From the sequence record NZ_CP118109.1: a stretch of DNA of 64,000 nucleotides. One strand, written 5' to 3'. The stretch is from a plasmid. Of this stretch, positions 1 through 64,000 are shown one piece after another; within the stretch, counting starts at the first letter, position 1; every line of letters begins with the position of its first letter. Both the position numbers and the translations under genes were made by a program. The notes beneath the pieces are model-generated. The model did no database searches. It worked only from the letters and a program-made list of their open reading frames with translations, and had not been told where the DNA came from.

Positions 1-324
1 ACCTAGGCGGAGCATGTCGTTTAGAGACAACATTGTTTTTTGGCTGGCTACATTAGGATCTTTTTCGATGGCTTTTTCAGCTTCATCGACTTTTTGCTCT
101 AGCCAAACTCCTTCATTCATTTTGTCTTCAATGATCTCCCTAAGCTGCTTCAGCTTCATAGGGCGTTCGTCATCTTTATTCTTCTGAGGTGGATTAGAAG
201 CCATATCTTTGTTTAAATCGTTGTACTCTTTTTGCAGCTTACGAGTCTCCATATCCAGATCCGTAATCTTGTCTTTCATGATTGTCATAAGCTCTTCGGT
301 TGTAAAATGTTTACCAATTAACAT
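1..324 (-). CDS. Partial CDS (5' end only; the 3' end lies beyond the window start). Charged coiled-coil hypothetical protein, MLIGKHFTTEELMTIMKDKITDLDMETRKLQKEYNDLNKDMAS...
   Basis: ATG at 324 sits 11 nt after the TAA stop of the upstream gene and is preceded by AAGGAGAATCACA (SD). The frame stays open to position 1. This ORF is absent from the supplied track because it has no in-window stop. Confidence 0.5.
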   Translation of the reverse strand, partial: MLIGKHFTTEELMTIMKDKITDLDMETRKLQKEYNDLNKDMASNPPQKNKDDERPMKLKQLREIIEDKMNEGVWLEQKVDEAEKAIEKDPNVASQKTMLSLNDMLRLG

Positions 325-335
325 TGTGATTCTCC

Positions 336-2087
336 TTATTTGTAGAATTTAATGACCAGGTTATCGAGGTAAACCGGAATACGATTTCCCCATTCAATTT
401 GGGGATCATCCAATGTAAAAGTAACAGGCTCACTGGATGGAGATACGATAGATCCTGATTTTGCTGTAACCTGAATGCTGTATTCTTTGTCCTCAATCAG
501 ATTAGAAAGAATCGCCTCATTAACTCCTTCCACTTCTATCCCAAGGAATACTCCACGGTTATAAATACGGAAGGTAGCATCTGGACCATCATAAGTCCAT
601 GTGAGCTTGACGGTGTTATCCTCTTGGATAATTGCCTGCAGGTCGCTTGGAGCCGGAAGTGACTCTTCTAGCGCCTGATACATTTCAACTTCATGAATGA
701 TCCAGGATTGATCCACCATGCGCGCTTCCCAAGCTTCCCCGGTATCAGGGAAGCTGACGATCGGTGAGGCAGCTACTAAGCGCCAGTATCTTGCTATGGC
801 ATTGACGCTTAGATCGATAGATACAAGTGGCTGACTGTGGGTGCTGACAGATTCAACATAAGTCCATGTGTTGCCATCTTCAGATGTTTCGATATCTATA
901 AGGTCTACCCCACAATCCTCTGACTGCTTAAATGTAATGTTCCGCAGTCCGGTTGGCACCTTTAGATCAAAACCAATCCATGCCAGACCGTCTACGTTAC
1001 CGGCTTGCACTGATCCCCAAGCTGTAGTTTCATTGTTATCAATTGCATTCTTGGCATCCCATTCACCAGCAATGCCAAGTCGATCCCCGCCGCTGAACAC
1101 TTCAGATCCTTCAGTTAGATCGATATCTGTCGCAGCTGCCATCGTTTTAAATGCCATAGCGTTAATTTCGGCTTCCTGTGCAATCAGGTTGACGAACTGA
1201 ATTGTTTGGCCGGCATTGTAATCCACGATAAATTGCTTGTTAAAATAAGTGATCGTGAGCTTGCCAGTGCCGTTGCCGGAGATTGTAAGCTTCGATGCAG
1301 GAACAAATGCATTATTATAATAGAACAAATCTGGAGTAAGTCTTGTTTCCAGAGGGATCTTAATAGCATTGTTGTAATCATCCCCTTCGTTCACATACAC
1401 CATGTTCTCTTTTTGGAAGTCAAAGCGACCGACGCCATCAATATTTATCCAGAAGATTGAATTTCCTTTAGGAACTACATTGCGCGGAGCAATGTTCATC
1501 TCAACAGAGAAAGCAGTATAAGCATCGATTTCCTGCGGGAGGATCTGTTCGAATCCTTTCAACTGATACATTAAGCGCTGACTATTATATTCAGCCGTTT
1601 CGGAGCTAAAGCCAATCGGGTACTCAGGTGTAGCAAACGTTGTATACACAAGCGTTTGTGTGAGCACTGGCGGCTGATACTCCTGTTCAAGGACGGCCAA
1701 GTTGTTTGCTTTCAGCTCTGCCTTATAGCTTGGAGTATCATGGTAAATGTCTTCTCCTAATGGGTTGGCAGCAGCCGTCTTACTAATTAGCCCTACAATC
1801 ACATCTTGAGAGGCATTCTTATTGTTTTTCACATGGAAGACCCATTTGTTTTGCTCAGCAATTCGGATGCGCTGCAGATCAACGTCATGACTTGAATTAC
1901 CGGCAGGAAATACGAAAGTGCCTGTCTTTGATTCTGTTCGAGCTTGTGTGTTATCAATGAACTCAGTTACACGAGCAATAAAGACTAATTCAATGTCTCC
2001 ATTATTTCTAGCTCGATAGCTTTGGACTTCGAATGAGTAATCAATGCGGTGTGACTTTTCTTCATTAAAGAAGTAAGAGTATCTCAA
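336..2087 (-). CDS. 583-aa protein with a discoidin / F5-8 type C-like carbohydrate-binding domain (DNNETTAWGS...GLAWIGFDL...EDGNTWTY) and a C-terminal fibronectin type III-like domain. Putative virion surface or adhesin-like protein.
   Basis: Long ORF with a TTG start at 2087 directly after the TAA of the upstream gene and a strong SD (GGGAGGGG) 6 nt upstream. Domain calls come from recognisable sequence patterns only. Confidence 0.55.
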   Translation of the reverse strand: MRYSYFFNEEKSHRIDYSFEVQSYRARNNGDIELVFIARVTEFIDNTQARTESKTGTFVFPAGNSSHDVDLQRIRIAEQNKWVFHVKNNKNASQDVIVGLISKTAAANPLGEDIYHDTPSYKAELKANNLAVLEQEYQPPVLTQTLVYTTFATPEYPIGFSSETAEYNSQRLMYQLKGFEQILPQEIDAYTAFSVEMNIAPRNVVPKGNSIFWINIDGVGRFDFQKENMVYVNEGDDYNNAIKIPLETRLTPDLFYYNNAFVPASKLTISGNGTGKLTITYFNKQFIVDYNAGQTIQFVNLIAQEAEINAMAFKTMAAATDIDLTEGSEVFSGGDRLGIAGEWDAKNAIDNNETTAWGSVQAGNVDGLAWIGFDLKVPTGLRNITFKQSEDCGVDLIDIETSEDGNTWTYVESVSTHSQPLVSIDLSVNAIARYWRLVAASPIVSFPDTGEAWEARMVDQSWIIHEVEMYQALEESLPAPSDLQAIIQEDNTVKLTWTYDGPDATFRIYNRGVFLGIEVEGVNEAILSNLIEDKEYSIQVTAKSGSIVSPSSEPVTFTLDDPQIEWGNRIPVYLDNLVIKFYK

Positions 2088-2606
2088 TTAGTTCCCCTCC
2101 CGTATTAGGGTTATTTTTAGCTGAGAGCTGTCCTTCCAAGAGGTTAGGGATGTACCGATAATAGATTCAACGCTGCCCCCTGGCTCGAATGTGAGCCCTT
2201 GTGATACTGGCTCAAATTCTACATTGTCTCGAAGGCCAAACAGGAGTGCAACAAAGCCTCCTTGTTCTATTTCGATTTCAGATAAAGCAACCATGTGAGC
2301 CTGGCTATCTTCTACCATTTCATGATTCCGCTCTTTCAAATGCTGCAAATACTTTTGAACGGTGAATTTCATGAGCTCCATACGGCTCAATCGGCTTGAC
2401 GCTTTATCAGCCATCTCATCATTCTTCATAGCCCGCATGGTTTCCGCCTGATCAACGACTTCCTCAGTTAGCTCGTCCAACTGCACCTCATAAAGCTTAA
2501 TGGTTTCTTCTAGCCGAATCTTTTGGGAGATTTCTTCCTGTAGGTAAGTCCGGAGATAGTTCCGGTTCTGGTCTGGCGTGTTGGCCATGATCTTAATTTG
2601 ATCCAA
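2088..2606 (-). CDS. Hypothetical 172-aa coiled-coil protein.
   Basis: ORF with a TTG start preceded by AAGGAGG. It sits tightly between the helicase gene and the discoidin-FN3 gene. No recognisable motif. Confidence 0.45.
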   Translation of the reverse strand: MDQIKIMANTPDQNRNYLRTYLQEEISQKIRLEETIKLYEVQLDELTEEVVDQAETMRAMKNDEMADKASSRLSRMELMKFTVQKYLQHLKERNHEMVEDSQAHMVALSEIEIEQGGFVALLFGLRDNVEFEPVSQGLTFEPGGSVESIIGTSLTSWKDSSQLKITLIREGN

Positions 2607-2618
2607 ATCAATTCCTCC

Positions 2619-3722
2619 TTAGTTTTGATAAATCTTAGAGGCGAATCGGCGCTGAGCTTCATCTTCCGCTTGGATAAACAGAGAGTAATCGGGAATAAAA
2701 TTAAAGAACTTAGTACTCTTCATGGATGCGTGCTTATTCTTAGCGAACTTCACTTCCACGACAGGCATCTTCAAGTCTTCATCTTCATCGACCCAATAGA
2801 TTTCAGCATTCTCTTCCTTGATGCCGACTTCGTTGTACATAAGGCAGACCATTGTTGCTTCATAACGAAGAGTGATTGTATCCTTCAGATCATCCTCTAT
2901 CGGACGCTTGCCGTTCGTTTTACGCAAGTGAGCTGTACACATAACGACAACATCAAATCTTGTAGCCCAGCCTTTGATCGTTTTAGATACGTGAGCCGTC
3001 TTATCATCATTGTTGCTGAAGGTCTTGCTCTCTACTGTCAAGTCATTGAAGGAGTCAATTGCAATTACGATTCGAGTGCCTTCAGGCATCGTCATCTTAA
3101 TATCCTTGATGTGCTCTTCAATGGCTTCAACGCTGGTCATATCATTGGAATCGAACATGCCGAAGCGGTCTACTCTGCGATACAGGTTCTTGATTCCTTC
3201 ATTACGCTTATTGATAATCTCTTCATCGTCTTCATACTTAGCTGGCGACTTTGCTTGGCCGATCGTGATTTGTTGATCGTTGGCAATATAGCGCGGCATA
3301 AGATCGTTATTGGCATCATCAAGCGAATGATACGAAACATAGACCTTTTCATTTCTCTCTGATATTCCTTTACATACTTGAAGCATGTAGGCGGATTTAC
3401 CGACGTTTGGTGCAGCGGCAAATAAGATAAGCCCAGGCTGAGCCCCGCCTTCAAAGGCGTCATCGAATGATTGCAACCCTGAAATTAATCCCCCGTTTTT
3501 CCCTCTGGCCCATGAGTGAGCATCCATATTCATGATATTGCGGAGCATCTTTTCTTCGATTCTGTTTAACGGACGACCAAGTATTCCCTCGACATTTGTA
3601 ACAATAACCTTTTTTCTCATTTCGGGCTCAAAGCCGAATGCATTTGGATCTTGCTGCATTTGTCTTTCAACTTGATGCATGATGTCCGTAAAACTAAATT
3701 GTCCTGGCTGTGTATTGCTCAT
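2619..3722 (-). CDS. DnaB-family replicative helicase carrying the RecA-like C-terminal ATPase domain. Walker A is AAPNVGKS, Walker B is IAIDSFNDL, and the downstream motif is TAHLRK.
   Basis: The true start is probably the ATG at 3722 (MSNTQPGQFSF...), preceded by GGAAGGAG 5 nt upstream. The track ORF instead begins at 3881 and runs through non-coding-looking sequence. The GLISGLQSFDDAF...GKSAYMLQ pattern matches DnaB helicase motifs H1/H1a. Confidence 0.75.
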   Translation of the reverse strand: MSNTQPGQFSFTDIMHQVERQMQQDPNAFGFEPEMRKKVIVTNVEGILGRPLNRIEEKMLRNIMNMDAHSWARGKNGGLISGLQSFDDAFEGGAQPGLILFAAAPNVGKSAYMLQVCKGISERNEKVYVSYHSLDDANNDLMPRYIANDQQITIGQAKSPAKYEDDEEIINKRNEGIKNLYRRVDRFGMFDSNDMTSVEAIEEHIKDIKMTMPEGTRIVIAIDSFNDLTVESKTFSNNDDKTAHVSKTIKGWATRFDVVVMCTAHLRKTNGKRPIEDDLKDTITLRYEATMVCLMYNEVGIKEENAEIYWVDEDEDLKMPVVEVKFAKNKHASMKSTKFFNFIPDYSLFIQAEDEAQRRFASKIYQN

Positions 3723-3896
3723 AGCTGCTCCTTCCATACGGCTTATCTCTCTCCCGTGTAATACCTGCGAGTGTTCGTAAGCATTACACAGGGAGAGATC
3801 CCTGTGTGTTGTGTGTTGGGTGAAGTTGAGGTTCGAGCAGGGTCCTAAGCTGCCCCTTACAAGGTGCGTATAAAAACACAACCCTCTAAGGGACGC
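3723..3896 (-). promoter_or_regulatory. 174-nt structured non-coding spacer between the primase and helicase genes. It holds perfect hairpins and GT-rich direct repeats and is a candidate replication origin or regulatory RNA.
   Basis: An 8-bp perfect stem CACAGGGA/TCCCTGTG with a GAGA loop lies at about 3787-3806. A hairpin CTAAG-GGACG-CTTAG lies at about 3877-3891. A GTGTGTT GTGTGTT GGGTG run is present. A degenerate copy of the TGTAA...TTACA motif lies at about 3752-3790. Confidence 0.3.
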
Positions 3897-4994
3897 TTAG
3901 GCCTTTTTCTCTTCCTCTGCTTTTTTATTCAACTCTTTATTAAAGAGAGGACATTTATCTTTATCGCATACGCCGCTCAGTCTAGCAAAAGCTTCACAGC
4001 CGTATCGGTATTGTCCGTTATAAACTGAGTTCACAATAGTTTCGATATCTCTTCTGTTCAATCGAGGCATGCAGTTCTCTTCGCCCCATATGAGCATCCG
4101 CGCCATTGCTTCATCTCGTTCCATTCCTTGCTGCATATAGAAGCTGGTAAGTGCAGTCCCAGAGTTATTACGCTCGTCCACAGTTTCTTTAAATGTACGC
4201 TCAAGCATGGTCTGAATGCATGGCGGCAGAGTTTCTAGCTTGCGAATCTTCCCTTGGTATTCCTTTGCTTTTATATTCCGTTCGGTCCATTTTTGGATGT
4301 ACCGATCAAGGGATAACTTAGCTCTATTTGATGTTACCAGTGGAGCAGGTTGAAGGAATCTCGGTTCTTTTGCCAGTTCCTTAATTTGTTCTAGTGTACA
4401 AGTGCGAAGCTCCTGCTGCGTTATGGGTATCTTATAATGACCACCCTTCTTATTGAAGGAGTTGACCATTCGAAACATGCGCTTATCATCGTATATTGCT
4501 GTATCCATTGTTCCAAACAGTGTGTACTTCGCGATATCAAGTGCAATCTCACGGTAGATTTGATTCAGGGATACGTGCGGATTTAGCCCAAGCACATGTC
4601 CGCTGACAGTCAAGTGAATCCCTTTGTGTCCCGAATAAAATACATTGATCTGATCAGGCTCGATTGAAAGAATATGCTTAAGATAACGAAAGGCAATATG
4701 CACGTCATACTTTAATTTGGTGTAATCCTCTTCTGTCTCTAATGGCTTATCAAAGTCCAGATAAAGATCGCCCCATTTCAGAGCATCCCTTGCATTCAAT
4801 ACCCATTTCCCTTTTTCATTTTGAAAGAACTCAGGGTTAATGTATTGCATTACAGTCTCATAGACGCCTATGTTGTTGTAGTAATTCCGAAACTTGATGG
4901 TCTCGGAAGGATGCATATAATGCTTTCGTGTAAATGGAAACTTTTCCGAATTGGTGTCCGCTCCGCATTCCACAAAAAGCTGGAACTCATTCAC
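3897..4994 (-). CDS. Archaeo-eukaryotic-type primase-polymerase (AEP / Prim-Pol) with a Cys-containing C-terminal (PriCT-like) region.
   Basis: AEP motif I is LYLDFD, motif II is YSGHKGIHL, and motif III is DTAIYDDKRMFRMVNSFNKK. The GTG start at 4994 overlaps the TGA of the upstream gene (GTGA) and follows the SD AGGTGAT. Confidence 0.75.
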   Translation of the reverse strand: MNEFQLFVECGADTNSEKFPFTRKHYMHPSETIKFRNYYNNIGVYETVMQYINPEFFQNEKGKWVLNARDALKWGDLYLDFDKPLETEEDYTKLKYDVHIAFRYLKHILSIEPDQINVFYSGHKGIHLTVSGHVLGLNPHVSLNQIYREIALDIAKYTLFGTMDTAIYDDKRMFRMVNSFNKKGGHYKIPITQQELRTCTLEQIKELAKEPRFLQPAPLVTSNRAKLSLDRYIQKWTERNIKAKEYQGKIRKLETLPPCIQTMLERTFKETVDERNNSGTALTSFYMQQGMERDEAMARMLIWGEENCMPRLNRRDIETIVNSVYNGQYRYGCEAFARLSGVCDKDKCPLFNKELNKKAEEEKKA

Positions 4995-5677
4995 TGTGCG
5001 ATCACCTGTTTTCGAATCACTCGGTTAATCCCATGTATCTGATGAATATTCTTCTTTTGTGATATCGTCTCTCTAGCTTCATCTACATATTTCTCAATAT
5101 CAAAAGCGTTTCGAAGAAGGCTCCGTTGCCAGCTTAAGCGAATGCGCTTTGCTTCATCGATGGCAAACAGGATTTCGTCCAGATCATAGATGCCGAGTAA
5201 GTAATTAAATTTTCCTTCATCCTGCTTAATCATATGAGGATTGCTCTGAATGTTCATCTTTTCATACCAGTACTCAAGCAGTTCTTCCATCGTAAAGCGT
5301 TTCTTCATCTCCAAGAAGAACGGCTCCACTTCTTGAATATATTTGCCGTCCGGTCCTTTACGCATCTTAGGCGCAGGAGAAGTTTCCCTCAGCCGGTTGT
5401 GATAGTAGAAGATATCCGGATTCATGATATTCTTCGGTGGTTTCTTTGTGGCGAAAATCTCTTCAAGCATATAAATTCGTTTGACCATATCCGGGTAATC
5501 TTGGGCAAACTTCTCGATCTCTGCTTGAATCTCTTCCAGCTCCCATCCATCCTTAACTAATTTCTGAATAGATGATATGTTAGTCCGGATACGAGAGTCG
5601 GCATTCTGTATCGGAATACCGACTATCGTGCATACGAACCATCCTGAGAGCTGATAAATCAACCCATCTCGATTCAT
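4991..5677 (-). CDS. Hypothetical 228-aa protein of the replication module.
   Basis: Its ATG overlaps the TAA stop of the single-strand annealing protein gene (TAATG). No recognisable motif. It lies between the annealing-protein and primase genes. Confidence 0.45.
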   Translation of the reverse strand: MNRDGLIYQLSGWFVCTIVGIPIQNADSRIRTNISSIQKLVKDGWELEEIQAEIEKFAQDYPDMVKRIYMLEEIFATKKPPKNIMNPDIFYYHNRLRETSPAPKMRKGPDGKYIQEVEPFFLEMKKRFTMEELLEYWYEKMNIQSNPHMIKQDEGKFNYLLGIYDLDEILFAIDEAKRIRLSWQRSLLRNAFDIEKYVDEARETISQKKNIHQIHGINRVIRKQVIAQ

Positions 5678-6879
5678 TAGGCGGCAAACTTCTCCAAGAA
5701 GATATTAAATTCAGCTAAATTCCCCGGAGTTAAATCGCCTGGAACTGCATCCTCTTTCTTCAAGAACTCTCTGAGTAAAGGAAGCATGTCGTTATCGGTT
5801 TGTATATTGAGCCTTGCCTTGTGCTGATGTATCTTTTGTATCTCAACCTGATCCCATTGCGGCGGAATAGCACTTTGCTGCGGAGCACTCTGTGCCTCAG
5901 TTTGAACCGGCGCGCCAACTGGTTTAGCTTCAGCCTTGAATGCTTGCGGCGTTGCTTCCGCTTGAGGGGTCGCTTGGAACGACTGCTCTTTAGCAGCTTC
6001 TGGTTGCTTGTTCGGCAGATTGCGCTGATCCCAAGCAATGGCTTCTGGTGTGTTTGGCTCATGAGGATTAAATGGATATTGATCTTCATGAAGCTCTGGC
6101 GCTACATTAAAATTTCCGTTAGCCTCGTTATTTACATCTACAGCCCAGTTCGTTTGCTGTTGTGGTGCGCCCCACTGTCCGTTAAAGCCACCTTGCTGTT
6201 GTTGTGAAAACTGCTGCTGCTGTTCAGGCGTAGGTTGGAAATAAGCTTGCTGTTGCTGTTGTTGATACGGATCAGTATAAGGCTGTCCGAAGCTTTGCTG
6301 AGGCTGAGCATAAGTTTCTTGCGGCTGCTGGAACCCACCTTGCGGTTGGTGTTGGAATTGATACTGTCCGCTTTGCTGCATTTGATCATAAGCGTTTTGT
6401 TCCTCATCAGCATCCGTTTCGACTTTAATTTTGGAATAGATAGACTCGCCTACGCCAAAGAGTGATGCCGCTTTTACTAAGACATTAGAAGCAGCTGCCT
6501 TATAAGCACTGTCTTGATTATCCTTGCCGCCGACAGCAATTTTGCAACCATATTGCTCACGCTGGCCAAGTCCGGGAATGAACAGGAAGCCGCGAGCGTG
6601 ATAAACATATCCATCAAAGGACCATGTCTTGGAATCCTTATCATACTTGTAGACTTCTTCTCTCCAATTATCAATCAAGCCGAAGTCCCAATACGTATAT
6701 CCTGACACAGCGTTATCTAAAATTTGGCGAACGGTGTTTACGCCCATATACTTACTTGCAGGTTTCTTTCCGCTCCCCGGTTTGGTTTCTAGCCATTCGT
6801 CCTTACATTCCTTCAAAGACTCACGGATCTTTTTGATCTGATCCATGTCCGGAAGGTATTTCTCAATTGTAGGTCTCAT
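5677..6879 (-). CDS. Rad52/Sak-like single-strand annealing protein (SSAP): an N-terminal annealing domain, a long Gln/Pro-rich low-complexity linker, then a C-terminal domain.
   Basis: The likely start is the ATG at 6879 (MRPTIEKYL), preceded by AGGAGG 6 nt upstream. The track ORF begins 96 nt further upstream and would overlap the promoter -10. YMGVNTVRQILDNAVSG.YTYWDF and KAAASNVLVKAASLFGVG resemble the two Rad52 signature blocks (Y.sG..vi..aN.iFG.nGWS and kkA.tDalKRalr.FGn.lG). Confidence 0.55.
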   Translation of the reverse strand: MRPTIEKYLPDMDQIKKIRESLKECKDEWLETKPGSGKKPASKYMGVNTVRQILDNAVSGYTYWDFGLIDNWREEVYKYDKDSKTWSFDGYVYHARGFLFIPGLGQREQYGCKIAVGGKDNQDSAYKAAASNVLVKAASLFGVGESIYSKIKVETDADEEQNAYDQMQQSGQYQFQHQPQGGFQQPQETYAQPQQSFGQPYTDPYQQQQQQAYFQPTPEQQQQFSQQQQGGFNGQWGAPQQQTNWAVDVNNEANGNFNVAPELHEDQYPFNPHEPNTPEAIAWDQRNLPNKQPEAAKEQSFQATPQAEATPQAFKAEAKPVGAPVQTEAQSAPQQSAIPPQWDQVEIQKIHQHKARLNIQTDNDMLPLLREFLKKEDAVPGDLTPGNLAEFNIFLEKFAA

Positions 6880-6959
6880 AGACGCCTCCTGTATACTGAC
6901 TGCTTTCTTATTATATTCTTCAACAGATGCCGAAGCAACACCTAAATGTAATGCGTTAC

Positions 6960-6996
6960 ATTTGTATGATAGCACGCTGAATTTTAGGAATCAAGA
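6960..6996 (-). promoter_or_regulatory. Sigma-A-like promoter for the replication/recombination operon: TTGATT - 17 nt - TATCAT, reading on the minus strand.
   Basis: The -35 is at 6994-6989 and the -10 at 6971-6966. It is followed 3 nt later by the 18-bp palindromic motif at 6962-6945 and then the 5'UTR leading to the SD/ATG at 6879. Confidence 0.4.
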
Positions 6997-7039
6997 GAAA
7001 AATTGAAAAAACGCAAGATATCGAGAGATATCTTGCGCT
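6990..7039 (-). terminator. Rho-independent terminator ending the late (structural + lysis) transcription unit.
   Basis: Perfect 11-bp stem CGCAAGATATC / GATATCTTGCG with a 4-nt loop (GAGA on plus, UCUC on the minus transcript). On the minus strand it is followed immediately by TTTTTTCAATTTTTC. It lies 18 nt downstream of the Holin_LLH-like stop. Confidence 0.7.
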
Positions 7040-7056
7040 AGAAAGAGATAGAAGTA

Positions 7057-7335
7057 TTAAGCTTCTTTCTTTTTAAACGTGCCAACGAGATTATGGAAGC
7101 TGACAACAATATCGACAGTGCTTCCTGCAACTCTCAGAACGAACGACTCAGAGACTTTAAGTGCGAACACTCCATTAACCTCTGCGTAGACTACTCTGAC
7201 AGTATCAAGAACAGCCTGTTTCTTCTCTGCACCGTTGCCCTCTGTTTCGAAAAGAGCAACCAAGGTGAAGACCAATTGAACGACAGCCGGCGTAATTGCT
7301 AGATATTCAAGAGCTTTGCGAACGCTTGTTAACAT
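7057..7335 (-). CDS. Small holin-family protein, LL-H holin family-like: one N-terminal transmembrane helix followed by the G.GAEKK motif.
   Basis: 92 aa with a single hydrophobic helix (LAITPAVVQLVFTLVALF) followed by ETEGNGAEKKQAVLDTV, which resembles the LL-H holin signature. It is the last gene before the terminator. Confidence 0.5.
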   Translation of the reverse strand: MLTSVRKALEYLAITPAVVQLVFTLVALFETEGNGAEKKQAVLDTVRVVYAEVNGVFALKVSESFVLRVAGSTVDIVVSFHNLVGTFKKKEA

Positions 7336-7346
7336 TTCGTTTCCCC

Positions 7347-7844
7347 CTATTTCTCTTCCGTATTTTTGGAAGATCGATTAGATTTATTTTCAATCTCAGA
7401 TTGAACAAAGTTAATGATGCTGTTTGGAATCCACTTCTCCCATCCAGCTCGTACAGAGTTAGCCGTTAAGCTGTTGAAGGTGTGGAAGATCAAGCCCGTC
7501 GTTACAAAATAGAAGATAACGCCTGGCGTGTTTAATACATAGTCAAGCATGTTGGCTGCTGCCGGAAAACAAAGTATGAATAAAGTCCTCAGTACGCCAT
7601 TGATACCATATTCGGAAGAATAACTTCCATCTTTCTTGGAAGCGGCGATCCCACTGATCCAGTCCATAAAGATAAAGAATGCATAGATGGCAATCATAAA
7701 TTTCCGCTCTTCTCCGCCGCCGTATACGGTTTCTACGATCGACCCGAAAACTCCACCTATTGTTGCCCATACTGCAGTAGATGAAGAAGCTATATTATCT
7801 AAGCTAAGTGTTTTTCCGAGCTCAAAGCGACTCATCGGTTTCAC
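7347..7844 (-). CDS. Holin of the toxin-secretion / phage-lysis holin family (Phage_holin_4_1, TcdE-like), with three predicted transmembrane segments.
   Basis: IFMDWISGIAASKKDGSYSSEYGINGVLRTLFILCFPAAANMLDYVL matches the characteristic D.ITG..aA....lsS..g.kG..kK.......a..lD block of this family. The C-terminal tail is charged. Confidence 0.75.
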   Translation of the reverse strand: MKPMSRFELGKTLSLDNIASSSTAVWATIGGVFGSIVETVYGGGEERKFMIAIYAFFIFMDWISGIAASKKDGSYSSEYGINGVLRTLFILCFPAAANMLDYVLNTPGVIFYFVTTGLIFHTFNSLTANSVRAGWEKWIPNSIINFVQSEIENKSNRSSKNTEEK

Positions 7845-7851
7845 CTCTTTC

Positions 7852-9090
7852 TCATCGAGAATAATTAAGCCTTACCGCATGCAGGCATGGATTCACGCCG
7901 TTGTACATCAGCAGCTTTGTACGAACCCATATCCGCTCCGAAAACTGACCTGACCATTCAGTATTCTTGAGGGGAGTAAGGAAGCCATCTGCTTCCTCTC
8001 TCAGTAATTCGTACTCAAAAACTCGTCCTTCCATAAGCTGATCCAAGTTGCGATCAATACCAAATGCATCACGATTGAGAAAGACGTGTTCTACAGATTC
8101 AATGTTATAGATGCCTTCCATATCGAATGGTGTTAATATTGTGCCGCCGCCTGGTTCAAACATCGTCAAGTAAACGCCGATCTCTTGCGCTCCGAGAACG
8201 AATACCTTCTTACCGCCAATATCAAGGGGATTTTTTTGAACCAGCGTAATGCGAATCTTCTGAACGGGAACGCCAGGGAAAAACCATTTCTTGCGAGGTG
8301 TATATTCGTTGCTGTTTACAGCGGCCATATCTGGTTGAATAAATCCCTGAATGGTATTCCAAGCGCTATTATAATGAATCTCCACATTCTTGACCTGAAC
8401 GCCTCTTTCCGGATGTGGATGGATTTGCACCGTGTTGATGTTGAGATTGTTTACTAGATGGCTAGGAAGTTCAATCTCAAGGATGACATCTTCTTGATCC
8501 GGACATTCAGCAATATTATATGTTACTGTTCTGTGCCAGTAAGACTCATTATCTCCGTTGAAGGCATTAAGCAGGTTATTGTCGATGACTTCACCCTTGG
8601 TATTTGTGCGACCTACTTGAACCTTCAGCTCCGTAGGAACCACCACAGTACCGGTCTTTTCATTGACCGTGTGTGTCTTTGGTATCTGATGAATCAGAGG
8701 AACAGTCGCATAGCGATAATTCAGGTCTACATCACAACGTAGGCTCGTCTCTCCGTTCTCTTGGGAGATGTTTGGGTAAACTGTCGTCATGTCTTGTACG
8801 AAGCCGGTCTTAAAGAAGATCGGATCGTAAGGCCCTGCTGATTCAATTCGATTCATCTGTGCTTCTAACTCTACGGTCTTACGCTCAAGCATCATCGCAT
8901 AGTTGTGTAGGGCTGTATTCGCTGCAAGGATGATCTGATGGGCTTCCGAAAGATTCTGGATATTCAGATTGCTTTGACGATACAGCTCTACAAGCTCTAG
9001 GTATTTATTATCTTCGTTGTTATTGTAATCCGAGGAAGAAGTAGCTCCCCTAAACTGGGCGCCTCCTGGTTTACTTGTAGGCATTCTCAT
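7852..9090 (-). CDS. Structural protein, family A paralog 1: a helical N-terminus (S-D-Y-N-N-N motif region) plus a discoidin-like carbohydrate-binding domain (LLNAFNGDNESYWHRTV).
   Basis: Its ATG at 9090 overlaps the upstream gene by 20 nt. It shares architecture and N-terminal sequence pattern with the ORFs at 11029, 18089 and 19917. Confidence 0.5.
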   Translation of the reverse strand: MRMPTSKPGGAQFRGATSSSDYNNNEDNKYLELVELYRQSNLNIQNLSEAHQIILAANTALHNYAMMLERKTVELEAQMNRIESAGPYDPIFFKTGFVQDMTTVYPNISQENGETSLRCDVDLNYRYATVPLIHQIPKTHTVNEKTGTVVVPTELKVQVGRTNTKGEVIDNNLLNAFNGDNESYWHRTVTYNIAECPDQEDVILEIELPSHLVNNLNINTVQIHPHPERGVQVKNVEIHYNSAWNTIQGFIQPDMAAVNSNEYTPRKKWFFPGVPVQKIRITLVQKNPLDIGGKKVFVLGAQEIGVYLTMFEPGGGTILTPFDMEGIYNIESVEHVFLNRDAFGIDRNLDQLMEGRVFEYELLREEADGFLTPLKNTEWSGQFSERIWVRTKLLMYNGVNPCLHAVRLNYSR

Positions 9091-11020
9091 AGCTCTGAAG
9101 TCTCCTCTCTAATTCAGACAGATGCTCATTCATCTGATTCATCCTTTTTGCCACAGGATAAAGGCCGTTCATCTTCTGTTCGGCCACCGCAACCGTTACA
9201 GTGTACTCGACTTTCATATCTCCATTTTGTAACGCGTTACTTTTTAGTTTTATATATCCATTTTCGAACACAAAATCCCCAGGACTATTGAGTTCTGCTC
9301 CATCTAAGGATATCACAAGCCTTGAAAAAGAGCTTTCTTCAACTCCCGGCATGAGCAGATAGCTGGTCTGTTCCATATTTATATTGAACGTTTTTACTGC
9401 AGAATACGTAATATTTTCCACTCCAGCTTCGTTTTCCCCCTGAAACCACGATTTTACGGCATCATCTTGATTTTTTGTATGATTTTCTATCATCATGTGA
9501 TTCAGTCGGATGTCCAAAATCTGTTCTTGGTGATCAGATAATACTTTCTCTGATTCACGTTGCCCCCGATATCTTGCATTACGCTTCATGATATTTGGGT
9601 AGTGGTAATTATCATCCCTGCGCTCCACGATCACTAGATCGTACCCGTCATCAGCCGTGGCAATCCATCTTAATTCATAGAATCTCGTGAGCGTTTGCCC
9701 TTGATCATCATTCATGACAGCTTTAAGGATAATCGTATACCTCTTGCGAGCAACGTAATCACGCAGTGCTGCACGGATTCGGTATTCTCCACCAGCGGCA
9801 ATCGTTACCGATTCTTGTATCTGAGTACGCCCATCCATGTAGATGAATGATTCTGCGCCGACCTCTACCTTAAATTCGACAAATTTCCAAGCCGAATCTC
9901 CGCTATTTTTGTAGGATAGAAAAATATCATCCTTATTGATCGGCAGCTCATTCATCATAATCGAAGGATTAACTTGCACTTGGCCATCATTAGTACCAAT
10001 CCATAATTCTATTCCTGGCTTTTTCTTTGGTGGCTCCAATACGGAAACGACAACTGAATCTTCGCCTTGCGATCCCTCTACATTCTCAGCATAGAACTTG
10101 ATCGTATACGTTCCAAGGCGATTAAAGCTGAGTATAGCCTGCCCTCCATTCTGGTTAAGAATATCTACTCCGGTCGGAATGTCCCACCTTCTGAGGCTGA
10201 TTTCGGCTTCTGATTCGGCAATAGCATCCAGGGTCAGGCTCTCACCTTGTGACAAAGAGTGTGTACTTGGTTGAAGGATATCAACGAGTATAGGCGCAGG
10301 ATCAGCGACATATATGGGCGCACTTATTGTGAAATTTTCACCTATTGTATTATTCACATTGTACTTTACGTGATATGCCCCTGCTTTGCTAAATCGAGCA
10401 CTATTGGTTAAATCCGTGAACGAGATTGGTCTTACAATGGTTGAGTCTGCATCATAGAACCAATCACAATCTCTAATGGCTGTATTGCTACCGGTTAAAG
10501 TGATCTTGAAGCTGGCCGTTTCTCCAATCCGGATGCGTGCTTCGGGAGGGTCAATTGTTCCCGATAGCGGTATATGTGGTGGCGGCGGATCCTGATACGC
10601 TTCAATTCTGTACTCTACATAATCCTGTGCTTCAACATATCCGATGTATGGCTTTCGGTACCGGGCATCGCTTCGAACTTGGCTGATTGTTTTTCCATCA
10701 ACCCAATTCCCTATTGCTACTTCCAGATTACTTGAATTAGGTCCGTACCGAACAACTTCTTCTATCCAACTCTTTACCCCATTATCGTAAACATAAGCAA
10801 TCCCTAAGAGACTACCAAATTTATTTGATGGCGAGGACAGCGGTGGAGCAAAGTTTACGATGCGGATCGTCAGGTTGTCTGCACTCTGAATCTCAGGCAC
10901 AATGCTATAGCCTTCCGATGTGCTGATACCGGTATTGCCAAGCACATCAGCGAAGTCCATTTCGTAAGGAAATACATTATCATCATCAAAATAAAATAAT
11001 ACTTTTTCTATTGTTGGCAT
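9071..11020 (-). CDS. 649-aa structural protein with PKD/Ig-like beta-sandwich domains (for example DCDWFYDADSTIVRP) and a C-terminal coiled coil.
   Basis: Long ORF in the late operon. PKD-like W.F.D.D.S patterns and proline-rich linkers. Confidence 0.5.
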   Translation of the reverse strand: MPTIEKVLFYFDDDNVFPYEMDFADVLGNTGISTSEGYSIVPEIQSADNLTIRIVNFAPPLSSPSNKFGSLLGIAYVYDNGVKSWIEEVVRYGPNSSNLEVAIGNWVDGKTISQVRSDARYRKPYIGYVEAQDYVEYRIEAYQDPPPPHIPLSGTIDPPEARIRIGETASFKITLTGSNTAIRDCDWFYDADSTIVRPISFTDLTNSARFSKAGAYHVKYNVNNTIGENFTISAPIYVADPAPILVDILQPSTHSLSQGESLTLDAIAESEAEISLRRWDIPTGVDILNQNGGQAILSFNRLGTYTIKFYAENVEGSQGEDSVVVSVLEPPKKKPGIELWIGTNDGQVQVNPSIMMNELPINKDDIFLSYKNSGDSAWKFVEFKVEVGAESFIYMDGRTQIQESVTIAAGGEYRIRAALRDYVARKRYTIILKAVMNDDQGQTLTRFYELRWIATADDGYDLVIVERRDDNYHYPNIMKRNARYRGQRESEKVLSDHQEQILDIRLNHMMIENHTKNQDDAVKSWFQGENEAGVENITYSAVKTFNINMEQTSYLLMPGVEESSFSRLVISLDGAELNSPGDFVFENGYIKLKSNALQNGDMKVEYTVTVAVAEQKMNGLYPVAKRMNQMNEHLSELERRLQSYENAYK

Positions 11021-11028
11021 AAGCTACC

Positions 11029-13095
11029 TCACTTCGCTTGCAGCTGCAGACGCATTATTTTCGGTGTGATGTGTGGAATGCTTTCTTCCCGCCTCATCGA
11101 AGCTCTCACCACGACTTGATTATTCTGAATAGAACTATCAATGACTTCATAGACCAATTGAAAAATGCAGTTTGATGGCAGGTAGTTCAGAACTACTTGG
11201 TTTTCATAAATCGCAAAGTAGTCTCTGTTATTCGGGGAGATATTGTAATACAGCGAATGCTCGTCCACGATTTTAAGACTATCCTTATCTGCCCTTACCC
11301 GTTTCTCCAAGAGGAAGTTGAATTTGCCTAGTAGGGTTTCATTAGGCAGATTGCCATCTGTAAAATCCTGCCGAAGCTGCATATCTCCCCAATGGAATAG
11401 GATTTGAATCTCACTCCATCCTGCCGCCAGCGTCAAAGTTACTTCTTCATTGGACGGTACCATGCGTTTACCATCTACATATACTGCATATGTTCCAATG
11501 CGTTTTCTTACGCCGGATACAGTCTGAATGACAGCCAGGGATAATGGTTCTACTCTGGCTTCTTCGCTATACACGCAAGTGGTGAAGCGGTAGAAGTTAT
11601 CGGACTTGCCGCCATTCTCACGGCGCAAATTTAATTGGTTTCCGATGGCTTGATAGTTAGTACGGATAGAATCTGGCCGGTTATCATATTGCGACTTCCA
11701 TGTGCTGTTCAGCGGGATGGTGCCGTCAAACTTAATATAAGACCGCTCTCTTCTCCACTGATTAATCCCGCGAAGCAGGATAGGATTCTGGATATCGTCA
11801 AAGCTTTCCGGCAGGGTGCCGTCTTTGTCATCTTTAAGGAGCCTAAATACCCTCATGCCATTCTTTACTTCCTGCGTAGCTTCTGCTTGTCCAAACTCTA
11901 TATTCTTCGATGCGCGAGCGTTAAACTCTACCGTCTTCGAATATTTAGGAGTTGTGTCTTCAGAGGGGCTGATCGGATACCAGATTAGGCTATCCAGTGC
12001 AGTCGTTTCATTCGTTAGCGCAACTTCGTAATCAATCGCTGTCCCGAACGGGATATCCTGTGAGGCGTTAAGTGAAACCATGTTGATATTATCAGAACTA
12101 AATACAAATGGCTGCGTAATTAAGGTGCCTTCGCTGAGATAGCTTTTCTTTGAAATCGAAATGCTCTTTGCGCCGAAGTAATAGTTATACATGCCGGCAG
12201 AATTATCATCATGATCCTTCTTCTCATAAGTGAACTTAATTGCCTTTACCTTTAGCTGAGAGAAGTTCCATACCGCTCGATTACTTACAGATTGCTTATT
12301 ATTCTTTTCAGGCAACGGAGTGAATGTCGATCCATCAAGAGAGTATTCTACTTGGATCAAAACGGGCTTGCCGTGGTGAGCAATATACTCTACTTCATTA
12401 ATCTCTTCTACACTGGCCAGCCTGATCGTCAGCTCTGCTTTTACGGTGCCTGGTCCTGTTGTTTTAATTACATGCCACCAAGCTGTATTGATGTTGTCAT
12501 CGAACGCATTGTTGATCGTTTCGATAGCAGACTGTTTTACGTTAGGCGTAAGTGCATTAAAGGTTGCTTGAGAGCCTGATAATAAGACTTTATTGCTCTG
12601 CCTTTGATTTTCTTTCAATGTGATCTGACCGTTATTCAGATCAATGGCTGCCGTGCTATTACCGGTGTTCATCCGGCTTGTGTCAATGAAGTCTTCAATA
12701 ACCGTATCTAAGTAGCTGCTTCCTGCCCCCGACACAAGGAGAAGCTGATCAATCTTCTTAGATAGCATAGATAGTTCATGGCTGATCTTGGCTCGCTCTG
12801 TTTCAACAAAATTGAAGTCATTCATAATTCGAATGGTTTGACTAATTGTGGCGTCATACAAATCGCCAATGTCCTGTCTAATCATCGTCACATTATCATT
12901 GTAGCTTTCGCTGTCCGACTTCTCTTTGCGGAGAACCTTACGAGGCGAAAAGGACGGAGCTCCAGGAGTATGTTCCCGGAGCCATTGCCCTAGATGATAA
13001 GTGATGGTTTGAATACTGGGATATCTTCCGCGCTGCAGATAGGACCTTACGATCTTCTCTACTGTGCGTGAGAGCTGTGTCTGCCGGATGCCCAT
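11029..13095 (-). CDS. Structural protein, family A paralog 2 (688 aa): a helical N-terminus plus a discoidin-like domain (FDDNINTAWW).
   Basis: Its N-terminal SESYNDNVTMIRQDIGDLYDATISQ resembles SKSYNSNLEEIAFDLSTLFEASNQ of the 19917 ORF. Central region is FNALTPNVKQSAIETINNAFDDNINTAWW. Confidence 0.5.
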   Translation of the reverse strand: MGIRQTQLSRTVEKIVRSYLQRGRYPSIQTITYHLGQWLREHTPGAPSFSPRKVLRKEKSDSESYNDNVTMIRQDIGDLYDATISQTIRIMNDFNFVETERAKISHELSMLSKKIDQLLLVSGAGSSYLDTVIEDFIDTSRMNTGNSTAAIDLNNGQITLKENQRQSNKVLLSGSQATFNALTPNVKQSAIETINNAFDDNINTAWWHVIKTTGPGTVKAELTIRLASVEEINEVEYIAHHGKPVLIQVEYSLDGSTFTPLPEKNNKQSVSNRAVWNFSQLKVKAIKFTYEKKDHDDNSAGMYNYYFGAKSISISKKSYLSEGTLITQPFVFSSDNINMVSLNASQDIPFGTAIDYEVALTNETTALDSLIWYPISPSEDTTPKYSKTVEFNARASKNIEFGQAEATQEVKNGMRVFRLLKDDKDGTLPESFDDIQNPILLRGINQWRRERSYIKFDGTIPLNSTWKSQYDNRPDSIRTNYQAIGNQLNLRRENGGKSDNFYRFTTCVYSEEARVEPLSLAVIQTVSGVRKRIGTYAVYVDGKRMVPSNEEVTLTLAAGWSEIQILFHWGDMQLRQDFTDGNLPNETLLGKFNFLLEKRVRADKDSLKIVDEHSLYYNISPNNRDYFAIYENQVVLNYLPSNCIFQLVYEVIDSSIQNNQVVVRASMRREESIPHITPKIMRLQLQAK

Positions 13096-13109
13096 AATCT
13101 CATCACCTC

Positions 13110-16100
13110 TTAATTTGGAGTTGGATAATCTCTTGGTTCTTTTCTTATTGTAATATCAGATATTTTAGTTTGACCAGGATTTTTTAGAGCAATATCACAT
13201 ACGATGATGGAACGCTTCGAATTGAAGTCAGAAGGATTCAACACAATCGTTTGAAGTATAGAGCCCGTACCTGCATCTACAATTTCAACTTGCGGTGCTC
13301 GATCAAGATCAGAAACATCAACGCCGTAATATTTATCAACTGCTAACGTAAGTGTTCTGTTTACAAAACCATCCACCGTAATGATTTCCACTTCATTGTT
13401 CCAGTGGTCGATTCCACTATTTCGTATATGATCAGCGTAATCGAAGTTGAGATAAATTTTATTCGCTCCTTCAATATATGATCGATAACTTGGGTAATCA
13501 GCATCCACACGGGAACCGTAGAATATATGCTTAGCTTCATCTCTATCAAGGTATCCGTGTAGATCCATATCTGATCTCGCATCAGGAGCAGTGCTTGATG
13601 GGATGCCCCATCTTAATCTAAAGAGTAAGTCATAGCTGTTTTCGATGCTTCCTTCATCAGGCGTTGATCCGGGCGGTGGAACTGAGCAATCCACCACATT
13701 GATTTTAATTCTCCGCGTTACTATCTTGCCATCTGTACCGGTGGCTGTAATAACAACGTATCCAGATAAGAGCTCTCCTGCGTCTTCTGATATCTGGCCA
13801 GAAATACTGTTAAGCTGGTTCCCGTAGTCCCCTCTGATATCAAGGTACTGACCACCGGTTCCATCGCTAAGCTGCTTTAACGAGAACATTCCTTCTTCCA
13901 TCGGACCAATGATATTCAAGATCACACCTTTTGCCTTCATAGCACTTATGGTTTGAGCTGCGGTATAGGCCGACATTTCATCCACTTCTTTATCATGGAA
14001 ATGTGCATCGGTCACTAAGACAAAGTGCTTCGCGGCATTGTCTCTAAAATCATAAGTGAGTGCTCCATTTACAGGATCCATAATGGATTCCAGAGCCGAT
14101 TCTCTTATGTCTCCTCCGCTGGCTAACACAATGGATCTCAGCATGGATTCAAACTCTGAAGTGCTTGTAGTCATTGCTGTCTTCGTAGTCGGCTCACCAT
14201 AGTTTATGTCGCTGTATCGCACACAGCCAAGTCGATAGTTTACGCTGTCATCATTCAGCCTTCTGATGAAGTTGTTTACATTGTCTGCTACTGAGGCAAT
14301 ATGTGCTCCCATACTTCCGGAGTAGTCAATCAAGAAGACGATATCTGCAATACCACCTTCACTGGTTTCACCCGTTCCGCCTTCTCCGAATGCTCTTGAA
14401 GGAATCGTGAAACTAAAGTCTTCGTGAAACGCATTGCCATTTCGTTGATAGAACTCTTCTCCATTGAATGTCGCCCTAATCTCAGCAACTTTAGGCGCAA
14501 TCTCTGCATATCCCCCAATGGTTAATGGGTCTGTATTACAGTGTGTGATCTCTTCTGGATTAAGTGATGGCACCGTGACTTCAAGAATTGGATCAGCTCC
14601 TACCCCTGTTTCCGGGTCAGAGTTATGCTCTGGATCAATGGAGCAGACCTGAGAAGTAAATAAATCCATGTGCTTGCTTACAATGAAGTCTCCTGTCTTA
14701 CCGATCACAGGGGCATTGCCGTAGTTTCCTGCATCTACTTCTGCCACCCATGGCAGCTCATCTAAGTTCTTCGGCCCGCCAGTCATCCAGCCGGTGTTCT
14801 TTGCTCCTGCTGTCTTGAAGTTAATATCCGAAGCCCATGCGGTTTTCGAATCATCATAGAAGTCTTTGAAGATGATGCCGACTCCCGTTAGGAAGATGTT
14901 GTTTGCGCCGGTTGCATTCCGGATCATAAGCGATACGCCTTTATAATAATCCGACCATCCTGCAACCAGTGTAACAGGCCCCGCCTTCGTCTCGATCGTC
15001 AACTCCTGAGTTACAAGCCATTCCAAAGGCACAATATTCGTCTGCATTTCTTTGGTCACGTCACTGTAATACTGGAAGATGATCTTATCTAGCATCAAGC
15101 AGTCGCGGACTGGATTCTTCTCCGGATCATAATCTGGAACGTTCGGGTTCGTTGGATCTTCTTCTGGCGAGTCATCATCTTCTGGACGGATAATATCTTT
15201 ATTGATCGGACATTGATTCGAACTCCAAGCAGAAGGGAATTTGAATTTAACATAGTCACCTTTCGATCCGATCGATGGGCTTTCCGTATAGCTGCCGCTT
15301 GTGAGGATTTGATTCATCCATGAAGTATCTTTACCTGTAGGATCACCAAGCATCTTCCTGCTGTTCTTTACACCTGCGGTTTCGTAATAGATGTTGGATG
15401 CCCAGGCTGTTTTTGCATTATTGTGTTCATCCAAATAATTGACGCCAATCGAGCTGAGCTGGAATCCGTAGCCACTGCTGTTTCCTCCATCTTTAAACCA
15501 TGCAGTAATCGTGTCGTCTTCTCCCCATCCGAACATGGCCGTTGCCCCGTCACCATTGTTAATTTCATACGGGAGCCAGTCGGCAGGAATATCAAACTTT
15601 TTAATGTCTTGAAGATTGGCATCGTAGTATTCCACATGCAGTGTATCGAACATTAAGCAGTCTCTCACCTTCGGTCCTTCCGGATCAATTGAGCAATCCT
15701 TCACTGTGACCGTCATGCTGTCGGATGCCTCGTTACCTTCGCTATCATAAGCCTTCACTTCAACCACAAAGCTGTCACCTACTTCATGACCAAGCGTTGG
15801 GTATCGGAAGTTGAAGGTTTGTTCATAAGGCGAAGCAGCCATCCAGAAAGGACTATGGTAGCCATCGATCACAACCGTCTCACTCATTCTTCTGAAGCTT
15901 GCCGTGCTCATTACATCAATGGATTCCATGTTCTTAACGTACTTCTCCATGAATGCGTATTGCTTAGGGAAGTTGTCTCTCAGGAAACTTGGATTGATAA
16001 TGTACAATCTGTAAGCTTCAGCGAATCCTTCTGCGGGCTGCGTACATCCATAAGCAGTGACAGGTGCTTCTTTTCCGTTGTCTAGCTTCGTTCCCGGATT

Positions 16101-18092
16101 CGATTTATTTAGCTTGTAGTATTGTCTCATACCCGACCAGTTGATGGAGTCCCACCCGCTAATCTCTTGCCATTCTCTGTAGTCGTGCAGGCTCTTACCT
16201 ATGTCGCTTGCATATTTATGGCCAGCATCAAACTTATAATAGTCCGCCCCGTAGAATCCAACAGCATGTCCAATCTCATGGATTGCAATCTCTCCTGCAA
16301 TGTATGGTCGGCATGCGGGCTGATTGTTGTTGAGTGTCTGCAGGTCTGCTGTTCCTAGCGATCCTACTGGGAGCCAGTAGCTCTTGTATTTGTCCAGCGG
16401 CGTCAGCGTGTCGCTCTCATCCCTTGAAGAGTTAGACGTATAATCTGTTGGCCGGTATGCCATAAGATTGATGACACTGGCATTCAAGGCATCAGGTTCA
16501 AAATTAATAAAGGAATAAAATTGCGGCAGCTCCCCATCCTTCGCCCAAGCCGCGACACTCGGATTACCTTGAATATCATTGAAGTCGATCCAGTGATAGG
16601 TGTACGTATTCGTCTTGGCCACAAGGTCAGACAACGTATCAATAATATCTCCTGAAAGATATGAGCTTGCACTTGGGAAGAAGAAGCTGATGGCCTTGAT
16701 CTTATAGGTTGCATAGATGCTGCCCAGCTGAAGCTCCGTCAATCCCGGTAAATTACTTACCGCCCACGACTTAAACGTCGACCACGGCTGAGGTAATGTG
16801 ACTAGTCCTCTTAAGTTGTCTTGATGGAACTTCCATAGATAGGCATGAAAATTCTGAATACTGATATTGCTTTTGGTATAGATCGTATCTTCTTCAGGAG
16901 CAAGCGCTCGTCTAACCTTCTCCATGAAATCAAGCCATTGGTTTCTTCCGGTAAAGAAGTTAGGCTGTATATTCAGTGGCACGATATTACCTGCAGTAAT
17001 TTGGACATTCCCGCTAAAGGCTTTATTTCCTGTCCAGTAATCTTGGTTAATACTTGATGGTGAGATTGAGCCGTCTACAAAATAGCTGATGCTGTTCGGC
17101 GTGTTCGGCTCAGTCGGCGTCTCCGGCTCTGTAGGCTCCTCTGTGACGATATCTTCAAGAGGTGTTCCGTTGACAAGCATAACGACTTTCGTAATTGGAT
17201 ACGGGCCGTCAGCCACTCCAGACACGATTAAATCATCACCATAGCATATCTCTGTTGTCTTAGGTGTGATGGTGACTTGCAGCTCATCTGGCTGCTCAGG
17301 ATTAGGATCATCTTTATCTGGAATCCCATCCCCGTCTGTATCTTTATCTGGATCATCCTCCTCTTCCCCACAGTTTTCGAATCTCACATAGTCTGTGGTG
17401 TGTGTATCTCTTCCTTGGTCCGTATAAACGACAGCAATCAATTGCAGATAAGTTCTTTCTTTAACTCCCCATTCATCCAATGTTGCCTTTGGTATGACGA
17501 GTTCAATGCTCTCTTCAACACTTCCAGGATAGGTGTATTCTTTATAAACAAACTCTGTTAGCTTGCCACCTTTGTGCCGCATTTTGAATTTGAGAACAAT
17601 TTTTATAATCTTCTCTTCTTCACTCGCTGTCCAAGCACGCACCTTAACAGGATAATCTATTCCTAAGCAGTACTTATCCGGATTGTCTTTTCTTTCAAGG
17701 ATTCTAATATAGATGCGCCCATTACTCGAGACACCATCACTAGGGTCGTCAGGAAGATCATCTTCTGGGTCGTCCGTTCCGCCGCCTCCGCCCGGATTGT
17801 CAGGATTGCTTCCGCCTCCTGGGTTATCTTCGTCACCCGATCCTCCGCCGCCTCCTGGATTCTCTGGGTCAGTTGGATTGGTTGGATTCGTCCCACCGCC
17901 CCCAGGGTTATCTGGCGCAGACGGATCCGCAGGCTCTGGCGGATAATACGGCGGATCAACAACGTCAGAACCGCTGCCGGATTCGCTTGTACTTGCCCTG
18001 CGCAGGGAAGCTTCGCTATCGGAAGCCTCCGCGCCAGTGTATGCTTTAATCGTGAAGCCTTTTAAGAGAGGCGTTTTATTCTTCTGGGTCAT
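13110..18092 (-). CDS. Giant 1660-aa virion protein. It has a Gly/Pro/Asn-rich low-complexity N-terminus, TSP3-like calcium-binding Asp-rich motifs, an HEXXH zinc-metalloprotease motif, and a C-terminal von Willebrand factor A domain with a MIDAS motif.
   Basis: Motifs seen: NPGGGG repeats; DKDTDGDGIPDKDDPNPE; IAIHEIGHAVGF; DIVFLIDYSGSMG...GGDIRE...HFVLVTDA. The start overlaps the stop of the upstream gene (ATGA). Confidence 0.65.
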   Translation of the reverse strand: MTQKNKTPLLKGFTIKAYTGAEASDSEASLRRASTSESGSGSDVVDPPYYPPEPADPSAPDNPGGGGTNPTNPTDPENPGGGGGSGDEDNPGGGSNPDNPGGGGGTDDPEDDLPDDPSDGVSSNGRIYIRILERKDNPDKYCLGIDYPVKVRAWTASEEEKIIKIVLKFKMRHKGGKLTEFVYKEYTYPGSVEESIELVIPKATLDEWGVKERTYLQLIAVVYTDQGRDTHTTDYVRFENCGEEEDDPDKDTDGDGIPDKDDPNPEQPDELQVTITPKTTEICYGDDLIVSGVADGPYPITKVVMLVNGTPLEDIVTEEPTEPETPTEPNTPNSISYFVDGSISPSSINQDYWTGNKAFSGNVQITAGNIVPLNIQPNFFTGRNQWLDFMEKVRRALAPEEDTIYTKSNISIQNFHAYLWKFHQDNLRGLVTLPQPWSTFKSWAVSNLPGLTELQLGSIYATYKIKAISFFFPSASSYLSGDIIDTLSDLVAKTNTYTYHWIDFNDIQGNPSVAAWAKDGELPQFYSFINFEPDALNASVINLMAYRPTDYTSNSSRDESDTLTPLDKYKSYWLPVGSLGTADLQTLNNNQPACRPYIAGEIAIHEIGHAVGFYGADYYKFDAGHKYASDIGKSLHDYREWQEISGWDSINWSGMRQYYKLNKSNPGTKLDNGKEAPVTAYGCTQPAEGFAEAYRLYIINPSFLRDNFPKQYAFMEKYVKNMESIDVMSTASFRRMSETVVIDGYHSPFWMAASPYEQTFNFRYPTLGHEVGDSFVVEVKAYDSEGNEASDSMTVTVKDCSIDPEGPKVRDCLMFDTLHVEYYDANLQDIKKFDIPADWLPYEINNGDGATAMFGWGEDDTITAWFKDGGNSSGYGFQLSSIGVNYLDEHNNAKTAWASNIYYETAGVKNSRKMLGDPTGKDTSWMNQILTSGSYTESPSIGSKGDYVKFKFPSAWSSNQCPINKDIIRPEDDDSPEEDPTNPNVPDYDPEKNPVRDCLMLDKIIFQYYSDVTKEMQTNIVPLEWLVTQELTIETKAGPVTLVAGWSDYYKGVSLMIRNATGANNIFLTGVGIIFKDFYDDSKTAWASDINFKTAGAKNTGWMTGGPKNLDELPWVAEVDAGNYGNAPVIGKTGDFIVSKHMDLFTSQVCSIDPEHNSDPETGVGADPILEVTVPSLNPEEITHCNTDPLTIGGYAEIAPKVAEIRATFNGEEFYQRNGNAFHEDFSFTIPSRAFGEGGTGETSEGGIADIVFLIDYSGSMGAHIASVADNVNNFIRRLNDDSVNYRLGCVRYSDINYGEPTTKTAMTTSTSEFESMLRSIVLASGGDIRESALESIMDPVNGALTYDFRDNAAKHFVLVTDAHFHDKEVDEMSAYTAAQTISAMKAKGVILNIIGPMEEGMFSLKQLSDGTGGQYLDIRGDYGNQLNSISGQISEDAGELLSGYVVITATGTDGKIVTRRIKINVVDCSVPPPGSTPDEGSIENSYDLLFRLRWGIPSSTAPDARSDMDLHGYLDRDEAKHIFYGSRVDADYPSYRSYIEGANKIYLNFDYADHIRNSGIDHWNNEVEIITVDGFVNRTLTLAVDKYYGVDVSDLDRAPQVEIVDAGTGSILQTIVLNPSDFNSKRSIIVCDIALKNPGQTKISDITIRKEPRDYPTPN

Positions 18093-20002
18093 TCTTCATC
18101 CTCCGGTCTTTCGAATAGCATTCTTAATCTGAGACTATATACTGGATATTCTGATTCAATATAGCCGGTCTTTGTCGTAAGTGCTTGGCTCGACTTCTCT
18201 ACCTGCTGCACCGTATATATTTTAGGCGGCGCCTCTTCCCCACCACTGTTATACTCTTGATGCTCAAGCGGTGAAATCGGATACCACGTTGCACCATCGT
18301 CGATGGAGATAAAGTATTTAATCCATTTATACTCCGTTCCTGGCTGTGCATTTTCAATCATGAGGGGATTGTCTTCATTTACAGACAGCGTAATCTTCTC
18401 AAGCGGCTGTTCAAAGAAATAGGGCTCTGTGACGATCTCTCCGCTTTGTTCATACTCATAGGAATAAACGTTAATGTTTCGGATGCCGATAGCGTAGCGC
18501 CAGCCCTCGAAGCGCTCTGTGCCGATATCAATCGTCTGCTGTGTGATGCCTCTTGATAAAGAAGTTATGGCATCATCGAGCACTGGACTTGAAGCGTCTT
18601 CGCCTTGAAGCGGATAGTAGGCGCTAACAGACGAATCCTTTACGCTAACTTCAACACCGATATCTTGCAGTGCCATGAGCGGGCCTTCCACTCGGGGAAG
18701 ATAGCCTGGCTTAACCTGCTTGGTTGCGGTATTCATCGCATAGTCGATATCGCTTCCGGTTTGCTGATTCTGTTCATAGTACTCATGGCCAATATCGGTG
18801 TAGTACTTTGTCCGCTGCTCAAACAATACGGAAATGACTTTAGCTGTTCGCGGAGCAAAATGAAATACATAATCATCATCTTTTTTATTTGACCCGATTA
18901 CGGATTCTGGCATCCCGCTGCCGTCTGAAATAAGAATGTCTTTTACGATTGCTGTTCTTGCACCTTGGTTCGGCGGCGTATACATCTCAACATCAATCGC
19001 ATTTACGGTTGTCGCTTCATTTAGGATGATCTGCATATGAAGCTTCAACACACCATTCTCCGGATCTCTTGCCCAATTCAATCTTTGATTTCCATGCACC
19101 TGATAAGCGAAGCCTAGATTCTTGGCCACGTTCTGCTTATCATGATCTCGGATATTTACCAGCTCGTATTCGAACCATGTATCCGGGTTTCCATCAAGCA
19201 CGGATCCGTATGCGGCATGGTTGTTCTTACCGCCAACATACTGGTAGGTGTAGTCATTCTGAGTGTTTCCTCCGCTCACTGTTACCTCATGATTATTGCC
19301 AGGGAATCCGTTGGACTCCGTGCCAAGGATGAAGCTGTCGTAAGTCTTGTTTCCTGGAATGATTGTAACCTGCGCTACCTGACTTAAGTTGATACTATCC
19401 GTCTGCGGTAACGTCACAATGCCGTTCTCAATGCTGGCTGCTGTTCCGGTTGTGCGATCATAATCAATCTTATCGTTATTCAGAAAGTCATTGCGGTGGA
19501 ACGTGATCTTTCCGTTCGACTGCATATTAGAAGATAGAAGCTGCAGGTCTTTTAGCTTATCCTGTATCACCCCGAACTGGCTTTGCAGGATGCTGTGCTG
19601 TACCATGTTATGATTGAAATCCGTATACAGCGCTCTGCCGATCAGATCAATCTCCTGATACATAATCTCCATATCTTTTTTAATCTCATCCATCATGCTG
19701 TTGTAGTCTTCTGACCATGGCGGCCCGCCTTCGGGAGCAAGACGCAAGACCATCTGCGGTTGCCCTATCGAAGTGAAGAAACTCTCGAACGCTTGGAAGA
19801 CGGTCTGTATCAGCTTCGTATTTGTCTTAATGCTTCCATCATCGAATGCGGCTTTAGCTGCATCGAATTGTGCTTTCGCCTGCTCATACAGGAGCTGCGA
19901 ATTATTCTTAATAGGTTCACTCATCTCGCACCTCTTGATCATAAGTCTGACAACGAATGGACCAGCTATATACGGAAGGTGTAACGCTCTCGTAACCGGC
20001 AC
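18089..20002 (-). CDS. Structural protein, family A paralog 3 (about 611-637 aa): a helical N-terminus plus a discoidin-like domain (GSVLDGNPDTWFEYELV).
   Basis: The probable start is the ATG at about 19924 (MSEPIKNN), with the SD AGAGGTG. It forms an ATGAGTGA overlap with the stop of the 19917 ORF. The track start at 20002 is probably an over-extension. Confidence 0.5.
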   Translation of the reverse strand: MPVTRALHLPYIAGPFVVRLMIKRCEMSEPIKNNSQLLYEQAKAQFDAAKAAFDDGSIKTNTKLIQTVFQAFESFFTSIGQPQMVLRLAPEGGPPWSEDYNSMMDEIKKDMEIMYQEIDLIGRALYTDFNHNMVQHSILQSQFGVIQDKLKDLQLLSSNMQSNGKITFHRNDFLNNDKIDYDRTTGTAASIENGIVTLPQTDSINLSQVAQVTIIPGNKTYDSFILGTESNGFPGNNHEVTVSGGNTQNDYTYQYVGGKNNHAAYGSVLDGNPDTWFEYELVNIRDHDKQNVAKNLGFAYQVHGNQRLNWARDPENGVLKLHMQIILNEATTVNAIDVEMYTPPNQGARTAIVKDILISDGSGMPESVIGSNKKDDDYVFHFAPRTAKVISVLFEQRTKYYTDIGHEYYEQNQQTGSDIDYAMNTATKQVKPGYLPRVEGPLMALQDIGVEVSVKDSSVSAYYPLQGEDASSPVLDDAITSLSRGITQQTIDIGTERFEGWRYAIGIRNINVYSYEYEQSGEIVTEPYFFEQPLEKITLSVNEDNPLMIENAQPGTEYKWIKYFISIDDGATWYPISPLEHQEYNSGGEEAPPKIYTVQQVEKSSQALTTKTGYIESEYPVYSLRLRMLFERPEDEE

Positions 20003-22388
20003 TATTTCTACGCAGGATCGCTTTTAATCGAACGTCTGTTGTGAGGTAGTAATAGTCCACCACAATATCTTTCAGCTCTCCATCAAATGTGGAAATAGGG
20101 AAGTAAAGGGTGTTGCCAATTTGAGCAAAGTTCCTGCCGTCGTTCTCGTTTTGGAGCCGGTTCTTATCATAAGTGCCACTAGCATAGTCTGTGATATTCT
20201 TGTACTCTGCTCCGCCAACCCGGACGATAACCGGATAATAAAGCTTATCCATGCTGAGCTGACTGCTGTCTTGTGTGTAGCGGTCATTCTGTGAGTCATA
20301 ATTGAAGATTTCACTCCGGTAAACGTAAGGGGTATGCTGCAACGTGATCGTGTTGTTTGCATTCACGCCGTTGAAGTATTCACCTGTTTCCCCTTGTAGG
20401 TTGATGTATTGCATTGGCTGCACAGTCTCTGCATCCACGTCAACGTAATAAGCCTCGCTTACTGGCTTGTAATCTACAGTGTAGATACTGGAAGCAGAAT
20501 AGAATGATTGTCTGATCCCTATTCTCTTTCCATCATCCGTAATGACATATTGATCACCACCGATTGGCACGCCATCCCTCCGGACAGCAACCGTATCTTT
20601 GGAGATAACGGGGAAACGGAAGCTGAAGTTAATGGTGTTCTGCAGGAGATAATCATCGCCCCCAACTGAGCTGCCTAGTAGGAGTTCACCTCTCACATAA
20701 TCCTTGTCAGCCGGCATAATAGGATGCCATGCAGTTGGTTCCGGATTCTTTTTGTAGCTGATGTAGTACTCAACATCCGTGATCCGTGCCTTATCCCCAT
20801 TCTCTAAATCCATATCATGATGCTTCTCCTCTGTAACAAGGGACATGCGTTTCACATTTCCGGACACGGGCAGTCCCTGAGACACGTAGATTGATCTTTG
20901 TAAATACTTCCGCCCGGTAATACTGACATTGTATAAGCCATAAAGATAGGATAGCTTGTTGGCTGCAATATATTGCTGACTCAGTGTGCCTTCATCCACT
21001 GTAGCTTGATTCGTATTTGCACTGATCGAACGCAGAGCAAGCATCATAGGGTTTTGATAGTTACCCATTCTGACCTGCTCCATGGCTGACTTGGCAGCAC
21101 TTAGAACAGACTTCGCTTTGTCGCCCTGCTTTTCAGCCCACTCTTGAAGCGCTGTGAGATATTGGCTCCAGCCTGTAAGCTGATTCTTCTTATCGAACTC
21201 AGCAATGGTTTCCCCTGGCTCCCGTTGATCGGCAATAGCATCGGTGCCGAGCTGCATAAGTTCTGCGGAACCTGCAATTTTATTCCACAGCTCCATGTTG
21301 TTCTGCTCATCTACATTCACCAGATAGTTTTCTTTTACGTAATTCTCTTGGCGAAGCAGGATACGAATCTTGGCCACATCGACCGATGGGAATTGGAATG
21401 TCATCTGTCCTACAGACTTCTTGCTTCGCTGATGCGGATTCTCATGATTAGGCGTAACGAGTTTGTAAGTCTTCCCTGCGTAATCGGAAGATTCATATCC
21501 ATGAATGGCCACAATCTCAAGAGGATAAGAAGCATACGGATCAAGGCTAATCTCAGATACGGTCGTAATACCGTTCAGCCTAATTTCAAGCTCACACATT
21601 GCCCCATCCATCTCATAGCCTTCATAGTCATGTGTCCACAGATCACTGATATTTTGCGTAATCACATCATCGGCCAGAATGACTTCTGCCCAGAAGGTTT
21701 CTTGCGAACCATCTATGGCATTAGATATTGGATGATTATTATTTGTGGCCACTGTTCCGATCCGGTTCAACACCTGAATCGATGCCAGCTTTCTTCCATA
21801 GGGATTCTTAAGCTGGTCTATCGTTTCGAATGAAGCAAGCTGTAGTGAGTCACTGACAATCTCAGCACTGTATTTGTTATTTAGATATTGGCCATAGCGA
21901 TCTTTTCTGAGAATTGCAAGCGATGATTCGCTAGTTTCAGTATACTGGGGAGCTTTGAATTGCTCATGAACCCCTTCCACAAATCCATCGGTATTCTTCA
22001 TAATCAGTGCTTGCTTTTCAACCTCTGCATTAAGTGCATATATCTTCTTCCGAATATCGGAAAGCATTGATCGTGACAACCGTTGATTATCATCCATTAA
22101 GCTATCGATCTGATTAGAAGCTTCAAATAATGTGGATAGATCAAAGGCGATCTCTTCAAGGTTGCTGTTATAACTTTTGGAATCTGTTTTGCCGGTTTGG
22201 TGCCGGCCTTGGAAAGTCGGCGTTGCATTTACTGAATCTAATACCTTAAGCAATCGTTCAAGCTCAGCTTGAAACTCGGTATCACTCTTGATATATCCCT
22301 CTCTTTGCTTTAGCTCCAGAAGCTCCATAAGCTTTTGCTTTTGAGTCTGCGGCAGTGTAGAAAGGAATTGATCTAAATAGTTACTCAT
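19917..22388 (-). CDS. Structural protein, family A paralog 4 (823 aa): a coiled-coil N-terminus plus a discoidin-like domain (ISNAIDGSQETFWAEV).
   Basis: Long ORF whose start abuts the stop of the 22391 ORF. Shares domain pattern with the other family A members. Confidence 0.5.
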   Translation of the reverse strand: MSNYLDQFLSTLPQTQKQKLMELLELKQREGYIKSDTEFQAELERLLKVLDSVNATPTFQGRHQTGKTDSKSYNSNLEEIAFDLSTLFEASNQIDSLMDDNQRLSRSMLSDIRKKIYALNAEVEKQALIMKNTDGFVEGVHEQFKAPQYTETSESSLAILRKDRYGQYLNNKYSAEIVSDSLQLASFETIDQLKNPYGRKLASIQVLNRIGTVATNNNHPISNAIDGSQETFWAEVILADDVITQNISDLWTHDYEGYEMDGAMCELEIRLNGITTVSEISLDPYASYPLEIVAIHGYESSDYAGKTYKLVTPNHENPHQRSKKSVGQMTFQFPSVDVAKIRILLRQENYVKENYLVNVDEQNNMELWNKIAGSAELMQLGTDAIADQREPGETIAEFDKKNQLTGWSQYLTALQEWAEKQGDKAKSVLSAAKSAMEQVRMGNYQNPMMLALRSISANTNQATVDEGTLSQQYIAANKLSYLYGLYNVSITGRKYLQRSIYVSQGLPVSGNVKRMSLVTEEKHHDMDLENGDKARITDVEYYISYKKNPEPTAWHPIMPADKDYVRGELLLGSSVGGDDYLLQNTINFSFRFPVISKDTVAVRRDGVPIGGDQYVITDDGKRIGIRQSFYSASSIYTVDYKPVSEAYYVDVDAETVQPMQYINLQGETGEYFNGVNANNTITLQHTPYVYRSEIFNYDSQNDRYTQDSSQLSMDKLYYPVIVRVGGAEYKNITDYASGTYDKNRLQNENDGRNFAQIGNTLYFPISTFDGELKDIVVDYYYLTTDVRLKAILRRNSAGYESVTPSVYSWSIRCQTYDQEVRDE

Positions 22389-22390
22389 CT

Positions 22391-22726
22391 TTATTGTCCG
22401 CTCCTTGGTTTAGATGGTCGCCATCCAGGTGGTGGCGGTTTAATAGTGCGACTATCCAAATAATCTATATAGCAATTTTCACAGAACGGACCTGACACGA
22501 ATCCTCTACTACTTTCGTGGTTCCAAGACAATGTATTTGCCCAATGTGATTTTTTGCAAGTTTTGCACTTCCAGAAGCCAAGCATCCAAAAGAGTAGTTT
22601 ATAAATAATGACACCAGCCAAAACTACCACTCCTATATTCCAAGAGAACAATAGCCAAAACAGTGGGACCCTAGTCAAAGCGTTTAACATGCCTCTCCTC
22701 CTTTCGTATGTAAAGACAGCCTGCAA
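22391..22726 (-). CDS. Small membrane-anchored protein with a C-terminal Cys4 zinc-ribbon-like motif (CKTC...CENC) and a Pro-rich tail.
   Basis: About 30 residues of continuous hydrophobic sequence (LFWLLFSWNIGVVVLAGVIIYKLLFWMLGFW), then C-x2-C ... C-x2-C. Embedded in the late operon. Confidence 0.4.
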   Translation of the reverse strand: MQAVFTYERRRGMLNALTRVPLFWLLFSWNIGVVVLAGVIIYKLLFWMLGFWKCKTCKKSHWANTLSWNHESSRGFVSGPFCENCYIDYLDSRTIKPPPPGWRPSKPRSGQ

Positions 22727-22733
22727 GCTGCCT

Positions 22734-23177
22734 TCAATAAATCTCTATAATGATGTGCGCGTATTTTCCAGCATACGTTTTCAGGATCGATTCAATATCG
22801 TGGTTGCCGATAGTAAAGTTTTCAACTGAATACCCTTCGATCGTATATTCCGAATACCCATACCATTCCGTATAGATATCAAGCTCACCGATCGACATCA
22901 TAATCTGTTTTTCTTCTGCTTCTTCGAGTGAGACTTCTTTGTCACTCAGATGAAATCGAAGGAAAACGTTGGGTAGAGAAACGGACATATCCGTATGGTA
23001 ATCATTTGTTTGGTGTTTGGATTCGTCGTTTCCGGATATCTGAGAAGCAATCGCTCGGCCGATACTTTCATAAGTGCCATCAAATTTCATCCCGTCTTCG
23101 TGATTGTTTAAATATCCTCGCAGGTGTATTCGCTTCTGAATTGTATCTTTCTGGTATCGGCTCATCAACTCGGTCAT
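22734..23177 (-). CDS. Hypothetical 147-aa acidic protein.
   Basis: ORF in the operon whose start overlaps the stop of the upstream gene. No recognisable motif. Confidence 0.4.
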   Translation of the reverse strand: MTELMSRYQKDTIQKRIHLRGYLNNHEDGMKFDGTYESIGRAIASQISGNDESKHQTNDYHTDMSVSLPNVFLRFHLSDKEVSLEEAEEKQIMMSIGELDIYTEWYGYSEYTIEGYSVENFTIGNHDIESILKTYAGKYAHIIIEIY

Positions 23178-24232
23178 TTAGAAATAATCCCCTCAGCTCC
23201 ATCATACGGTTCGAACTCATTGGTTTCTGGATTTAACTTTTCCAGAACAAAGTGCTTCAAGTTCGGATGATCATTGTAGCTGAACATAGCATGAACATTG
23301 CCGTTTTGAACATCTACCTGCAAACCTTTAGGTGTGATGCTCTCCAACAAGATATCCTTGCGGTTACGCATAATGCTGTGGTCTACTGTCCAGTTCGTCC
23401 CCTTCATGTAGCGGACGTCTGTAAGGATTTCGGTTACGATCGATTCCACTTTCTGAACGAATGTCAGGGTCGGACTAGACTTCGATAGCATCATCTGCAG
23501 CGTATAATACAGGAAGTCTTCTGGTACATCATTGAAATTTAAGCGTGCTGGATAGATCAGCGTGACCGGCACTTTAGGAGATTCGGAAAGAATAATCAGC
23601 CCACTCTCATAGACGGTTCCAGTGATGGCTTCCTGATTTGTCCCAAGCACAACTCGATCTCCACTGGCATCAAGTACTGTCAAATCCCCTCTGACATACT
23701 CCACGCCTTCTTGCGGCTCAAGCTGAACCTCATAATGATTTAATGGGTTGATTGTCTTATGACTGAAAGGAAGGATGATTTCTTTTTGAGCAAACTCTAC
23801 TCCTTCTTGAGCCATATCCTGAACTTGCCTAATGCGGTAGTCCAGTTTTAATCCATCATGAATTGCACTGTCCACGCCGGCTATCGCATTGTTGATTTCA
23901 TCTTGAATGTAAGAGTCAATCTCAACGCCTTTGCCTGGCGCATTCTCGGCAATCTCAATGACTTGTGCTTTCAGATCATCCAGCAGTTTTTTAAGGCGCT
24001 GCCCTTTAGCCGCAACGACACCGTAAGTTGCCGTATTAAGCTCTGCTAGTGCATCCTCTGCTTTAACGATTGCAGTGATAGCATTCGTGCGGTTGAGGTT
24101 GATCTGAGGCAGGGCATTTAGAATTTGGGTTTTATTATTCTCCCAATCTAAAAGGTCCTGATCTAAGTTATTAATCCTCGATTCAAGATCATTCACAAAC
24201 TGCACGATATTCCTTGTATCTGTGATTGGCAT
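23174..24232 (-). CDS. Hypothetical 352-aa structural protein with an N-terminal coiled coil.
   Basis: ATG at 24232 preceded by AAGGAGGAAAAGGT. Heptad-like N-terminus. Confidence 0.45.
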   Translation of the reverse strand: MPITDTRNIVQFVNDLESRINNLDQDLLDWENNKTQILNALPQINLNRTNAITAIVKAEDALAELNTATYGVVAAKGQRLKKLLDDLKAQVIEIAENAPGKGVEIDSYIQDEINNAIAGVDSAIHDGLKLDYRIRQVQDMAQEGVEFAQKEIILPFSHKTINPLNHYEVQLEPQEGVEYVRGDLTVLDASGDRVVLGTNQEAITGTVYESGLIILSESPKVPVTLIYPARLNFNDVPEDFLYYTLQMMLSKSSPTLTFVQKVESIVTEILTDVRYMKGTNWTVDHSIMRNRKDILLESITPKGLQVDVQNGNVHAMFSYNDHPNLKHFVLEKLNPETNEFEPYDGAEGIISK

Positions 24233-24246
24233 ACCTTTTCCTCCTT

Positions 24247-24278
24247 ATAAAAAACAGCCCGCAGTATATGCGAGCTGC
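24247..24278 (-). terminator. Candidate partial intrinsic terminator or attenuator between the 1723-aa gene and the downstream genes.
   Basis: An interrupted GC-rich hairpin (CAGC...CGCA-TATAC-TGCG...GCTG) on the minus strand is followed by UUUUUU and then immediately the RBS AAGGAGG of the next gene. Confidence 0.35.
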
Positions 24279-24304
24279 TGTGTATTATCATATCATGTAA
24301 CGCA

Positions 24305-27300
24305 TTACAATTCTATAAATTCCACTCCATCTATTTCCGTAAATTTCGGGAACATCTTAACATAGTCTACAAGAATGCCACCTTTAGCCTCCTTGCTGTT
24401 CACCTGAATAATAATGGAATCAACATTGCCGTCATTCATAATGTCAGCCGTATAGATCATCCAATCTTCGCTGTTGATTGTGGCCATCGGCACTTCTGCC
24501 GTTTCTCCGTTTCGATATGCATACCGAATGACAGCTGCTGAACGATCCTCCGCCTTAGACATCTTCTTCGCTTTGATATCCAAAGTGTAGTCGCTGTATT
24601 CCAGATTGGCTGTGGAGAGCAGGATGCCGTATACGCCTCCCTCTGCAATTTGAAGGATAGAGTTATCGCCAGTACCGAGATCTTGCTGATTAATGAAGTA
24701 TAATCCGCTTGATAGATTCGCATTATATTCATTCAGGTGCTTGCCGTAAAGGAACTCCGGATTGCCAAGCACGTTAAGATCGGTTGGTTGCGGATCGTAA
24801 TACTCAATGATCGGCAGGATTCCGTATCCTTTATGCTTCGCTACAGCTGCTTGCACTTCAGCTTCACTAAATCCGTTTGGATTATTTGGAGTGGCTAGGA
24901 TACTGCGTGGGAGCCGAACAATAATGACTCCATTTTCCTGATATGCTTCTCCATCAAAGTATCCGATATCCCAATGGTAAAGTGATTCTTTATTTACCTT
25001 GGCAATGACCGCTTTAGATAATGCTTCATCCAGACCGCCGCCTCTTGTCCGGGTGTCCATAATGACCACATCTTTCTTAAGGCTGGAGTTGGCTTGGACT
25101 GTTACCTTCCCTAGTCGAAGCATGGATGGGTCATAGTTATAATCATCTGGCTCAAACCAGTAGCCGTCATCCGTATGGAAGATCGCTTGATTACGAGTTG
25201 TACCACTAATGAGCTGAGGTCCTGATTCCTCTTGTATCCAGATGGATGTGGGTCTTAGATAGACGTGCATTTGTCTAACTAATAACTCATTGCTTTGCTT
25301 CTCGGTCGTTGTGTACGATTCGCGCAGCGTCACATCTCCTGGAACCCATTCATGGAATCCATCTTGTGCCATCGTAAATCGGTGTCCTGGACTTGGGTTT
25401 AAATCCAGATGGAAGAACTCTCCGCTTCGATTGTATCCGCGGTACGTGTACCAATCTTCTACATAAGCATATCTCACAATCACTTCGTCCTGATCTCGAA
25501 TCCTATCGTGAAGATAAATGATACCTTTTTTCGCATCGATGTCGGAAACTCTTAGCTTACGAGACTGATTCATTCGGATCGCTTCGACTTCGAGATAGCT
25601 TACGCCAGCTTCGGATGCCATCGCAATTGGCGTGAATCCAACTTGAATCGCTTTATCATTAAGAATAACAGGATGCTCTCGATCAATCAGAATGACCGGC
25701 TCATTGTAGAACTCTTGGTTCGTATATTCCGGTACCGTATAATCCATGATGATTTCTTTTCGTTCTTCCGGATTCATCGGAGCGTAGGGAATCAGTTCTG
25801 GATAGTATACATAGAGCTGCGGCACTTTTTCACCAGCCTCATAATAAGGAAGGACGTATCGCTTCTTCACTCTGCCGTTCTTCACCCGTACATACCAGTT
25901 GTCGATCTCCGTGTTATCTCGCTCAACCTTTGGCTTCTCCATTTCGATCTTTTTATCATCATCAATCTTGATGGCCAGCACCGGTACTGACTCCAGCTCT
26001 TCGAAAGTTGTCCACGCTACAAGGTCAGCTGTAAGCCCTTCGATCACATTTTTTGTTCCCGGCTGCAGGATGTTTTTCATACGCATCCGGTTAACGCCTC
26101 GGTTTGCCTGATCCACCTCGAAGTATTCTCGGTTCTGCCAGTTGTAATGCCAGCGATAGTTCACTCGGTTCTCCCGATTGTTGCCTGCTGCATCCCCTCG
26201 CTCGATACGCAGAAGCAATTCATTTGCAGGAACGCTGGATGGAATGTTTAATTTCTCGAGGATGTTTCCTGTCCCGAAAAGAAGGCCCATTGATTTCATG
26301 CCTTCCTGCTTATAAATCTTATCTGTCCCTTCGAGTGGCAAGGTGAGTGGTGCTCCAATCGCAATGATCGGCGGCACATCAACCTCAGCAGAAACAGAGT
26401 TGTCACCGTTAATTCGAATACTTACGCCTTCACCGCTTGTTGCCCATATTCGATTCCAAGAGAAGTTCTGAATCTCAATCGGTATATTATCCTTTGTTAG
26501 CATTGGCGGGGTGAGTGTTACATTCATGACGCCGTCAGCCCTCATGACCGCCTTACCTGTGCCGGTAATATTCTTACGATTATCACTGGTTAGCCAAGGG
26601 GTGCTTAATGTCCCTCCTGCCTGGCTGCTGTTCGTAACTGCCCAAATGTAGCCATCGTTTCGAACCTCAGCCCGAAGGTCTACCGGATCACCGACAACAC
26701 TTGGAGTCGTAACAGTATAAGGCATACCATCACCATAGGTGTCTTTCATATATTGCTCAATGAGTGGTGTTAAGATATCGGCCGGCTTCTTGTCGGACAC
26801 CTTAACCCAATCGTTACTAGTCAGCGTCACGTTCTCCCAATCTGTACAGAGTTCGTGAACATCCAGCTCTGTGAATTTCAACTTAGACCATAGTGCATTC
26901 TCTTGAGAGATATTACAGATTCCATAAGAGCCTTTACTATAGGTGCTGTCTTCAGCTTCACATACCAATGTTCCTAATGCATCATCGGAAGTATCGTTAC
27001 CGATGTAGACCTGAAACTTACTACCGGCAACCACGACGCGAATCTTATATGTCTCCCCCGGCACCCATCCCTTTGCATTGTAGTTTACGTTGCTCGTAAT
27101 GTTCTCAAAGGATGTTTCTGTTCGATCTGATTTGTACTGGCAGTTTGGATGTAAAGCATCAGAGTAAGGCGGCAATGTTGTTGGACTGGCTTTGAATATC
27201 CCCTTCTTGCGGTTTTTAAATCCGTAGTCTGACATGTACTTTGTCATATTCGTTTCAGCTTCATAAGCGCTGTTAAATTTATTAGGGTCTGGATTCTTGT

Positions 27301-29476
27301 AATAGAGTACCGCTGACACCCCTCGCTCACCAACGAGTACACGACCTACACCGTTTCCGTTGGCTCCCGGCTCACGCATGAGCTGGTCTTTTTCCCAAAG
27401 GAAGCAGTAATATTCTTTATCGTTGTTAACTCGGAACTGAATCCCAATGACATCATCATCGTTGTGATCGTTAACCGTAACGCATGCAGAGAAGATGTAG
27501 TTGTCTTTATCTTTGTGAGCACCATTATAATATCCGCTGACTTCAATCTTATTTACAGTTAAAAGAAGCACGTCCCTAGCTCGGTTGTATTCCCATTTGC
27601 CACGAGTCTCATTGGAGCCAATAAAGTCCCATCCTGTAAATACATCAATAGGCTTTGCTGCAAACGCCTTCTCAATCGTTACGTTTTGACATACTTTCCA
27701 TCGTCCTTCGTAGCTCTGTGAAGTAATGATCTCACCTGATCCACTGGCTTCCCACGTGAAGTCTACTTCTGACTTCTGCTGCTCAGGATAGATCGTAACC
27801 TGATGTTCGATCGGATTGTTCTTCAGTTTGACGTTGCTTCCGCTGACTCCCGTCCACTTAGCGGTTGTCGTATTTGATTTTGCCTGTGCCGGTGAACTGC
27901 CGCTTTCTGCTACAATGCTTTCTACTAGTCCATTATCCGAAGCGGCTTGAGTTGTATAGAGCAGGTTCCCGCTGGCATCTTCAATCCTGAATACGGCATC
28001 CATCGGAAGTGAAGGCATGTCTACTGGCATAATCGATTGAATGAGGCTCCGTGCGTCTACATATCCGCCGCCAATATTTACGCCCAAGGTTTTATACTCT
28101 CCGGTAAACTCAAGCTTCTCATGGGCGAGGAGTGCATCTGCATTCATTGTCCAATCGCTTACGTATCCAAAGGTTAATGTGCGTTGGTTGTTCTTGTCAT
28201 CCAAATAGGTAGCAGATAATTTATAGTTGAATGCGTTACGCGCTCTTGGGTCATTCATGGAACGTTGCGGTACCGTAATTTTATATCCATCCTTATCTGG
28301 ATATTCCTCAATCGAATACACCTCTTGAATGTCCTCGGCTGCCCGCAGGTCTTCTGCTGTCACCTGCTCGTATGCACCGATCCCATTGATTACTCGGAGC
28401 TTGCCGCCCTCAATCAATCCAATATTCCCTTGATTAGAATAAAGCTCCACCGTTTTTGTGGTGCTCTTAAGTTCTGCATCTGGAGCAGGAGTTTCTACAT
28501 GATTGTAGCGAACCTTAAAGGTCTGCTCTTCATCCGTATTGCTTTGAATATAAATCTTCACCCAATAGATCTTAGGATTCTGCTCAGTCGTTTGAGCATA
28601 GATAAGACGCTTGAACTCAGGTCCTAGCAGGTTCCCATTTTCATCGGTTAGCTGAATTTGGCTGCCTGTGTAACGTATTACCTTCCCTGCTTCTCCTGGA
28701 TCACTATCGTAATGATACTTCAGCTCAAACTTATAAAACAGCGCACTGGATATTGTAGTTTCGTTCTGCGTAAATCGTCTAGTGATGTTGATATTCTTGG
28801 ATGGAAACCTGCTGTATGGCGGACGCATAATGATCGGCTGATCATCGGAAACCACATCAGCATAGGAGAGGACGCCGTTTGCATCCGGAACAACTAAGGA
28901 CTCAATCTGATCAATAGGGATTACATTTTCATTGACCGAAGAGGTGTCGATCAATGAAACGTTCTCTTCTACGTTGATCCGCGGACTATGGATATAAGCC
29001 AGATTGACATCGCCAGCTGGTACCTGTTCACCCACTCTGAGTGAAAGCTTGCCGTTAGGCAGCGCCTTATTGAACTCAAATAATTCAAGCCCATAATCTA
29101 ATCGCTGATCTTTATGATAATAAGCTACTGCTTTCATGGCTCCGTCAGCTGTTTGAACTTTCTGCTCTACTCCATCTTTATAGAAAACGACTGAAATATC
29201 TTTGTGACCTGATTTAGTCTGATAGCCGACAACCACGACTTTGTCGGATTGAATCCCATATTCCTGAATGTAATCATCAATCTGCTTCTGGAATGTTTCC
29301 TGCATACTCATTCCATCGCAAAGCGTCTGTCCGATTTCAGCTTGATTCATGGTTTCGTTAATCGTGAAGTAATCATCATATACAAATACCTTATCAAGCT
29401 CGGTCTGATCCTTTACTGAGATAATACATGCGATGCGATAAAAGTCTTTAATCACTTTTAATCTCCCTTCTTTCAC
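24305..29476 (-). CDS. Giant 1723-aa structural (fibre/adhesin-like) protein. It contains a jelly-roll / lectin-like block (YYCFLWEKDQ ... GSYGICNISQ) that recurs twice in the 2787-aa protein.
   Basis: The track start is the GTG at 29476. The functional start is more likely the next in-frame GTG 21 nt downstream, which has the SD AAGGGAG 7 nt upstream. The shared domain shows as block similarity to 29500-37863. Confidence 0.55.
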   Translation of the reverse strand: MKEGRLKVIKDFYRIACIISVKDQTELDKVFVYDDYFTINETMNQAEIGQTLCDGMSMQETFQKQIDDYIQEYGIQSDKVVVVGYQTKSGHKDISVVFYKDGVEQKVQTADGAMKAVAYYHKDQRLDYGLELFEFNKALPNGKLSLRVGEQVPAGDVNLAYIHSPRINVEENVSLIDTSSVNENVIPIDQIESLVVPDANGVLSYADVVSDDQPIIMRPPYSRFPSKNINITRRFTQNETTISSALFYKFELKYHYDSDPGEAGKVIRYTGSQIQLTDENGNLLGPEFKRLIYAQTTEQNPKIYWVKIYIQSNTDEEQTFKVRYNHVETPAPDAELKSTTKTVELYSNQGNIGLIEGGKLRVINGIGAYEQVTAEDLRAAEDIQEVYSIEEYPDKDGYKITVPQRSMNDPRARNAFNYKLSATYLDDKNNQRTLTFGYVSDWTMNADALLAHEKLEFTGEYKTLGVNIGGGYVDARSLIQSIMPVDMPSLPMDAVFRIEDASGNLLYTTQAASDNGLVESIVAESGSSPAQAKSNTTTAKWTGVSGSNVKLKNNPIEHQVTIYPEQQKSEVDFTWEASGSGEIITSQSYEGRWKVCQNVTIEKAFAAKPIDVFTGWDFIGSNETRGKWEYNRARDVLLLTVNKIEVSGYYNGAHKDKDNYIFSACVTVNDHNDDDVIGIQFRVNNDKEYYCFLWEKDQLMREPGANGNGVGRVLVGERGVSAVLYYKNPDPNKFNSAYEAETNMTKYMSDYGFKNRKKGIFKASPTTLPPYSDALHPNCQYKSDRTETSFENITSNVNYNAKGWVPGETYKIRVVVAGSKFQVYIGNDTSDDALGTLVCEAEDSTYSKGSYGICNISQENALWSKLKFTELDVHELCTDWENVTLTSNDWVKVSDKKPADILTPLIEQYMKDTYGDGMPYTVTTPSVVGDPVDLRAEVRNDGYIWAVTNSSQAGGTLSTPWLTSDNRKNITGTGKAVMRADGVMNVTLTPPMLTKDNIPIEIQNFSWNRIWATSGEGVSIRINGDNSVSAEVDVPPIIAIGAPLTLPLEGTDKIYKQEGMKSMGLLFGTGNILEKLNIPSSVPANELLLRIERGDAAGNNRENRVNYRWHYNWQNREYFEVDQANRGVNRMRMKNILQPGTKNVIEGLTADLVAWTTFEELESVPVLAIKIDDDKKIEMEKPKVERDNTEIDNWYVRVKNGRVKKRYVLPYYEAGEKVPQLYVYYPELIPYAPMNPEERKEIIMDYTVPEYTNQEFYNEPVILIDREHPVILNDKAIQVGFTPIAMASEAGVSYLEVEAIRMNQSRKLRVSDIDAKKGIIYLHDRIRDQDEVIVRYAYVEDWYTYRGYNRSGEFFHLDLNPSPGHRFTMAQDGFHEWVPGDVTLRESYTTTEKQSNELLVRQMHVYLRPTSIWIQEESGPQLISGTTRNQAIFHTDDGYWFEPDDYNYDPSMLRLGKVTVQANSSLKKDVVIMDTRTRGGGLDEALSKAVIAKVNKESLYHWDIGYFDGEAYQENGVIIVRLPRSILATPNNPNGFSEAEVQAAVAKHKGYGILPIIEYYDPQPTDLNVLGNPEFLYGKHLNEYNANLSSGLYFINQQDLGTGDNSILQIAEGGVYGILLSTANLEYSDYTLDIKAKKMSKAEDRSAAVIRYAYRNGETAEVPMATINSEDWMIYTADIMNDGNVDSIIIQVNSKEAKGGILVDYVKMFPKFTEIDGVEFIEL

Positions 29477-29489
29477 CTATGTAAAAAGC

Positions 29490-29512
29490 AATAGGGGTTT
29501 TATGCCCCTATT
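29490..29512 (-). terminator. Hairpin spanning the stop codon of the 2787-aa gene, with a U-run after it. Candidate attenuator between the two giant genes.
   Basis: 8-bp perfect stem AATAGGGG / CCCCTATT with the loop CAUAAAA, which contains the TAA stop. It is followed by GCUUUUUACA and then the RBS of the next gene. Confidence 0.4.
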
Positions 29513-32500
29513 ACCTTCAGGTAGATGAAGTTGCTTGCTGTTTCACCTTCCATACTGTAAGAAGCTGTTACAGTAATATTGCCTTGCTGTTCATTCAAAG
29601 CGGATATTGTCCACTCTGCTTGGCCATACACATTTGTCGTCATTTCAGAAGTAGTGATATCACCTTTCGTATCACGACAAACAATCTTAATTCTCTCCCC
29701 CGCCACGTTCTCCCAGTTCTCATTTCGAAGCGTAATGTAGACGGTTGCCTTATCATCCTGCCCCGCTTGAATCGCAGCCTTACTGGTTTTCACTTCAAGG
29801 AAGTAGCGATCCTTCATATTAGGAACATAGAAGTTTAGGAGTGTTTGGTTATTTAAGTCTTCGCAGATAATCTGATATGCGCTAATCATTTCAGCTCTAG
29901 GTACTGGCTTATCATAAACGTAAATTTCACCTGCACGGTTTGTTGGACCGCTGTAGATCAATTCTCCATCACGATATACATCCACGTTCTTGTTCTGAAT
30001 AGGATTGTTGTATTTGTCCAGTACCTTCCCTGTCACAAGGACCTTTCCTAATCCATCGGAAGATAATGTCTTTGGTGATACATTGATCTCTACAGATTTT
30101 GGTGTGTCCAATATCTTGTTGGTCAAGTAAAGGAAGCCCTTGTGATTATGAGTAAGCAGCGGATTCAGTGCGATTTCTTTTGCACGATAGAACGGACTAA
30201 ACGCATCGCCTTCATAAATTATCTCCATATCCTTCATCTTGTCTGGATCATAGTTCGAATGAAGAACAATCTTAGCGACATCATTATTCGGATCGTGGTT
30301 ATAGTCTACAAAATAGCTGTACATTAAGCTATATTCGAAGTTCATTATATCACGGTTTCCTATATTGTTCATGAACTGAATCGACGATCTCTCTGCATCA
30401 AATACATATTTGTCTGCTGAAATTGTAACGCCATTCAATTTAACAACAAGGCTGTCCGGGTCAATGCCTTTATAGGTGAGATAGTACTTACCATATCCGT
30501 TTCCAGTCAGCTCTTCTTTATAGGTTAATGTCTGCTGAATATCAATGAGCAAGCCATCCTCGTTAAAGACTTCTTCATAGAATGCCGTTTTGCGAAGGAT
30601 ATTCCCTTCATTATCCCTTATGATCATCGGAGCTCCCTGTTGTGGCCGAGGTTGAATGAGAAGCTGGTGATCAACCGGAGTCATTACATGGCGGGTCTTC
30701 TTCGCATATAGGTAGTGCTCTTTATCTTTGAAGTAGTAATAGCCATTATGAATCATTGGACTCCATGGCATCGGAGTGGCTTCTTTTACTCTGGCATTTA
30801 CCGCATAGCCTAATCGAGGTGTAAAGAAATCAGGCGAGATCATAGTTCGATCTGTTGCCGGGTGTGACCATTCCAGCTTCACACTGGCCGTGCCTTCATT
30901 TTCGAAATAGTTAGCGTTGAAGTCGTACCATTTGCCTCCTTGCAGATCAATGCTGCCCACATGAGTCATTGCAGATTGCAATACCCATTTATCAATGATG
31001 AGCTTCTTATCAATCCAGAGTCTGAATCCATCGTCTGAGGTGGAGTAGAAAGTATAGGTACCCGATACCGGCGCATAGATGCTTCCTTTCCAGTTGATTG
31101 CAAATCCATCGTTTGGTGTCCCCTCATCGGTCGGCTGAATCGGATCAATGTAAGGCTCTGGCTGATCCGGACTGTAAACGTCCACTGATGTATCCGGTGG
31201 TAAGTGCCCTCGGTTTATTTCACGGTAATCAAGCCAAGCAGGTTGCTCAGGCGTGGATGCCGGACGCGTAATAACGGTAGCCGATACCTTAGCATCATCA
31301 CTAGATGTAACGATACCTCCTGTTGTAAAGTGCGTCTTGTAATCACTCGTATCGTTCTTGATAAAGTATTGAAGCGACACATCACTGCGTGAGAATCCAT
31401 GAGCACTTAGGAAGCTATTTAATTCGCTACTGAAGAACTCAATCATTCGCTGGTCGTTAACCACCATCTCTTCGGTTCGCAGACTGTCGGTCAGCGATTT
31501 TGTCTTCTCTGCACTCATCGGTTTCCGGATCGTTTCTTTTAGAATTTTCGAGGTGCTGAAATTCCAGAAATACGTATTAGGCTGTGATCTTGTTACTGGC
31601 CCCCATGCCCCTGCAATTAATGCATCCGGTGCGTTGTCCACAATATCAAATTTTAATACGTCATTGGTATAGACTTGGATCGACTGTCCGACGACTCTCA
31701 CACGGATCTTGTTCGTTTGATTTCCTCCATAAGCCCAGGGTTCGGGAAGGTGAGCAAGCTTCACTTTGTTATAAGTGAGCTGTGCTGTTCCGTACTGAGA
31801 TGGGTTTGTACAGATGTTTCGATATATAGCCATCCCTCTTACATCCATGCCATCTGCATCCCACTCAAACGAATAGAAGTTTTTAGTGGCAGGGCTGAAG
31901 CGGAAGATTGCACCATACATATCATTATCACCTGAATTGATCTCTTGCACCAAGAACTCGAAATCATAATCCGTCATGTCTACATGTTCGGGATTGTACC
32001 ATCCAGAGCGGTAGCTTTGATTAGCAAGATTCGTTACTTTGTCATAACCAGCTTCGGGCGGGCCGTGCCAGTTTCCTACATCTGATCCAATGTTTTCATC
32101 GAACTTATTCCATACGCCAGTGAAGTTACTGGTGTCGATGACTTCGGATGAAGGATAGCTGATCTCCATCTCGACATTCAGATTAAATTTAATCTGATCA
32201 GGAATCACGGCCATCATGCGGAAACCGGCAGGTTCCAGGCTTTCCGTGAATGGCGACTGCGTACCCCAGTTGAAGTTAATGAAAGGATCGATGCGGGACA
32301 TCTTTACATTACCAAGGTAATTTTCTTTCTGCGGATCGAAGCGCTTGGCCACCCTGTAGGACTGCAAGTGAACCCAGTCTTTAGGCATGAGTAATTCTTT
32401 ATCCACCGTAAGAATACGACCGCTGATGCTATATTTCGTTTCATCCAGCTTAGCCCCATTTAAGTATACTTCTGGAGATAGCTGCGGCTCATTGGATAAA

Positions 32501-35500
32501 TCAAACGTATTATCAATCTCACCTACACCGTACCTGATTCGAATGACACCTGGCGTCACATAACTTCCTCTAATCTTAAATGTCTGACCATCAATGTAGT
32601 ACCCGTTTGTCGTGCTTTCTGGAATCTCCACATCATTTTTTCTAACCGAAAGAACCTTGTAAGGCGGTACATCATACATCGGGAAGTCTGTTTGCATTGG
32701 CAGCTCTTTGATCTTGATTCCGCCTGCAGAGTAATTCACCTCAATGACATCTTCATTTACAATTGGTGCCGTTATAATGACATCCTTACGATCCATAGCG
32801 AAAGCCGTAATCGAAGTGCCGTTCACTTTGACCGAAACAGAATCGGGGTCTGGCACATAGCTCAGACTAAGCACCTTACGCACCTCAGTGCCAATGTTGG
32901 TTGTCACCATATAAGTGGTCTGTGCATTGCCTTGGTTGAATACGCTGATGATCCATGTTCCCTCAATCGGCAGCGTGAAGGTCATTACTTCTGCATGTCC
33001 GTTGTCTCCAGAGTGCGTATACTGTCTGCAGCTTAAGAAATCGGATGCAGTTGTTCCCGTAGCAGACCAAGTTCCGTTCATATATTTAACACCAAACTGT
33101 TCACCGTTCGGTGCAGTCACAAGCAGGTCAGGATATTTATTTCCTGTATCAATCATGAAGTTGGATGCGATTTTAAGAATTGGCTTTCCTGCAGGAACAT
33201 ATACTGTCGCCACCTCGGACTCCGTAGCTCCTTGAATGGTTCCTCTCACCGGCGCACTGCCGGGAATGAACGTTTCGGTTGCAGGTAGTCCCGGTGTATT
33301 TACTGGAGCCACGGCTTCTTCAATGACAAACACCTGCTCTTTGATTTGAAAGCTGCCGCCGACAACAAACTTCTCAAGCACGTTCTCAATCTCTTGAGGG
33401 TAGCGATAGTACGTTCCCAGGAGCCCTGAAGAACTCCCCTCTGCTTGAGTTGGCCAGACAGAAACAAACGGATTGTTACTGATGACTTCAACGCCTTCAA
33501 TAGAAACATTATCATCATAGTCTTCCTGATCATCTGGATTGATGGAGATCGGATCGCTTATGGTTGTTGTCGTATTCAGATCTGCATGAAATCCTCTCTC
33601 ATCTTCATGCCAGCTTGTGTACCAATCGGTATACCAAACGTAGGCATCTTTGAAATCAGAGCTGAACGTAACCGTTTTTCCCCCGGCATCGATGTTGTAA
33701 CTTACACGCTCGTCGCTGACCTCGATATACGGGCCTGTAATGTTGACCATATTCTCAGGGATGAACACTGTATTCGTTGGAACGCCGACCATGTTTGCTC
33801 GACCAGCTGAGTCTCCGAAGAATGGGCGCTTTCCATTAACCTTTCCATATCCAATTTCTTTCCCTGTTGTATAAGGGATATATCTTGGATCTTCATCACA
33901 CTTCACCACAACACGATCATTCTGCCGATCCGTCTTGATGATGGGCTTGCCAGTCAACTGGTTAATAGGCAGTCCGCTGTTGCGGGTTGTGATTCCCGGC
34001 TGGCTTTCCCAATACATCCAAGTGAATGTCTGCTTGCCGATAGGCTCCTTGTACAGAAGATAATGAACGTTGTCATAGATGCCTGGCATCGGCGTGTTTA
34101 GATACGGCTCGATGTAATGTTCATGGTTTGGCGGGATATCAACAAAGCTATCTTCTTCACTATTAACGATTCCTTCATTCAGGATATCGGCAGGAAATAT
34201 GCCCTTGTACCACTCTGTTGTTTTGAGCATGAGTACATCGGACGGATCGTGATGAATGTCTACTGCTCCGCTATTCTGCCATTTCCAAGCGTCATACTGC
34301 TCGTTTACGGTTCCTGAGTTATCGTGGAAGGTTAATGTGTAGGTTGCCCAGTTGCCGCCCACAAAGTCCGTCAGAGGCCGTCCTGCGACCCATCCTTCAT
34401 AAGCAAATACATTATGCTCATAATCAATCTCGGTCGTTACAATCTCGGGCTCAGTCTCCCACATCAATAGTCGCTCTTGCGTGAAGTCCTTCTCCGCATC
34501 ATCAGCAGCTGGCTTCACTAGTGTAAAGGTTGGCACGACACTGCTTGCAGACATTTCTGGATGATCACTCTTGAATTTAGCTAGCTCTGCTTTAAAGAAC
34601 TCCTGAGCATTCGTATAGACTTCGGCAGCCGTATTCAAATCAATATTGTCGGGTGTAATTCGAATCTGGCCACTCTTCGTAAACTTCTGCGTGATTGGCT
34701 CTCCTGCATTAGGTGGATTGTTAGACTTCACCACGATGGCTCCCGTGACAGATGCTGTAATACTGCCGGCAGAGCTATCCGTTAATTCGCCAGCTACTTC
34801 TGTGACTTCATATTTCTGTGATGGCGAGCTGAGCTTGGATACGACTTGATTCTTCACGTATTCTCTACCAGAAGAAGAAATCGTTTTACTTCCGATACCC
34901 GTATATTTATCATAGCCGGTTTCCGGAATACGCCCCTCGATCTGATTCCACTCACGTACACGGATACCATGAAACTGAACAGCCTGAGAGATATTGCACA
35001 TCCCAAAGCTTCCTTCTTCCCAATCAGTATTGAACTCGAAGATTTTCGCATAGTCACCGCTTAAACTGTGGCGGATATGAAGCTCTACTTTCTTGCCCAT
35101 GGAGCGAACCATCATACTTTGCATGACATTGAAATCCCATCCATTGCCGCCACCTAGATCATTTACATTAACCCTACTCATTACTCCATCGGTTACTTTA
35201 TAGATGCGTCTATGCTGTGTCTTCCACCCCATGCTCTGTGTATACAGCCGCCATTCCGATTCGGTCTGATAGCTGGCTCCTCTTACGGATCGCGCGTTCC
35301 ATTGTTCTGGTGTCCCAGTGTAGATATTGAACCCTTCCAAGTTGTCACCTGTACGGTTTGAGTTTCTTGCACGCTCATGGCTTTCAATCAGCAGCATGTA
35401 GAAGTTCCGTTTATCTCTTGCTTTGAAGATTAGTCCGATAAGGTCATCGTCTGCAATACCTGATGAGTCGCCCGCAATTGGCTTGTAATCAAACTCAGCT

Positions 35501-37863
35501 TCGTAACTGGTATAGTCATAGTATTTCTTTGCCACAACGCCACTGAACCGGCTGAGGTTGTATGTGTCATAGACGTATCCGCTGCCGAGTCGCCAAGACA
35601 GCTCGGTACCGCTACCGATGAAGTCTCCTTTGTCTCCTCCAGAAACGAACAATCCTTTTACGTCACCTTCATCATTCACTTCCACATTCGCTTTCCAGTT
35701 GACGGCGTACTCCAAATCCTTTTTCGTGACTTGTCCTTCCACGGACATTTCAACTTCATAGTCCTTGATTGTTTCAAGCTTGCGGTCTTCTTTGATCGTG
35801 AACTCAAACTTCTTCGCTGGATAGGCATCAACACTCACCTTAAACGAAGACTCGTTATAGGTCACATAGAGATCGCCTTTATACTGAACGCTGTATTGGA
35901 ATGCGATTTCTGGATAGATCATAATGGAATGGCGCTTCTTTCCGCGAAGACGTGCTGCATATTGGAATGGTTGGATGCTGTTTTCTAGCTGAGGCTTTTT
36001 CACCAACAGGTCGTCTTGATCTCCGATCCCTGAGTGGAAAGCATAATTTGGATCTTCTTCCCCACTTGTCCGAGTATACATACTCGTCAGCATTCCTGGG
36101 TTCTCAATATAGTTCGGTTCTTTTTCTACATCCGTCCATTGTTCTGGAGAATCTTCTGTCGGAATATAAATCGATCCATCTACAGCCTCGGTACTGAACG
36201 CCTGAATCCGGTTCTCGGATACATCGACATAAATCTGTTGCTTCAGCTCCCCTGCTTTGCAGATGATTGTGGCTTTGCCATTCGTGATAGCTTCAAACAC
36301 AAGTCTGTTTGCATCTTCGTCTACGATATTAAGGCAACTGTTTTGCTGAATGTCCCATGTAATCGACCGGCTGCGACCATCATCATTTACGATAGCGGGA
36401 TAGATCGACTTTCGCTCTCCTGGTGCCATGAGTATATTAGTTTCGGCAAAGTGCAGGATCGGTTGCGTCTGCCCTACGATATGGATCGTGGCTTCAGCTT
36501 CGTTATCATAAACACTTGCTTTTAGTCGGACGACTCCCGAGCCATAACCACCAAGTACGATATCTTTTCCCTTGTTGTTCTCCAATTGAACAAATTCAGC
36601 GCCTTCTACAATGTTCCACTCAATTAAGTAGTCATTGTGATCCATGCCAGCCAGTGTATTTTGATATTGGGCAGAAAGAGATATCTTGTCCCCTTGCACG
36701 ATCGTTGCCTCTTCAGGCTGAACATGGAAGCGATACAAATGTTTATCTCGTATCGGCAGCTTTATGGTTGCCTCCACCACTTCGCTTGTCTTGCTAACAA
36801 GACGAACTTCCATCGTTAAAATACCTGAAGTACTAGGGATGATCATAAAAGTTCTCGTATCTAATTGGAGACTTACTTCACCGCCTTGCACATCATACTC
36901 ACAGGTGGAAGTCTCGAAGATATCTCCATTCGTATACTCTGGCATCAAGTGGATTTGAAAAGGCTGACCTACATAAAAGTTTTTACTATCCAAGGAAGTA
37001 TGGATCACTGCTTTTGGCTTCTCTACACGGATCGGTGTTTCAGCGATGAATGTTCCTGCATAGTTAAAACGAATGTTGGTTTCACCAATACTCATGCCTT
37101 CAATCCAAATCTTATCTGATTCAACAGCAGAAACTCTTGCGATATTTCGGTTATCAATGATGCCCTCAATAAGATCTGCCCTAACACCTAGAACACCTTC
37201 AACATCAAGAAAAATCGGAACAGGAATAGCCTCCCGATGAGTTACAACGATCTCATTTACATTCACGCTTCCTATGACATTCTCAATCAGAGAAACATCA
37301 AAACCAAAGACTTCAATACCTTCCTCAGCAAGTTCCATAATTACATTCTCTTTATTGCTGATAATTTCAAGGGATCGAATATCATAGCGAAGAGGGAACT
37401 CTATTTCACTATTGCGCTCAAGCAGCTGCTTAAGCTCAGTGCGGTTTAAAATCTTTGCTGTCTCTTTGGTGCCGTGGATGCTTGTGTCGATCTGCTCTGC
37501 TGTTATCCATTTTGTTTCGGTTGTTATCGGTACAGCTGCTCTGGATTCGATCCAAGCATAAACGGAATCAATGCCATCCTCATTTATTACGATTGATACA
37601 TTAGGGTCTAGTGAGATCGCCGTATATCCTTGGATGACACTTCCCTCTTCGAGGTCAATAACTACGCTATCTAATTCGATATGAGCTTTGCTATCATAGC
37701 TTGTGTGCTGTTCATTAAGCACTCCGCGCCCCTCATATAACTTATCGTTATACCTCTCTCCATTTGGCTTCTCTACGTCAGCATAGACGGCGAATTGAAA
37801 TGGGTGCTCCCACGTTGGGATAATCTCTGCTTTGATTTTATAATCGAAATTGATTATGGCCAT
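29500..37863 (-). CDS. Giant 2787-aa structural (fibre/adhesin-like) protein with N-terminal Big_2-type Ig-like domains, two lectin/jelly-roll-like blocks (...NFYMLLIE...GSFGMCNISQ and ...NFYSFEWD...), and a PA14 domain.
   Basis: The PA14 signature is GFAINWKGSIYAPVSGTYTFYSTSDDGFRLWIDKKLIIDKW. Several Big_2-like ...ATI.V/...IYVDV segments are present. Its ATG overlaps the stop of the upstream gene (TAATG). Confidence 0.65.
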   Translation of the reverse strand: MAIINFDYKIKAEIIPTWEHPFQFAVYADVEKPNGERYNDKLYEGRGVLNEQHTSYDSKAHIELDSVVIDLEEGSVIQGYTAISLDPNVSIVINEDGIDSVYAWIESRAAVPITTETKWITAEQIDTSIHGTKETAKILNRTELKQLLERNSEIEFPLRYDIRSLEIISNKENVIMELAEEGIEVFGFDVSLIENVIGSVNVNEIVVTHREAIPVPIFLDVEGVLGVRADLIEGIIDNRNIARVSAVESDKIWIEGMSIGETNIRFNYAGTFIAETPIRVEKPKAVIHTSLDSKNFYVGQPFQIHLMPEYTNGDIFETSTCEYDVQGGEVSLQLDTRTFMIIPSTSGILTMEVRLVSKTSEVVEATIKLPIRDKHLYRFHVQPEEATIVQGDKISLSAQYQNTLAGMDHNDYLIEWNIVEGAEFVQLENNKGKDIVLGGYGSGVVRLKASVYDNEAEATIHIVGQTQPILHFAETNILMAPGERKSIYPAIVNDDGRSRSITWDIQQNSCLNIVDEDANRLVFEAITNGKATIICKAGELKQQIYVDVSENRIQAFSTEAVDGSIYIPTEDSPEQWTDVEKEPNYIENPGMLTSMYTRTSGEEDPNYAFHSGIGDQDDLLVKKPQLENSIQPFQYAARLRGKKRHSIMIYPEIAFQYSVQYKGDLYVTYNESSFKVSVDAYPAKKFEFTIKEDRKLETIKDYEVEMSVEGQVTKKDLEYAVNWKANVEVNDEGDVKGLFVSGGDKGDFIGSGTELSWRLGSGYVYDTYNLSRFSGVVAKKYYDYTSYEAEFDYKPIAGDSSGIADDDLIGLIFKARDKRNFYMLLIESHERARNSNRTGDNLEGFNIYTGTPEQWNARSVRGASYQTESEWRLYTQSMGWKTQHRRIYKVTDGVMSRVNVNDLGGGNGWDFNVMQSMMVRSMGKKVELHIRHSLSGDYAKIFEFNTDWEEGSFGMCNISQAVQFHGIRVREWNQIEGRIPETGYDKYTGIGSKTISSSGREYVKNQVVSKLSSPSQKYEVTEVAGELTDSSAGSITASVTGAIVVKSNNPPNAGEPITQKFTKSGQIRITPDNIDLNTAAEVYTNAQEFFKAELAKFKSDHPEMSASSVVPTFTLVKPAADDAEKDFTQERLLMWETEPEIVTTEIDYEHNVFAYEGWVAGRPLTDFVGGNWATYTLTFHDNSGTVNEQYDAWKWQNSGAVDIHHDPSDVLMLKTTEWYKGIFPADILNEGIVNSEEDSFVDIPPNHEHYIEPYLNTPMPGIYDNVHYLLYKEPIGKQTFTWMYWESQPGITTRNSGLPINQLTGKPIIKTDRQNDRVVVKCDEDPRYIPYTTGKEIGYGKVNGKRPFFGDSAGRANMVGVPTNTVFIPENMVNITGPYIEVSDERVSYNIDAGGKTVTFSSDFKDAYVWYTDWYTSWHEDERGFHADLNTTTTISDPISINPDDQEDYDDNVSIEGVEVISNNPFVSVWPTQAEGSSSGLLGTYYRYPQEIENVLEKFVVGGSFQIKEQVFVIEEAVAPVNTPGLPATETFIPGSAPVRGTIQGATESEVATVYVPAGKPILKIASNFMIDTGNKYPDLLVTAPNGEQFGVKYMNGTWSATGTTASDFLSCRQYTHSGDNGHAEVMTFTLPIEGTWIISVFNQGNAQTTYMVTTNIGTEVRKVLSLSYVPDPDSVSVKVNGTSITAFAMDRKDVIITAPIVNEDVIEVNYSAGGIKIKELPMQTDFPMYDVPPYKVLSVRKNDVEIPESTTNGYYIDGQTFKIRGSYVTPGVIRIRYGVGEIDNTFDLSNEPQLSPEVYLNGAKLDETKYSISGRILTVDKELLMPKDWVHLQSYRVAKRFDPQKENYLGNVKMSRIDPFINFNWGTQSPFTESLEPAGFRMMAVIPDQIKFNLNVEMEISYPSSEVIDTSNFTGVWNKFDENIGSDVGNWHGPPEAGYDKVTNLANQSYRSGWYNPEHVDMTDYDFEFLVQEINSGDNDMYGAIFRFSPATKNFYSFEWDADGMDVRGMAIYRNICTNPSQYGTAQLTYNKVKLAHLPEPWAYGGNQTNKIRVRVVGQSIQVYTNDVLKFDIVDNAPDALIAGAWGPVTRSQPNTYFWNFSTSKILKETIRKPMSAEKTKSLTDSLRTEEMVVNDQRMIEFFSSELNSFLSAHGFSRSDVSLQYFIKNDTSDYKTHFTTGGIVTSSDDAKVSATVITRPASTPEQPAWLDYREINRGHLPPDTSVDVYSPDQPEPYIDPIQPTDEGTPNDGFAINWKGSIYAPVSGTYTFYSTSDDGFRLWIDKKLIIDKWVLQSAMTHVGSIDLQGGKWYDFNANYFENEGTASVKLEWSHPATDRTMISPDFFTPRLGYAVNARVKEATPMPWSPMIHNGYYYFKDKEHYLYAKKTRHVMTPVDHQLLIQPRPQQGAPMIIRDNEGNILRKTAFYEEVFNEDGLLIDIQQTLTYKEELTGNGYGKYYLTYKGIDPDSLVVKLNGVTISADKYVFDAERSSIQFMNNIGNRDIMNFEYSLMYSYFVDYNHDPNNDVAKIVLHSNYDPDKMKDMEIIYEGDAFSPFYRAKEIALNPLLTHNHKGFLYLTNKILDTPKSVEINVSPKTLSSDGLGKVLVTGKVLDKYNNPIQNKNVDVYRDGELIYSGPTNRAGEIYVYDKPVPRAEMISAYQIICEDLNNQTLLNFYVPNMKDRYFLEVKTSKAAIQAGQDDKATVYITLRNENWENVAGERIKIVCRDTKGDITTSEMTTNVYGQAEWTISALNEQQGNITVTASYSMEGETASNFIYLKVIGA

Positions 37864-39305
37864 TAAAACTTCTCCTTCGCTAGGTCTAGTCTGAATGTGT
37901 AATCATCCCAGACTTTGATATCTGAATCCCAAATGTTTGGAAGATACCCGATCCCCGTCAGGTCTCTGCTGATCGTATCCCAGTATCCTTCATCCCAATT
38001 GAATTTCCCCCACATCACAGGCGCTACTTCATTGATGTAATTCACCCAATTGATTAGCTTATCTGTTGCTTGCCCATCCTCACCGAACATCATTTTGTAC
38101 AGCTCTTCGTCTTGTTTATCGTACAACTGATGCTTGAAGACATCTTTGATGATGGAAACGGTATGCTCTTTTCCTTCACGAAACGCCTGAACCATGATGT
38201 TTCCGAAACGATCTACTGCGTACATGTTGGACTCTATCTTCTGGCCATCCACACGGATCGTGCGGTGGTCTAGCCCGCTGCCCTTGATGTACAAGTTCTT
38301 CGTATCGTTTTTCCACACGAATCTCCGGATTAAGCCAAGCTCGCGACCGAGTGCATGGGTTAATCCCAACTCGCTGTTGTTTGCCGGGTAACGGAAAGCA
38401 TCTTTGATGCGTTCACGATACTCTGCATTCCGCTCAAGTGTCAGACGTTTCACGCCGACTAAAAGCCCGAACTCATCAAAGGCATTCCAGATTAAATGAG
38501 GTGCCGGTGTTGATCGGAAGCCCTGCCGGTTATCAATATTCTCGACTACGCCTAGAATGGTTTCATATCGACGAATCGAGTACATGACTCGAGACTCGTA
38601 ATCAATAATGACGCCCTTCTGCTCCATGTTATAAAAGAACTCTTTTAGTGAGCTTAAGATGGGAACCGGTTTACGAAGGTCAGCATCTTCTTGATCATAA
38701 ATCGTTAGACTGTCTATAGATGAAATCTTAGGGATTGGATAGACATAAACCCAGTCCATCATATTCGGATCAAGCGTGTCGATGAATCGCTGGCGGCGAA
38801 TATCTTTAAGATCACCCAAGCCTCTTTCAAATTGCATCCCGAAGTAGTTTAAAAATCTCTGGCCAAGACTGAACTTCTTCCCGCGTAGCGTTGTCCATGT
38901 AGGAAATTCATCTGCCATGTACTGCGTATATTCTGAATAGAAATATTCGTTTATGAATAGTCCAATAATAAGATTCCGTCCGCTGAGTGTCGCCTGGATG
39001 ATTCGCTTGTCTTGATCGCATGTCGTTTCGACTAAGCGCCAATTGCTGATCTGGTCGTGAAAGCAGATAACTGAATGTGCTGCATCTGTATCACTCATTC
39101 GCTTTGAATAAGGAATCGTGATTCGAACCTGCTGATCGGCATTGGTGACCATTTTAAATTGCAGGGGAGTCTTCTCATAATCTGCATAGGCAATTTCTTC
39201 AGCAAACACATCGTGACTTTGAATGCCTTCTACCTGTTGCAGCTCTCCCGTAATGGGCTGATCGCTTTCGAAAACTATATCATTGATCTCAAACCTATAT
39301 TCCAT
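37863..39305 (-). CDS. Hypothetical 480-aa structural protein, the first gene of an internal late transcription unit.
   Basis: ATG at 39305 with the SD AAGGAGGG 5 nt upstream, preceded by a promoter-like element and the 18-bp motif. No recognisable domain. Confidence 0.45.
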   Translation of the reverse strand: MEYRFEINDIVFESDQPITGELQQVEGIQSHDVFAEEIAYADYEKTPLQFKMVTNADQQVRITIPYSKRMSDTDAAHSVICFHDQISNWRLVETTCDQDKRIIQATLSGRNLIIGLFINEYFYSEYTQYMADEFPTWTTLRGKKFSLGQRFLNYFGMQFERGLGDLKDIRRQRFIDTLDPNMMDWVYVYPIPKISSIDSLTIYDQEDADLRKPVPILSSLKEFFYNMEQKGVIIDYESRVMYSIRRYETILGVVENIDNRQGFRSTPAPHLIWNAFDEFGLLVGVKRLTLERNAEYRERIKDAFRYPANNSELGLTHALGRELGLIRRFVWKNDTKNLYIKGSGLDHRTIRVDGQKIESNMYAVDRFGNIMVQAFREGKEHTVSIIKDVFKHQLYDKQDEELYKMMFGEDGQATDKLINWVNYINEVAPVMWGKFNWDEGYWDTISRDLTGIGYLPNIWDSDIKVWDDYTFRLDLAKEKF

Positions 39306-39320
39306 ACCGACCCTCCTTTC

Positions 39321-39368
39321 AATGTAATGCGTTACATTATACCATTATAAAGCCTGCTTATGTATAAA
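39321..39368 (-). promoter_or_regulatory. Internal late promoter with an extended -10 (TGGTATAAT) overlapping a copy of the 18-bp palindromic motif.
   Basis: The minus strand reads ...TTTATAATGGTATAATGTAACGCATTACATTGAAAGGAGGGTCGGTATG. Two overlapping TATAAT hexamers are present and the -35 is weak. The 18-bp motif is identical to the one at 6945-6962. Confidence 0.4.
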
Positions 39369-39403
39369 GAAAGGGTGTTCAGCGAAATGCTAAACACCCT
39401 TTT
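39369..39403 (-). terminator. Strong hairpin (a candidate bidirectional intrinsic terminator) that splits the tail-gene region into two transcription units.
   Basis: A 14-bp stem AAAGGGTGTTCAGC / GCTAAACACCCTTT with one mismatch and a GAAAT loop, 12 nt after the stop of the 149-aa gene. It is flanked by U-rich tracts on both strands. Confidence 0.55.
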
Positions 39404-39413
39404 GTTTGTTCGT

Positions 39414-39863
39414 TTATTCTTCTGTGGAACCGATTGTGTTCTTCTTCCGGTTGATATGCTCTTGTCTATTCTGCAGGAACTTAGCGGATTTGTCATGAGC
39501 ATATTCCAAATAGTTAATGAGCCAGTCTGCTTTTGCAGTTGTCCCATCTGTGATTTGATGCATGCCTAGGATTCTATCCAGCTCAGTTTTCACTTCCATA
39601 TCCTCAGCTGTAAGACTCATTCCGATCAGCTGCTTGTTTGCGATTCTCATGAAAGAGAATAAGATGAACTCCAAAGCGGCCGTGCCTTGATTAGGCTGAA
39701 TCTTCTCAGAAGACATTTCAAACAATACTTTAGTTACCATAGCTTGTTCTGCTTCAGAAAGAGTAGCGTATACTTGCGGATTCATTTCACCGGATTCGAT
39801 TTGACTGCGAAGGTCGGCTTCTTGTTTTACCTCTTCAGCTACTAATGCGATTCTTTCTCTCAT
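39414..39863 (-). CDS. Hypothetical 149-aa acidic helical protein (a possible fibre assembly or chaperone role is purely positional).
   Basis: ORF at the end of the fibre cluster, directly before the terminator. Confidence 0.4.
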   Translation of the reverse strand: MRERIALVAEEVKQEADLRSQIESGEMNPQVYATLSEAEQAMVTKVLFEMSSEKIQPNQGTAALEFILFSFMRIANKQLIGMSLTAEDMEVKTELDRILGMHQITDGTTAKADWLINYLEYAHDKSAKFLQNRQEHINRKKNTIGSTEE

Positions 39864-39876
39864 CGTAATCTCTCCT

Positions 39877-41025
39877 TTAGGACCAGGTTAGCCCGTAGTT
39901 ATATAATTTTGAATTTAACGGCAGCTCTATTTTGATACAGATCTTATTGTCCTTTGGACTAATCGAATCGCTGAAATAGAATAACGTATCAGGAGTGATA
40001 CTTTCCCACGTCACTCCGTTATCCCGTGAGATATGGTATAGAGCCCCCTCTGCTTCAGCAGATACGATCGCTTTGCTTGGGATGGCTTCGGCAATCTCTG
40101 GCGTGGTGATAACTACTCCAGCTGGATTATCGACTGGGTTTAAGCCTGCAGCTACATAGAAATAATCGTAAGTGTTATTATAGTATCTCGACTGAATTGT
40201 AATATATGGAGTAGCGCCGCCATACCCCTGGTTAAGATTTCTGTTGCTTACAATTTGCAGGCCGTTTATCCATATGTTCGCTACGCCTAACTCATTGGAA
40301 GCAATCAATTCAAACTCTTTCGTCGCATCAAATGTTCCGGCAGGGGCTAGTATTGTATTAGCTCCGAGGGTAATAGATCCATTTGGATTCGCTCTAATCC
40401 TATAGAAACTCCCTACATTAGCCCTTTCTGCAGAACAAATTGTTAGCTCCAAGAAGCCCTCTGGCTGGCCTTTTGTTCTGAGTTTTACTGTTATTGCACG
40501 AGAAGCAGTAAGGTTTCTTCTTAACGTGGCATTCCCGGATATCCAACTTGTGGTGGTAACTACTGTCGTTGTACCATCGGGATTCACTTCGAATCTTGCA
40601 TTGGATGCTGTGAATCCAAGGGTAGTAGGAGAAACATCACCTTCCCATTTAGCTGTCCATGGTACGACTGATCCAAGTTGTGGAGTTACTTCCCCGAGTG
40701 CTGCATCCAGTTTATAGCTTGAGCTTCTGCTAGCATCAATACCTGAAGCATCCAGAAAGTCTTCGAAGACCATGTTGGTCAGCTTATATCGTTTGCTTTG
40801 AGCAATGACATTGAGCTTAGCATTTGCCTTCATAATGTTGACGGCATCTTGAATGATAAGCTTGTCTGCCATGTACACTACATTCTGAATATAGTCTTCC
40901 AGCATATCAACACGCTCTTTTACACTCTCGTAGTCGCCTTGGACTCCTACCCCGAGTGTGGTGTTCCTCATCTTCTTCTCATCTGAGGCTGCCTTATTGG
41001 CCGTTCCATAACTAATTACATCCAT
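39877..41025 (-). CDS. Fibre/receptor-binding-like protein, family B paralog 3 (MDVIS N-terminus, KYKLTNMVFEDFLDASGID motif). Its C-terminal module is related to the RCC1-family C-terminal domain (ends YGLTWS).
   Basis: It shares the N-terminal MD(I/V)IS..KA motif and the KYKL.D.V.D.F.D..G.D.S block with the ORFs at 45399, 52289 and 46831. Its C-terminal LYHISRDNGVTWESITPD...YGLTWS parallels YFVSIDDGETWKEVNPD...GLSYSWV. Confidence 0.5.
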   Translation of the reverse strand: MDVISYGTANKAASDEKKMRNTTLGVGVQGDYESVKERVDMLEDYIQNVVYMADKLIIQDAVNIMKANAKLNVIAQSKRYKLTNMVFEDFLDASGIDASRSSSYKLDAALGEVTPQLGSVVPWTAKWEGDVSPTTLGFTASNARFEVNPDGTTTVVTTTSWISGNATLRRNLTASRAITVKLRTKGQPEGFLELTICSAERANVGSFYRIRANPNGSITLGANTILAPAGTFDATKEFELIASNELGVANIWINGLQIVSNRNLNQGYGGATPYITIQSRYYNNTYDYFYVAAGLNPVDNPAGVVITTPEIAEAIPSKAIVSAEAEGALYHISRDNGVTWESITPDTLFYFSDSISPKDNKICIKIELPLNSKLYNYGLTWS

Positions 41026-41039
41026 CGTTTAATGCCTCC

Positions 41040-42692
41040 TTAAGTCCAAGAATAAGATAAGCCGTATAATTCAAGTCCGTTTTCAAGAATCGTTTTTATT
41101 TTTAATTCGTTACCTTCCGGTAGATCAGAAAGATTCGTCAGCTCATCTGGAGTTACTTCTTTCCATGTGGTTCCATCATCTCTGGAAACATAGTATCCCG
41201 GACTTGTTGGATTCGTTAATTCTGCTTCCAAAGATAGAGATTGAACTGTCGGAGTAGCGACACTCATATCAACGAAAGCATCTACACCTCGAAAAGAAGG
41301 AGATATCTTCTCGTTTGTCGTCCACATGACTGTTGCTACATAAAAGGTGATTCCATCGAATGGAGCCAGCTGTTCAGCTGTAAGAGCCTTTAACTCTTCG
41401 GATGTCATCCCCTTGGCTGCTACATCGTTGACGTCTGTTTCAGAGATAGGAGCATCAATCCATGTTTCACTTTCCACATCAAATCTCTTCCAGGTTTCCT
41501 TATCTGTAGATAGGAAGTATCGAATGCCGGTGGAGGCTGAAACAGATTCTTGAGCTTCAAGTCCTCGTATGTTCGGAAGATTGCAGGTTCCGATAATCTT
41601 AAACGGCTGATCTATTGTGTAAATCAAATCCTTAATCTCATTTTTAAATTTAAGGAAATTCGTATTACTTTCATCTTGCAGCATTGCCGGATAACCTGTT
41701 TTGTTTTCTATATCGTTCATGGCTATACGTCCTGTAAAATAAATGTCCATTGAATCAGTGATGACTAAGAAAGCACCGTTTTGTGATGTTGCATCAATAT
41801 CATATGCTGGAGGCAGCGGGGTGCCGTCCTCATCCATAATCATTTCATTCCAGACTAATGAATTAGTTAAATTACCAATGCCAAGCGTGCCTTGGGTGTT
41901 GTTGCCCGTTGTATGCACTTTATTATCTAGATCTAAAGCAATAGTATTATTGTATCCTCCAACTGCCTTTTTCACATTATCTTTCATATAAACGAGGCTG
42001 GCTGAATTAGCACTTGTTCCGTATGCTAGCCCATATCCACTTCCACATCCATATAATTTGTTCTCAAACGTTAAAAACAATGAATGATTTAGTCCTGGCG
42101 ATATTTCTTTTACTCTCTCTTTTAGTTCAGGGAATACTTCTGTGAATTGATTGGGCGCACTATCTCCTATTCTATTAAACAAATTTGATCCAGAGGCCAT
42201 TACTCTTCCATCAAGCATTATTACCCAGCTAAAGCCAGGTCCTGCATAAACTTTATGAACGCCATCTATTACTTTAGTCCATGTAGGCACACTGCTAGTA
42301 TGATTCAGCCCCAATTCCCCGTTGCCATTAAATCCCATAGCCCATAAAGAATTATCTTCTTTAATAGCAAAGGAACAATCTGTTCCGGCTGCACAATATT
42401 TGACGCCTTCCATTATCTCTGTTATGACGCTATATTGCTGTTGGCCTTGCTCCAAGAATATGCCATTAGCATTGTTATTATTAAGACCCACCCCATAAAG
42501 TTTATCATTTATAATGAGTAATGTGTGATTGGGGCCTGCTGATACTTGCCTTGGCTTATAAGGAATTAATGTTGGGACAGCAATCGAGCCTCCAGTTGCC
42601 CACCCAAACATTCCTTTACTGTAACTATTATTTCCAACAAACCATAACTGGCCATCAATATCTTCAAAATAACTGCCTCTAGCATTAGCCAT
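41040..42692 (-). CDS. RCC1-repeat beta-propeller protein (family C paralog) with a conserved C-terminal module ending GLSYSWT. Putative receptor-binding protein.
   Basis: Multiple G.N..GQLG/ G.G..GY.LA-type blade motifs. C-terminus is YYVSRDDGTTWKEVTPDELTNLSDLPEGNELKIKTILENGLELYGLSYSWT. Confidence 0.6.
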   Translation of the reverse strand: MANARGSYFEDIDGQLWFVGNNSYSKGMFGWATGGSIAVPTLIPYKPRQVSAGPNHTLLIINDKLYGVGLNNNNANGIFLEQGQQQYSVITEIMEGVKYCAAGTDCSFAIKEDNSLWAMGFNGNGELGLNHTSSVPTWTKVIDGVHKVYAGPGFSWVIMLDGRVMASGSNLFNRIGDSAPNQFTEVFPELKERVKEISPGLNHSLFLTFENKLYGCGSGYGLAYGTSANSASLVYMKDNVKKAVGGYNNTIALDLDNKVHTTGNNTQGTLGIGNLTNSLVWNEMIMDEDGTPLPPAYDIDATSQNGAFLVITDSMDIYFTGRIAMNDIENKTGYPAMLQDESNTNFLKFKNEIKDLIYTIDQPFKIIGTCNLPNIRGLEAQESVSASTGIRYFLSTDKETWKRFDVESETWIDAPISETDVNDVAAKGMTSEELKALTAEQLAPFDGITFYVATVMWTTNEKISPSFRGVDAFVDMSVATPTVQSLSLEAELTNPTSPGYYVSRDDGTTWKEVTPDELTNLSDLPEGNELKIKTILENGLELYGLSYSWT

Positions 42693-42706
42693 TTCCGTTG
42701 CTCCTT

Positions 42707-43141
42707 CTATTCATGTGACCTTAATAGGAATTTATTAACTGTCCTATATGAGTATAAGATTACTTCCTCATTTGAGTATTCCAATTGCTTCACGGGAGTT
42801 CTCCTTATTAAGCCTATATCTTCATTGCTTGATTTAAGCTCAAGTGTACTTCCGGATCGTTGTATCTCACCAGTATCAAATTCCGGTGCAGATGCATTCG
42901 CCATGGCGACAATCTCTCTGAATCCTGTGAGGGCAAGCCTTACCTTAATGTATCTTTCCAGCTGTACTGTATCAATAGACACATGCTCACCAAACTGGAT
43001 GCCATCTTTTGATGTAGCCACACTGACTCCAATCTTTCCTGATCCGCCAGATACTGCATCAAACCGATCGATCTTCGAAACATTATCCCCAAGATCAATG
43101 ACCTCTGACTCCCATATTCCTGAGCCTTCAAAATAGTCCAC
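42707..43141 (-). CDS. Small 144-aa protein, family D paralog (SGIWESEVIDLGDN ... DGIQF ... ERYIKVRL).
   Basis: GTG start with the SD AGAGGTG. Paralogous to the 44845 ORF and to an internal segment of the 52289 ORF (GTWESEILDLGEGW). Confidence 0.45.
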   Translation of the reverse strand: MDYFEGSGIWESEVIDLGDNVSKIDRFDAVSGGSGKIGVSVATSKDGIQFGEHVSIDTVQLERYIKVRLALTGFREIVAMANASAPEFDTGEIQRSGSTLELKSSNEDIGLIRRTPVKQLEYSNEEVILYSYRTVNKFLLRSHE

Positions 43142-43172
43142 TCATTTCACCTCTTTAAAAGAGTGTAACACA

Positions 43173-44825
43173 TTACACCCATGAATAAGAAAGTCCGTGT
43201 AGCTCTAATCCATTATCCAATACTGCTTTAACCTTTAGCTCTTTGCCTTCTGACAGATCGCTCGTATTAGTCAACTCGTCTGGATTTACTTCCTTCCATG
43301 TCTCTCCGTCATCTATGGAGACAAAGTATTGTGGTCCTTTTGGCTCCTTAACAGAATAGTCCATTGTAACTGAAGCAACTACAGGAGTCGAAGCATTTAG
43401 ATCAATGAAAGCATCAATCCCGCTAAAGATTGGCGTAGTACTTGGATCGCTTGTAGCCAATGAAATGGCCACATAGAACGTAATACCAACTAGCCATTGC
43501 ACTTGCTCTGGAGGAAGACTTTCAACATCGGCAATAGTCATGCCGACTGTTTCGATTTCATCAAGGCTGGTTTCCACCCACTGAGCGCTAGCTTTATCAT
43601 ATCTCTTGTAGATCGATTGGTCTGAAGAGATTAAAAGCTTTGCAGTTGTTCCGTTTGGATAGATTCCTTTAATCTTTAAGTTTTGGATTCCGTTTTGCGG
43701 AGCGCAAGTAGCAATTAATCTTGCCGGCTGGTTTACAGGATACGTTTTAGGCTTTGAGATATTCGGTAGTATCATGATATCTTGTACATTTCGTTTTATT
43801 GGCGTCAAAACGTCCGACGTAGCAGTCGTCCCTTGTTGGCCATATACTTGTGACCCTACCGCATACAAATCCAGCGTGTCTTGAAGAAAATAAGATGCGA
43901 CGGTTCCCAAAAAAACCTGAGTTATATTCGACAAGCTATTAATCTGCTCAAATCTTAATCTCTTTTCGCTGTCACCCAGACCTAAGCTTCCACTACTATT
44001 ACTTCCTGTACCCCAAGCACTCCCATCATTTTTAACATAAACCGTATTGTACAAGGATCCATCTACCGTTTTCACATCTACATCAATTAAGATAGGCGTG
44101 GTTTGATTTACTGTATCGCCTGTGCCTAAGTTTCCGTTTGTATTATGCCCCCAACCATAAAGTTCCGATTGGGAATTAATATAAAATCCACTATAGTTCG
44201 AAGTAAATATTTCCCTAATATCTTCATCTATAGCCTCCAGAATTTTGATAAATTTATTATTGGCTGATACAGAATTAAGCAAAAATCCATATGTGTTGCT
44301 TCCAGCACCATAAATAGATCCGTCTGAAAGGAGAAGTATGGATGCGGAAACACCGCATGCTACCTTTTTAGCTGTCATTCCTTCAGGAAGAGGAACTTTA
44401 CTAAAAGTTGTTACATTGTTTCTATGACCTAAACCTAGTTGGCCATTATTATTGTTTCCTGTTGCATAAACCTCTCCGCTTCTTGTAATCGCCAATGCAA
44501 AATTTGATCCGCATGCTATATCTATTACATCCGATATGGTAGGAATAATAGCTATCGTGCCATTATTAATAGTTGTTCCTTTTCCAAGCTGACCTAAAAC
44601 GTTGTCACCCATTCCATATAGGTTTCCATCTTCACTTAAAGCTATTGCAAAGTTGATTCCCATAGACACTTTAATGAACTTCACACCTGGCGCTCTCGTA
44701 TTCTCGCTGAATACTGTTAAGTTACCGCCACTTCCGTTACCAATCTGACCTTTATCATTTTGTCCCGCAGAAACAATTTTATTATCTTTATTAATTAAGT
44801 GAATAAAGTTAGAAGCATGCGCCAT
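43173..44825 (-). CDS. RCC1-repeat beta-propeller protein (family C paralog) with a conserved C-terminal module ending GLSYSWV. Putative receptor-binding protein.
   Basis: At least 6 blades, each with a G(Q/N)LG(L/K/T)G motif. The C-terminal about 55 aa are nearly collinear with those of the 41040 ORF. Confidence 0.6.
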   Translation of the reverse strand: MAHASNFIHLINKDNKIVSAGQNDKGQIGNGSGGNLTVFSENTRAPGVKFIKVSMGINFAIALSEDGNLYGMGDNVLGQLGKGTTINNGTIAIIPTISDVIDIACGSNFALAITRSGEVYATGNNNNGQLGLGHRNNVTTFSKVPLPEGMTAKKVACGVSASILLLSDGSIYGAGSNTYGFLLNSVSANNKFIKILEAIDEDIREIFTSNYSGFYINSQSELYGWGHNTNGNLGTGDTVNQTTPILIDVDVKTVDGSLYNTVYVKNDGSAWGTGSNSSGSLGLGDSEKRLRFEQINSLSNITQVFLGTVASYFLQDTLDLYAVGSQVYGQQGTTATSDVLTPIKRNVQDIMILPNISKPKTYPVNQPARLIATCAPQNGIQNLKIKGIYPNGTTAKLLISSDQSIYKRYDKASAQWVETSLDEIETVGMTIADVESLPPEQVQWLVGITFYVAISLATSDPSTTPIFSGIDAFIDLNASTPVVASVTMDYSVKEPKGPQYFVSIDDGETWKEVNPDELTNTSDLSEGKELKVKAVLDNGLELHGLSYSWV

Positions 44826-44844
44826 AAAAAATCCCCCTCTTTAA

Positions 44845-45387
44845 TTAGTAATCACCTTTTATAAAATAGCTGCTGCCGCTTGAAGATATCTCTTCAGGTT
44901 GATTACTGGATTCGACTGCTGAGATTCCCACGATTCTTTTTAAAATTATAGTTGATTCGTTTAGGAAAGCTGAGACACCTATAGCATTCACACCAGAATC
45001 ATGTTCAGAAACAGTATCAATATCTAATATCCTTTTCATGATGCCATTCGTTGTCTTCAGTCCGATGTCATGTAGATTCAAATCAGAAAGGCCTTCATCC
45101 TTAAATGTTACTGAGTCAATATCGGTATTTCCGGTTATGAGTACACCAGGTGATAATTCTATTCTAAATCGAATATATCTCTGCACTGCAATACCTGAGT
45201 CAGCTGCTCTAAAATCAGAGAACTGGATTCCATCTGGAGAGTCAGCTATCAAAACATTGGTTTTCGCTGGGCTATCAAAACCGTCAGGAATTGAAATAAC
45301 CGGATTCAGTGACATGTATGATTTATAATTATCGCCTAGATCGATTACTTCTGAAGTCCAGGATCCCGAAGCCATATATTCTTCCAT
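44845..45387 (-). CDS. Small 180-aa protein, family D paralog (SGSWTSEVIDLGDN ... DGIQFSDF ... QRYIRFRIEL).
   Basis: Block similarity to the 42707 ORF. Located between an RCC1 gene and a family B gene. Confidence 0.45.
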   Translation of the reverse strand: MEEYMASGSWTSEVIDLGDNYKSYMSLNPVISIPDGFDSPAKTNVLIADSPDGIQFSDFRAADSGIAVQRYIRFRIELSPGVLITGNTDIDSVTFKDEGLSDLNLHDIGLKTTNGIMKRILDIDTVSEHDSGVNAIGVSAFLNESTIILKRIVGISAVESSNQPEEISSSGSSYFIKGDY

Positions 45388-45398
45388 TTTAAGCCTCC

Positions 45399-46784
45399 TT
45401 ATCTGGCAGGTGCACGTTTCAATTGAATGCTGCCATCGACTAGCTCTGTATTCTCAAACGTGCCTTTAGTTAAATCAAGAACATAGGTTTCGCTATCCTT
45501 AACCGATCCAGATTGTGCGACAACCACGAAAGTAGGTTTGGCATCGAGAACTTCGGCTATTGTTATTAATTCAGCGCTTCCCGCCCCACCTGTGTACTTA
45601 TGCAATGCTTCATCATAAGTCACATTGATTGAGCTTTCCTTATCCACCCCTGACTGATCTCTAAAGTCGTCAACGATCATGTCTGTCAGCTTATACCGAC
45701 TTTGATTGAGAAGGGCTGATACGCGAAGGTTATGCTTATTTAAGTTAATGGCCGTCTTCTTTTCCGTTTCAGAAATGATAGTATTGATTGGCTTTGACTT
45801 ATATAAAATAGAGAGCTTAGTTAAGCTAAGGCTTTTATCTGTTGGTGCTTCAATTTTCACCTTAAACTTCTTATTGAACTTCGACTCGATACTTCCAGCT
45901 TCTCCGATCGGCACAAATCCTTCACCAGTATCAGTGTAAATAACTGCACTAGTAAAGTCGTTTTCAACAAAGATAGGCAGTGTTTCAGCCATTTCATAAA
46001 GCTGCGTCCGCCCAATAATCAGAGTTGTAACTGCAGAAGATGTTGCTTTCTCAAAATAGAAACGGTAATACCGGTATTTAATACTGTTAGAGAAATTAAA
46101 CGTTCTGACAATTGCAGTAAACCAGCTGTCTCGATATCCTCCCCAGTCGCTTGTAGTCGCTGTCTGAGCATCTATCACATTCCAAGTATTCCCGTCATTA
46201 CTTCCTTCAAATCTCCAAGACCCTGGCATTCTATCTGCGTAAAAAGTCCCGCTCGTATTCTCAGTGCCCGTGGACATAGAATATTGAGTGATGAGTTTTT
46301 CTTCTCCAAGATCAATAGTAACAAAAGAGTTAGATGGACTTCCTCTCCACGCAGATCTCCAAACGTCACTAAACATACTGTATCCTGTTCCGCTTGATTG
46401 TGTAACCACTAGTGGTGCAGGGGCGGTGTTCGAAGTCATACTAGGAATTAATGCAGTATACTCACCTTCAGGTACAACTTTTGTTTGGATGCTTACTTTC
46501 TCAAGTTGGACTGCATCTTCCAATTCAATATCGCCAATCCACGTTCCCTTTCCTGTTAAGACGCCATCTGCAACAGAGACATTAGTAAGCTCTGCATCTT
46601 TCCATTTCTCATCAGATTGAATTGTATAGATTCCTTCATCTGATCCGATCCTTTTCGCCTCTAACGCTTCAAGTCTTTCCTTGGCATTAGCATAAATATC
46701 TTGGACTTCTGCACCTATTCGATTTGAAAGATTATTCATCTCTCGTTTGGCCTTATTCGCTTTTTGCAACGAAATAATATCCAC
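45399..46784 (-). CDS. Fibre/receptor-binding-like protein, family B paralog 2 (MDIIS N-terminus) with a discoidin-like domain (PGSWRFEGSNDGNTW) and the RYKLTDMIVDDFRDQSGVD block.
   Basis: Shared N-terminal and KYKL-block motifs with the ORFs at 39877, 52289 and 46831. Confidence 0.5.
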   Translation of the reverse strand: MDIISLQKANKAKREMNNLSNRIGAEVQDIYANAKERLEALEAKRIGSDEGIYTIQSDEKWKDAELTNVSVADGVLTGKGTWIGDIELEDAVQLEKVSIQTKVVPEGEYTALIPSMTSNTAPAPLVVTQSSGTGYSMFSDVWRSAWRGSPSNSFVTIDLGEEKLITQYSMSTGTENTSGTFYADRMPGSWRFEGSNDGNTWNVIDAQTATTSDWGGYRDSWFTAIVRTFNFSNSIKYRYYRFYFEKATSSAVTTLIIGRTQLYEMAETLPIFVENDFTSAVIYTDTGEGFVPIGEAGSIESKFNKKFKVKIEAPTDKSLSLTKLSILYKSKPINTIISETEKKTAINLNKHNLRVSALLNQSRYKLTDMIVDDFRDQSGVDKESSINVTYDEALHKYTGGAGSAELITIAEVLDAKPTFVVVAQSGSVKDSETYVLDLTKGTFENTELVDGSIQLKRAPAR

Positions 46785-46830
46785 TCATGCCACCTCTTTT
46801 ATGAAGTAAGATAAGGGGTAGGGATAAACC

Positions 46831-49047
46831 CTACGCCCAAGAATATGCAATGCCTTGCAATGATGCACCAGTAGGAATTGTTGCTTTAATCCGCAGGCTA
46901 TTACCACTCATTGCTGAGATATCAATAATTTGTTCCGCTCCTGCATTTACCCAGGTCTCTCCGCCGTCTAAAGAGAAAGCGTAAGTGACTGTGGCTGATC
47001 CGTCCGGAATGATAACCAGACTAGTTCTTGATGCAGGAAGAGTTTCGATCGGCATAACTACAATGCCGCTGCCGTCATATTCTTTGTTAATTGTATCATA
47101 AACGGCTGTGGTCAGCGATTCATCTACGCCAGTGTTTGTATCGAATGTATCGATAACTAGATCATGCAGCTTGTATTTTTCTATAGCAAGCAAAGCATTG
47201 CTCTTGAAATTGAGCTTTGCCATGTTAATTGTGTTGATTCGCTCCAAATCCTCTAAGCGCCCTTTAATTGTAAGCTCATCATAAGTCACCTTTATCGACT
47301 CAATGTAAGGCGTTACAGTTGTGATAGCATTAGCTGTAAAACTAATTTCGTCTGCGTATACTTCATCCTGTAAGGATTCCATTTCAAGATAGTAAGCGAA
47401 ACGGATTGTATTTGAAGACTGAATCAACATATTCCACTGATCACCGGTAAGACTGTTGAACGACTCTGATGTCATTCCGCTTGTCTTAACCCCCGGAAGA
47501 TCAGCTGCGACTGTGATCCAGTTCGAACCATCCCATGCTTTCCATGTTTGCCCTTGATCAACACTAGCAATGGCTTTTATTCCCACAGCATTTAAGCTAA
47601 TAGAATTTAAGCCTTCAGTAGGGATTAACATATCGCCTGCTGGCATTATGAGTTTTCCATGAGGAACTGCTTCTATACTAACCGTCCTTTTAGCACTCGT
47701 GTCATCCGTCCACATTAGCAGCTTTGCTTCGCCTCTCAGCTGATCAAATGGAGTAAAGGGCTCCGCTTCAAATATTATTTTTTCCTCTCTTGTCTCTTCC
47801 GAGGAGTACTGAAGTATACTGAAATTATCTTTCAGTTCATTCCATAACACTGATGATATATCTGAAATTGAGTCTATCCCTTTATCTAGGAAAAGTTCCT
47901 CTGTGGCTGGTGACTCTCCAACAACGAACCATCCTAGATCAGGACTATACCCTTTAATTTGATTATCTTCTGCGATCAGGAATTTTGTTTTAATCTCAAT
48001 TATCTGCTCCCAAAGTGATTTAACTCCGGAAAGAGGAATCTCTGCTGCACGTATTTTGCTTGTTGTATTACCAGATCCTAGCTGTCCATTGTTATTAAAC
48101 CCTGTTGTTCTTACAGTTCCATCTTCCATCAAAAACGCAGTATGGATATCTCCACAGGATATTTGCTTGATTCCAGAAAGCTCTATGCTTACAGGAGTTG
48201 TATAGCTTGAACCAGTATCTCCAATTGACATTTGCCCATTTGAGTTATATCCGCATGTCTTTGCCGTGCCGTCTTCCATAAGAAACATCGTATGATAAAA
48301 TCCGCATACAATATCTTTTGCTCCTGATACAGGAATATCAACAAGAAAAAACTGTGTGCCGCCTCCTACCCCCAGCTGTCCATTTGAGTTATATCCACAA
48401 CCTTTTACGTCTCCATTTTCTAATAAGAATACTGTTCTATTGTTATAGCATGCTATCTTCTTGACACCCGAAATTGGAACATCAATGGGAGAGTTCGATT
48501 GATTCAGCGTGTTTCCAACACCTAGCTCTCCATATCTGTTATAACCTGTTGCCTTTACCGTACCATCTTCCATGAGGAACATTGTATGCGTTGCGCCACA
48601 AGACACCTGCTTAACATTTGAGATGGCCACATCTGTAGGGATTGTTTTATTTTGTGTATTTCCAATTCCTAATTGTCCGTTTCCGTTGATTCCGACGGTT
48701 TTGACTGTCCCATCTTGCATCAAAAATACTGTATGATAACTTCCACAAGAAACTTGCTTTACATCTGAAATTTGGACATCGACAGGCGAAAGTTGATTTG
48801 CAGTGTTTCCAATACCTAACTGTCCATTGCCATTAAGCCCTGTTGCCTTTACAGTTCCATCATTCAGCAAAAACATCGTAGAGGCGTCTGAAAAAGAAAC
48901 TTGCTTTACGTTTGAAATTCCAATTTTGATAGGGGTTGAATTTACTGACCCTGTGCCGCCAGTCCCCAGCTGGCCAGAACTATTCAATCCGGCCGCCATT
49001 ACAGAGCCATCTTCCATTATAAAGAACGAAAATCGTCCTGTAGCCAT
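46831..49047 (-). CDS. Mosaic 738-aa protein: an N-terminal 7-blade RCC1 beta-propeller, a central family-B-like block (KYKLHDLVIDTFDTNTGVDES), and a C-terminal family-C-type module ending GIAYSWA.
   Basis: Seven G.NG(Q/E)LG.G motifs. The rest is by block similarity to the family B and family C paralogs. Confidence 0.6.
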   Translation of the reverse strand: MATGRFSFFIMEDGSVMAAGLNSSGQLGTGGTGSVNSTPIKIGISNVKQVSFSDASTMFLLNDGTVKATGLNGNGQLGIGNTANQLSPVDVQISDVKQVSCGSYHTVFLMQDGTVKTVGINGNGQLGIGNTQNKTIPTDVAISNVKQVSCGATHTMFLMEDGTVKATGYNRYGELGVGNTLNQSNSPIDVPISGVKKIACYNNRTVFLLENGDVKGCGYNSNGQLGVGGGTQFFLVDIPVSGAKDIVCGFYHTMFLMEDGTAKTCGYNSNGQMSIGDTGSSYTTPVSIELSGIKQISCGDIHTAFLMEDGTVRTTGFNNNGQLGSGNTTSKIRAAEIPLSGVKSLWEQIIEIKTKFLIAEDNQIKGYSPDLGWFVVGESPATEELFLDKGIDSISDISSVLWNELKDNFSILQYSSEETREEKIIFEAEPFTPFDQLRGEAKLLMWTDDTSAKRTVSIEAVPHGKLIMPAGDMLIPTEGLNSISLNAVGIKAIASVDQGQTWKAWDGSNWITVAADLPGVKTSGMTSESFNSLTGDQWNMLIQSSNTIRFAYYLEMESLQDEVYADEISFTANAITTVTPYIESIKVTYDELTIKGRLEDLERINTINMAKLNFKSNALLAIEKYKLHDLVIDTFDTNTGVDESLTTAVYDTINKEYDGSGIVVMPIETLPASRTSLVIIPDGSATVTYAFSLDGGETWVNAGAEQIIDISAMSGNSLRIKATIPTGASLQGIAYSWA

Positions 49048-49074
49048 TTATGTCACGCTCCTTTTTATGATCTA

Positions 49075-51135
49075 TTAGATGTTTGCATTCTTGATAGTTA
49101 CTCCTGCTTTATTAACAACAGCCTGCTTTATAAACCCGCCTCCATGGGCAGTAGGGGTATCGTATGCTGCATCAATACTTGTTTTTTTAACGAAGGCCTG
49201 ATTAAAAGATTCCATGGCTTGATCAAACATTTCTTGAGTAGCAGGCGCCTGTCCAACTACAATCCACCCAGATTCAGGAGAATATGTTTTAATCTCTTCT
49301 CCATCTTGTATAAGGAACTTTTGAATGATAGGTGGCGGCTCGATTTCTAAGACTGGTCTAAATCCCGGTGCAGCACTAGACGTAGCTGATGCGCCCATTG
49401 CAGTTACAGTGCCGCCTCCTCTCAATGTTCGGTAGGTCGCACTGTTGTTGTGAGTTGTAGAAGTCCATGAACCATAAACACCATAATTCCAAACATTATT
49501 ATCTCCGGCTGTAATTGCCCCGTTTAATGAAGAGTTGACGATATATATATCCCATTGGTTATCTTTATTGGCAGAACTATTACCCCCAGTCATTAAACGC
49601 ACTGTGCCTTCGCTGCCATTATCAGAGACAAGCGCCTTAACACCGCTTCCAGAGGCAACGCCCGAGCTATTTAATTCATTCCATGTAATATTAGTTTGAA
49701 TATTTCGGTCTGCAATAAGAATCTTCTTGCCATTCCAATCTTCAACCATAATGAAATAGAAGTCTCCATTTGGCACAGATGGGCCAGATGGCGCTAGGAA
49801 ATCGCCTGTCTCTTTCCCGAGATTACTAAACGCTCCCACCGTCCCGCTGGTCGTTACAACGTAATTACATCTTATGCGCTTGCCTACTTCAAGATTAGCA
49901 ACATCGGTTGCTTCATCTGGATGTAGAAGGCGGCCATCAGCTTTAATATCAACAGCATCAAAGACGATTAAGCCCGTCCCTGTAATCTCAACTACATGCT
50001 CATTACTGTCAGAGAGAGTTTTCTCGTAGGCTAGTCTTTGTTGCATTAGTGTATCTCTAATAGAGAAAACCTCTTCGACACCATCTATTCGAACTATCAC
50101 ATTATTTGAATGTTCAGTGTTTGTTTTAGCAATAATGCGAATGCGATCGCCCGTAAAACGAAATGATATTACATCTGTGTCTACAGATGCGTTATTGCAG
50201 ACTCTGGTTACACCTTTGTATGCTCCTGTATCTCCTGCGCTATTTGCAGTCCAGCTCCCTTTATATTTAAAACCTGGATACTGATCATCATATCTCTTCC
50301 ATCCATCCTGCGGTGCAGTTAGCGCTCCTCCTATTAAAGGAAGTATGCTGCCATCTCCATCAATATCAAACGCATTAAACTGTGAGTACCAATCACTCCC
50401 TGTGTGGGTTGTAATTGTTGCTACATGATTTGAGTCGGTGAGATCAAGTATTTCAAATACTACTTTATTTGACTCATTAGCAGCCGGAAGCAGTTCATAT
50501 TCTACTCCATCAATATCTAAGACATCGAAAACATTATAATTATATAAAAGTCTGAGCTTCGAGCCTGAAAACCTAAATTTTATTGTACCTGCATTATAGT
50601 TAATATCACTTGATACTCTATTGGCAGCATATTGAATAAGCGGATCATTGTTCTCTATACGCTTCCATCCAGCTTCCGGGCTGGTTAATTGGCCACCAAT
50701 CAATACCGTTAAATATCCACCTTCATCAATATCAATAGCATCAAAATAGAAGTACTTAGCAATAGAGTCCGCACTAACCTCAACGGTATGGAAGCCTAAA
50801 GGAAGCCCATTCTTTTCATACTGTAATGCCTGAAATAAAGTGCTACCCCCTACGGAGCTAAATGTTTCAGATATACCATCTATAGTGATTTTTACTGATT
50901 CATGATAATCTTCTGTGTTCGAATTGTAGCCAATCCATCTTATTTTAGTCCCATAAAATCTGAAGGATACCTTCGCATTCGCATTAGCTGATCCATTATA
51001 TAGCCCGGATCCACCGTAATGACCTTCATTAGTTGAGCTTCCCCAACTTCCAGACAAAACAAATTTACTATCTGTATTGTCAATACGTTTCCATCCTGTT
51101 TCTGGAGCAGTTAATGTTTGTCCTATTGTTGCCAT
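49075..51135 (-). CDS. 686-aa protein with three tandem roughly 130-aa internal repeats (each I GG/Q (Q/A)LT(A/S)PE/Q(T/A/D)GWKR ... F(D/N)A(I/F/V)DI(D/K)), a central FYFIMV...LIADR block, and a C-terminal GFRPVLE motif. Putative carbohydrate-binding fibre protein.
   Basis: The internal repeats are visible by eye at residues about 1-135, 136-270 and 271-400. The C-terminal motif is shared with the 51139 ORF. Confidence 0.5.
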   Translation of the reverse strand: MATIGQTLTAPETGWKRIDNTDSKFVLSGSWGSSTNEGHYGGSGLYNGSANANAKVSFRFYGTKIRWIGYNSNTEDYHESVKITIDGISETFSSVGGSTLFQALQYEKNGLPLGFHTVEVSADSIAKYFYFDAIDIDEGGYLTVLIGGQLTSPEAGWKRIENNDPLIQYAANRVSSDINYNAGTIKFRFSGSKLRLLYNYNVFDVLDIDGVEYELLPAANESNKVVFEILDLTDSNHVATITTHTGSDWYSQFNAFDIDGDGSILPLIGGALTAPQDGWKRYDDQYPGFKYKGSWTANSAGDTGAYKGVTRVCNNASVDTDVISFRFTGDRIRIIAKTNTEHSNNVIVRIDGVEEVFSIRDTLMQQRLAYEKTLSDSNEHVVEITGTGLIVFDAVDIKADGRLLHPDEATDVANLEVGKRIRCNYVVTTSGTVGAFSNLGKETGDFLAPSGPSVPNGDFYFIMVEDWNGKKILIADRNIQTNITWNELNSSGVASGSGVKALVSDNGSEGTVRLMTGGNSSANKDNQWDIYIVNSSLNGAITAGDNNVWNYGVYGSWTSTTHNNSATYRTLRGGGTVTAMGASATSSAAPGFRPVLEIEPPPIIQKFLIQDGEEIKTYSPESGWIVVGQAPATQEMFDQAMESFNQAFVKKTSIDAAYDTPTAHGGGFIKQAVVNKAGVTIKNANI

Positions 51136-51138
51136 ATA

Positions 51139-52287
51139 TTACACCTCCTTATATTCAAGCACTGGACGGAATCCAACTTGAATGTTGGCATTATCAGAAC
51201 TATAAGTGTTATAGAAAGCGACCCCATTAGATCCGCCTCTTATAACTCTCCTAGCTGCTGATCCTGAGCTTATTCCGTCAGAACCGGTGTCTTGTGTCCA
51301 TGTCATACATTCAGCAAAATGAAATATGTCATTTAACGTTTTACCTTCTTGTATTCGGCTCTCTGGATATTTTGTGATATAGCGATCCCATTCATTATTG
51401 GTCGGCCAAGCTCCCTGTGGTGGATTCTGTTCAGTTAAAGCTTTATTTCCTTCAGAATCCGCGAAGGCAACTCCACCTGTAAGTGTTCTAATTACTCCTG
51501 AGACTTCGAATAGCTGCATCTCTTGAATAGAGAGATATGTAGCATCTCCACTATTAGCAGACACATTAATTCGATATTTGGAATAAACCTTTTTATTTGC
51601 AAATGAGAAATTCATGAATGCATTGCTCGCCCACCCAATAATGCCAATTCGTTGATCGAGAATAACCCATCTTGACTCAGTTTCATCCCATGCTTCAAAT
51701 GTCCAGTCTTTAGGGCTTCTTAATAGATTTGAAATTTGAGGACATACTGCATATCCTGTAATAACCCTAGGCTCTGGAAAATCATATTGTAACCATCCGC
51801 CTATTGTTGAATTAGTCACCCAAGCATTGCCTGCATTCGAAATATTGCCATCAAAGGCTTTAAACGCGGGTTGTCCAACCCATTCACTGCTGGCACTTGC
51901 CAATCCACTAGGCACAGTATTACTGGTCATCACAGGGATATTATTTCCACTATTCCATGGAACCCCTTCTATATGCTTTGTTTTATTCAGATCATTCCAG
52001 CTTCCGGTTTGGCCTGTTAAGCAAATCCTATCCGCAATAAGGAGCCCCTTGGAGACTTTGATAAAATAAAAATATCCTATATGAGCATCGACACCATTTG
52101 ATGAGTAAGTTAATCCAGTCAAAGGCATCTCTTTATTAATCCCGGCACCGTCATTTAATTCGTCAATTTTCCCTAAGTGATTAAATATTCTACTGGGGTT
52201 CACTTGTAATCCGCACTTAATATAATCCCCTATTTCCATTTCGGCCACTTTTGTTCTCAACAGACCTGTTGTTGCTGGCGCTGCCAT
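51139..52287 (-). CDS. 382-aa protein with an N-terminal FYFIKV...LIADR block (shared with the 49075 ORF), a discoidin-like domain (AFDGNISNAGNAWVTNSTIGGWLQYDF), and a C-terminal VGFRPVLE motif.
   Basis: Block similarity to the 49075 ORF at both the N-terminal block and the C-terminal motif. Confidence 0.5.
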   Translation of the reverse strand: MAAPATTGLLRTKVAEMEIGDYIKCGLQVNPSRIFNHLGKIDELNDGAGINKEMPLTGLTYSSNGVDAHIGYFYFIKVSKGLLIADRICLTGQTGSWNDLNKTKHIEGVPWNSGNNIPVMTSNTVPSGLASASSEWVGQPAFKAFDGNISNAGNAWVTNSTIGGWLQYDFPEPRVITGYAVCPQISNLLRSPKDWTFEAWDETESRWVILDQRIGIIGWASNAFMNFSFANKKVYSKYRINVSANSGDATYLSIQEMQLFEVSGVIRTLTGGVAFADSEGNKALTEQNPPQGAWPTNNEWDRYITKYPESRIQEGKTLNDIFHFAECMTWTQDTGSDGISSGSAARRVIRGGSNGVAFYNTYSSDNANIQVGFRPVLEYKEV

Positions 52288-52288
52288 A

Positions 52289-53794
52289 TCACTTCACACT
52301 CACTTTCTCTATAGACTTAAATGCCGTCTTATCTATTATTGCAGAATAGATAGCTCCACCTTCTGTGACGGATTCTTGATTCATAGTTTCTGAATAAGAG
52401 GTTTTTAGTTGCAACTTTCCATCAGCAATTGTTTGATCATTGAGGGTGAATTTGTTTTGATCGCTAGACTGGTTGAAGTCAAAAGAGGTAGTTTCTCCTT
52501 GCGCTGCTCCAGCAGAGATGCTGGCTTTAAATTTTACAAACTTAGTTTGAGGCATCGTTGTAATTGGCTGATATGAATCGAAGTTTATCCCGTCTTCAGA
52601 GCCTGCAACTTGAATATCAACTTCACCTTTACCTTCAATGAGCTTTAATTCTCCGATGTTAGTATAGGAACTTCCGCCGTTGTTGTTAAAACAGTACACC
52701 CGGTAATGAGTATATGCTGTAGAATTATCTACCTTAAAGTCTCTGGAGACAAGATATGCCCAACCTGTTTGATTTTCTTGTTCATCAAGCACTATCCAAT
52801 TCGTTCCATCGTTGCTAGCTTCAAAACGCCAACTTTTTGGAGCACGATGCATTTGGTCGTTTCGGGTTGTAACCATTCGATATTCATTAATAACAATCGG
52901 CTTTGTGAATCTGAATCCAAGCCATTGATTTGTTGTGCCTGCTCCTTGCCATCCCATTGCACTTTCAACCTGGTCAAATGCCTCAATGAGTGCAGCATTT
53001 CCAAAGTAAGATGAGCTTGCAATAATTGTCCCAACTTCATTAGATATTGCTGTCATTGGTGGTGTTGCAATTAATCCTTGTATGCCGACAACCTGCCTTA
53101 TGGTTTCTAAAGTAGAAAGCCATCCTTCTCCAAGATCCAAGATTTCGGACTCCCATGTTCCTTTAGACAGATAAGTGTTTGCGATAGCTCTCTCATACAT
53201 TTTTACACTTCTGAGGGCGATCCTGTAAGTCAAGCCGCTGTACCCTATCATATCAGCCATTTTGTAGTATCGATAGTAGTTCTCATTTACAAAAACATGA
53301 TCATAGCTTGCTGATGCGTTCTGGTTTCCAGAGTAAAGCAAGTCGAAGTTTTCATTGTCATTCGATCCGTACAATTTAAATGATTGTAAATTATAGCTCA
53401 TTCCATTCCAGTTGTAGGTGCTACCATTTATCCAAACTTTTTCTATCCGCTTTTTTTGATCTACTCCAGCATCAAAAGTAATAGAATTTCCAAAGGCGAA
53501 AATAGTTTGATTTACAACATCCCAAGATGGGCCATAACCTTCTCCGATGATTTCGCCAGCTTTTTTTAGTCGAAGAGCGCCTGAGCTATATTCCGCTCCA
53601 TTAAACATGCCACTAGAAAGATCCACGCTTTTTGAACTAATTGCCTTTGCTTTTGCCGCCTGTGCCTCAAGCCAATCCAACCGTGCATCGACGGTTGGGA
53701 AGTGGCTTTCAGCTTGAGGCGCAACAATGCTCTCACTTAGCTCTTTAATCTGATTCATTGCTTGAGTTGCTTTACCAAGTGAAATAATATCCAT
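52289..53794 (-). CDS. Fibre/receptor-binding-like protein, family B paralog 1 (MDIIS N-terminus, 501 aa) with two discoidin-like domains and an embedded family-D-like segment (GTWESEILDLGEGW).
   Basis: Shares the N-terminal MDIISLGKA motif. Contains APKSWRFEASNDGTNW discoidin-like block. Confidence 0.5.
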   Translation of the reverse strand: MDIISLGKATQAMNQIKELSESIVAPQAESHFPTVDARLDWLEAQAAKAKAISSKSVDLSSGMFNGAEYSSGALRLKKAGEIIGEGYGPSWDVVNQTIFAFGNSITFDAGVDQKKRIEKVWINGSTYNWNGMSYNLQSFKLYGSNDNENFDLLYSGNQNASASYDHVFVNENYYRYYKMADMIGYSGLTYRIALRSVKMYERAIANTYLSKGTWESEILDLGEGWLSTLETIRQVVGIQGLIATPPMTAISNEVGTIIASSSYFGNAALIEAFDQVESAMGWQGAGTTNQWLGFRFTKPIVINEYRMVTTRNDQMHRAPKSWRFEASNDGTNWIVLDEQENQTGWAYLVSRDFKVDNSTAYTHYRVYCFNNNGGSSYTNIGELKLIEGKGEVDIQVAGSEDGINFDSYQPITTMPQTKFVKFKASISAGAAQGETTSFDFNQSSDQNKFTLNDQTIADGKLQLKTSYSETMNQESVTEGGAIYSAIIDKTAFKSIEKVSVK

Positions 53795-53809
53795 TGGTGT
53801 CCACCGCCT

Positions 53810-54343
53810 TTATACGATTGTGGTAGTTGTTGAAATACCTGTGATGTTCCCAGTGGCAGAATCATAATTGTAAATCTTTTTGATCGTCACGTTCTTGCCG
53901 CCCGGATCCGTATACTTTTTCTCCGAATAATTCAAGATACCGTTAGCAGCATCCGTATAGACATAATCAATCGTGAAAGCTACATCGCCTGTGACGGTAT
54001 GCTTATTCACGTTACCGCTTGTATCATAACTGAATACCTCATTGAAATTACCGTATTCACCAAGCATATTGATCTTTGTCTTTAGGTCTTGAACGTCAGC
54101 TGTACCTGCAGTTAAATCTTCAATACGCTCTATGACGTTCTTTCCGGTAGACTCTTTATCATCGACCAGGGCTTGAATTAAAGCTTGGTAGGAATCATCC
54201 AATCTCTCGACTGTAATATCCAATCCAAGTTCTTCAATCTTAGCCGCAAGGGTTTCTTTGCCGAAACGAGAGTTCTCAATATCCACCAGAAGCTGTCGAA
54301 TCTCAAACGCCAGGTCTTCTCGTAATATTTTAGTAGTTGCCAT
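53810..54343 (-). CDS. Hypothetical 177-aa tail/baseplate-associated protein.
   Basis: ORF in the operon with the SD GGAGGGAAT. No recognisable motif. Confidence 0.4.
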   Translation of the reverse strand: MATTKILREDLAFEIRQLLVDIENSRFGKETLAAKIEELGLDITVERLDDSYQALIQALVDDKESTGKNVIERIEDLTAGTADVQDLKTKINMLGEYGNFNEVFSYDTSGNVNKHTVTGDVAFTIDYVYTDAANGILNYSEKKYTDPGGKNVTIKKIYNYDSATGNITGISTTTTIV

Positions 54344-54357
54344 TGCTTATTCCCTCC

Positions 54358-54942
54358 TTATGCGTTCACATATAGTAAGTCGTAGTTCACAAGAATTTTG
54401 GCATTTATCGGGGGCGCCTCTACCATAGTGATCTTGTTTCCTTCGATCACATAGTCCTCTTCTTCCCCACGGTCACGCAGTATGCCGTTTAAAAACACCA
54501 GTTCTGTATTGTCTCTTGGCGTTCGGCTCAAGAAAAATATCTTGTTCACTCCATCTATGACACCGATTGGTTTCTCACGATAGGCATGGAAATGATCGAC
54601 TACATATGCAACACCCTGCCCTTTGCCTGCCATGCGAAGCTCGACTATATCACCGTCTACAAGTGGCTCTAGGAATCGTATCGTGTTCTGATCAAATTCA
54701 ACGTAGTCGCCATTGAATAGTACAGGGTCAACAGTAGGGACTGCCTTTTGACCATTGAGGAAGACAAGCAACTCTCCATCGCCAGGCTGATATGGCTTGC
54801 CTACGGGAATATCTTTCTGTCCTGATTGGGGCGTAACAAACTCATAATATGGTTTTCCAATCCCATTTAACTGCTCAGCTAAGCTGCTCTGCTCCGGATC
54901 TTGTGACCGGACCTGCTCTACACGAATGCGATGGATCGCCAT
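54358..54942 (-). CDS. Hypothetical 194-aa baseplate-module protein with an internal duplication (LLVFLNGQKAV...DYVEF and LVFLNGILRD...DYVIE).
   Basis: Located directly downstream of the baseplate-J-like gene. The duplication is visible by eye. Confidence 0.4.
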   Translation of the reverse strand: MAIHRIRVEQVRSQDPEQSSLAEQLNGIGKPYYEFVTPQSGQKDIPVGKPYQPGDGELLVFLNGQKAVPTVDPVLFNGDYVEFDQNTIRFLEPLVDGDIVELRMAGKGQGVAYVVDHFHAYREKPIGVIDGVNKIFFLSRTPRDNTELVFLNGILRDRGEEEDYVIEGNKITMVEAPPINAKILVNYDLLYVNA

Positions 54943-54993
54943 GTATATTCCACCTTTCTGTTTAGTTTAGTACATTATACCGAACCAAACAAC

Positions 54994-55842
54994 CTATTCT
55001 ATTACGATGTCTATCGGTGTTAATAGCTCATCTTCTAGGATGCTTTGATTCGTAAGCAAAGCAGGTTCATCATTCAGGTAAAACTTCTGAACTGTGAAGT
55101 CTGCCACTTTTCTGTCAATGTCCATCACCTGCTGAACAAAATCGTTATAAACAAATCCTTGGCCTAGATCGAAATTGCCAAAATACTTAATCAATTCGCC
55201 TCTAAGACTGATTCGAATTTGCTCTCGTTCAGATGTAGTTGCCAGATCGCTAAAGCTAATTTGCAGCCTTAACTCCAAGTTAACTGATGCAGGGAAAACT
55301 ATGTTTGGTCGAATACCAAAACATTTTGTCTTATCAATTGCATCCTCTACACCAGCCATGATCTGAGACAAGCTAAATCCGTATTGCGGGATAATTGTAA
55401 AGCTAAAGCTTCCTGTGCCGTGCGTGTATTCTTTTCCGATGCAGTCGGCCACTCCCGGCACTGTCAGGATAATTAAGCGAAGTGCCGCATAATTTCCCGA
55501 AGCTGCAACAAGCACTTGCTGAGATATCTCATACCGGTACGTCTCTTTATCAAGTGGAGCTGTGGTTATTGAGCCATCACTGTTTACCGTCTCAACCATT
55601 CGACGAGGATAGCTGAATAATGCACCGATCAGATCAAGGTACTCATCGTCAGCCTTGCTTAGAAAGCCCATGTTTAATGTTTCTTCCGCAAAGTCATACA
55701 GATTAGGAAACTCATCCTTCATGGACTCCAATAGGGCTCGTGCAATGGCTCCTGGCTTATAGTTCGTTATTGGCGTATTTCTTGATAGTATTGTCATTGC
55801 ATCTGAAAGAACTTCATTTGCAGTACGTTTAATTAACGCCAT
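54994..55842 (-). CDS. Baseplate J-like (gp6/gpJ family) protein, 282 aa.
   Basis: The N-terminal YKPGAIARALLESMKDEF...DEYLDLIGALFSYPRR pattern resembles the Baseplate_J family. Its position in the module relative to the spike-like gene is consistent. Confidence 0.45.
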   Translation of the reverse strand: MALIKRTANEVLSDAMTILSRNTPITNYKPGAIARALLESMKDEFPNLYDFAEETLNMGFLSKADDEYLDLIGALFSYPRRMVETVNSDGSITTAPLDKETYRYEISQQVLVAASGNYAALRLIILTVPGVADCIGKEYTHGTGSFSFTIIPQYGFSLSQIMAGVEDAIDKTKCFGIRPNIVFPASVNLELRLQISFSDLATTSEREQIRISLRGELIKYFGNFDLGQGFVYNDFVQQVMDIDRKVADFTVQKFYLNDEPALLTNQSILEDELLTPIDIVIE

Positions 55843-55857
55843 TTATTTTTCACCTCC

Positions 55858-56268
55858 TTATAGATCAGTGCTTTGGTTTACAACGATCGGCGCATCTTCT
55901 CCAGCGTCAACAAAACAAAAGAAGTCGATAGTATAGATATCGATCGGTACCGCCCTAACTTCAACATCGCTTGCAGCAAATCTTCCATCATAAGTTAAAG
56001 TCTGCAGCAGCTGTGAGACGCCCTGGTTTGCCGTATCTCGCGTGTTTGGCTCTCCTTCTAGCAACTCTAGGTCGCCGCCTATCTGAGGGTGAGAACGCCA
56101 ATCTCCGGTCTGTGTACGGGCACGGTTGCTAATATCCTGACGTGCGGATTCATAGTCAGCAGTCATAAGCAGATCGACTAGACCATCTGCATCAGGTTGA
56201 CCGGCTATGATGTCGCCATCTATGCCTTCTCCGTAAAAAGAGATATCCTTCTCGTTATATTTCGCCAT
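55858..56268 (-). CDS. Small 136-aa acidic baseplate-module protein (a possible wedge / gp25-like position).
   Basis: Synteny only. Its start overlaps the upstream stop. Confidence 0.35.
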   Translation of the reverse strand: MAKYNEKDISFYGEGIDGDIIAGQPDADGLVDLLMTADYESARQDISNRARTQTGDWRSHPQIGGDLELLEGEPNTRDTANQGVSQLLQTLTYDGRFAASDVEVRAVPIDIYTIDFFCFVDAGEDAPIVVNQSTDL

Positions 56269-56731
56269 TGTTATTCCCGCCTATCATGTTCAGAATCTCT
56301 TCGTATTCGTCATTAATCGGATTGAACTCCTGCGATCCGCTGACTACTTTAAAGTCGTCTGTGAACATTCGAATCTTGGGCGCGTACATGCCAAAAGTCA
56401 TCGTTGCAGGATCAAGCCTGAATCCGAGATTGTAATACGAAAAACCCTCTAAAACACCATTGTCCCGCGCTAGAATCCCAGCGCCGGACGTGTCATTGAT
56501 AATACCTACATCTGCATTTTTAGCTTGTGATGATTGCTCAACCATTTCATCAATATTCTGATCACTGCTCATCATAAGACCTTCTAGCTTAGCCATCCAA
56601 TTTTGCAATGCATTACACCCCCAAACTACTAAAGAAGTCGGATACACGAAACTTAAGATTATTCCAGAAGAGATCAAGCTGCCCTGGCTCTCGATAGTAT
56701 CCTGTGACGATTGGCTGTTTGCGATCGCCAT
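56255..56731 (-). CDS. Small baseplate-module protein. The track ORF is 158 aa and overlaps the upstream gene by 119 nt. The real start may be the internal ATG at about 56596 (MAKLEG..., 113 aa).
   Basis: The track ORF overlaps the 3' end of the 56613 ORF in the +1 frame. There is no strong SD for either start. Confidence 0.35.
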   Translation of the reverse strand: MAIANSQSSQDTIESQGSLISSGIILSFVYPTSLVVWGCNALQNWMAKLEGLMMSSDQNIDEMVEQSSQAKNADVGIINDTSGAGILARDNGVLEGFSYYNLGFRLDPATMTFGMYAPKIRMFTDDFKVVSGSQEFNPINDEYEEILNMIGGNNNGEI

Positions 56732-57005
56732 TTATAAATTGAACCCATACCCTATCATTCTTTTCGAGCCCTTTATCAATGACCCCTTGAGAATACACAA
56801 AGCATGGCACTCCATAATACTTAATCGTCCGACTTCCGTTAGGCACATCAATATCAACGGTATGCCTGAGCTCTTTTGAGATACTAGAAGCGTTCGGATA
56901 ATACTCTGTTACATAGCCGATCAGCCCCGAAGTGCTCTTATCAAGAGCACTTTCAGTTCCCTGTTGGCTGATTCTTCGGCTGACATTCCCCTGTTCCATT
57001 GGCAT
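56613..57005 (-). CDS. Baseplate spike / gpV-like OB-fold protein, 130 aa.
   Basis: DRVWVQFINGDRKQPIVTGY matches the G.RV.V.F..GD...P.V.G signature of P2 gpV / Mu gp45-type spike proteins. It lies immediately downstream of the giant lysin-bearing gene. Confidence 0.4.
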   Translation of the reverse strand: MPMEQGNVSRRISQQGTESALDKSTSGLIGYVTEYYPNASSISKELRHTVDIDVPNGSRTIKYYGVPCFVYSQGVIDKGLEKNDRVWVQFINGDRKQPIVTGYYREPGQLDLFWNNLKFRVSDFFSSLGV

Positions 57006-57018
57006 AGCTTGTCACTCC

Positions 57019-60000
57019 TTAATTCGAACGCGGATACGATAAATGCAAGTGGTTGTAATGATCGTTCCGCTGTTGAATGGTTACGTTTGGATACTTCGAT
57101 TTCATTTCGGCTATAACATCTACGTCTCCATGAATGACGCCGCCGAATCCGACTTGAATGGCCAGTTCACAAAGAACCCTTAGATTCTCTTTATCCTTAC
57201 TGCCCTTAGCAAATCGAACCTTTCCTCCAATGTATCCTGCATTTGGTGTATCAATATCTACACCGTAGCCGGTACCATGCCAGTTCTTATCTCCCTCACG
57301 GAACGCGCTCGTAATGCAGATTGTTTCTCCGGTCTTCTGCTTATATGCTTTCCCTAGTGCTTCAAGGAGATCGTAACTAGCTTGACGGATATAAGGTGAA
57401 GAAGTCACCATGGTTAGCCTCATATTCGTTAGTGGTTGCTTCTTAATATTGATACAAGCAGCCGCCGCTTCGGAAGATGATTTTAGACGATACTTCGCTT
57501 TCCCTTCATTTCCGTATACGACCGGCTTTTCTCCTTTAGTCTGTGCACCATTCACAACCGAAGGAGCTTGGAAGCTCGGATCATAGGAAGCGATCTTCGC
57601 CATGACACCTGCAATACCTTTAGCCCAATTCTTGTCTGTAGCATATTTGATATTCATGCCCTCAAGCGTTGGTCCGTTATAGTACTTTCCGCCAGGCGTT
57701 AGATAATTATCTTTAATCTTATTGGCTGCATAGTTCACACAATCCGCAGGACTTGCGAAGGTATATGCACTCTCGTAAGGACTACTGTCATAAGCCCCAT
57801 AACCAAACAGATTGTTCTTATCTCTAAATATTCGTGATGTTCCCCAGCCGGTTTCCCATGCAGCGTGTGCTGCTAGATAGAGCGCATTGATTACTCGTCC
57901 GCCTTCATTTGGGGATTCAATTACGTCTGCCAATGGCGATGGAGCTGCAGGAATCCTGCTTTCCAGGTCAACGAAAATCTTGCCGAGTCCGGCTAGTTTT
58001 CCTTTCCCGGCAAAAGCTCTGTCTATCGCTTCTGCGGATATGCCGCTTGGCTTATTTAAATCCAGTGTTTCAAAACTTGTTCCGTCCGCATTGCTAGCTG
58101 CGCCAAATGCGTTCTGCAAATCCTGCATCGTCAGTAGATCGGAATCTTCCTCTGGGTAGGATGCGCCTCTTTCATTCTCTTCATCGTTCTCGGCAAGCTG
58201 CCCTTGCATTGCAGCACTGGCTTCTTTTCTGTCGATCTCGTATTGATCGGCAACTGATTGATTAAATAAGACCGGTTTGCGATGAGCTTCAAAGAAGTTT
58301 TTGGCGAATGTATTCATGTCAATCTGGCTATTGCTTGTTCCAGAATCGAGTGCCATATTGTACATGTCATCCATGCTTCCAGCATTTACTGCGCCGTATC
58401 GGCTTACATCTGCACCAAGGAATCCAAGCAAGACGGATCCTACAGGCCCTGTGAGTATTCTTTGCCATGTGTCTGGCGAATCCCCAATGACTGAACCTTG
58501 GTGTCCGTTGATGCCGGCTGAGAACTCCACCCCTTCTTTACGAAGAGTGGCAATAATAACTGCCTGTCGAGTAAACAAGAATCGCTCAACCCATTCAGAG
58601 ATTCCTCGGGTGATTACTTCTGTTATGGCAAACTCAACAGCGAACCCAATCCATCCAACCGGACCTAGAGCTGCAGCTCCGATACCCAAGATACCTTGAA
58701 CACCTCTGCGCCCCCATTTGGCTCCCTTGCCAAGGAACTTGGCCGAAGAGAATACGGCTTCAGAGGCAATATTCTTCAGCTTAGCAATTTTATTTAAGTC
58801 AACTCTATCATATCGCAGAAACCGTCGATTAGACAAAGCGCCGTCCAGCTTCTCAAAGAGATTCTGGCCATCCTTAAAGGTGAAGCCTTCGATTTTCGAC
58901 ATCAAATCTTTTAATAGTCCGCTTTTTTCCCATCTCTTTTTCATTTGGGTAGATACCGGATGGTATTCGCGAACTTCGCCTGTGATAGGATCGACCTCGT
59001 AGATTGGACCTGATCCACCTTTGTAGTCTGTCGTGTTGCTACTATTGATCGCATCCGTTGCCTTCTTATAGAGTGAAGATGCTTTGCTCCTCATCCAGCT
59101 GGAATCCCACTTACCCATCATGGCATTATATCGACGTTTAGTGGACGCCCAAAGCGCGTTCATGATTGGCATGGTTCCTTGATAGCCCCGATTTCTCATC
59201 ATGTTTCTCAGCAAGATAAGTGTGAAAGCTTGTAAGGCTGCCGAGCCTGCTGTAATCCATAGCCTTGTCATCTTGGTATCCGAATTGACTACACACGCAT
59301 CCGGCTTGATCATTGTAATGTAGCCGACATCAAAATTCATGATGTGGGTGACTTCTCTAACTTCAAGCGGACCACTCATATCTGTATAAGTGTCATATAG
59401 ATAGATCTGATCATGTGGCTTCACGGATGGATCGCCCATTACCGTAAGGTATCCGTCATACATCTCTTTGACCATATCTCGCAAACCGGCTGCCGCAATG
59501 CGAATTGCTGTGTACTCATCGAAATACCACTTGAACGGTTTATTTAGGAAGTGTCCGATCAGAGGGATATTCTCTATCAGGCGAACACCTTGAAGATTGA
59601 GCTGAGTGTCAATCTGAGCCGTGCGTTGTTTTTCTGGCCAGATATTTGTATCTACATAAATGAAATCTGTTGTATCCATTTTTCCTTCATCATAGTAGAC
59701 CCCTTGTGCCACCGTGTACATATTCTCATCCGTAGCTGTGATGCCGTTATCAATGATGCTTGTCCAGCTATCATAAATATGGACCTGACGGAATGGCTTA
59801 CGAAGAATCTGGATTCCTTCAAAGTCGGATTCATCATCAGATAATTTGAATTTGAAAGGATTAAATCCATAGTCGCTCTCAGCAGCATTGATCCCTTCTT
59901 CTGATGGTACGAGCAAGTACTCATATCCAATAGGGAAGTATGGCTTACCATGGAAAATGGTATTTCGGAAATCGAATGGATGCACTGCAACAATAAAATC

Positions 60001-63000
60001 TTCTCCAACAGACGCTGTGATATTAAGGACATCCCATACGGTTTTATCGTAGAGGTTAATATTAATCCCTGTTTCATCACTATCGCCTATACCGAAGAAA
60101 TCCCCGAGCTTACTCCAGAAGCCGTTTTGTTCCTGCTTGTACTGTCCTGTAGTCTCGTAGATGTTCATGGTGATTTCATTCTGAGGACGATTTGCCAGCT
60201 CCCACCGCCAGAAGTAGTTAATCGGTTTGCCAGGCATCCCGAAATGCATAATCCCGAGGGAGTGCTGAGCATAAGCAGCGTTACTTAATCTATTCGCATA
60301 GAAGTTCATCAGCGCACCTTGGTTATCTGTAAGCAAGGAGTCGATGATTTCTGTCGGTTCTTGTGTGCTGTAAATGAACCCTCTGGTCTGTTCATCCGGT
60401 TTCGCCTTCAGCTTGTTCGTTAGCTCAATTCCGTCATCCTGAGCCACAATAGTAACCGTGTCGCCATTGTTCTGAACCTGTGTGACTACACCATTCATCA
60501 TCGTTGGCATATTCATTGGATTGCTTCCATATCCCATACGGAAATGAATGCGTGCTCCTGTGCGCAGATACATAGACTTATACCAAGACGTATCCGAGTA
60601 TCGGGAGTTCCCCATCAGATCTTCTGTTCGTCCGATTCCAATCCGGTTGCTTTCCGCTTCTCTTGCGGCGTTCCCAGGAATGAAGAGTGCCTGCATTAGG
60701 TCGCCTGTACTGGTATGCGTCAAGTCAGTAGACTTAATTGCATCCGTGAGCTTGCCGAACACATTGGCCATTTCCATAACGAGTGTACTGGATGCCAGCT
60801 TTCGGCTATTCGTATAGGTGATATCTGTTACAGCTCGGTACCCGAAGAACTGATCAGACATCTTAACAGCGCCCATAAATTGACCCTCATCAACAAACAT
60901 CAGAAAGAATGTAGGAAAGGCACGTATCAGACGTCCTCTGCGATCATACTTTATTGTGTCGTGATACATCTCCTTGAGCGTTGTCTGGTCATCCATAAAA
61001 TCACTCTCGTCGAGGATCTTTTCTTTAAAGGTTGGCTCTGCACTATTCATGCTAACAGATTTATAATCTGCGACCGGCAGCTTAGAGTAATCTGCATCAA
61101 TCGTGGAGCTTACCTGCAGTGCTTCAATATTCTTTAGAATCTTCTTAATAAGTGTAGTTACATTTGCCGGCATTTTCTTATTGGAGCTTGCCAACAAATT
61201 ATATTCTCTTGCATAACCAAGATAGGCACATAATGCGTTAACCCATTTGGTTCTAGCTTTGTCCGTAAGACCGAATGCCGCCGCAACATTATCGTTTGGC
61301 GCTTGCACTGAGGCACGTTCCAAATAGTACTTAAGTGAAGCGATGCCTTGCTCCACATTATATTCAATGTTGTTGGCCAGACCGTTTGGCTCGCCCATCA
61401 CAGGGCTTACTCTCATGACACCAATATACTTTGCATTACGCAAGTAATTCGTATCTTTGAAGTATTTCATTTCCTGATTCATCATGATTGGCGTATTGGC
61501 TGCTGTTACCGTGATACCACCAAGGTCCTTGTTAGCCCCTTCGCCCACGCTGTAAAACTGCCGAAGCTTCGAATCGAATGACTTGGCCAGTGCTACGCAA
61601 AGTCTTTGATCAAGCCCTTGATCCTTGGCTTTCTTGCGGATAATTGTCTCCACATCAGCTGCTGTCATGTTTGCCGTATCAGTTGAATCCGGTGCAGGTG
61701 TCATTGCACTTGCATTTTTGATTAATAGTTTTTCCCGTTCAATCGCGGCTGCCGTATTATCATCTGGTATAATGGCGCTGCCTTTTACCTCTCCCTTACC
61801 GCCCATATAGTCTCTTACTTCGGCAGTCATTTCTCCTTCGTCAAACAGTTTGCCTACCTGCTCTCCAAAGTCTATCGGGTCTGAATAGATGAGGAAGAAG
61901 TCCGGATCAACATAGATGCCGTCATTCAGGTTCCTGATTTCAAATCCTGCGGCAGCCACTTGAGCATAGGTGGGCAATTCAAGGTCTGGATATACTTCTA
62001 CGCCCTTCATCATTTCTTTGACTTGCTGATCATATACGGCTTTCTTTCTTACGTCTAAGCTCATGAATCCGCCAAAAGGATCTTCTCTAAGCCATGCCTT
62101 ATCATCAAGATTCCACCAAGCTCTATCTGCCCATCCGATTTGCCAGTCTACGCCCTTAGAAAGCCACTCCGTTTCTGCAATACGACGCTGTGCCCGATTG
62201 TACGAACTCATTGTCAGCGTAATCCTGTGAGCTCCTGGTTGTCCTTCGACTGTTGTCGTTTGAAGATCTTCGATGATCATATATCTTGCGCCGAACAAAC
62301 GAGCGATCTGATGGTCGAACTGAATGAAGCCATTGGATACTTCACGATGATACTCGCGCGCCAGATAGTTCGTTCTCTGAACAAGTGAGGTCATTGCGCC
62401 CAAAGCCTCATCATCTTCAGCAAAGAATTGAAGAACGAACAGCGTGTCTTGTGAACCTAGGTATTCATGCGTTGGTGATTCGTGCATTTGCAGCTGCACT
62501 GGTGTAATTACATTTTCATATCCTACACTTACATGCTCCAAGGTAAGCCCTGGTATATCCCAGTTCTCCATGAAGATATTCATCTCGCTAATGACTTTAT
62601 CTTTTTCTCGGTCGCCTCGATACATCTCTCCGATAATATCTCTGAATATCTCTTCATCTTTCTCATCCCTGAATGAACCCTCCCATACCGGAAGGCCGTC
62701 TTCGTCATAGCTGACAGTTTCACTTGTCCGTTTAGGCATTGGCACGCCGTCGATCCACTCATAGTCACCTTCGCTAAAACCCGACTGATCCATATCTTCT
62801 TGATAGGCGTGAATAAGCTTGTTACGGCTTTTTCTCCATTTACGGATGAATTGAAGGTCTTCTTCAGAAGCAACTTTAAAAATATACTCATTGTTTAAAT
62901 CAGTCTGTAGTGGCTCGTAATAAATGATAAGATTGGCCGGATCTGGTTTTAGATTGCGCTGATAATGCCAGCGGAATAATGGCCAGTTAAACATTTCATC

Positions 63001-63456
63001 AAACGTTCGCTCAGAGTCATCCATAATATAGGCAAATGGATTGAAGGCATACATCGTAATTTGCGCTTCTAACGAGTGAGGAAAGCCCGACACGGATTGT
63101 ACATTGACACTTGCAATAGTAACAGCATCAATCTTGTACGTGTTATTTAGCAAGATATTTTCAATTGGAAGGAAGGGGCATTTTCGAACTTGTGCTAGTA
63201 GCGGTCGTAGTTCGTTATTAATACTTACGATATCCGGAAAGAACAAAGTCAGCGTAATGACTTGATCCGAATATCCACTTCCTTTTACAAAACTTCCTCT
63301 ACCGCGTAATACATTAATCTTTTCTTGTCTCATTCGCCGCTGAACATTAATAGCAGTCGGGGGAACATAGAACTGTGTATCCCCCAACCGCAAGAAATGG
63401 TCACGCAGGCTGCCATAGAGGGCGTCTCTATCGTCATAACCTAGCGTTGTTGCCAT
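57019..63456 (-). CDS. Giant 2145-aa virion-associated tail protein (tape-measure-like) with hydrophobic Gly-rich segments followed by two cell-wall hydrolase domains: a glucosaminidase-like domain (...IFRDKNNLFGYGAYDS...) and an M15-family (VanY / Hedgehog-type) zinc peptidase (WHGTGYGVDID ... HYNHLHLSY).
   Basis: ATG at 63456 with the SD AGGAGG 6 nt upstream. Hydrophobic stretches GILGIGAAALGPVGWIGFAVEFAI and SVLLGFLGADV precede the catalytic domains. Domain calls are motif-based. Confidence 0.6.
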   Translation of the reverse strand: MATTLGYDDRDALYGSLRDHFLRLGDTQFYVPPTAINVQRRMRQEKINVLRGRGSFVKGSGYSDQVITLTLFFPDIVSINNELRPLLAQVRKCPFLPIENILLNNTYKIDAVTIASVNVQSVSGFPHSLEAQITMYAFNPFAYIMDDSERTFDEMFNWPLFRWHYQRNLKPDPANLIIYYEPLQTDLNNEYIFKVASEEDLQFIRKWRKSRNKLIHAYQEDMDQSGFSEGDYEWIDGVPMPKRTSETVSYDEDGLPVWEGSFRDEKDEEIFRDIIGEMYRGDREKDKVISEMNIFMENWDIPGLTLEHVSVGYENVITPVQLQMHESPTHEYLGSQDTLFVLQFFAEDDEALGAMTSLVQRTNYLAREYHREVSNGFIQFDHQIARLFGARYMIIEDLQTTTVEGQPGAHRITLTMSSYNRAQRRIAETEWLSKGVDWQIGWADRAWWNLDDKAWLREDPFGGFMSLDVRKKAVYDQQVKEMMKGVEVYPDLELPTYAQVAAAGFEIRNLNDGIYVDPDFFLIYSDPIDFGEQVGKLFDEGEMTAEVRDYMGGKGEVKGSAIIPDDNTAAAIEREKLLIKNASAMTPAPDSTDTANMTAADVETIIRKKAKDQGLDQRLCVALAKSFDSKLRQFYSVGEGANKDLGGITVTAANTPIMMNQEMKYFKDTNYLRNAKYIGVMRVSPVMGEPNGLANNIEYNVEQGIASLKYYLERASVQAPNDNVAAAFGLTDKARTKWVNALCAYLGYAREYNLLASSNKKMPANVTTLIKKILKNIEALQVSSTIDADYSKLPVADYKSVSMNSAEPTFKEKILDESDFMDDQTTLKEMYHDTIKYDRRGRLIRAFPTFFLMFVDEGQFMGAVKMSDQFFGYRAVTDITYTNSRKLASSTLVMEMANVFGKLTDAIKSTDLTHTSTGDLMQALFIPGNAAREAESNRIGIGRTEDLMGNSRYSDTSWYKSMYLRTGARIHFRMGYGSNPMNMPTMMNGVVTQVQNNGDTVTIVAQDDGIELTNKLKAKPDEQTRGFIYSTQEPTEIIDSLLTDNQGALMNFYANRLSNAAYAQHSLGIMHFGMPGKPINYFWRWELANRPQNEITMNIYETTGQYKQEQNGFWSKLGDFFGIGDSDETGININLYDKTVWDVLNITASVGEDFIVAVHPFDFRNTIFHGKPYFPIGYEYLLVPSEEGINAAESDYGFNPFKFKLSDDESDFEGIQILRKPFRQVHIYDSWTSIIDNGITATDENMYTVAQGVYYDEGKMDTTDFIYVDTNIWPEKQRTAQIDTQLNLQGVRLIENIPLIGHFLNKPFKWYFDEYTAIRIAAAGLRDMVKEMYDGYLTVMGDPSVKPHDQIYLYDTYTDMSGPLEVREVTHIMNFDVGYITMIKPDACVVNSDTKMTRLWITAGSAALQAFTLILLRNMMRNRGYQGTMPIMNALWASTKRRYNAMMGKWDSSWMRSKASSLYKKATDAINSSNTTDYKGGSGPIYEVDPITGEVREYHPVSTQMKKRWEKSGLLKDLMSKIEGFTFKDGQNLFEKLDGALSNRRFLRYDRVDLNKIAKLKNIASEAVFSSAKFLGKGAKWGRRGVQGILGIGAAALGPVGWIGFAVEFAITEVITRGISEWVERFLFTRQAVIIATLRKEGVEFSAGINGHQGSVIGDSPDTWQRILTGPVGSVLLGFLGADVSRYGAVNAGSMDDMYNMALDSGTSNSQIDMNTFAKNFFEAHRKPVLFNQSVADQYEIDRKEASAAMQGQLAENDEENERGASYPEEDSDLLTMQDLQNAFGAASNADGTSFETLDLNKPSGISAEAIDRAFAGKGKLAGLGKIFVDLESRIPAAPSPLADVIESPNEGGRVINALYLAAHAAWETGWGTSRIFRDKNNLFGYGAYDSSPYESAYTFASPADCVNYAANKIKDNYLTPGGKYYNGPTLEGMNIKYATDKNWAKGIAGVMAKIASYDPSFQAPSVVNGAQTKGEKPVVYGNEGKAKYRLKSSSEAAAACINIKKQPLTNMRLTMVTSSPYIRQASYDLLEALGKAYKQKTGETICITSAFREGDKNWHGTGYGVDIDTPNAGYIGGKVRFAKGSKDKENLRVLCELAIQVGFGGVIHGDVDVIAEMKSKYPNVTIQQRNDHYNHLHLSYPRSN

Positions 63457-63466
63457 GCTTTGCCTC

Positions 63467-64000
63467 CTATGAATATTCCTCTACTTTGTCCCGATACCAG
63501 TTTCGGGTGAGCTTGCTCGTATTATCTGTATGGCTGATATTCATATTGACTTTACCGCCTTGATAATTTGATTGCTGCATCCCTTGATTGACCATGCGGG
63601 AGAAGTCTTGGGTATTCTGATTGTTGCCTTTTGCCGACACCTGAATATTCGCTCCTCCTGAAGGAAGTGTGGAGTAATCAAGTCCTGGCATAGCTGGCGC
63701 CGGAACGCCTCCACCATAGTTTGGAGCTTCATCTGCCGCACCCACTATTGGCGAATTGTAATGCGTTACAGGTTCGCTATCACTAAGTGTATTGTAACCT
63801 ATAAGACCTGTCAGCGCTAGGGCTGAGCCCCCTAGAATCATTTTATTTCTGCCGCCGTGAGGACCATTAAAAACGGATTCCATCGCATTCTTTACTGCCT
63901 CGTTTGCACGCATGCCGAGCATGCCACCGGTCATATCTTCGAATGCTTCTGAGAATACGCCAGCCAGTCCGCCCGGACGTCTTATGGCTTTCTCAAATAT
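63467..64000 (-). CDS. Partial CDS (3' end only; the frame stays open to the window edge). Gly/Asn-rich hypothetical protein directly upstream of the giant tail gene (a possible chaperone for it, by position only).
   Basis: The frame upstream of the annotated Met at 63934 has no stop up to position 64000. It ends 10 nt before the SD of the 2145-aa gene. Confidence 0.45.
   Translation of the reverse strand: MFEKAIRRPGGLAGVFSEAFEDMTGGMLGMRANEAVKNAMESVFNGPHGGRNKMILGGSALALTGLIGYNTLSDSEPVTHYNSPIVGAADEAPNYGGGVPAPAMPGLDYSTLPSGGANIQVSAKGNNQNTQDFSRMVNQGMQQSNYQGGKVNMNISHTDNTSKLTRNWYRDKVEEYS

Follow-up and report, generated by a model that had tools for sequence, protein, structure and literature searches.

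What do eleven consecutive, tightly packed genes built from recurring pieces encode, when three of them carry a propeller of the RCC1 type? The genes lie in a 64,000-nucleotide stretch (the window) of a 215 kb Paenibacillus urinalis element that was deposited under the label "plasmid" and that is, to judge from its sequence, an extrachromosomal jumbo myophage of the 0305phi8-36 type. The block proper, from u2 to g11 (39414-54942), is probably an accessory baseplate-appendage module of this phage, encoding some ten virion-surface adhesins produced by domain shuffling, with connectors that would dock and heads that would bind the host.

Gene order around the block (hub/glucosaminidase, gpV-like, gpJ-like, variable block, ORF162-like, giant fibre) is the same in Bacillus phage 0305phi8-36 and Moorella phage MTATph1, both of which match the window's ORF162 homolog, and the slot that the cluster occupies has the P2 gpJ-like baseplate gene on one side and the ORF162-like gene on the other. 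That slot in 0305phi8-36 holds orfs152-161, annotated as virion proteins verified by mass spectrometry; the block there has been described as a modular indel relative to BtI1 (PMC2147016). The window's u2 is homologous (E 2e-11) to gp152, one of the verified virion proteins, and u1 has positionally equivalent homologs in each of the six relatives with sequence across the module start (6/6), as well as in the partial contig L024. The block is accessory, because in six more distant relatives (L013, L014, L017, L018, L019, L021) the gpJ-like gene directly adjoins the ORF162-like gene. Just downstream, a giant protein of 2787 aa with PA14 and invasin/Big_1 domains is kept in all relatives.

The eleven open reading frames within 39414-53794 were recovered to the nucleotide (Table 1). 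All are on the minus strand, with gaps of 1-46 nt, and each has a GGAGG-type Shine-Dalgarno site upstream. The terminator-like hairpin past g11 has a predicted stability of -21.7 kcal/mol (z = -7.65), equalled by 0 of 200 shuffles. With their ribosome-binding sites, tight spacing and this hairpin, the genes look functional.

Table 1. Features of the block and its flanks, in order of transcription (window coordinates).
Feature	Coordinates	Strand	Length	Description and matches
gpJ-like baseplate gene	54994-55842			precedes u2
-10-like box	54971-54981			GGTATAATGTA, upstream of u2
u2	54358..54942	(-)	194 aa	first accessory-module gene, after gpJ-like gene
u1	53810..54343	(-)	177 aa	conserved small protein; phrog_38581 (E 4e-17)
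g01	52289..53794	(-)	501 aa	type A: MDIIS helical N-terminus (phrog_34867, residues 1-84), 'small'-type beta-sandwich interrupted by discoidin (F5/8 type C) domain (PF00754, E 3e-11, residues 257-383)
g02	51139..52287	(-)	382 aa	type B: 'GFRPVLE' domain; phrog_30895 (E 1e-40); discoidin insert at residues 113-272 (PF00754, 24.9 bits, slightly below cut-off)
g03	49075..51135	(-)	686 aa	three CE2_N-like beta-sandwich repeats, GFRPVLE, 'link', short tail; PF17996 (E 1e-10); phrog_10059 and phrog_11984 (3 stretches each)
g04	46831..49047	(-)	738 aa	RCC1 propeller 48013-49047, link, mid ~47320-47757, helical CC module, C-terminal module 46834-46989; PF25390 (E 5e-77), 7 RCC1_2 stretches; MID HMM (E 1e-16); CMOD HMM (E 1e-9)
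g05	45399..46784	(-)	461 aa	type D: MDIIS N-terminus, discoidin domain (PF00754, 29.4 bits), helical CC module; phrog_38477 (E 3e-42 over 1-423)
g06	44845..45387	(-)	180 aa	free-standing 'small' (SGxWxSEVIDLGDN) domain
g07	43173..44825	(-)	550 aa	type E: RCC1 43791-44825, mid 43386-43742, C-terminal module 43176-43349; PF25390 (E 2e-57, profile positions 2-344 of 363)
g08	42707..43141	(-)	144 aa	second free-standing 'small' domain, immediately before second RCC1 E gene
g09	41040..42692	(-)	550 aa	type E: RCC1 41658-42692, mid 41256-41621, C-terminal module 41046-41216; PF25390 (E 1e-45)
g10	39877..41025	(-)	382 aa	type F: MDVIS N-terminus, CC, unique middle, C-terminal module ~39880-40056; phrog_31511 (E 2e-57); CMOD HMM (E 1e-7)
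g11	39414..39863	(-)	149 aa	singleton, best conserved gene of the block
terminator-like hairpin	39371..39402	(-)		module end after g11: 14-bp stem, then UCUUUAU
ORF162 homolog	37863-39305

The preliminary description sorted the eleven genes into five paralog families. All-versus-all BLASTP of the cluster proteins finds paralogy well beyond chance (g07 and g09 align from end to end at E 6e-76; g04 vs g07, E 5e-31; g01 vs g02, 2e-17; g06 vs g08, 1e-11; g05 vs g10, 5e-9; g02 vs g03, 3e-5), but g11 falls outside every family, so the block comprises ten mosaic genes and one singleton. This search found no paralog of g11 in the cluster, and neither PHROG nor NCBIfam gave a match; its orthologs in relatives (34-74% identity) invariably follow the F gene, a position from which g11 could possibly be a fibre-assembly helper. 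Several shared parts had been overlooked: discoidin domains in g01, g02 and g05, a helical 'CC' module common to g04, g05 and g10, a 'link' segment in which the C-terminus of g03 corresponds to g04 residues 352-395 (50% identity, E 5e-9), and a 'mid' beta-sandwich of about 120 aa in all three RCC1 proteins. Residues 388-428 of g01 likewise align with residues 33-73 of g08.

The suggested repeating sandwich of RCC1 gene, small gene and RCC1 gene gives way to a different unit, a gene pair: first a D-type gene composed of MDIIS N-terminus, helical module and small domain, then an E-type gene composed of head, mid and end module. By comparison with relatives, g06 and g08 are free-standing versions of the 'small' domain, which L007, L010, L003, c25530 and L034 carry as a fusion to the C-terminal part of their D gene; g08 matches the small domain of the L034 D gene (E 1e-12), g05 is 54% identical to the front of the closest relative's 841-aa D gene, and g06 has its own AAGGAGG site and a reading frame different from that of g05. 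The closest relative also has one 984-aa type-C gene (CE2N-GFRP-F58-GFRP-link-mid-CC-Cmod); g03 looks like the front portion of the relatives' single type-C gene, and g04 residues 352-737 are 42% identical to its back portion in the closest relative. Relative to these phages, three genes appear split (g03/g04, g05/g06 and the orphan g08), possibly by decay instead of design.

RCC1 propellers are present, as first described, in three proteins, g04, g07 and g09, which score 260, 195 and 157 bits against PF25390 (cut-off 150 bits) and match solved structures; for g07, those of UVR8, HERC1/2, RPGR and RCC1 are matched at E 1e-36 to 1e-21. In bacteria, RCC1 relatives come with domains of extracellular type (e.g. 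Big_2, fn3, T9SS sorting domain, fimbrillin), and the heads of the block include the known binding scaffolds RCC1, discoidin and CE2_N. Such heads had been called outside the textbook; they are uncharacterised, but not unseen, as RCC1 genes occur in the tail modules of phiCD211 (amid tail-fibre genes) and Brevibacillus phage Jenst (before the lysis cassette). We suggest that phage genes named "RCC1" encode surface-binding tail parts rather than chromosome regulators.

The C-terminal module said to close the three RCC1 proteins and the gene at 39877 does so: the CMOD HMM, run over the six-frame translated window, finds exactly four copies, in g04, g07, g09 and g10 (E 1e-7 to 8e-29). This end module is 55-60 aa long and of the Asp-box type, with invariant residues in alignment A1 running Y, S, D, G, T, W ... 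K ... L ... W; an AF2 model of g07 residues 341-550 (pLDDT 81.5) has two beta domains. It is not specific to the cluster, being found throughout the lineage and also in gp153 and gp154 of 0305phi8-36. (The module HMM missed gp133-135 of that phage; Foldseek matched gp133.) An exhaustive profile search returned 179 representatives among 1.84 billion. The end module is carried by 107 relatives and in 100 of these lies at most 12 residues from the C-terminus; the N-terminal heads recognised in them are discoidin in 46 (as the only head type in 36), RCC1 in 16, and CE2_N, GFRPVLE or both in 11, of which 6 also have discoidin.

The proposed combination of a constant C-terminal unit with diversified heads is seen in this search and again in syntenic loci. 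Heads are replaced within the same slot of an accessory block, with modules and synteny kept: stitched loci of ten relatives have the common skeleton A-B-C-D-E-F-g11, and cassette number varies between them, as anticipated. E genes of relatives at the g07/g09 position keep mid and end module (38-56% identity with g07/g09 residues ~370-550) under discoidin heads, and across about ten related phages equivalent genes retain the C-terminal unit with discoidin or CE2_N-like heads, which supports head swapping. Among the stitched loci, RCC1 heads are confined to three in the window, one in L007 and two in L034 (in tandem genes, the second of which, P0122, is 39% identical to g09 over full length). 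One relative has a g02-equivalent protein without the discoidin insert. The closest relative has an ORF162 homolog 77% identical to that of the window and a g10 ortholog at 61%, yet its heads are replaced.

In the appendage module proposed here, lineage-specific connectors (helical MDIIS N-terminus, helical CC, 'link', Asp-box 'mid' and Asp-box end module) would hold the proteins at the periphery of the baseplate or join them to one another. Interchangeable ligand-binding heads (seven-bladed RCC1 propellers, discoidin/F5-8C, CE2_N-like sandwiches, the GFRPVLE domain) would point outwards and bind several host-surface ligands, wall glycopolymers or surface proteins. Varied heads could give multivalent or alternative adsorption, and recombination at conserved joints could bring in new ones. 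Homology with the mass-spectrometry-verified gp152, gp153 and gp154 suggests incorporation into the virion; receptor binding by the heads and anchoring by the C-terminal module are what we infer. More tentatively, the C-terminal unit may be the docking end in types E and C, and the MDIIS N-terminus that of types A, D and F. An unusual polarity speaks against an appendage: in types E and C the part that varies lies at the N-terminus and the constant one at the C-terminus, whereas most tail fibres are built the other way round and are anchored N-terminally. No trimerisation signal, enzyme domain or receptor was identified for the block's proteins.

The proteins could instead be virion appendages in which the C-terminal module is a distal cap (wall-binding knob, folding nucleus or assembly domain), with attachment through other parts, such as partners of the MDIIS type or g06 and g08, the 'small' proteins. 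The N-terminal anchoring of most known fibres favours such a cap, as do a fold weakly like CBM-like jelly rolls and the small gene immediately before each RCC1 E gene, compatible with an adaptor role. Tandem Asp-box sandwiches of similar general type occur in non-phage giant proteins, including the insert of a giant flagellin, an arrangement usual for spacer or adhesive domains that are exposed; the flagellin repeats fit such a domain as well as a docking domain. However, the end module is the part most conserved across phages and between paralogs (69% identity between g07 and g09, vs 33% for mid and 28% for RCC1), whereas receptor-contacting tips are usually the most variable, and the block's proteins gave no match to Peptidase_S74 or another chaperone domain. 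Hardies et al. also proposed reused short modules as protein anchors on the 0305phi8-36 virion (PMC2147016), and we consider a distal cap unlikely. It is quite doubtful, further, that the block is a partly decayed, resident plasmid-like relic whose small genes and g03/g04 split are remnants of broken fusions. Relatives do have single genes where the window has g03 and g04 or g05 and g06, g08 is without a D-type partner, and the deposited record describes the element as a plasmid from a bacterial isolate; yet each piece forms a full set of domains and has a start codon and ribosome-binding site to itself, the reading frames contain no internal stops or frameshifted fragments, the paralogs have stayed intact despite their age and divergence (nucleotide repeats do not exceed 77% identity), and tandem RCC1 E genes recur in L034.

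Fast turnover of heads, even against the closest relative, is expected of host-range determinants and makes it rather improbable that these are decorations, "environmental" adhesins that stick weakly and reversibly to matrix, biofilm or soil polymers and leave true receptor binding to the downstream giant fibre proteins. That role would suit a block missing from the six relatives named above and forming an indel in 0305phi8-36 relative to BtI1 (PMC2147016), the conservation of the 2787-aa protein in all relatives, and plentiful lectin-like modules without an enzyme domain; it is also compatible with a part in determining infection. Placement of PHROGs 7220, 4219 and 16766 under DNA, RNA and nucleotide metabolism, the name 'regulator of chromosome condensation', and the DNA-ordering role suggested by the phAPEC6 authors (PMC7247149) would make the RCC1 proteins non-structural factors that work inside the cell on DNA or nucleotides. 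This is very improbable: the genes lie within a baseplate/fibre operon, their C-terminal modules are common to mass-spectrometry-verified virion proteins, carbohydrate-binding discoidin domains substitute in the same slot, and the annotation is a name carried over from the fold.

The accessory appendage module that we favour has parallels in known systems. Reused 'paralogue' anchor domains in 0305phi8-36 were proposed to tether different functional domains to the virion (Thomas 2007; Hardies 2007, PMC2147016). The window has the same idea of a short reused tether module, in the same gpJ-like/ORF162-like slot as orfs152-161, with u2 a homolog of gp152, g10 weakly collinear with gp153, and its C-terminal module in both gp153 and gp154; however, nearly all gene content differs, and the 0305phi8-36 slot is without RCC1, MDIIS or discoidin genes. 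The branched multi-RBP phages CBA120 (TSP1-4), G7C and Klebsiella phiK64-1 carry several paralogous host-binding proteins per virion, encoded in adjacent gene arrays, with N-terminal docking domains and exchangeable beta-helix depolymerase heads. The window shares the adjacent arrays and would share the several paralogous host-binding proteins and the conserved docking modules with exchangeable specificity domains; it differs in having no recognised enzyme domain, lectin-like or propeller heads, and a C-terminal constant part in types E and C. Its propellers are clear sequence members of the RCC1-like superfamily (RCC1, UVR8, HERC2, RPGR, and the bacterial BLIP-II), in which the seven-bladed propeller is a binding platform. 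Unlike those proteins they have no Ran/chromatin context; they are joined to Asp-box modules specific to the phage, and a baseplate operon encodes them. A search of PDB sequences gave no phage RCC1-like chain. As in the window, the uncharacterised RCC1 genes of phiCD211 (1759 aa), Jenst (two genes) and phAPEC6 (eleven genes; PMC7247149) are often multiplied and encoded within or beside tail-fibre genes. Matches of g07 in these three genomes end at residue 343-392, within or just past the propeller, and its C-terminal unit has no match there. The receptor-binding protein of staphylococcal phages phi11/80alpha may offer a structural parallel on a Gram-positive phage baseplate, a five-bladed propeller platform that belongs to an unrelated family and differs in blade number from the window's RCC1; there a beta-propeller is the receptor-binding part, as is proposed for the window.

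The window belongs to a jumbo myophage of the 0305phi8-36 type, since the gene immediately downstream of the block has homologs in ORF162 of Bacillus phage 0305phi8-36 and in a virion protein of Moorella phage MTATph1, and the gene order is that of both phages (glucosaminidase hub, gpV-like gene, gpJ-like gene, variable block, ORF162-like gene, giant fibre). Three giant proteins of the window parallel gp163, gp164 and gp147 of 0305phi8-36. The source record is a 214,846-bp "plasmid" of Paenibacillus urinalis (locus tags PUW25_263xx-264xx), and the element could be either a phage-plasmid or a phage in the carrier state. Proteins g07, g04 and g10 are identical to WDI05105.1, WDI05108.1 and WDI05102.1, all "hypothetical proteins". 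An exact-sequence look-up of the ORF162 homolog gave no record, and a scan of genome contigs no match; neither megablast of the 14.4-kb block against phage and plasmid collections, nor tblastn of g10 against phages, nor an NCBIfam search found a match.

The block lies inside the baseplate/fibre module, between the gpJ-like gene and the ORF162-like and giant-fibre genes. Transcription runs on one strand throughout the 64-kb window (G+C about 43%). Within g01-g11 the intergenic gaps are 1-46 nt, and a GGAGG-type ribosome-binding site precedes every start codon. A terminator-like hairpin behind g11 was spotted by eye and then confirmed by folding. The 11-mer GGTATAATGTA, a -10-like box, has just two exact copies in the window, one at each border of the module, a count that is not significant by itself (at least two matches in 21 of 100 shuffles, one mismatch allowed); a consensus scan for promoters and terminators gave the same counts as in shuffles. 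Six more distant relatives lack the block of about 15 kb, their gpJ-like gene directly adjoining the ORF162-like gene, so the block as a whole is accessory. It is an operon-like unit that ends in a strong hairpin and is flanked by two identical -10-like boxes.

Features of the block, its surroundings and compared phage loci (window positions unless a locus is named)
Feature	Coordinates	Strand	Description
g01	52289-53794	-	501 aa
g02	51139-52287	-	382 aa
g03	49075-51135	-	686 aa
g04	46831-49047	-	738 aa
g05	45399-46784	-	461 aa
g06	44845-45387	-	180 aa
g07	43173-44825	-	550 aa
g08	42707-43141	-	144 aa
g09	41040-42692	-	550 aa
g10	39877-41025	-	382 aa
g11	39414-39863	-	149 aa
GFRPVLE domain	49075-52287		span of the genes g02 and g03, which carry it
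RCC1 blades of g04	48055-48880		nucleotide-level repeat
Terminator-like hairpin after g11 stop	39371-39402	-	14-bp stem, -21.7 kcal/mol, z -7.65
-10-like box	39333-39343		upstream of ORF162-like gene
-10-like box	54971-54981		upstream of u2
ORF162-like gene	37863-39305		downstream of the block
2787-aa fibre protein	29500-37863		PA14 and Big_1/invasin D3
1660-aa protein	13110-18092		von Willebrand A domain
2145-aa hub protein	57019-63456		glucosaminidase domain
RCC1 gene locus of phiCD211	L032 7935-13214		among tail-fibre genes
RCC1 gene locus of Jenst	L033 5049-10298		among tail-fibre genes; ahead of integrase and lysis cassette
First of two tandem RCC1 genes	L034 3924-5474		stops after mid
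gpJ-like/ORF162-like abutment	~9160-10001 in each of L013, L014, L017, L018, L019, L021		block missing

The preliminary description placed all eleven genes in paralog families. The pattern it saw is genuine and statistically well founded. All-vs-all BLASTP confirms the families (g07 with g09, E 6e-76; g04 with g07, E 5e-31; the small SGxWxSEVIDLGDN proteins g06 and g08, E 1e-11; the GFRPVLE proteins g02 and g03, E 3e-5) and an MDI/VIS N-terminal module common to g01, g05 and g10, but leaves g11 with no paralog in the block and brings out further shared modules. These include a helical "CC" segment in g04, g05 and g10, a "link" segment (the end of g03 matches g04 352-395 at 50% identity), and a beta-sandwich "mid" domain of about 120 aa in all three RCC1 proteins, g04, g07 and g09. 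Among the remaining domains are three CE2_N-like sandwiches in g03 and F5/8 type C (discoidin) domains in g01 (43.9 bits) and g05 (29.4 bits, Pfam cut-off 28.2); g02 stays under that cut-off at 24.9 bits and is paralogous to g01 (E 2e-17). The block thus recombines a small set of connector modules with different heads, and the set can now be defined: the MDIIS N-terminus, CC, link, mid and the C-terminal end module, none of them with a Pfam family.

The GFRPVLE domain keeps the motifs WPTNNEWD ... RGG ... GFRPV, which may recall the FGE/C-type-lectin fold of the Mtd-like target proteins of diversity-generating retroelements (DGRs). A profile search of PDB sequences gave no match, and the 3' ends of g02 and g03 hold no long direct repeat of the kind expected for a DGR template/variable pair.

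The assignment of g04, g07 and g09 as RCC1 propellers, which might have turned out to be another beta fold, is borne out. They score 260, 195 and 157 bits against Pfam PF25390 (RCC1-like, considered together with PF00415 and PF13540; cut-off 150), and g07 matches solved structures of UVR8, HERC1/2, RPGR and RCC1 at E 1e-36 to 1e-21; with scores above cut-off and these PDB matches, the fold assignment stands. There are seven RCC1_2 stretches in g04, and g07 spans profile positions 2-344 of 363. A single-sequence AlphaFold2 model of g07 (pLDDT 35) was unusable, and none of the PDB chains matching g07 is phage-derived. The g04 blades are visible as a nucleotide-level repeat (period 147 nt, 60-74% identity), which suggests that they were homogenised more recently than those of g07 or g09.

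The end module, 55-60 aa of Asp-box type at the C-terminus, had been noticed in the three RCC1 proteins and in g10. Alignment of its pattern (Y-x-V-S-x-D-x-G-x-T-W ... K ... L ... Y-S-W) and an HMM run on the six-frame translation of the window agree on exactly these four copies. With mid it forms a C-terminal unit. A word-indexed homolog search with the C-terminal profile returned 6 matches only; an exhaustive HMMER search of the g07 and g09 C-terminal halves against 1.84 billion cluster representatives returned 179 at E <= 1e-3 and 75 at E <= 1e-10. Among the 146 matches listed, 107 carry the end module, which in 100 of the 107 lies no more than 12 residues from the C-terminus. The heads in front vary: among the same 146, discoidin in 46 (alone in 36), RCC1 in 16 (some with two propellers), CE2_N and/or GFRPVLE in 11 (6 also with discoidin), and no recognised head in 71. 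The earlier proposal of one shared module with diversified heads therefore stands as to a constant C-terminal unit, but not as to a chaperone: Pfam shows no Peptidase_S74 intramolecular chaperone in the block proteins or in 31 members of the family.

Pfam has no family for this unit, finding just a BNR/Asp-box motif in 21 of the 31 members, and a profile search of PDB sequences matched nothing but the Asp-box motifs of sialidases. Modelled with AlphaFold2 on the 31-sequence alignment, g07 341-550 comes out confidently (mean pLDDT 81.5) as a pair of beta domains with a flexible linker between them. With this model Foldseek returned no PDB hit at E <= 0.001, and its top hits among predicted viral structures were phage G Gp366 and 0305phi8-36 gp133, gp154, gp153, gp167 and gp155. 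The end-module HMM itself hits the C-terminus of gp153 (E 4e-6) and an internal site of gp154 (E 9e-6), and misses gp133-135. On these matches the end module is no generic domain, yet neither is it cluster-specific as first thought; it is lineage-wide. It may correspond to the "paralogue family a" of Hardies et al. (PMC2147016), a stretch of about 50 aa that recurs in several virion proteins, gp154 among them, and was proposed as a virion anchor. The module also matches 13-19 tandem "Reelin subrepeat B"/BNR-type repeats in two very large proteins, P0155 (2490 aa) and P0127 (2309 aa); flagellin domains at both the N- and the C-terminus make P0155 a giant flagellin.

Scanning IMG/VR twice, with the ORF162-like and the gpJ-like gene as anchors, yielded 28 loci. 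Five overlapping pairs were stitched, window modules were mapped onto all ORFs, and one more contig (L034) was added through P0122, the second of its two tandem RCC1 genes. One skeleton recurs in about ten phages: the gpJ-like gene, u2 and/or u1 (the small genes upstream of g01), genes of types A to F, g11, sometimes one or two small ORFs, and the ORF162-like gene. The types are A (MDIIS, discoidin, small), B (GFRPVLE with discoidin insert), C (CE2_N, GFRPVLE, link, mid, CC, end module), D (MDIIS, CC, discoidin, small), E (head, mid, end module) and F (MDIIS, CC, x, end module).

The E gene is where the heads change. In six relatives (ORF162 41-77% identical) it matches g07 and g09 from about residue 370 only, at 38-56% identity, and N-terminally it consists of one or two discoidin domains. 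RCC1 occupies the E position in only two relatives, L007 (34% to g07 over 548 aa) and L034 (34-39% identical to g09). Cassette number does differ among related phages, as the idea of a cassette system would have it: RCC1 E genes number none in the closest relative (ORF162 homolog 77% identical), which is without any RCC1, one in L007 and two in L034. The head has been replaced in a fixed slot, and comparative genomics supports reading this as head swapping. The first of the tandem genes of L034, a metagenomic relative, ends without an end module, which is thus not obligatory for every E-type protein.

In the closest relative the C gene encodes a single 984-aa protein equivalent to g03 plus the back part of g04. 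In the window, then, an RCC1 head has been set on the link-mid-CC-end stalk of a C gene, and the link joint is now present twice. The repeated unit was initially taken to be RCC1 gene, small gene, RCC1 gene; comparison with the relatives replaces this with a D-E gene pair, because the small domain stands free twice (g06, g08), each time immediately before an RCC1 E gene, and the D gene of the closest relative equals g05 plus g06.

What the RCC1 heads do is most simply read from their company: they would be one more kind of binding head, since they alternate with discoidin carbohydrate-binding domains, since RCC1 relatives in bacteria often come fused with extracellular modules, and since the RCC1 genes of phiCD211 and Brevibacillus phage Jenst sit in tail-fibre gene surroundings. 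The baseplate-operon context argues against RCC1 proper (Ran exchange or chromatin binding) for g04, g07 and g09, and on the same context we reject an intracellular function; Ran is not known from prokaryotes. The phage RCC1 families PHROGs 7220, 4219 and 16766 are filed under "DNA, RNA and nucleotide metabolism", a category that, like the product names, looks like mis-annotation by name transfer. Phage phAPEC6 has eleven RCC1 copies, for which its authors speculated on DNA condensation (PMC7247149); beyond that paper we found nothing in the literature on an RCC1 propeller as a phage tail, virion or receptor-binding part. To that extent such heads are indeed no textbook architecture, but RCC1 genes are already annotated near phage tail genes, phage RCC1 genes being known so far as annotations only.

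The block products would be appendages of the baseplate periphery, given the homology of u2 to gp152, the weak collinearity of g10 with gp153 and the recurrence of the end module in gp153 and gp154; gp152, gp153 and gp154 are virion proteins verified by mass spectrometry. Their heads would bind host-surface ligands, and we infer both this adsorption function and the role of the C-terminal module. Proteins g04, g07 and g09 do not have a conserved N-terminal anchor followed by a variable C-terminal binding part; in them the head is N-terminal and variable, and the unit C-terminal and conserved. Between g07 and g09 the end modules are 69% identical and the propellers 28%, which fits a shared protein partner for the end module and hence C-terminal docking; the N-terminal MDIIS module of g01, g05 and g10 would do this for types A, D and F. 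An exposed spacer or adhesive domain fits the end module equally well, and the tandem arrays of related Asp-box sandwiches in the giant flagellin speak for it. As to the broadest claim, that RCC1-like propellers are widespread, unrecognised and interchangeable receptor-binding heads of phage tails, mis-filed under chromosome condensation or nucleotide metabolism, and that this lineage uses them in reversed polarity, docked through a C-terminal Asp-box unit while the head at the N-terminus is exposed, we advance it tentatively, as a little less probable than its negation.

If it is true, this lineage is a natural swap experiment, one connector in one baseplate slot bearing RCC1 heads in some phages and discoidin heads in others. 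That discoidin domains hold the exact slot in sister phages is the first comparative argument on the role of phage RCC1. It yields a testable functional assignment, which would correct a systematic mis-annotation in PHROG categories and GenBank product names. The block is an accessory, fast-turnover module in an otherwise slowly evolving and poorly studied jumbo-phage lineage, whose host-range evolution becomes testable, as the element appears resident in a culturable P. urinalis strain. For the engineering of jumbo-phage baseplates, the connector modules offer natural joints at which to attach heads.

Tail adhesins assembled from modules, with docking parts in common, are nothing new in principle, and the multi-tailspike phages CBA120 and phiK64-1 work in a way that the block resembles. 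Unlike theirs, its heads are lectin-like or propellers, without enzyme domains, and its E and C types have reversed polarity. The nearest known counterpart is the orf152-161 module of 0305phi8-36, in which anchor domains are reused. It occupies the equivalent slot, the annotation of each of its products records detection in virions by mass spectrometry, and Hardies et al. (PMC2147016) count it among three large modular insertions seen on comparison with the relative BtI1.
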